From Enterobacteriaceae bacterium entHe1 (lineage in GTDB: Bacteria; Pseudomonadota; Gammaproteobacteria; Enterobacterales; Enterobacteriaceae): DNA of 32,000 nt. The notes beneath the pieces are model-generated. The model saw only the letters and a program-made list of their open reading frames with translations. It did not search any database and was not told where the DNA came from. The stretch spans positions 44,733 to 76,732 of the forward strand of contig JBNIDL010000002.1 in assembly GCA_050108195.1 (NCBI GenBank). The letters run 5' to 3'. Position 1 is the first letter of the stretch. Each line of letters starts with the position of its first letter. This document shows, one piece after another, positions 1 through 32,000 of this stretch. A program made the position numbers and the translations under genes.

Positions 1-387
1 TATTTCCATACCATATGCACCTATATTATGAATTACTGCAGATCCGACACATCCAGGAATGAAAGCTAAATTTTCTAATCCATAAATTTTATTATACATG
101 CATATATTTACTAATTTTCTCCATTTTTCTCCTGAATTACAATTAACTAAATAATATTTTTTACGTTCCATTATAGAGATACCAAATATTCTATTTATTA
201 CAACTAAACCATAATAATTTTTTAAAAATAAAATATTGCTTCCTTCTCCTAAAATAATAAAAGGTATTTTTTTTAATAAACATCTCTTATAAAAATATAA
301 GAGCTCTTCTTTTGTATATACTATTACTACATCATATGAATAAACTTTTTCAGAAAAAGTATGAAAATTTTTTAATGATTTAAACAT
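1..387 (-). CDS. murB: UDP-N-acetylenolpyruvoylglucosamine reductase MurB, N-terminal 129 codons only; the gene runs off the left edge of the window
   Basis: Not in the ORF track because it is cut by the window edge. Hand translation of the reverse complement from the ATG at 387..385 gives MFKSLKNFHTFSEKVYSYDVVIVYTKEELLYFYKRCLLKKIPFIILGEGSNILFLKNYYGLVVINRIFGISIMERKKYYLVNCNSGEKWRKLVNICMYNKIYGLENLAFIPGCVGSAVIHNIGAYGMEI. The frame stays open to base 1. The ILGEGSN(I/V)LFL and GLENLA.IPGCVGS...QNIGAYG blocks are the MurB FAD-binding domain as I remember it from E. coli MurB. Confidence 0.85.
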   Translation of the reverse strand, partial: MFKSLKNFHTFSEKVYSYDVVIVYTKEELLYFYKRCLLKKIPFIILGEGSNILFLKNYYGLVVINRIFGISIMERKKYYLVNCNSGEKWRKLVNICMYNKIYGLENLAFIPGCVGSAVIHNIGAYGMEI

Positions 388-408
388 ATACAATATTATT
401 TTTATTAA

Positions 409-1275
409 TTATTGTTTTGATTCTATAATTAGTTTTATTTTTTTCATAGCCGATTTTTCTAATTGTCTTATTCTTTCCGCTGATACTTTGTATTTATTAG
501 CTAATTCTTTTAAAGTACTTTTTGAATTTTTATTGAGCCATCTAGAATATATTATATTCTTACTTCTTTCATCTAAGTTGTTTAATGCTAAAATTAAAGT
601 GTTTGAAGCGTGATTGCACCAATTTTCTTTTTCTATACTATTAGCAAAGTTAGATTTGTTATCTTTTAAATATAAAATAGGAGCTAAATATTTAGAACTT
701 TCATAACATTCATCATCGTAAAAAGGATCAAAATTCATATCTTGCATTGACATTCTAGATTCCATTTCTTTCACATCCTTACTATTTACTCCCAGTTTTT
801 TTGCTACATAAAGTGTTTCTTTTTTATTAAACCACCCCAAACGTTTTTTTGTTTTTCTAAGATTAAAAAATAATTTTCTTTGAGCTTTAGTTGTGGCAAC
901 TTTAACTATTCTCCAATTTTTTAGAACATACTCATGTATTTCAGCCTTTATCCAATGAATAGCAAAAGATACAAGTCTTACACCGACAGATGGATTAAAT
1001 CTTTTTATTGCTTTCATTAATCCTATATTTCCTTCTTGTATTAAATCCGATTGAGGTAACCCATATCCTGAATAGTTTTTAGCTATATGAACTACAAATT
1101 TTAAATGAGAAAGAATTAATTTTTTAGCTGCTTTTAAATCTTTATTGTAATATAATCTATGAAATAACATTTTTTCTTCTTCTTCTAAAAGAATAGGGTA
1201 AGAATTAACCATTCTTGTATAAGAATCATATGTTTTAGTAATATAGTTTAGCTTATTTTTATTCTTTTTAATCAT
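409..1275 (-). CDS. rpoH: RNA polymerase heat-shock sigma factor sigma-32
   Basis: 288 aa with an ATG start. Near-identical blocks to E. coli RpoH include [83 protein letters not shown] (contains the RpoH box QRKLFFNLR) and [16 protein letters not shown] (region 4.2). Confidence 0.95.
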
Positions 1276-1355
1276 ATAGTTTATTAATTTAAGAATTATT
1301 TAAAAAAAAATAAAAAAATTTAATTTTTTAATATTATAATAAAATATATATATAA

Positions 1356-1934
1356 ATGAACAACATAAAAAAAAAAATCAATAAAAAAAGAAAATTTATA
1401 AAAATTTCTGGAGGTTATTTAAAAGGAAAAAAAATATTTACAGAAAAAATAATTGAGTTAAGACCAACAACTTGTTTTATGAGAAGAATATTATTTGAAG
1501 AGTGGTTAAAAGAAAAAATAAAAAAAAAAAATTGTTTAGATTGTTTTGCAGGAAGTGGAATATTAAGTTTTGAAGCATTGTCTAGAAACGCAAATTCAGT
1601 TACATTAATAGAATCAAATAAAAGAACATATAATTTAATATTAAAAAATATAAAAAATTTTAAGAAATATAAAATTAAAATAATTAATTTAAATTTTAAT
1701 AAAGTAATAAAAAATATAAATAAAAAATTTGATCTAATTTTCTTAGATCCTCCATTCAAATTAAACATAATAAAAAAATCTATTTTTTTAATTGATAAAT
1801 ATAAAATAGCAAAAAAAGGTTGTTTTGTTTATGTAGAATCAAACATTGAAGTAAAACCTCCAAAAGAATGGAAATTATATAAAAAAAAAAAAAAAAATAA
1901 AAAACATTTTAATTTATATAAACTAAAATGTTAA
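1356..1934 (+). CDS. rsmD: 16S rRNA (guanine966-N2)-methyltransferase RsmD (YhhF)
   Basis: 192 aa. It has the RsmD-type N-terminus ISGGYLKGKKI....LRPTT...R..LF.WL, the SAM-binding motif LDCFAGSGILSFEALSR and the catalytic (D/N)PPF motif in IFLDPPF. It is divergent from rpoH, close to the enterobacterial position of yhhF. The lysine-rich tail is encoded by a 17-nt poly-A run. Confidence 0.8.
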   Translation: MNNIKKKINKKRKFIKISGGYLKGKKIFTEKIIELRPTTCFMRRILFEEWLKEKIKKKNCLDCFAGSGILSFEALSRNANSVTLIESNKRTYNLILKNIKNFKKYKIKIINLNFNKVIKNINKKFDLIFLDPPFKLNIIKKSIFLIDKYKIAKKGCFVYVESNIEVKPPKEWKLYKKKKKNKKHFNLYKLKC

Positions 1935-3296
1935 AAATTCCTCAGAAATAGTTGGATGTATTGCTATAGAATTTTCTAAATCTTTTTTTTTAAATCCTTT
2001 TTTTAATAAAACTGAAAATCCTTGAATAATTTCATCTATAAAAATACCTACTCCATGTATTCCAATTATCTTTTCTTCTTTACCTAAACATATTAGTTTA
2101 ATTAAACATTTACATGATTTATTATAAGAAAAATAAAATAAAGGATTAAAACTTTTTTTATAAACTCTAATAAGATCTTTTCCATAAGTTAACTTAGCAT
2201 CATTCTCATTATATCCTACTGATCCTATAGGAGGTATGCTGAAAATAACAGTAGGCGTAAATTTATAATTTACTAAGTTAATCTTATTAGATTTACTAAA
2301 TAATCTATCAGACAAAGTTCTCCCGGAAATGATTGCTGTGGGTGTAAGTAAATGATTACTAGAATTATCTCCAATAGCATATATATTGTCTATATTAGTT
2401 TTATTATATTTATTTGTAAAAATTTTCCCATCTTTTTTTAATTTAACTCCTGCACGAAACAGATCCATTCCTTCTACATTTGGTACCCTCCCTATAGCAC
2501 TAATGCAACATTCTGTAAATATTTCTTCTTTATTTTTTAGCTTTATTCTAAAAAGTTTATTTTTAACTTTATGAATTTCACATACTTCAGAATACACTCT
2601 AAATATTATTTTATTTTTTACCATTTCTTGTGTTAATACATTAATAACATCTTTATCGAATTTTTTTAAAATTCTATTTTTTCTTATTATTAAATATATT
2701 TTAATTCCAAAATTTGATAAAGTACACGCTGTTTCTGTTGCAATATATCCACTTCCTATAATTGCTACACTTTTAGGTAATTCTTTTAATTTTAATATTT
2801 CATGGAAATCTAAACAATTTTCATGACCTAAAAAATTATTTTTCTTTGAAATACTTCCAGTAGAAATTAATATTTTTTTTGATTTCACATAAAAGTTATT
2901 AACTTTTACTAAATTTGAATTTATGAATTTAGCTTTTCCTAAAATGTAATCTATATTGTTTTTTTTAATAATTTTTAAATATTTTTTTCTAATACTTTTT
3001 ATATATTTTTTTATTTTCTTAGTTAATAGATTCCAATTTATTTTGCTTAAATTTACTTCTATTTCATAATTTGAGGAATATAAATTTATATACTTTAATA
3101 TATTAGATGCGTTCCAAATTATTTTTTTTGGTATACAACCATAATTTACACAAGTTCCTCCAATTTTATTTTTTTCTATTAATATACATTTAACACCATA
3201 TTTAGATGCTCTTTTTATTGAAGATAACCCTCCGCTTCCTGCTCCTATTACAAGATAATCATAAACAGTTTTTTTATATAACTTATTTATATTCAT
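1923..3296 (-). CDS. gor: Glutathione-disulfide reductase
   Basis: 457 aa. It has the FAD motif YDYLVIGAGSGG, the redox-active disulfide GGTCVNYGCIPKK, a second dinucleotide fold IGSGYIA and the C-terminal HPT.SEEF interface/active-site histidine block, as in E. coli Gor (450 aa). Its 3' end overlaps rsmD by 12 nt in convergent orientation. Confidence 0.9.
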   Translation of the reverse strand: MNINKLYKKTVYDYLVIGAGSGGLSSIKRASKYGVKCILIEKNKIGGTCVNYGCIPKKIIWNASNILKYINLYSSNYEIEVNLSKINWNLLTKKIKKYIKSIRKKYLKIIKKNNIDYILGKAKFINSNLVKVNNFYVKSKKILISTGSISKKNNFLGHENCLDFHEILKLKELPKSVAIIGSGYIATETACTLSNFGIKIYLIIRKNRILKKFDKDVINVLTQEMVKNKIIFRVYSEVCEIHKVKNKLFRIKLKNKEEIFTECCISAIGRVPNVEGMDLFRAGVKLKKDGKIFTNKYNKTNIDNIYAIGDNSSNHLLTPTAIISGRTLSDRLFSKSNKINLVNYKFTPTVIFSIPPIGSVGYNENDAKLTYGKDLIRVYKKSFNPLFYFSYNKSCKCLIKLICLGKEEKIIGIHGVGIFIDEIIQGFSVLLKKGFKKKDLENSIAIHPTISEEFLTF

Positions 3297-3301
3297 ACTT
3301 A

Positions 3302-3967
3302 TTAAAAAATTTTATTGTTAATTATTTCAAGTATTCCATTTATTATAAATTGTATACCCATACAAACTAATAAGAAACCCATTAATCTTGATATTACTTC
3401 CACTCCATCTAATCCGATTACATGCATTATAGCATTTGAACTTTTTAAAGATATCCAAATTATCACGCTAATTATCAAGAATACTATAATAGGCACTATA
3501 TGAGAAGCCCAATAAGAAAAATATGTACTTTCATTTACAGTAGAAACCCAACTTATAATCATAGCTATAGTTCCCGGTCCAGCTGTACTTGGTATTGCTA
3601 ATGGTACAAATGCTATATTACTTTTTTTTTTTATATTTACATTACAATTTTCACTATTTGATTTAACATCATCTTCCTGTAAATATGGGAATAACATACG
3701 AAATCCAATAAAAGAAACTATTAATCCTCCAGCTATTCTTAATCCAGGAATAGAAATACCAAATGTACTCATTACTAACGATCCTGCGTAAAATGTGACC
3801 ATCATTATAAAAAAAACATATATTGAAGTCATTATAGAATGATAATCACGTTCTTCTTTTTTCATATTTTTACTAAGACTTAAAAATAAAGCTATTGTTG
3901 TAAGTGGGTTAACTAAAGGTAATAAAACCATTAACCCTAATCCTATATCTTTAATAACTCCAAACAT
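3302..3967 (-). CDS. marC: MarC-family (UPF0056) integral membrane protein
   Basis: 221 aa. Long near-identical stretches to E. coli MarC as I recall it include [70 protein letters not shown] and [25 protein letters not shown]. The protein is multi-pass hydrophobic. Confidence 0.85.
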
Positions 3968-4100
3968 TTGATTTCTCCAAATTTGTTATATAAATTATAA
4001 GAAATATCATAAAAAAAAATAAAATTTAATTAAAGTAAAAATTTTAGTAATATTATTAAATTTAATGATAAAACTATTTTAATAGTAAAAAATAAAAAAA

Positions 4101-6116
4101 ATGAAATCACGTATAAAAAATCCATTATTAAAAAAATTTTTGCTTCCAAAATTTAGAGAAATTAAACCATTTCATTTAATTGATGCTGTAGAAGAAATTA
4201 CACATAAATATAAAAAATTTATAAAAAATGTAATTTTTAAAAAAAAAGTTTTTACTTGGCAAGAAATAATAGAACCTATAATAAAAAAGAATAATGAAAT
4301 AGACAAAATTATATCTACAGTAAGACATTTAAATCTAGTTAAAAATACAAAATTCAGGAAACAATATCAACAAAGTATTTCTCTTATAATTGAATTAATT
4401 ACATGGATTAACCAAAACAAAAATTTATACGAAATATATAAAAAAATAATAAAAAATAAAAAATTTAAAAAATTATCATATTCAAAGAAAAAATTTTTGG
4501 AATTTAAAATAAATGAGTATATAAAAAATGGAATATTACTCTCAAAAGAAAAAAAAAATGAATTTAGAATAAACGTTAATAAACTATCTATTTTAGAAAT
4601 TTCTTACGAAAATAATATAATAGATTCTGATAATTGTTGGAATAAATTAATTTTAAATAAAAAAAGGTTAAAAGGACTTCCTAAATCTTTTATAAGTAAA
4701 AATAAAAAGTTAAATAGTTTTACAAATAAGTATTATTGGTTAATAAAACTAAACACATATAACTACAATACAATTATGAAATATTGTTTTGATAGAAAAT
4801 TAAGAAAAGAATTTTACTATTTTTATAACACAAGAGCTTCTTATGAAAATAAAGTATTTAAAAATTTTAATAACTCTAAAATAATTAAAAAAATATTAAT
4901 TACAAAAAATAAAATATCAAAAATATTAGGATTTAAAAATTATTCTTGTTATTCCTTAAAAGACAAAACTATAAATCATCCAATAAACGCAATTAAATTA
5001 ATAAAAAATATTTATAATCGTACTTTTCCTTATGCTAAAAAAGAATTAGAAAATTTAAAAAAATTTTCTAAAAAAAAATTGAATATAAAAAATTTAAAAC
5101 CTTGGGATATGTTATTTTGTATTGAAAAACAAAAAAATGAATTGTATCACATTAAAAAAAAAAAAATATTTTCATTGAAAAAAGTTATTTTAACAATTTT
5201 TAAAATACTTGACGAATATTATTGTTTAAAAATAAAAAGAAAAAAAAATATTCAAGTTTGGGATAAAACTGTAAAATTTTTTTCAATTTATAGTGAAAAA
5301 AATAGATTAATTGGAGGATTTTATACAGATCTATATTACAGAAAAGACAAAATTGGAGGAGCTTGGATGGATATATGTTCAAATTTTACAAAAATAAACA
5401 ACAAAAAAAATCAAATACCAATTGCATATATAAATTGTAATTTTAGTTATAATAAAAAAAACCCTTCAATAGAACATTATGAAGTTTTAACTTTATTTCA
5501 TGAAATAGGTCATGCTTTACATCACATATTAAACAAAATAAAAATTCCAGAAATTTCTGGAATCAATGGAGTGCCTTTTGACTTGGTCGAGGTACCAAGT
5601 CAGCTAATGGAAAACTATTTTTGGGAAAAAAAATTAATATATACAATGCTAGACGATAATGTAAAAAATAAAAAAATTGTGACAAATAATTTAATAAATT
5701 TAAGAAAACATAATTATTATTTATTTTTAATGAAACAAATAGAATTAAGTTTGATTGATTTGTTAATACATTATAATATATCGAATGATAAAATAAAATT
5801 AATAATAAAAAAAGTTAATGAAAAAATAAATATTTTCAAAATTCCAAAATGGAATAATTTTCAAAACACATTTAGTCATATTTTCTCCGGAGGATATTCA
5901 TCTTGTTATTATAGTTATATTTTTTCAGGAATTTTTTCTTCTAAAATATGGAAAAAATTAAAAAATAGAAAAAAATTAAATAAAAAAAATCATAAAATTT
6001 TAATAAAAAACATATTATCAAGTGGAACAAAATATAATTTTTTAAAAAAAATAAAAAAATTTCTAAATATAAAAAAATGCATAAAATCAATTATATTAAC
6101 AGACAATATATTTTAA
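4101..6116 (+). CDS. prlC: Oligopeptidase A (M3 family zinc metallopeptidase)
   Basis: 671 aa (E. coli OpdA is about 680 aa). The N-terminus NPLLKKFLLPKF..IKP.H...AV resembles OpdA. The HEXXH zinc site lies in TLFHEIGHALHHIL, followed by VE(V)PSQLMEN supplying the third-ligand Glu region. Confidence 0.9.
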   Translation: MKSRIKNPLLKKFLLPKFREIKPFHLIDAVEEITHKYKKFIKNVIFKKKVFTWQEIIEPIIKKNNEIDKIISTVRHLNLVKNTKFRKQYQQSISLIIELITWINQNKNLYEIYKKIIKNKKFKKLSYSKKKFLEFKINEYIKNGILLSKEKKNEFRINVNKLSILEISYENNIIDSDNCWNKLILNKKRLKGLPKSFISKNKKLNSFTNKYYWLIKLNTYNYNTIMKYCFDRKLRKEFYYFYNTRASYENKVFKNFNNSKIIKKILITKNKISKILGFKNYSCYSLKDKTINHPINAIKLIKNIYNRTFPYAKKELENLKKFSKKKLNIKNLKPWDMLFCIEKQKNELYHIKKKKIFSLKKVILTIFKILDEYYCLKIKRKKNIQVWDKTVKFFSIYSEKNRLIGGFYTDLYYRKDKIGGAWMDICSNFTKINNKKNQIPIAYINCNFSYNKKNPSIEHYEVLTLFHEIGHALHHILNKIKIPEISGINGVPFDLVEVPSQLMENYFWEKKLIYTMLDDNVKNKKIVTNNLINLRKHNYYLFLMKQIELSLIDLLIHYNISNDKIKLIIKKVNEKINIFKIPKWNNFQNTFSHIFSGGYSSCYYSYIFSGIFSSKIWKKLKNRKKLNKKNHKILIKNILSSGTKYNFLKKIKKFLNIKKCIKSIILTDNIF

Positions 6117-7591
6117 AAACTATAAATTAAAAATTTATATATTATATAATATATAGAAATAGATATAAAGCTTGATATAGGTATTGTAGAAAGCCAAGCT
6201 TTAATTATATTAGATATTATTTTTTTATTTATTTTGTTTCCATCTGATACTATAGAACCTACTACAGAAGAAGAGACTAGTTGTGTTGTGGAAACTGGCA
6301 ATCCAATATAGTTTGCTATAGCCATTGATAGTGTTACAGAAAATTGAGATTTTATTCCCTGAAATCTAGTTATTCTATTTTTTCCTATTTTTTTGCCAAC
6401 TGTAATTGCAATTCTTTTCCACCCCATCATTGTTCCAAAAGATAAAGAAAAAGCTATAGAATATATAACCCAATTAGGTGAGTATTCCAAAATTTTTTTT
6501 ATTTCTTTTTGTAAATTTTTAAGTTCATTTATTTCATATTTAGAAACATTCTTATTATGCAATAAATACTCAATAAAATTAGAAGTACATATAGATAAAC
6601 GATAGAAAAAAATTTTTACATCTAAACCGTTTTTTCTAAAATATTTAGAAAAATCTTTATTTTTAATAAAATTATTTATATTTTTTTTTAAATTAAATTT
6701 ATTTTTGTAAAATTTGTTTTTTTCTAATAAAAATTCTTTTATCTCTTTATTTTTTTCTACATAACTATCAATATAGCTAAAATATTTTTCGTTATTTACG
6801 TAATCATTAAAAAAATAATTTATAGAATTTCCTACTCTGTTTAAATCATTAGAGCTTATTTTTGAATTTAAAATAAATCTATTAGGAGACATACTCATTA
6901 AAACTAACATCATTATTCCTACACCTTTCTGACCATCATTCATTCCATGAAAGAAACTTATAAATATTGAAGATATTATTAAGCCTAATTTTCCAAAAAT
7001 GTTTATTAAAAAATCTTTTACTATTTTTTTTTTATTTTTTTTAATTCTAAATACTTTAAGACTTAAAAAATTTAAAAAAAAAGTTAAAACTATAGGAATT
7101 AAGGAAGATATTATAGGAAACATTATAAGAGAAATAAAAACTTTAAAAAATTTAATTAAACTAATATTATTATTCAAAGGAATTTTTTCTAAAATAGTTT
7201 TAATTATTCCTACTCCTAATATAGAGCCTATTAATGTATGCGAGCTAGAAGTAGGTAATTTAAAAAACCATGTAAATAAATTCCAAGATATTGATGACAA
7301 CAGTATAGAGAATATAGATAATATTCCATAAACAGAATTTATATTAATAAGGAAATTTATAGAGAAAAGATGTACTATAGAGTAAGCTATAGCTAATCCT
7401 CCAAAAAGAACACCTAATAAGTTAAAAAAACTTGACATTAAAATAGATATTTTTGCATTAAGTGATTTAGTATAAACTAGTATAGAAACTGCGTTTGACG
7501 CATCATGAAACCCATTTATTAATTCATATACAAGTACCAAAATCACAGCTAGTATTAATAAAAATACATTTATGTTGATATCGTTAAACAT
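6113..7591 (-). CDS. pitA: Low-affinity inorganic phosphate transporter (PiT family)
   Basis: 492 aa (E. coli PitA is 499 aa). Both PiT signature repeats are present, INGFHDASNAV and FHGMNDGQKGVG. SSSHTLIGSILG and PVSTTQLVSSSVVG match PitA, and a large central hydrophilic loop is retained. Confidence 0.9.
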   Translation of the reverse strand: MFNDININVFLLILAVILVLVYELINGFHDASNAVSILVYTKSLNAKISILMSSFFNLLGVLFGGLAIAYSIVHLFSINFLININSVYGILSIFSILLSSISWNLFTWFFKLPTSSSHTLIGSILGVGIIKTILEKIPLNNNISLIKFFKVFISLIMFPIISSLIPIVLTFFLNFLSLKVFRIKKNKKKIVKDFLINIFGKLGLIISSIFISFFHGMNDGQKGVGIMMLVLMSMSPNRFILNSKISSNDLNRVGNSINYFFNDYVNNEKYFSYIDSYVEKNKEIKEFLLEKNKFYKNKFNLKKNINNFIKNKDFSKYFRKNGLDVKIFFYRLSICTSNFIEYLLHNKNVSKYEINELKNLQKEIKKILEYSPNWVIYSIAFSLSFGTMMGWKRIAITVGKKIGKNRITRFQGIKSQFSVTLSMAIANYIGLPVSTTQLVSSSVVGSIVSDGNKINKKIISNIIKAWLSTIPISSFISISIYYIIYKFLIYSF

Positions 7592-7741
7592 AGCAATTTT
7601 GTATATATAATTTTTTAAAGTTAAAATAATTTATTTAATAAATTCCTTTATTTTTAAATTATTAAGACTTATAATATTTCATTAAATTTTAATAATATAT
7701 CACATTATTTTAATTAATTTGTTTAAATTTTATAAAAAAAT

Positions 7742-7746
7742 AAGGA
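7742..7746 (+). promoter_or_regulatory. Probable Shine-Dalgarno element for sodA
   Basis: AAGGA lies 7 nt upstream of the sodA ATG at 7754. A G-containing purine block stands out in an otherwise A/T-only spacer. Confidence 0.45.
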
Positions 7747-7753
7747 CTTAAAT

Positions 7754-8383
7754 ATGAAACTGAAATTTCCTTTACTTGATTATAATTATAAAGATTTAGA
7801 ACCTTTTATTGACGAAGAAACTATGTTAATTCATCATCTAAAACATCATAAATCGTATACAGAAAACGCAAAAAATATAATAAATAAAAATAATATAAAA
7901 TTATCTAATTCAGAAATTATAGATTTAGTTAAAAACGAAAAAATAAACAACAAATTAAAAAATAATATAGGTGGTTATATAAACCATAACATATTTTGGA
8001 AATCTTTGAAAAAAGGAACAAAAATTAAACATAAAACTAAAAAAATAATAAAGGATAACTTTTTAAGCTTAGATAATTTTATTAATAATTTCGAAAAAAT
8101 ATCTATAAATCATTTCGGATCAGGTTGGACTTGGTTAGTAAAGGACAAAAAGAATAAATTATTTATATTATCTACAATAAACCAAAACTACCCTAATATT
8201 GTTAAAAATAATAAAAGCAAAAATTTAACTCCTATATTTAATTTAGATCTTTGGGAACATTCTTATTACCTTAACTATAAGAATGACAAAATTAAATATA
8301 TAAAATCATTTTGGAAAATAATAAATTGGAATTTTATAGAAGAGCAAATTTCAAGTATTAACCCATTTTTAGGTTTATATTAA
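7754..8383 (+). CDS. sodA: Superoxide dismutase, Mn type
   Basis: 209 aa. It has the metal-ligand blocks MLIHHLKHHKSY and DLWEHSYYLNYKN, plus FGSGWTWLV. The GG in IGGYINHNIFW and the NQ in STINQNYP are the residues that distinguish Mn-SOD from Fe-SOD (E. coli SodA has NAGGHANH and ANQD). Confidence 0.85.
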   Translation: MKLKFPLLDYNYKDLEPFIDEETMLIHHLKHHKSYTENAKNIINKNNIKLSNSEIIDLVKNEKINNKLKNNIGGYINHNIFWKSLKKGTKIKHKTKKIIKDNFLSLDNFINNFEKISINHFGSGWTWLVKDKKNKLFILSTINQNYPNIVKNNKSKNLTPIFNLDLWEHSYYLNYKNDKIKYIKSFWKIINWNFIEEQISSINPFLGLY

Positions 8384-10293
8384 AATTTTAACATTCTAAA
8401 ATCTGGAGTATTTTTAAAAAGTTTACAATAATTGAGAATTATTTTTATTCTGTAATTTGTTTTACTTTTATCGTTGGAAAAAATTTTGAATTTATTTACG
8501 AAATTTTCTATTAAATTACTAATCTTGAAAATTTCAAATATAATTTTATCGAAATCCATAATTAAAAAAAGAAAAGATACTTTATTTTTACATCTTAGTA
8601 GCTTTTTTAATATACATTCTTCTTCCTTTTTGCAAACATAATTTAGTTCTTTAAATGTTTTTATATTTTTTTTTGTTAACTTAAATATTCTATTTTGTAT
8701 TTTTGATATATATTTTAATTTATGTAAATTTTTTAATTTATTTAGACAATCGATCCAAAATTTATAAATTACTAAATTGAAAAATTTCTTTTCATTTAAA
8801 GAATTTATAATATCTTTTCTAACTTTTAAAGAATAAAAATTTTTTAATCTTTTTAAAATAAAATATAATGTATCATCTATAACATTAGTATTTAATAATC
8901 TGTTCTTATATAATTTTACAGATAAATCTATTATTTCCTTTAAATTTAATAATATTTCTTTATTTAATATAATTCTAATAATTGCAGTAGCAGTCCTTTT
9001 TATAAAATAAGGATCGTTGCTGCCTTTAGGAATATTAAATATCCCAATATGACCAACTATAGTATCAATTTTGTCTGCTATAGATATTATAGAAGAAAAT
9101 GCATTCTTCGGTAATCTATCTTTAATAAATCTTGGATAATGATGTTCTTTTTGAGCTAGCGAAATAAGCTTGTTTTCTTTATTTAATTCAGAATATTTCA
9201 TTCCTATTATTCCTTTCATCTCTGGCATTTCAGCAAATAAATTTGTAGTTATTTCGCATTTAGACATAAGAGATGCTCTAGAAATTAATTTTATATCAAT
9301 TGAATCATTGTAGTAAGAAATTTTTTTAGATAAAATTTTTATTCTTTTTGATTTTTCGAACATAGATCCTAATTTTTTATAAAAAATAACTTTTTTTAAC
9401 AATAATATTCTATCTGAAAATTTTATTTTTTTATCTTCATTAAATAAGTAATTAATGTTAGACAATTTAGAATTTATAGTTGTTTCATTCCAAAAAATAA
9501 CATTATTTAAATTTTTACTTATAGAATTAGTTACTATTAAAAAATAAGGAGATATATTTTTATTTAAATAATATAAAACTATACATTTTTGAATGTCTTG
9601 TATTATAAATTTTATTATAACTTTTGGAAGATTTACAAAATTATTATTTATTATACCAACTTCAATTTTTGGATATTCTACAATTGAAGTTATTTCATTT
9701 ATAAAATTATTTTTAATATCAAAAATCAAATTCATCTTTTTAGAAATTTCTTTAATTTTAGATAAAATAATTCTTTTTCTTTTATTAAAAGAAGCAATAA
9801 CATATCCTTTTTTATATAAAATTAATGGATAATCATTAACATTTCTAACTTTTATTTTTTTTAAAGAAGACAAATGACCAAAAGTAAAATTATTGCTTTT
9901 TAATCCAAAATTTTTATATTTAAATATTTTATCATTAAACAATAATAAAATGTTAAAAACTGGTCTTACAAAACTAAAATTTTCTTCACCCCAATTCATA
10001 CTTTCATATTTAGAAATAAAGATTAAAATATTATCAATTATTTTAATCAAATCTTTTTTTAACGAAGAATTAACATTTATATTAGTTTTTGTGTTATTTT
10101 TATTATTTAAATATCTTATATTAATAGTTTTTACAGAAAGTCTTCTTGAAGAAGCAAACCAATATATTTTTTCATAAACTATTTTGAATATAGCATAATA
10201 TCTTATAAATTCTTTAAAAAATTTTTTTCCAAAAAAAAACAGCCTTTTTTGTGGTAACTCTTCAGTAATTATTTCTATTAAAAAATTTATCAT
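8380..10293 (-). CDS. glyS: Glycine--tRNA ligase beta subunit
   Basis: 637 aa (E. coli has 689). The N-terminus FLIEIITEELPQK matches GlyS FLVEIGTEELPPK. It lies immediately downstream of glyQ in the conserved glyQS operon arrangement. The sequence is highly diverged and Lys/Ile/Asn-rich. Confidence 0.85.
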   Translation of the reverse strand: MINFLIEIITEELPQKRLFFFGKKFFKEFIRYYAIFKIVYEKIYWFASSRRLSVKTINIRYLNNKNNTKTNINVNSSLKKDLIKIIDNILIFISKYESMNWGEENFSFVRPVFNILLLFNDKIFKYKNFGLKSNNFTFGHLSSLKKIKVRNVNDYPLILYKKGYVIASFNKRKRIILSKIKEISKKMNLIFDIKNNFINEITSIVEYPKIEVGIINNNFVNLPKVIIKFIIQDIQKCIVLYYLNKNISPYFLIVTNSISKNLNNVIFWNETTINSKLSNINYLFNEDKKIKFSDRILLLKKVIFYKKLGSMFEKSKRIKILSKKISYYNDSIDIKLISRASLMSKCEITTNLFAEMPEMKGIIGMKYSELNKENKLISLAQKEHHYPRFIKDRLPKNAFSSIISIADKIDTIVGHIGIFNIPKGSNDPYFIKRTATAIIRIILNKEILLNLKEIIDLSVKLYKNRLLNTNVIDDTLYFILKRLKNFYSLKVRKDIINSLNEKKFFNLVIYKFWIDCLNKLKNLHKLKYISKIQNRIFKLTKKNIKTFKELNYVCKKEEECILKKLLRCKNKVSFLFLIMDFDKIIFEIFKISNLIENFVNKFKIFSNDKSKTNYRIKIILNYCKLFKNTPDFRMLKF

Positions 10294-10315
10294 AAATTTA
10301 ATTTTTATATAAATA

Positions 10316-11197
10316 TTATAATTTATTAATATATATTTTTGTAATTTTTGTAATTAAATCTTTAATAACTAAAATATATCTTTTTTTTTCCATGTCAGAA
10401 ATTAATTTCCTTGCGTTTATTAAGTTAAAATTGTGTATAGCCTGTATTAAATATTCATACGCAGAAAAAAACAAATCTTTATTTAAATAAATCATTTTTT
10501 TTGCAATTTTTATCTGTTTGTTTAAACAATAAAAAACGAAATAATTATCTAAATCTATTAAATTATAAATAAAATTACTAAACTCAAAATCATAAAATAT
10601 ATTTTTATATTTTATTAAATTATTTTTTTTACAAATGTCCCACCTTATATTAAAAATATTTTTTTTTTTTTGTAATAACATAGACATTCTTTCCAACCCA
10701 TAAGTTATTTCTATAATTACAGGATTACAATTAATACCAGCTAACTGTTGAAAATAAGTTAATTGAGTTACTTCTAATCCATTTATTCTTACTTCCCATC
10801 CAGTTCCCCAAGCCCCCAATGTCGGATTTTCCCAATTATCCTCTAAAAATTGTATATCGTTTTCATAAGTATTAAATCCTATAAACTTAAGAGAATTTAA
10901 ATATAAATTTTGTAAATTTTTAGGTGAAGGTTTAATTATTACCTGAAATTGATAATAATGTTGTAATTTAGTCGAAAAATTAAAATTTATTCCATCTGCA
11001 GGTCGTCTTGAAGGTTGAACATAAAACAAAGATATTTTTTTTTTTTTTAAAGGATACATACATGTAATAGGATGAGAAGTGCCTGCTCCGACTTTCATGT
11101 CGAAAGATTGAAAACTAAAACAATTTCTTGATTTCCAAAAATCACTTAAATCTTTAATTAAAGACTGAAACGTAAACTTATTTTTAATTTTTAACAT
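10316..11197 (-). CDS. glyQ: Glycine--tRNA ligase alpha subunit
   Basis: 293 aa. Strong blocks include DMKVGAGTSHP, YVQPSRRPADG, LQHYYQFQVIIKPSP, EDNWENPTLGAWGTGWEV..NG.EVTQ.TYFQQ and EITYGLER. Confidence 0.95.
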   Translation of the reverse strand: MLKIKNKFTFQSLIKDLSDFWKSRNCFSFQSFDMKVGAGTSHPITCMYPLKKKKISLFYVQPSRRPADGINFNFSTKLQHYYQFQVIIKPSPKNLQNLYLNSLKFIGFNTYENDIQFLEDNWENPTLGAWGTGWEVRINGLEVTQLTYFQQLAGINCNPVIIEITYGLERMSMLLQKKKNIFNIRWDICKKNNLIKYKNIFYDFEFSNFIYNLIDLDNYFVFYCLNKQIKIAKKMIYLNKDLFFSAYEYLIQAIHNFNLINARKLISDMEKKRYILVIKDLITKITKIYINKL

Positions 11198-11217
11198 TTT
11201 TTACTAACTTAAATTTA

Positions 11218-13653
<2,436 letters not shown>

Positions 13654-13704
13654 TTAAAAAAAATAAATAGTTAAATGATAACATTATTTTTTAAAATTTA
13701 AAAA

Positions 13705-15078
13705 TTATTTACCTATGCAAAATTCAGAAAAAATTTTTTCTAATAGATCTTCATTTCTACGTTTTCCAATTAATTCTTCTAAAGAATTGCAAGCTAAAGA
13801 AATTTCTTCAGCAAAAAGTTCGAAGTTATTATATTTGTTTAATTGATTTTCACTATTTACCAAATGATCTAAACAGCTTTTTAATAAATCTATTTGTCTT
13901 TTTTTATACAATCCAACACTTTCAGTCCTTCTTCTATAGTTAACTTTTATTTTTTTCAATAAACAAGAAATTAAAATTTTTATACCATAATTGTATTTAG
14001 CAGAAATATCCACAACATCACATTCCTTTAAACTAAAATTTTTTGGTTTGCTTCCAGTCATATCTATTTTATTTCTTACTAATATCAAATTTTTTTTAAT
14101 GAATTTTTTACTTAAAATAAAATTTAAATTTAGAAAATTTAAAGATTTTTCTTTGCTACTATCAATTACTAAAAAAATATAATTAGCTTTTTTGATTTGT
14201 TCAAATGTTCTTTTAATGCCTATTTTTTCTACTTTGTTTTTTATATTATCTCTAATACCTGCAGTGTCTATAAAAGATATTAAAAAATTATCAATAATAA
14301 CTTCTTTAATTAAAAAATCTCTAGTAGTTCCAGGAATGCCTGTAACTATTGATAAATTCGAATTGGTTAAAGAATTAAATAAACTAGATTTTCCAGAATT
14401 AGTTTTTCCAACGATTACAACTTTTATTCCATTTGTTATATTTCTATTTATTTTAGATTTTTTATATATATTTTTTATTTTATTTATTAAAAATGTCAAT
14501 TTATTGTAAATTTTATTTTTATTAAAAATGTCGATATCATTTTCAAAAAAATTAATATTAGCTTCCGTTATAACTCTAATTTTATAAATATAATCAATTA
14601 AATTACTTATAATACCTGAAGATATACCAATCATTGAATTTATTGATACATTAAGCATTTTTCTAGAACTAGAGTTAATTATATCTATTATAGATTCTGC
14701 TTGTAAAAGATTTATTTTTTTATTTAAAAAAGCTCTTTTTGAAAATTCACCTGGGTAAGCAATTCTAACATTGTTAAATTTTATTATATAACTTAAAATA
14801 GTATTTAGTATTATAGGATTACCATGACAATTTAATTCTAATACATCTTCTCCAGTGAAAGAATTTGGTTTTTTATAAAATATTGCAATTCCTTTATCTA
14901 TTATTTTATCTTTTATATAAAAATTTAAATAACTAGCTTTTTTATTTTTTGGTATTTTCTTTAACAAAAGGTAAGAAAGTTTAGAAGTTAAATCCCCAGA
15001 TATTCTTATTATACCAACACTGCTGTAACCTAAAGGCGTTATTATAGCTGTTATAGTATCTTTTTCCATAAAATTCAT
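13705..15078 (-). CDS. mnmE: tRNA modification GTPase MnmE (TrmE/ThdF)
   Basis: 457 aa. It has the N-terminus DTITAIITP...GIIRISG, the G domain GKTNSGKSSLFN, TRD and DTAG, and the diagnostic C-terminal CIGK. The ATG at 15078 overlaps the yidC TGA (ATGA). An in-frame ATG at 15069 is an alternative start. Confidence 0.93.
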   Translation of the reverse strand: MNFMEKDTITAIITPLGYSSVGIIRISGDLTSKLSYLLLKKIPKNKKASYLNFYIKDKIIDKGIAIFYKKPNSFTGEDVLELNCHGNPIILNTILSYIIKFNNVRIAYPGEFSKRAFLNKKINLLQAESIIDIINSSSRKMLNVSINSMIGISSGIISNLIDYIYKIRVITEANINFFENDIDIFNKNKIYNKLTFLINKIKNIYKKSKINRNITNGIKVVIVGKTNSGKSSLFNSLTNSNLSIVTGIPGTTRDFLIKEVIIDNFLISFIDTAGIRDNIKNKVEKIGIKRTFEQIKKANYIFLVIDSSKEKSLNFLNLNFILSKKFIKKNLILVRNKIDMTGSKPKNFSLKECDVVDISAKYNYGIKILISCLLKKIKVNYRRRTESVGLYKKRQIDLLKSCLDHLVNSENQLNKYNNFELFAEEISLACNSLEELIGKRRNEDLLEKIFSEFCIGK

Positions 15079-16661
15079 TTTTCTTTTTTATTAATTAGCA
15101 AACTTAATATAACTTTTTGTTGAAAAATAGTAAAAACATTATTTATTACATAATATAGAACTAATCCTGACGGGAGCCATAAAAAAAATATTGTAAAAAT
15201 GAAAGGTACAATTTTAGAAAATAAATTTTGGTAATTATCATTATGATCAATATTATCATTAGACATAACTTGTAGAACAAAGGTTGTTAAAGTCATTAAT
15301 ATAGGCAATATAAAATAATTGTCAGGTTCAGATAAATCTTTTATCCAAAACATAAAAGGAGAGTGCCTTAACTCTACAGAATTAGATAAAACATTATATA
15401 AAGAAAAGAATATTGGCATTTGCAAAAAAACAGATAAACAACCACTAAATGGATTTATTTTATTGAGTTTATAAAGCTTTATAATTTCTTCATTTTGTTT
15501 ATTTTTATCATTAAAAAATTTATTTTTAATAATTGATATTTCAGGTTGTAAATTTTTTATTTTAATCATCGACTCATATTGAGATTTTACTATAGGATAA
15601 ATTACAATTCTTATTAAAATTGTAAAGAAAATTATAGAAATACCCCAATTTTTAAAAAATTTATTTAATATTTTTAATACTTCAAAAGAAGGATACGAAA
15701 TGAACCAAAAAAATCCGTAATCTATAAGTAATTCCAAACTTTTATCTTCGTTAATTAACTGTTCTCTTATTTTTGGACCAGCCCATATGTTTGTAGATAT
15801 TTTATTAATTTTGTTTGGAAATAAGTTAAAATAACTTGAATTAAATTTAACTGTTATTATATTATTATCTTTTTTAAAACAGATATTGTTAAAATAATTA
15901 TCTAATGATAAGAAAGAAATTAAAAAATATTTTTGTAAAAGAGTTATCCATTTATAATAATTATCTTTTATTAAAATATTTTTATTAATACTTTTTATAT
16001 TGTATTTTTTGTAGTTATTTCCCTTAGAATATAAAGCTATATCTTTGTAATTATTATCTTCATGAAAATCTAGTCTATTTTTTATATTTACGGAAAAATA
16101 AGACTTTAGTGGTAATCTGGAATAATTAAAAATGTCATAAGTTATTTTAATTAAGTAACTATTTTTTTTCAATATAAAATTTTTTACATACGTTATTTGA
16201 GGTGAATTATATTTATATATAGAAACCTTTAATTCTTTTTCATTTTCTTTAAGAAAGAAAAAATTTTTATTATCTTTTGTTTTAAATGAATTAATATTTT
16301 CATTATTAGACAATTTTTCATTAATTACATTTAAATTTTGTTCAAGTTCATAATCTGAATTTTTTGAATCACTTAAAATATTTAGTAACTTATAAGAATT
16401 TAATCTTTCTAAAAATTTAGTTAAATAAATTTTTTTTATATTTCCGTCTTTTAAACTTATTTTAATAATTAATAAATCATTTTTTATTATTATGTTATTG
16501 TCATCATGATTATTACACGTATATTCATTTAAAATGTTATTTTTTAAATTATTTACATTATTATTTTTTGCAAAAAATAAATCTTTAAAAAATAAAAATT
16601 TAAAAACTAAAAAAAATGAACAAGATAATATGAATATCAAAAAATATTTATAAATATTCAT
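15075..16661 (-). CDS. yidC: Membrane protein insertase YidC
   Basis: 528 aa (E. coli has 548). An N-terminal TM segment is followed by a long diverged periplasmic P1 domain and then the conserved core, NWGISIIFFTILIR....P and GCLSVFLQMPIFFSLY. It sits in the conserved rpmH-rnpA-yidD-yidC-mnmE order. Confidence 0.92.
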   Translation of the reverse strand: MNIYKYFLIFILSCSFFLVFKFLFFKDLFFAKNNNVNNLKNNILNEYTCNNHDDNNIIIKNDLLIIKISLKDGNIKKIYLTKFLERLNSYKLLNILSDSKNSDYELEQNLNVINEKLSNNENINSFKTKDNKNFFFLKENEKELKVSIYKYNSPQITYVKNFILKKNSYLIKITYDIFNYSRLPLKSYFSVNIKNRLDFHEDNNYKDIALYSKGNNYKKYNIKSINKNILIKDNYYKWITLLQKYFLISFLSLDNYFNNICFKKDNNIITVKFNSSYFNLFPNKINKISTNIWAGPKIREQLINEDKSLELLIDYGFFWFISYPSFEVLKILNKFFKNWGISIIFFTILIRIVIYPIVKSQYESMIKIKNLQPEISIIKNKFFNDKNKQNEEIIKLYKLNKINPFSGCLSVFLQMPIFFSLYNVLSNSVELRHSPFMFWIKDLSEPDNYFILPILMTLTTFVLQVMSNDNIDHNDNYQNLFSKIVPFIFTIFFLWLPSGLVLYYVINNVFTIFQQKVILSLLINKKEK

Positions 16662-16677
16662 TTGTCAACCGATATAA

Positions 16678-16887
16678 TTAAAATTTCTTAGTTAAAACAT
16701 TACATTTTAATAGTCTTTTTAATGTATAAAAAAAACCAAAAAATATTCCATGTTTATTTATTACATTTATAGAATAATTTGAACAAGTTATAGAATACCT
16801 ACATTTTTTTCTTAAAACTAAATTAAATAAAATTTGATAAATTTTAATAAAAATTATTAGAACTTTTCTTATCATAAAAAAATTCAC
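16678..16887 (-). CDS. yidD: Membrane protein insertion efficiency factor YidD
   Basis: 69 aa as tracked. It has the YidD signature IKIYQ.......KCRYSITCSNYS......HG.......T.KRLLKCN. The codon at 16887 is GTG, so the ATG at 16875 (MIRKVL...) is an equally plausible true start. It overlaps the 3' end of rnpA. Confidence 0.8.
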   Translation of the reverse strand: MNFFMIRKVLIIFIKIYQILFNLVLRKKCRYSITCSNYSINVINKHGIFFGFFYTLKRLLKCNVLTKKF

Positions 16888-17227
16888 TAAAAATAAAATT
16901 TATTTCTTTTCTAATTATAATCTTACTTAAATAAGTAATATTAAAATTAACAATTAATAAAAAATCTAGATTAATAAGTTTGTGTTGATTTAACCTAAAA
17001 GATTCTTTGATTATCCTTTTTATTTGGTTTCTTTTATAAGAAAACTTTATTTTTTTTTTAGGTATAATAAACGATATTCTAGAATAATTTAAATTATTTT
17101 TATGACAAAAAAGTAAAAAATATTTATAAAAAAATTTTTTTTTAAAAAATTTCAAAGATTTTTTGTTTAAATTAATTATTTTTCCATTTAATCCAAATTT
17201 TTTCCCCTTATAAATTTTATTTAACAT
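16844..17227 (-). CDS. rnpA: Ribonuclease P protein component
   Basis: 127 aa and very basic. It has the RNR-type motif in [14 protein letters not shown]. It lies directly downstream of rpmH and upstream of yidD/yidC. Confidence 0.85.
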
Positions 17228-17354
17228 TTATTTTAAATTTTTTTTTTATTCTTTTTCTTTTAAAAATTTTTCTACCGTTTTTAGTTTTCATTCTTGTACG
17301 AAATCCATGTTTTTTATTTCTTTTTTTTAAAGATGGTTGAAATGTCCTTTTCAT
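17217..17354 (-). CDS. rpmH: 50S ribosomal protein L34
   Basis: Absent from the ORF track because it is too short. Hand translation from the ATG at 17354..17352 to the TAA at 17219..17217 gives [45 protein letters not shown] (45 aa). Compare E. coli L34, [38 protein letters not shown]. Its last 11 nt overlap the rnpA start. Confidence 0.92.
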
Positions 17355-17479
17355 AGAAATCTTTAGCCTTTCATAAATACTTATTTAATTATTTTGATAA
17401 TATTTTATTTATAAAAAATTATATACTAAATTAATTTAATATAAATAAAATATTTAAAAATATATAAAATAAAATAAAT

Positions 17480-18580
17480 ATGAAATTAATAATAAAAAAT
17501 GAGGTTTTGTTAAACCTACTAAAAAAAACCATTCATACAGGATTTACTAACACAAACAACAAAATATTAAATTACTTAATTTTTAAAGTAAAAAATAATA
17601 AGCTTTTTATTTTAAGCAGTAATCTAGAAGTAGAAATGATGGTTTCAGTAGACTTAAAGGAATTTAATAAAGATGGAAAAAGTGCAATTTTAGCAAAAAA
17701 AATTATATATATATGTAGAAATTTTCCAAAGAATTCTAATATACTGATAAAATCAGATACTAATAAAGTATTAGTATATTCTAAAAACATGCGTTATTCG
17801 TTAAATACAATGGAGGTTGACGATTTTCCTAGAATAAAATTTGAAAACAAATACTATAAATATTCAATTTCAGAGAAATTTTTAAAAAAAGCAATAAATT
17901 TATTAAAATTTGTTGCTCCAGATAATGACGTACGTAATTATTTAAATGGAATTTTAATAGAAAAGATAAATAATATATTATATATCACAGCAACTGATGG
18001 TCATAGATTAGCTACATATAAAATATTAACTGATTGTTTAAATAATATAAATTCCATAATAATTCCAAAAAAAACTGTTATAGAAATACAATATTTACTA
18101 GAAAAAGATAAAGAAGTTAATTTATTAATATCTAATAAATTTATAAAATTAAAAATAAGAAATTATTACATAACATCTAAATTAATAAATGGCAAATTCC
18201 CTAATTATCATCATCTTTTGAACAAAAAATATAAAAAAAACATAAAAATTGAATCTAATTCTTTTAGAAATTCTTTAAGCAGAATATCTATATTAGTTGA
18301 CGATAAGCTAAGATTAATAAAAATAAAAATAAAAAAAAATAAACTAAAAATTACTACTAATAATTCTATTCAAGAAAAAGCAGAAGAAATAATAAAAATA
18401 AAAAATAAAAAAAATTTTTCTATAGAAATAGGAGTAAATATAGATTACATATTAGATATAGTAAATGTTTTAAAATGCAAAAAAATAAAATTTTCTTTTA
18501 ATGATAACATTTCGAGTCTAAAAATAGAAAACATGGAAAATAAAAACATATGCTATATATTAATGCCAATAATGATCTAA
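17480..18580 (+). CDS. dnaN: DNA polymerase III beta sliding clamp
   Basis: 366 aa, the same length as E. coli DnaN. Matching blocks include DVRNYLNGIL.E, TATDGHRLA, IIPKKTV.E, TSKLINGKFPNY, LKITTNN..QEKAEE, IG.N..Y.LD..N.LKC and the C-terminal MPIMI (E. coli has MPMRL). Confidence 0.93.
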   Translation: MKLIIKNEVLLNLLKKTIHTGFTNTNNKILNYLIFKVKNNKLFILSSNLEVEMMVSVDLKEFNKDGKSAILAKKIIYICRNFPKNSNILIKSDTNKVLVYSKNMRYSLNTMEVDDFPRIKFENKYYKYSISEKFLKKAINLLKFVAPDNDVRNYLNGILIEKINNILYITATDGHRLATYKILTDCLNNINSIIIPKKTVIEIQYLLEKDKEVNLLISNKFIKLKIRNYYITSKLINGKFPNYHHLLNKKYKKNIKIESNSFRNSLSRISILVDDKLRLIKIKIKKNKLKITTNNSIQEKAEEIIKIKNKKNFSIEIGVNIDYILDIVNVLKCKKIKFSFNDNISSLKIENMENKNICYILMPIMI

Positions 18581-18585
18581 TAATA

Positions 18586-20400
18586 CTAACTAACTGTTAC
18601 TGATTTAGCTAAATTTCTTGGATGATCTAAGTCTATTTTCTTGTAAACAGCCATATAATAAGATAAAAGTTGCATAGGAATCACATACAATATAGGAGAT
18701 ACAATATCTCCCAAGTCAGGTAATAAAAAATGTTTTACATTTTTAAATTTATTTACATCAGAAAATAAATATACTAATCCATTTCTAGACAAGATTTGCT
18801 CTAAACTTAAACTAACAACGTTCTTTAACTGTTTTTTAGTAGCTAAAGCTATTACAGGTATATTTTTATCTATAAGAGATAAAACGCCGTGTTTTAGTTC
18901 TCCAGCAAAACAAGACTCTGCATGAATATAAGATATTTCTTTTATTTTTAAAGCAGCTTCCATTGCTATAGGATATAATTTTCCAGTACCTATAATAATT
19001 AAGTTTTTTACGTTAAATAAACAAAAAGATAACTTTTTAATATTTTTTTTTAAATTTAAAATATTTTTTATAATACTAGGTAGTTTATACAAAATTTTTA
19101 TTATTTTTTTTTCTAGTTTACAAGAGCTATTAATATATAATGATAAAAGTAATAAAACTATTAATTGTACGGTAAAAGTTTTAGTAGAAGCAACACTTAT
19201 TTCAATTCCAGCTTTAGTAATTAAAGAAATATCAGACTCTCTAACTAATGTAGAATAATAAGTATTACACACAGATAATATACACAAATATTTAAGCTTT
19301 TTAGATTTTCTTAAAACAGACAATATGTCTGCAGTTTCTCCAGACTGAGAAATAAGAATTAACATAGTATTAGATTTAACTATAGGCATTTTATTCTTAA
19401 ATTCAGAAGCTATTTCTACATTACATTGTAGTTTAGATATTTCTTCAAACCAATATTTTGATACAAGTGCAGAATGATAAGAACTACCACAAGCAACTAT
19501 ACTAATATGACTTACATTTTTAAAAATTAATTCTATATTTTTATTTAATTTAGAAAAATCAACTAAATTGTTTTTACAAAAATGATTTAAAGTGTTCTCT
19601 ATCGATTTTGGTTGATCAAATATTTCTTTCTCCATATAATATTTGTAAGGATATTTAGTAATATAACTACTAAAAGATTTTAATTTATTTTCTTTCCTAT
19701 TTATTAACATTCCAAATTTGTTCCATATTCTTACAGAAGAAGAAGTTATTTCGGAAACGTCTCCTTGTTTTAAATAAATAACTTTTTTAGTAAAAGAAGA
19801 AATAACCATAGGATCTGAAGAAAAAAAATTTTCTTTATTACTAAGACCTACAACAATAGGACTACCCAAATTAGCTGCAACTAGTACTTTTGGATTATAT
19901 TCATCCATAACCACAATACTATAAATACCCTTCAGCTTTTTTATTGCTGAATTTACTATTTCGTACAAATTTCTGTTTTTATTTTTTTTATACTCTAAAT
20001 TTATTAAATGAGCTATTATTTCTGTATCAGTATCACTAAAAAATTTATAGTTGTCATTTATCAACTTTTTTTTTATTTCTAGATAATTATCTATTGTACC
20101 ATTATGTACTACTGCTATATTTTCAGATATATGAGGATGAGCATTTTTTTCTGTAGGATTTCCATGGCTAGCCCATCTTGTATGAGCTATACCTATTTTG
20201 CCTTCAAAAGGATTCATAAAAAATATTTTTTTTAAATTTTTTACTCTTCCAACACACCTTAGTCTTTTTATTTTTTTATTTAAACTATTAATTATAGCGA
20301 TTCCAGAAGAATCATAACCTCTATACTCTAAAAAATTTAATATAGATAATAACAATTTTGATATCTCTCTTTTAGAATTAACAGCAATTATGCCACACAT
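18586..20400 (-). CDS. glmS: Glutamine--fructose-6-phosphate aminotransferase (isomerizing)
   Basis: The ORF track begins at 20403, but that codon is TTG. The next codon is ATG followed by Cys (MCGIIAV), and GlmS needs Cys as the mature N-terminal nucleophile, so I start it at 20400 (604 aa). The SIS domains include SQSGETADIL, and the C-terminus is RNLAKSVTVS. Confidence 0.93.
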   Translation of the reverse strand: MCGIIAVNSKREISKLLLSILNFLEYRGYDSSGIAIINSLNKKIKRLRCVGRVKNLKKIFFMNPFEGKIGIAHTRWASHGNPTEKNAHPHISENIAVVHNGTIDNYLEIKKKLINDNYKFFSDTDTEIIAHLINLEYKKNKNRNLYEIVNSAIKKLKGIYSIVVMDEYNPKVLVAANLGSPIVVGLSNKENFFSSDPMVISSFTKKVIYLKQGDVSEITSSSVRIWNKFGMLINRKENKLKSFSSYITKYPYKYYMEKEIFDQPKSIENTLNHFCKNNLVDFSKLNKNIELIFKNVSHISIVACGSSYHSALVSKYWFEEISKLQCNVEIASEFKNKMPIVKSNTMLILISQSGETADILSVLRKSKKLKYLCILSVCNTYYSTLVRESDISLITKAGIEISVASTKTFTVQLIVLLLLSLYINSSCKLEKKIIKILYKLPSIIKNILNLKKNIKKLSFCLFNVKNLIIIGTGKLYPIAMEAALKIKEISYIHAESCFAGELKHGVLSLIDKNIPVIALATKKQLKNVVSLSLEQILSRNGLVYLFSDVNKFKNVKHFLLPDLGDIVSPILYVIPMQLLSYYMAVYKKIDLDHPRNLAKSVTVS

Positions 20401-20406
20401 CAAGCA

Positions 20407-20411
20407 CTCCT
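20407..20411 (-). promoter_or_regulatory. Probable Shine-Dalgarno element for glmS
   Basis: The reverse complement reads AGGAG, 6 nt upstream of the glmS ATG at 20400. It is the only GC-containing block in the 34-bp glmU-glmS spacer. Confidence 0.5.
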
Positions 20412-20434
20412 GATTTTTAAAAAATAATACTTAT

Positions 20435-21808
20435 CTATTTTTTTACCCTTTTCCAATTTTTAATAGAAAATTGCTTTACACGACTTATAGTTAACCCGTT
20501 CGATAAAACATTCTTTGTAATTGTACTACCAGCTCCAATTGTAGCATCTTTTGTTATTCTTAATGGAGCTATAATTTGTGTATCTGCGCCTATAAAAACA
20601 TTATCACCTATAATTGTTTTATGTTTGTACATACCATCATAATTACATACAATAACACCTGCACCTATGTTAACTTTTTTACCTACCTCTGAATCACCTA
20701 AATAACTTAAATGTTTAGCTTTAGAGAAATCACCAAAGCTAGTATTTTTTATTTCTACAAAAGAACCTATTTTTGTATTTTTTTTTATTTTACTTTTTAA
20801 TATTACAGCAAAAGGTCCAATTTTAGAATTTGACATTATTTTAGTATTTTTTATGTAAGAATATGGATAAATAGTAACATTATCTTCTATATGCACGTTT
20901 TCTAAAATAGAACCATTTTTTATTTTTACGTTATTTCCTAAAAAAATTTTACCTTTTAACACAACATCAGGTTCTATTGTTAGATCTTTACCATGAGTGA
21001 CATCACCATATATTTCTATTCTACTAACATTATAAATATTAACACCAGAAGACAACAATTTAATTATTTTATTTTTTCTTATAATTTTTTCTACAACAAA
21101 AAGTTGTAATTTATTATTTATATTGATTATTTCACTTTTGTTTCTTACCATTAAAGACGTAACTTTAATATCTTTTTTATAAGCATAGTTTAAAATTTTA
21201 GTTATATAAATTTCTTTAGTTTTTTTATCTTTTTTAATTTTTTTTATTAAGTAAATCAAAATTTTTTTATTTATAAAAAAAATACCAGAATTAACTTCCT
21301 TTATTTTTAAATATTTATCAGAAGTTATATTACTTTCTTCTATTATTTTTATTATCTTTTCATTTTTTCTAATTATTCTTCCATATCCGGTGGGATTTTT
21401 TAAAAAAGCTGTAACTATAGTAAAATTTCTTTTTAGTTTATACTTTTTAATTAAATTTTTAATAGTTTTCTTTTTAATTAAAGGCATATCTCCAAGCAAT
21501 ATTAATAAATGTTTATCCTTATACGCATAAGGAATAACTTGCTTTATTGCATCTCCTGTTCCAAGTGGAAACTTTTGTAATATCCATTTTACTTTAATGC
21601 CATGTAAATTAAGTGAATTTTTAATATTTTCACAATCACTATTATAAACTATATAAACATTATCAGTCTTTATTTTTTTTAAGGTGTTTAAAATATATTG
21701 AATCATAGGTTTCCCATAAACAGGAAAAAACGATTTAGGGATACTTGTTAACATTCTTTTACCTTTCCCTGCAGCTAAAATTACAATACTAAATTTAAAA
21801 ATAGACAT
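20435..21808 (-). CDS. glmU: Bifunctional GlcNAc-1-phosphate uridyltransferase / glucosamine-1-phosphate acetyltransferase
   Basis: 457 aa. It has the N-terminal nucleotidyltransferase motif ILAAGKGKRM and LGTGDA. The C-terminal left-handed beta-helix hexapeptide repeats include IGDNVFIGADTQIIAP and ATIGAGSTITKNV. It lies upstream of glmS, as in enterobacteria. Confidence 0.93.
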   Translation of the reverse strand: MSIFKFSIVILAAGKGKRMLTSIPKSFFPVYGKPMIQYILNTLKKIKTDNVYIVYNSDCENIKNSLNLHGIKVKWILQKFPLGTGDAIKQVIPYAYKDKHLLILLGDMPLIKKKTIKNLIKKYKLKRNFTIVTAFLKNPTGYGRIIRKNEKIIKIIEESNITSDKYLKIKEVNSGIFFINKKILIYLIKKIKKDKKTKEIYITKILNYAYKKDIKVTSLMVRNKSEIININNKLQLFVVEKIIRKNKIIKLLSSGVNIYNVSRIEIYGDVTHGKDLTIEPDVVLKGKIFLGNNVKIKNGSILENVHIEDNVTIYPYSYIKNTKIMSNSKIGPFAVILKSKIKKNTKIGSFVEIKNTSFGDFSKAKHLSYLGDSEVGKKVNIGAGVIVCNYDGMYKHKTIIGDNVFIGADTQIIAPLRITKDATIGAGSTITKNVLSNGLTISRVKQFSIKNWKRVKK

Positions 21809-21841
21809 TCGATTTATAGTTTAATATTATTAGAAAAAAAT

Positions 21842-24310
<2,469 letters not shown>

Positions 24311-24321
24311 GAAATCTATAT

Positions 24322-25866
24322 TTAATTAAATATATGTTTTTTATTTAAAACAAAACTACTTATTACTTTTTTTATTTTATTTTTTAAATCTGATACTAAA
24401 AAACTAGAAGTTTCAATAGTTTTCATTAAACTAAAAAAATTCTTTTTAAAATGTTCAATTAGTTTAAATTCAAATAATTTAATTTTTTTAAAATCTACAT
24501 ATTTTACATAATTATATTTTATTACAAAAAAAATAATTATTTCTTCTGAGATTGACATCGGAAAATTTTTTCTTTGTTTTAATAATTCAATTATTTTTTT
24601 TCCGTAATTTATTTTATTTATTGTTGCTTTATCTAATTCTGAAGAAAATTGAGAAAACGAAGATAATTCATAATATTGAGATAAAATCATCTTAATTTTC
24701 TTAGAAAAATGTTTCATTATTTCCGTTTGAGCTGATGATCCAATTCTAGAAACTGATATTCCAATATTTATTGCTGGTCTTATTCCTGAATTAAAGAGAT
24801 TAGATTCTAAAAATATTTGTCCATCAGTGATAGAAATAACATTAGTTGGAATAAAAGAAGATACATCTCCTAATTGAGTTTCTATTATTGGTATGGCAGT
24901 AAGAGAACCTGATTTATTTTTTATTTTACCAAAAGTTTTTTCTTTTACATAATATTTATTTACACAAGCAGATCTTTCTAATAATTTAGAATGTAAAAAA
25001 AATATATCTCCAGGATAAGCTTCTCTTCCTGGTGGTTTTTCAAGAAGTAAAGAAATTTGTCTATAAGCTATTGCATGTTTAGATAAATCATCATATATAA
25101 TTAAAGCATCTTCTCCATTATTCATAAAAAATTCTCCTAAGCTACATCCATAGTAAGGAGATAAATATTGAAGAGAAGCTGAATCGGAAGCACTCGCTAA
25201 AACAACTACTGTATAATTTAAAGAATTATTTTTAATTAAAGTTTGCACTATATTTAAGACAGTAGAAGATTTTTGACCAATCGCTACATATATACACTTT
25301 ACATTTTTATTTCTTTGATTCATTATTATATCTAAAGCTATTGTTGTTTTTCCAGTTTGCCTATCTCCAACAATTAACTCTCTTTGACCTTTTCCTATAG
25401 GTATCATAGAATCTATAAATTTATAACCGGTATATAAAGGTCTATTTATTGATGATCTTTCAATAATACTAGGAGAAGATTTATCTAATAAATAAAATTC
25501 GTCACTTTTTATATCTCCTTTTCCGTCTATAGGCACACCTATACCATTTACAACTCTTCCTAGAAAATTTTTTCCTACAGGAAGTTCAAGAAGTTTACCT
25601 GTTCTTTTTACTTTCATTCCTTCTTTAACTATATTATATTTACCTATTATTATAGCGCTAACTGTATCTCTTTTTAGGCATTGAACAATTGCTTTTATGT
25701 TTTCGTTTATTATAATTACTTCTCCAAACATTACATTATAAATTCCATAAACTTTTATTACCCCATCTTTTATGGAGATAACAACACCTTCTTCATAAAT
25801 TATATTTTTGTCTTTATAACTTAGGATTTTTTCTTTTATTACTTTGCTAAATTCAAATAAATTCAT
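24322..25866 (-). CDS. atpA: F1 ATP synthase alpha subunit
   Basis: 514 aa. It has Walker A GDRQTGKTTIALD, plus YDDLSKHAIAYRQISLLL.KPPGREAYPGD.F.LHS.LLER and ITDGQIFLES.LFN.GIRPAIN.G.SVSR. Confidence 0.97.
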   Translation of the reverse strand: MNLFEFSKVIKEKILSYKDKNIIYEEGVVISIKDGVIKVYGIYNVMFGEVIIINENIKAIVQCLKRDTVSAIIIGKYNIVKEGMKVKRTGKLLELPVGKNFLGRVVNGIGVPIDGKGDIKSDEFYLLDKSSPSIIERSSINRPLYTGYKFIDSMIPIGKGQRELIVGDRQTGKTTIALDIIMNQRNKNVKCIYVAIGQKSSTVLNIVQTLIKNNSLNYTVVVLASASDSASLQYLSPYYGCSLGEFFMNNGEDALIIYDDLSKHAIAYRQISLLLEKPPGREAYPGDIFFLHSKLLERSACVNKYYVKEKTFGKIKNKSGSLTAIPIIETQLGDVSSFIPTNVISITDGQIFLESNLFNSGIRPAINIGISVSRIGSSAQTEIMKHFSKKIKMILSQYYELSSFSQFSSELDKATINKINYGKKIIELLKQRKNFPMSISEEIIIFFVIKYNYVKYVDFKKIKLFEFKLIEHFKKNFFSLMKTIETSSFLVSDLKNKIKKVISSFVLNKKHIFN

Positions 25867-25870
25867 TTAT

Positions 25871-26413
25871 TTAAAGCTTACTCATGAAATTTTTAATATT
25901 GTATATTCTACTTTTTATACTATTATTTATTGTAATATTTTTAAATTTTATTATAAATCCCGATATTATACTTTTATTTATAGATAATTTAATTTTTGGC
26001 TTAAAATTAAATTTATTTTTAATAAATTTACATATTTTTTTTAATTGCGATCTATTCATATAACAAGAAGAAATAATTTTTACTTTTTTAATATTTTTAT
26101 ATTTATTATCAATTTTTACAAAATAATTAAATATAGAAGGAAAAATACAAAAATGTTCGTACTTAAGAGTTATTTTAATTAAATTTAAAAAAAAATCATC
26201 TGCAATATTAGAAAGTTCTTTTATTAAAAAATTATTTAATTTTTTATATTTAATATTTTTACTACTAAACAAAAATTCAGAATTTTTTATTTTTGCAATA
26301 TAAGATAATAAAATTAAAATTTTATAATAAAAAAAAGTTTTCTTTTTTTTTTTTAAAATACTAAATATACATTTAGCATAGATTTTAGATATATAATTTT
26401 CATTTTTTATCAT
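25871..26413 (-). CDS. atpH: F1 ATP synthase delta subunit
   Basis: 180 aa (E. coli has 177), in the conserved position between atpF and atpA. The N-terminal I...YAK..F and C-terminal I.GF.IK.....I..S.K..I are delta-like. The rest is weakly conserved, so the call rests largely on synteny and size. Confidence 0.75.
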   Translation of the reverse strand: MIKNENYISKIYAKCIFSILKKKKKTFFYYKILILLSYIAKIKNSEFLFSSKNIKYKKLNNFLIKELSNIADDFFLNLIKITLKYEHFCIFPSIFNYFVKIDNKYKNIKKVKIISSCYMNRSQLKKICKFIKNKFNFKPKIKLSINKSIISGFIIKFKNITINNSIKSRIYNIKNFMSKL

Positions 26414-26890
26414 TTATAATTTTTTAATAATTTTATCTATTATCTTTTTATTTAAATATTTATCTCTTTTTAAGGAAATATTTATTATTTTTTCCAATAT
26501 ATTCATAACCAAATCTACCATCTGTATTTTAAAGTTTTTATATATTTCTTTTTTTTCTATCTTTATTTTTTCTTTAGCCATTTTTATTATATTTTTGTAA
26601 TCTTTTTTAGCCTGTAAGTTGGCGTCTGATATTATTTTATCTTTTTCTTTTTCTGCCAAACATAATATGTTCTTTGCTTTATTTTCAGTTTTTTTTAGTA
26701 AATTTTTATATTTATTTTTATATTTTTTTAAGTAAATTTTTGCATTTTTATACATTAATTTTGTACATAATATATCTTTTTTTCTTTTTTCTATTATTTT
26801 AATGAAATGCGGTATTATAAATCTTTTATAAAAAAACAAAAATAAAAAAAAAGAAAACATTTGTACAAATATAGTAAAATTTATTTTCAT
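26414..26890 (-). CDS. atpF: Fo ATP synthase subunit b
   Basis: 158 aa (E. coli has 156). A single N-terminal hydrophobic segment is followed by a long, highly charged predicted helix. It lies between atpE and atpH, and its stop abuts the atpH start with no spacer. Confidence 0.8.
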   Translation of the reverse strand: MKINFTIFVQMFSFFLFLFFYKRFIIPHFIKIIEKRKKDILCTKLMYKNAKIYLKKYKNKYKNLLKKTENKAKNILCLAEKEKDKIISDANLQAKKDYKNIIKMAKEKIKIEKKEIYKNFKIQMVDLVMNILEKIINISLKRDKYLNKKIIDKIIKKL

Positions 26891-26901
26891 TTTATTTTTA
26901 A

Positions 26902-27138
26902 TTATTTAGAAAAAATAAGATATAAACTTATACCTACAGCTATCATTGGTATAGCATCAATCAGCCCAATAATTATAAAAAATTGTGTTCTTAATATTGG
27001 TATTAAATCAGGTTGCCTAGAAGCGTTATTTAAAAATTTACTTCCTAGAAAACTTATACTTATTGTAGCACTAATTACAGATATGCTTATCATTATAGCT
27101 GCAATTAAATAAGATAAATCATAATTAAAGTTATTCAT
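26902..27138 (-). CDS. atpE: Fo ATP synthase subunit c
   Basis: 78 aa. [35 protein letters not shown] is nearly identical to E. coli subunit c, including the polar loop RQP and the proton-carrying Asp in the (L/I)DAIPM block. Confidence 0.95.
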
Positions 27139-27146
27139 TATTTGAA

Positions 27147-27150
27147 CCTC
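27147..27150 (-). promoter_or_regulatory. Probable Shine-Dalgarno element for atpE
   Basis: The reverse complement reads GAGG, 8 nt upstream of the atpE ATG at 27138, within the 48-bp atpB-atpE spacer. Confidence 0.4.
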
Positions 27151-27186
27151 ACTAAAAAAAAGTATTTTAAATAAATTTTAATCTAT

Positions 27187-27990
27187 TTAATCTTCAATAG
27201 ATACTGATATATAAACTATAGTAAGTATCATAAATATAAAAGATTGAAGTAAAATTATAGGCATATGAAAGATAGATAACAAAAATATTAATAACCATTG
27301 TATACAAATTGGAGCTAAAGATGTAGTAATAAGTAAAATTAGTTCGCATGAATATATATTTCCAAACAATCTTAATCCTAATGAAATAACCTTAGATATA
27401 TGTTCAATTAATTCAAGTATTAAATTAAAAGGAATCATAAAGAAAAAGTTAAATGGGTGAAAAAATAATTTTTTCATGAAAATACCAAAGCCTCTATTTT
27501 TTATCTTATAATATATTAAGATAATTAGAACACTTAAACTCATAGCCAATGTAATATTTATATCAGCAGTTGGAATTATATGTAAATTATTTATTCCAAT
27601 CAGATTACTTGTTATGTATAAAACAACATCATGAGGCAATAAGCTAATAGAATTCATACAAAATATCCAAACAAAATTCAAAAAAGAAATAGATGATATA
27701 AAAATACTATTTTTTTTTATTGAACTATATATTTGTTTATTTATAAAAACTAAAATTATTTCTATAAATATTTGAAAATTTTCTGGCGAGTAAACAGATA
27801 ATTTTTTACACTTAATATGTAAAAAAAAAGTTAAAAGACAAATTACAAAAAAAGAAGAAAATAAAGAATCAACATTTAACATCCAAAAACGACTATTTTT
27901 TACGCATTTTAAAAAAACCAAATTTTTTAAATCTAATTGTAAATGACATAAATGATTGTAAATATAATCTTTTATACTAATATATTTCAT
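27187..27990 (-). CDS. atpB: Fo ATP synthase subunit a
   Basis: 267 aa (E. coli has 271) and multi-pass hydrophobic. The essential Arg region ISLGLRLFGNIYSCELI matches E. coli LGLRLFGNMYAGELI. It is the first gene of the atp operon here. Confidence 0.92.
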   Translation of the reverse strand: MKYISIKDYIYNHLCHLQLDLKNLVFLKCVKNSRFWMLNVDSLFSSFFVICLLTFFLHIKCKKLSVYSPENFQIFIEIILVFINKQIYSSIKKNSIFISSISFLNFVWIFCMNSISLLPHDVVLYITSNLIGINNLHIIPTADINITLAMSLSVLIILIYYKIKNRGFGIFMKKLFFHPFNFFFMIPFNLILELIEHISKVISLGLRLFGNIYSCELILLITTSLAPICIQWLLIFLLSIFHMPIILLQSFIFMILTIVYISVSIED

Positions 27991-28079
27991 GAATTGTAAA
28001 ATCTTTCATCTAATAAAAATTAGTAAATTTAATTTATTTTATATATTATTATTAAAATTTAAGTTAGTAAATAATTTAA

Positions 28080-29945
28080 TTAATTTAGTTTTTTCATCCA
28101 AACTGACAAGATATAAATAGCAGATTTTGTGATACCTGGTGTGTTATTAAGATCATAAAAAGTTAAAGGTTTATATTTTTTAATATTTTCTATTACCTCG
28201 TTTGATAGGCCTGGTATTAAGTTATAATTGATATTTTTGGGAATATTAAAATCTTTAAATAGTTCAATTTTTTTTACTTCTCTTCTTTGTTTTTTTATAT
28301 AACCTTCATATTTTATTTCTGATTCTATAAATCTAAAATAGTTTTTGTCTGATATTTTTGTTTTAAAAATTTTAAAATTTAATAATTTATCATAAGTTAT
28401 TAATGGGTTTTTTAAAAGTTTAAAAAAACTTGTTTTTTTATCTATATTTATTCCATAAGAATTTTTCAAAATTTTACTTTCTTTAGTTAATGGATATATA
28501 AATGTATTTTTTAAATTATTTTTTTCTTTTTCAATCAATTTATTTTTTTTGTTAAAATTTTTCCAATTAAAATCATTAATCGTATTAAGTTTTCTAGCTA
28601 TAGGCGTCAATCTAATATCGGCATTATCTTCCCTTAAGAATAATCTATATTCCGACCTTGAAGTAAACATCCTATATGGTTCTTTAATTTTTTTAGAACA
28701 TAAATCATCTATTAAAACTCCTAAATAAGAGTTATTTCTTTTTGGTATCCAACTTTTCAAATTTAAACTAGTTCTAGCTGCATTTATTCCAGCTATTAAT
28801 CCCTGAGCTGCTGCTTCTTCATATCCTGTAGTTCCATTTATTTGACCTGCTAAAAATAAATTTTTTATAATTTTGCTTTCTAAATTTTTTTTTAAATCTT
28901 CTGGATTAAAAAAATCATATTCTACAGTATAAGCTGGTTTAGTAATACAAGCTTTTTCTAATCCTTTAATTGACCTAATTATTTTAATTTGTATATTAAG
29001 AGGAAAACTCATTGATATGCCATTAGGATAAAATTCTCTGCTAAAAATTCCCTCTGGTTCCAAAAAAATTTGATGATTAAATTTATCAGGAAATTTAAAA
29101 ACTTTATCTTCTATTGATAAACAATATCTAGGTCCTATTCCTTTTAATTTTAATGAATTTATTGAATTATGTTTTATATTTTCCCTTATTATTTCGTGCG
29201 TAATATCATTTGTATGAGTTATATAACAATTTTTTTGTTCTAGTTTACTAAAACTATAGTCAAAAAAAGACATTTTTGTGGTTGAATAATCACTTTCTTG
29301 TTTATCTAAATTTTTAAAATTTATAGTATTTTTTAAAATTCTAGGTGGAGTTCCAGTCTTTAGTCTTTCTATTTTGAATGGAAATTTTTTTAAAAATTTA
29401 GGTAAATTTTTTGAAGAATTATCTCCTATTCTCCCACCTTCTTTTTTGCTATTTCCTATATATATACAAGCGTTAAAAAAAGTTCCAGTAGCTAATATAG
29501 TAACTTTAGATTTGAATTTAAGTCCATCTTTAGTAATTACTCCAAAAACAGTGTTATTTTTAATAATTAAAGAACTTACATCTTTTTGTAAAATAGTTAA
29601 TTTATCTTGATTTTTCAAAAAATAATATATAGTTTTACTATAAAAATTTCTGTCTACTTGTATTCTTGTAGATCTAACTGCATAACCCTTACTAGAATTT
29701 AATATTTTAAAGTTTATCCCAGAGCGATCTGCAGCTCTAGCCATTAATCCACCCATAGCATCAATTTCTTTAACTAGATGACTTTTACCTATACCACCTA
29801 TAGAAGGATTACAAGACATAATTCCTATTTTATTAATATCGTTTGTAATTAATAAAGTTTTACAACCAATAGTAGATGAAATATATGACGCTTCTGTACC
29901 TGCATGACCTCCTCCTATCACAATTACATCAAAAAAATTAATCAT
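28080..29945 (-). CDS. mnmG: tRNA uridine 5-carboxymethylaminomethyl modification enzyme MnmG (GidA)
   Basis: 621 aa. It has the FAD motif FDVIVIGGGHAGTEA, plus MSCNPSIGGIGK.HLVKEIDA.GG, LKTGTPPR, LFLAGQINGTTGYEEAAAQGL.AG.NA and TSR.EYRL.LREDNAD.RLT. Confidence 0.96.
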   Translation of the reverse strand: MINFFDVIVIGGGHAGTEASYISSTIGCKTLLITNDINKIGIMSCNPSIGGIGKSHLVKEIDAMGGLMARAADRSGINFKILNSSKGYAVRSTRIQVDRNFYSKTIYYFLKNQDKLTILQKDVSSLIIKNNTVFGVITKDGLKFKSKVTILATGTFFNACIYIGNSKKEGGRIGDNSSKNLPKFLKKFPFKIERLKTGTPPRILKNTINFKNLDKQESDYSTTKMSFFDYSFSKLEQKNCYITHTNDITHEIIRENIKHNSINSLKLKGIGPRYCLSIEDKVFKFPDKFNHQIFLEPEGIFSREFYPNGISMSFPLNIQIKIIRSIKGLEKACITKPAYTVEYDFFNPEDLKKNLESKIIKNLFLAGQINGTTGYEEAAAQGLIAGINAARTSLNLKSWIPKRNNSYLGVLIDDLCSKKIKEPYRMFTSRSEYRLFLREDNADIRLTPIARKLNTINDFNWKNFNKKNKLIEKEKNNLKNTFIYPLTKESKILKNSYGINIDKKTSFFKLLKNPLITYDKLLNFKIFKTKISDKNYFRFIESEIKYEGYIKKQRREVKKIELFKDFNIPKNINYNLIPGLSNEVIENIKKYKPLTFYDLNNTPGITKSAIYILSVWMKKLN

Positions 29946-30131
29946 ATTTATTAGTTTGAATTACTTAAAGTTATTATCAGAATTTTAAAGAAAAGCTTAT
30001 TTAAGCTTAAAATTTTTAATCAATAATTTTAATAAAAATTCGATTTTGTTCCTTAATTAGTTTAGTTTATTATAATAATTATAACTATGTAAAACTAAAA
30101 TTAAATATATTTAAAGAATATATAAAAAATA

Positions 30132-32000
30132 ATGAGAAAAAATAAAAAAAAATCATTAATTACATTAGCGATAGCAACTATAGGTATAGTTTATGGTGAT
30201 ATTGGAACAAGTCCACTTTACGCTTTAAAAGAAAGTTTTTCCAATTATTATGGATTTAGTATAGAAAGAAACACAATATTCGGATTTCTATCTTTTATTT
30301 TTTGGTTGCTAATTCTAGTTGTTTCTTTTAAGTATTTAACAGTAGTTATGTCAGCTGATAATTCTGGAGAAGGTGGAATATTTGTCCTTATGTCCTTAGC
30401 TAGTAAATATATAAATAACAAAAAAATGAATAAAGTTTTAATATTAATAGGAATAATAGGAGGCAGTTTTTTTTACGGAGAAGCTGTTATTACCCCAGCT
30501 ATATCTATAATGTCAGCTGTGGAAGGGCTTAAAATAATATATCCAACGATAAATATAATAACACCAATAGCTATAATGCTATTAACATTATTATTTATTA
30601 TACAAAGCAATGGAACTAATAGAGTTAGTAATTTATTTTCTCCTTTAATGTTATTTTGGTTTATATCTATAGGGATTCTAGGATTAAAAGGAATATTTAT
30701 GAACCCAATTATAATAAAAGCAATAAATCCAAAATGGGCTGTTTTATTTATAAAAGAATATAAAATTTTATCTCTATTTGCATTGGGATCTATAGTTTTA
30801 TCTATAACTGGAGTAGAAGCTATATATGCTGATATGGGTCATTTTGGGAAAAATCCCATAAGAATCGCATGGTTTTCTATAATACTACCTTCTTTATTAC
30901 TAAACTATTTAGGGCAAGGTGCAATTTTATTAAAAAATCCAAAATATATAAAAAATCCATTTTTTTTTCTTGCTCCAAAATACATATACGTTCCACTAGT
31001 TATATTGTCAATAATAGCCACAATAATAGCTTCACAATCAGTTATATCAGGTGTTTTTTCTATTACAAAACAAGCTATAGGCTTAGGGTATTTGCCTCCT
31101 ATGAATATAATACATACATCAGAATCAGAAGTAGGACAAATATATATACCTTTTATAAATTGGATACTTTATTTAATAGTGTTATTTATAACTATAATAT
31201 TTAAAAATTCCAGTAATTTAGCTGCTGCTTATGGAATAGCAGTTACAGGAACGATGGTATTAACAACTTGTTTGGTATGCATAGTTGCAAAAAAAAATTG
31301 GAACTTTAATTTTATATTAGTTTTATTTTTATTGTTAATTTTGTTATTAATAGACATACCTATATTTATATCAAACATAATTAAATTAAACTCAAAAGGA
31401 TGGATATCTTTATTTTTAGCTTTAATTATGTCATTAATAATGACAACTTGGAAAAATGAAAAGAAAATACTATTAAAAAAAATACGTGAACACAGTAATT
31501 CTTTAGAAGCTTTTATAATATCATTGGAAAAAAATCCTCCAAAGAAAGTACATGGAACTGCTGTATTTATGTCCAGAGGTAGTGATGTTATTCCGTCCGC
31601 ATTATTACATAACTTAAAACATAACAAAGTTCTTCATGAAAGAGTGATATTACTAACCATAAAGATAGAAAATTCACCGTTTGTACACAACGTTAAAAGA
31701 GTAAATATAGAATCTTTGTCTTCTATATTTTGGAAAATAGTAGCTAATTATGGTTTTAAGGAAATTCCAAATATGGAAGAAATATTCCATAGAAGTAGTT
31801 TAGAAGGATTATATTGTCAAATGAGTGAAACTTCTTTTTTTGTATCACATGAATCTTTAATATTAAAAAAGAGAAATTTCTTTTATATGTTAAGAGGTAA
31901 ATTATTTATAGCTTTAAATAAAAACGTTTTACATGCTTCAGAAAAATATTTAATACCTCCTCATAGAATAATAGAACTTGGAACACAAGTAGAAATATAA
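30132..32000 (+). CDS. kup: Low-affinity potassium uptake protein Kup (TrkD), KUP/HAK/KT family
   Basis: 622 aa, the same length as E. coli Kup. It has the signature [18 protein letters not shown], then [24 protein letters not shown] and [10 protein letters not shown]. The C-terminal cytoplasmic domain ends ELGTQVEI. The TAA stop is the last three bases of the window. Confidence 0.95.

Follow-up and report, generated by a model that had tools for sequence, protein, structure and literature searches.

The window analyzed here, by which we mean the whole 32-kb stretch of DNA, has a GC content of 20.9%, is 95.7% coding, and contains no sizeable ORF that NCBIfam and Pfam models left without a name (Table 1); an Rfam search of the same 32 kb found no RNA family. 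The feature on which our analysis is centered is the interval between rpmH and dnaN, two genes that are transcribed divergently from a spacer of only 125 bp. On the left of this spacer, rpmH heads a string of genes, rpmH-rnpA-yidD-yidC-mnmE, whose order is that of Escherichia coli. On its right lies an intact dnaN, in which the three domains PF00712, PF02767 and PF02768 were all found and whose product is identical to the NCBI protein MGD6858737.1; it has no dnaA upstream and is the sole plus-strand gene between 8.4 and 29.9 kb. The first-pass annotation had placed the rpmH start at 17354 and the dnaN start at 17480, and both placements hold: the rpmH product covers positions 1-43 of its profile and residue 1 of E. 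coli DnaN aligns at 17480, which confirms the limits of the 125-bp spacer (17355-17479).

Table 1. Features of the 32-kb window (+, forward strand; -, reverse strand;., intergenic)
Feature	Coordinates	Strand	Basis or remark
rpoH	409-1275	-	NCBIfam/Pfam
rsmD	1356-1934	+	NCBIfam/Pfam
gor	1923-3296	-	NCBIfam/Pfam
marC	3302-3967	-	NCBIfam/Pfam
prlC	4101-6116	+	NCBIfam/Pfam
pitA	6113-7591	-	NCBIfam/Pfam
sodA	7754-8383	+	NCBIfam/Pfam
glyS	8380-10293	-	NCBIfam/Pfam
glyQ	10316-11197	-	NCBIfam/Pfam
gyrB	11218-13632	-	NF011501, 1104.6 bits; inverted block stands between gyrB and dnaN
mnmE-gyrB spacer, 72 bp, one inversion breakpoint	13633-13704	.	ORF map, E. coli order
mnmE	13705-15078	-	NCBIfam
yidC	15075-16661	-	NCBIfam
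yidD	16678-16887	-	NCBIfam
rnpA	16844-17227	-	NCBIfam
rpmH (ribosomal protein L34)	17217-17354	-	TIGR01030, 62.9 bits vs cutoff 37.65, residues 1-43
rpmH-dnaN spacer, 125 bp, 7.2% GC, empty dnaA slot	17355-17479	.	
dnaN (beta sliding clamp)	17480-18580	+	TIGR00663, 253 bits, residues 1-364
gap between convergent dnaN and glmS stops, 5 bp	18581-18585	.	ORF coordinates
glmS	18586-20403	-	NCBIfam/Pfam
glmU	20435-21808	-	NCBIfam/Pfam
atpC-D-G-A-H-F-E-B	21842-27990	-	NCBIfam/Pfam
mnmG	28080-29945	-	NCBIfam/Pfam
mnmG-kup spacer, 186 bp, 12.4% GC	29946-30131	.	E. coli map
kup	30132-32000	+	NCBIfam/Pfam

One gene of the atp operon deserves separate mention. The atpC ORF (21842-22084) begins with a GTG codon and specifies only 80 aa, as against 139 aa in E. 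coli, and its product matches the N-terminal beta-sandwich domain only weakly (PF02823, E = 0.006). The epsilon subunit thus appears to have lost its regulatory C-terminal helical domain; NCBI nonetheless annotates a protein here.

The rpmH-dnaN spacer is the place where dnaA would ordinarily lie, and nothing resembling dnaA was recovered from it. Although described at first pass as consisting of A and T only, it contains nine G or C residues in 125 (7.2%), an ordinary value for the intergenic DNA of the window, which ranges from 0 to 31% GC. It has no ORF of at least 20 aa. A tblastn search of the 32-kb window with eight diverse DnaA proteins gave no similarity (best E = 0.3), a profile built from 120 DnaAs and run against all six-frame segments of the window reached at best E = 3.6, and E. 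coli DnaA and RecF matched nothing in the 32 kb at E <= 1, in a search in which E. coli DnaN, the positive control, was matched at 4e-62. The initial observation that the spacer harbors neither an ORF nor a remnant of dnaA is therefore upheld by the ORF scan, tblastn and the profile alike. Without composition correction and SEG filtering, tblastn did return DnaA "matches" at E of about 1e-7, but these lie inside prlC, glyS, atpG, yidC and dnaN, show 20-26% identity and disappear under default statistics, which marks them as compositional, from K/N/I-rich proteins. The spacer is also free of DnaA boxes at up to one mismatch. Presumably, the divergent promoters of the rpmH operon and of dnaN lie in it, along with their 5' leaders. 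Promoter-like hexamers can be found in it at 17394-17422 on the plus strand and at 17445-17418 on the minus strand; such sites are fewer in the region than in shuffled sequence (19 as compared with 24.2) and so carry no weight. Repeats in this spacer and in the one between mnmG and kup were likewise set aside as low-information A/T matches, among which no iteron-like family was seen.

On the other side of dnaN, its end (18580) and the glmS ORF (18586) converge with 5 bp between them, just as the first reading of the ORF coordinates had it. This leaves no place for recF, the absence of which from the locus was likewise noted early and is confirmed: E. coli RecF as a query found no similarity within the 32-kb window, and the gene is missing from both of its possible resting places, namely 13633-13704 and 18581-18585. 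No intrinsic-terminator-like structure was found in 16600-18700 and, with the two stops only 5 bp apart, the dnaN and glmS transcripts would overlap as antisense.

The extent of the departure from the ancestral state becomes clear from the gene order of E. coli MG1655, which runs gyrB-recF-dnaN-dnaA (-), rpmH-rnpA-yidD-yidC-mnmE (+) and onward through glmS-glmU-atpC..I-rsmG-mnmG (-) and oriC to mioC-asnC-asnA-viaA-ravA and kup (+). As a control set we used 80 gyrB loci of free-living gammaproteobacteria (Pseudoalteromonas, Ferrimonas and Shewanella; GyrB 52-54% identical), 79 of which present the order dnaA-dnaN-recF-gyrB, 75 with rpmH upstream on the minus strand and four with rpmH lost to a contig end. 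Together with MG1655, they bear out the canonical gammaproteobacterial arrangement assumed by the first-pass annotation, and the empty slot is accordingly a real departure from the norm and not a matter of chance. Whereas the canonical cluster has dnaA, dnaN, recF and gyrB contiguous, co-oriented and divergent from rpmH, the rpmH-dnaN adjacency is all that survives of it here. Collinearity with E. coli extends over kup, mnmG, the atp operon and glmUS. The block dnaN-[dnaA]-rpmH-rnpA-yidD-yidC-mnmE (13633-18585), by contrast, is inverted relative to E. coli, as a consequence of which mnmE and gyrB have become neighbors, 72 bp apart; this inversion, which placed gyrB beyond the rpmH operon, was missed at first pass. 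Further, about 23 kb of the E. coli interval between glmS and mnmE (the pst..tna block) is absent, the mioC-ravA block is gone from the mnmG-kup interval, and rsmG (gidB) and atpI are missing, with 89 bp left between atpB and mnmG (27991-28079).

The same collinearity identifies the mnmG-kup spacer as the positional equivalent of the E. coli interval oriC-mioC-asnC-asnA-viaA-ravA, which puts the ancestral oriC slot on the same contig as the empty dnaA slot, at a distance of 12.5 kb. The sequence TTATCCACA has 0 matches in this spacer (29946-30131) at up to two mismatches, as against three in E. coli oriC, the control, at up to one mismatch. In the entire 32 kb there are two copies of the consensus DnaA box TTWTNCACA, both inside genes, as against 3.96 expected; the putative origin beside mnmG thus has no functional cluster of DnaA boxes. 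The raw GC-skew curve follows gene orientation and was for that reason dropped as evidence for an origin and replaced by third-position skew split by gene strand. Left of 29.9 kb the plus-strand GC3 skew is -0.20 for minus-strand genes and -0.07 for plus-strand genes; to the right it is +0.20 in kup, the single gene (90 G/C third positions) from which that side is measured. The skew hence changes sign at mnmG-kup independently of gene orientation, as expected at an origin, which makes the spacer a candidate replication origin and, when combined with the lack of DnaA boxes there, a start near mnmG without DnaA probable. If the origin does lie there, then dnaN is transcribed head-on to replication.

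The window is identical in sequence to part of an NCBI metagenome-assembled genome (MAG). To place the source of this DNA, we compared its GyrB with 5.8 billion protein clusters. Among the best 120 matches, the closest non-self proteins were those of Ca. Mikella endobia (57%) and Ca. Gullanella endobia (56%), and all those of Enterobacterales fell at 54-57%, with free-living members at 54-55%; the best non-self identity of DnaN was 36%. Neither Wigglesworthia nor Blochmannia, both of which had been put forward at first pass as possible sources, featured among these 120 GyrB matches and, with GyrB identities to other proteins not exceeding 57%, the DNA belongs to neither. Judged from its sequence, the source is a very long-branched and deeply divergent lineage of Enterobacterales with a strongly reduced genome of 21% GC. 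The window is AT-rich and gene-dense, it has lost repair and accessory genes and atpC is truncated, such that every local hallmark of an obligate endosymbiont, and one resembling those of insects, seems to be present.

Nearly all other bacteria possess DnaA, and it is essential to them. Its loss was first reported for Wigglesworthia, and that genome is a close parallel: Wigglesworthia glossinidia of tsetse, like the MAG studied here, has an AT-rich, reduced enterobacterial genome without dnaA in its slot. Its putative origin was placed upstream of gidA (mnmG), in AT-rich sequence that lacks diagnostic DnaA boxes (PMC3280448), and the mnmG-adjacent spacer of the MAG is box-free too. The genome-wide absence of dnaA from Wigglesworthia is proven from closed genomes, whereas for the MAG it is inferred only. 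The genome of Wigglesworthia morsitans, in which the assigned origin region matches that of W. brevipalpis, reportedly lacks a clear skew; in the MAG, unlike in that genome, the GC3 skew does change sign at mnmG. Most lineages of Blochmannia lost dnaA in parallel; B. turneri retains an intact copy, and that of B. obliquus is a pseudogene (PMC4389277). GC skew puts the predicted origin of Blochmannia beside mnmG, and DnaA boxes are few or lacking (PMC4389277). Our database search adds an intact DnaA in the Blochmannia strain of Colobopsis nipponica (P0327). These carpenter-ant symbionts thus display all stages of dnaA loss; the MAG, which belongs to a different genus, displays the end state only. 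The view taken at first pass, that such losses are confined to a few textbook cases, is too narrow, for dnaA has also been lost in Baumannia, Blattabacterium, Carsonella and Sulcia (PMC4389277), and two further junctions without dnaA emerged from our comparisons.

The first of these is in Ca. Dasytiphilus stammeri (locus L084, Logan run SRR27811437), where, as in the MAG, dnaA and recF are missing and rpmH (-) is separated by 178 bp (9823-10000) from dnaN-gyrB (+); nothing similar to DnaA or RecF was found in the 21 kb of this locus. As dnaA goes unmentioned in the main text of the Dasytiphilus genome paper (PMC11191362), the loss may be unreported so far. The second, from a symbiont in Logan run SRR32162528 (locus L085), has rpmH (-), a gap of 695 bp (7761-8455), dnaN, a gap of 444 bp (9557-10000) and gyrB. 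Neither gap contains a called gene or any similarity to DnaA or RecF, and the deletion here is possibly more recent than that in the window. Both differ from the MAG in having kept dnaN and gyrB adjacent, without an inversion, and in being less AT-rich (27% GC over the locus for the former and 24% for the latter). Their GyrB proteins are 53-57% identical to that of the MAG, which is no closer than that of E. coli, and the GyrBs of the three dnaA-less loci are 53-63% identical among themselves, as compared with 54-71% to E. coli. Since their identities to one another do not exceed those to E. coli, the three loci probably represent independent losses, subject to the usual caveat on long branches. 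Buchnera aphidicola BCc from Cinara cedri provides the converse case: like the MAG, it has a very AT-rich locus (20.3% GC) with the same rpmH/dnaN/gyrB/mnmE neighborhood but, unlike the MAG, its 416-kb genome retains a 437-aa DnaA between rpmH and dnaN. Hence, extreme AT bias and genome reduction alone do not predict the loss.

The arrangement could in principle be an assembly artefact, with a chimeric or collapsed rpmH-dnaN or dnaN-glmS junction concealing a dnaA and/or recF that is actually present. Two Logan contigs of SRR31123095, from a second assembly of the same run, match the window from 1881 to 18339 and from 19802 to 32034 with 0 mismatches, and one of them continues from rpmH through the spacer into dnaN, which means that two assemblers agree on this junction. 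They break off within dnaN and within glmS, and for the segment 18340-19801, which takes in the dnaN-glmS junction, the MAG assembly is the sole support, a point in favor of an artefact at that end. Against it, apart from the agreement of two assemblies over the rpmH-dnaN junction, count the full length of rpmH and dnaN, with starts as in their homologues, and the recurrence of the same type of junction in independent genomes. Further, the NCBI protein accessions are consecutive from gyrB (ending in 731) through dnaN (MGD6858737.1) to atpD (ending in 741) and so account for exactly the genes seen, with no spare CDS between rpmH and dnaN. We consider an artefact very improbable. The spacer might alternatively be what is left of a recently pseudogenized dnaA, as in Blochmannia obliquus; such pseudogenes do occur in related systems (PMC4389277), and the longer 695-bp gap at the same junction in the SRR32162528 symbiont would fit a course of that kind. 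However, 125 bp can hold less than a tenth of a 1.3-kb gene, no DnaA similarity at E <= 1 is seen with default scoring, the matches that appear with filters off are compositional and confined to other genes, and even the 695 bp of that symbiont are without DnaA similarity. For the window, an eroded remnant is effectively refuted.

The alternative with the most substance, already allowed for at first pass, is that dnaA was relocated rather than lost and that an intact copy lies on another contig. The locus is demonstrably rearranged, as the inverted dnaN..mnmE block attests, the assembly is incomplete (the contig at hand is 78,757 bp long), gyrB of Ca. Mikella endobia is likewise in a non-canonical context, and a very divergent DnaA could escape searches. 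The DnaA of Buchnera BCc, whose GC content is likewise 20%, served as the query in such searches: neither the best 120 matches from 5.8 billion clusters nor the best 150 from 1.84 billion 50% representatives (down to 285 bits) included a DnaA attributable to the MAG or to run SRR31123095; we estimate the sensitivity of these searches at roughly one half, as a copy would go unnoticed if its score fell short of about 285 bits or if it had been absorbed into a different 50% cluster. When all DnaA matches were ranked by amino-acid bias, the 20 most AT-biased came from Buchnera, Ca. Purcelliella, Ca. Legionella polyplacis or environmental MAGs. Tracing covered the three most AT-biased DnaAs known only from Logan: two (P0251 and P0366) derive from different runs and have the canonical rpmH|dnaA-dnaN surroundings, and the third (P0249) shares 67% identity with a DnaA of Buchnera. 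Relocation is also at odds with the lack of DnaA boxes in the ancestral oriC slot and the rpmH-dnaN spacer and of any excess of them in the 32 kb. Moreover, dnaA is directly upstream of dnaN in every DnaA-bearing locus examined, and rpmH is on its other side wherever the locus reaches that far (L087, L088, L093 and 75 of the 80 gammaproteobacterial loci). The exceptions concern only that far side, with no rpmH called in the rnpA-dnaA gap of L089 and ubiA preceding dnaA in L092. Weighing these points, we regard relocation as unlikely and the absence of dnaA from the whole genome as quite likely yet unproven, on account of the limited sensitivity of the searches and the fragmentation of the MAG.

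We therefore favor outright loss, and propose as a single explanation, probable when taken as a whole, that reductive evolution deleted dnaA cleanly from the rpmH-dnaN interval, removed recF, rsmG, atpI, the mioC-ravA block and the approximately 23 kb between mnmE and glmS, and inverted dnaN..mnmE. The rpmH-dnaN spacer would now supply promoters leftwards to the rpmH operon and rightwards to dnaN. The genome is most probably dnaA-less, as are Wigglesworthia, most Blochmannia and Baumannia, and its replication would then start without DnaA, in all probability still close to mnmG. As to how, our best guess is that an extremely AT-rich origin might be opened by transcription or an R-loop, and that the helicase might be loaded through the restart pathway, with a timing that is possibly under host control. 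Control of symbiont replication by the host is the favored idea in the literature, with no mechanism demonstrated (PMC8611330, PMC7198777), and both the manner in which replication starts in dnaA-less symbionts and the part played by the host have been an open question since 2002 (PMC3280448, PMC8611330, PMC7198777).

Thus, the locus is a new example of the known dnaA-less obligate endosymbionts and not a new phenomenon. That dnaA was lost here independently, in a case not reported before and in a novel, deep-branching lineage of enterobacterial symbionts whose origin was kept on the mnmG side even though the initiator and all DnaA boxes had gone, is a proposition that we hold to be evenly balanced. 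If true, then together with Dasytiphilus and the SRR32162528 symbiont it would make dnaA loss a common convergent end-point in mid-sized symbiont genomes (about 0.4-0.7 Mb), and would provide enough independent cases for a comparative search for a replacement of DnaA. One further dnaA-less genome does not by itself settle how replication starts; each independent loss is a replicate for comparing the replication, restart and recombination genes that are always kept, and the features of the origin. The skew that apparently still switches at the old origin suggests, in addition, that the position of an origin can outlive its initiator.

Finally, our searches brought up a set of shortened DnaA proteins in other symbionts. 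Several DnaAs of Buchnera (342-344 aa, and 242-323 aa in those named "DnaA/Hda family") are without roughly the first 100 residues, corresponding to domains I-II, and the same is true of the DnaA of Ca. Purcelliella (344 aa). These proteins (P0245-P0247, P0378, P0380 and P0424) could represent either an intermediate stage in the erosion of DnaA or an issue of start-codon annotation.
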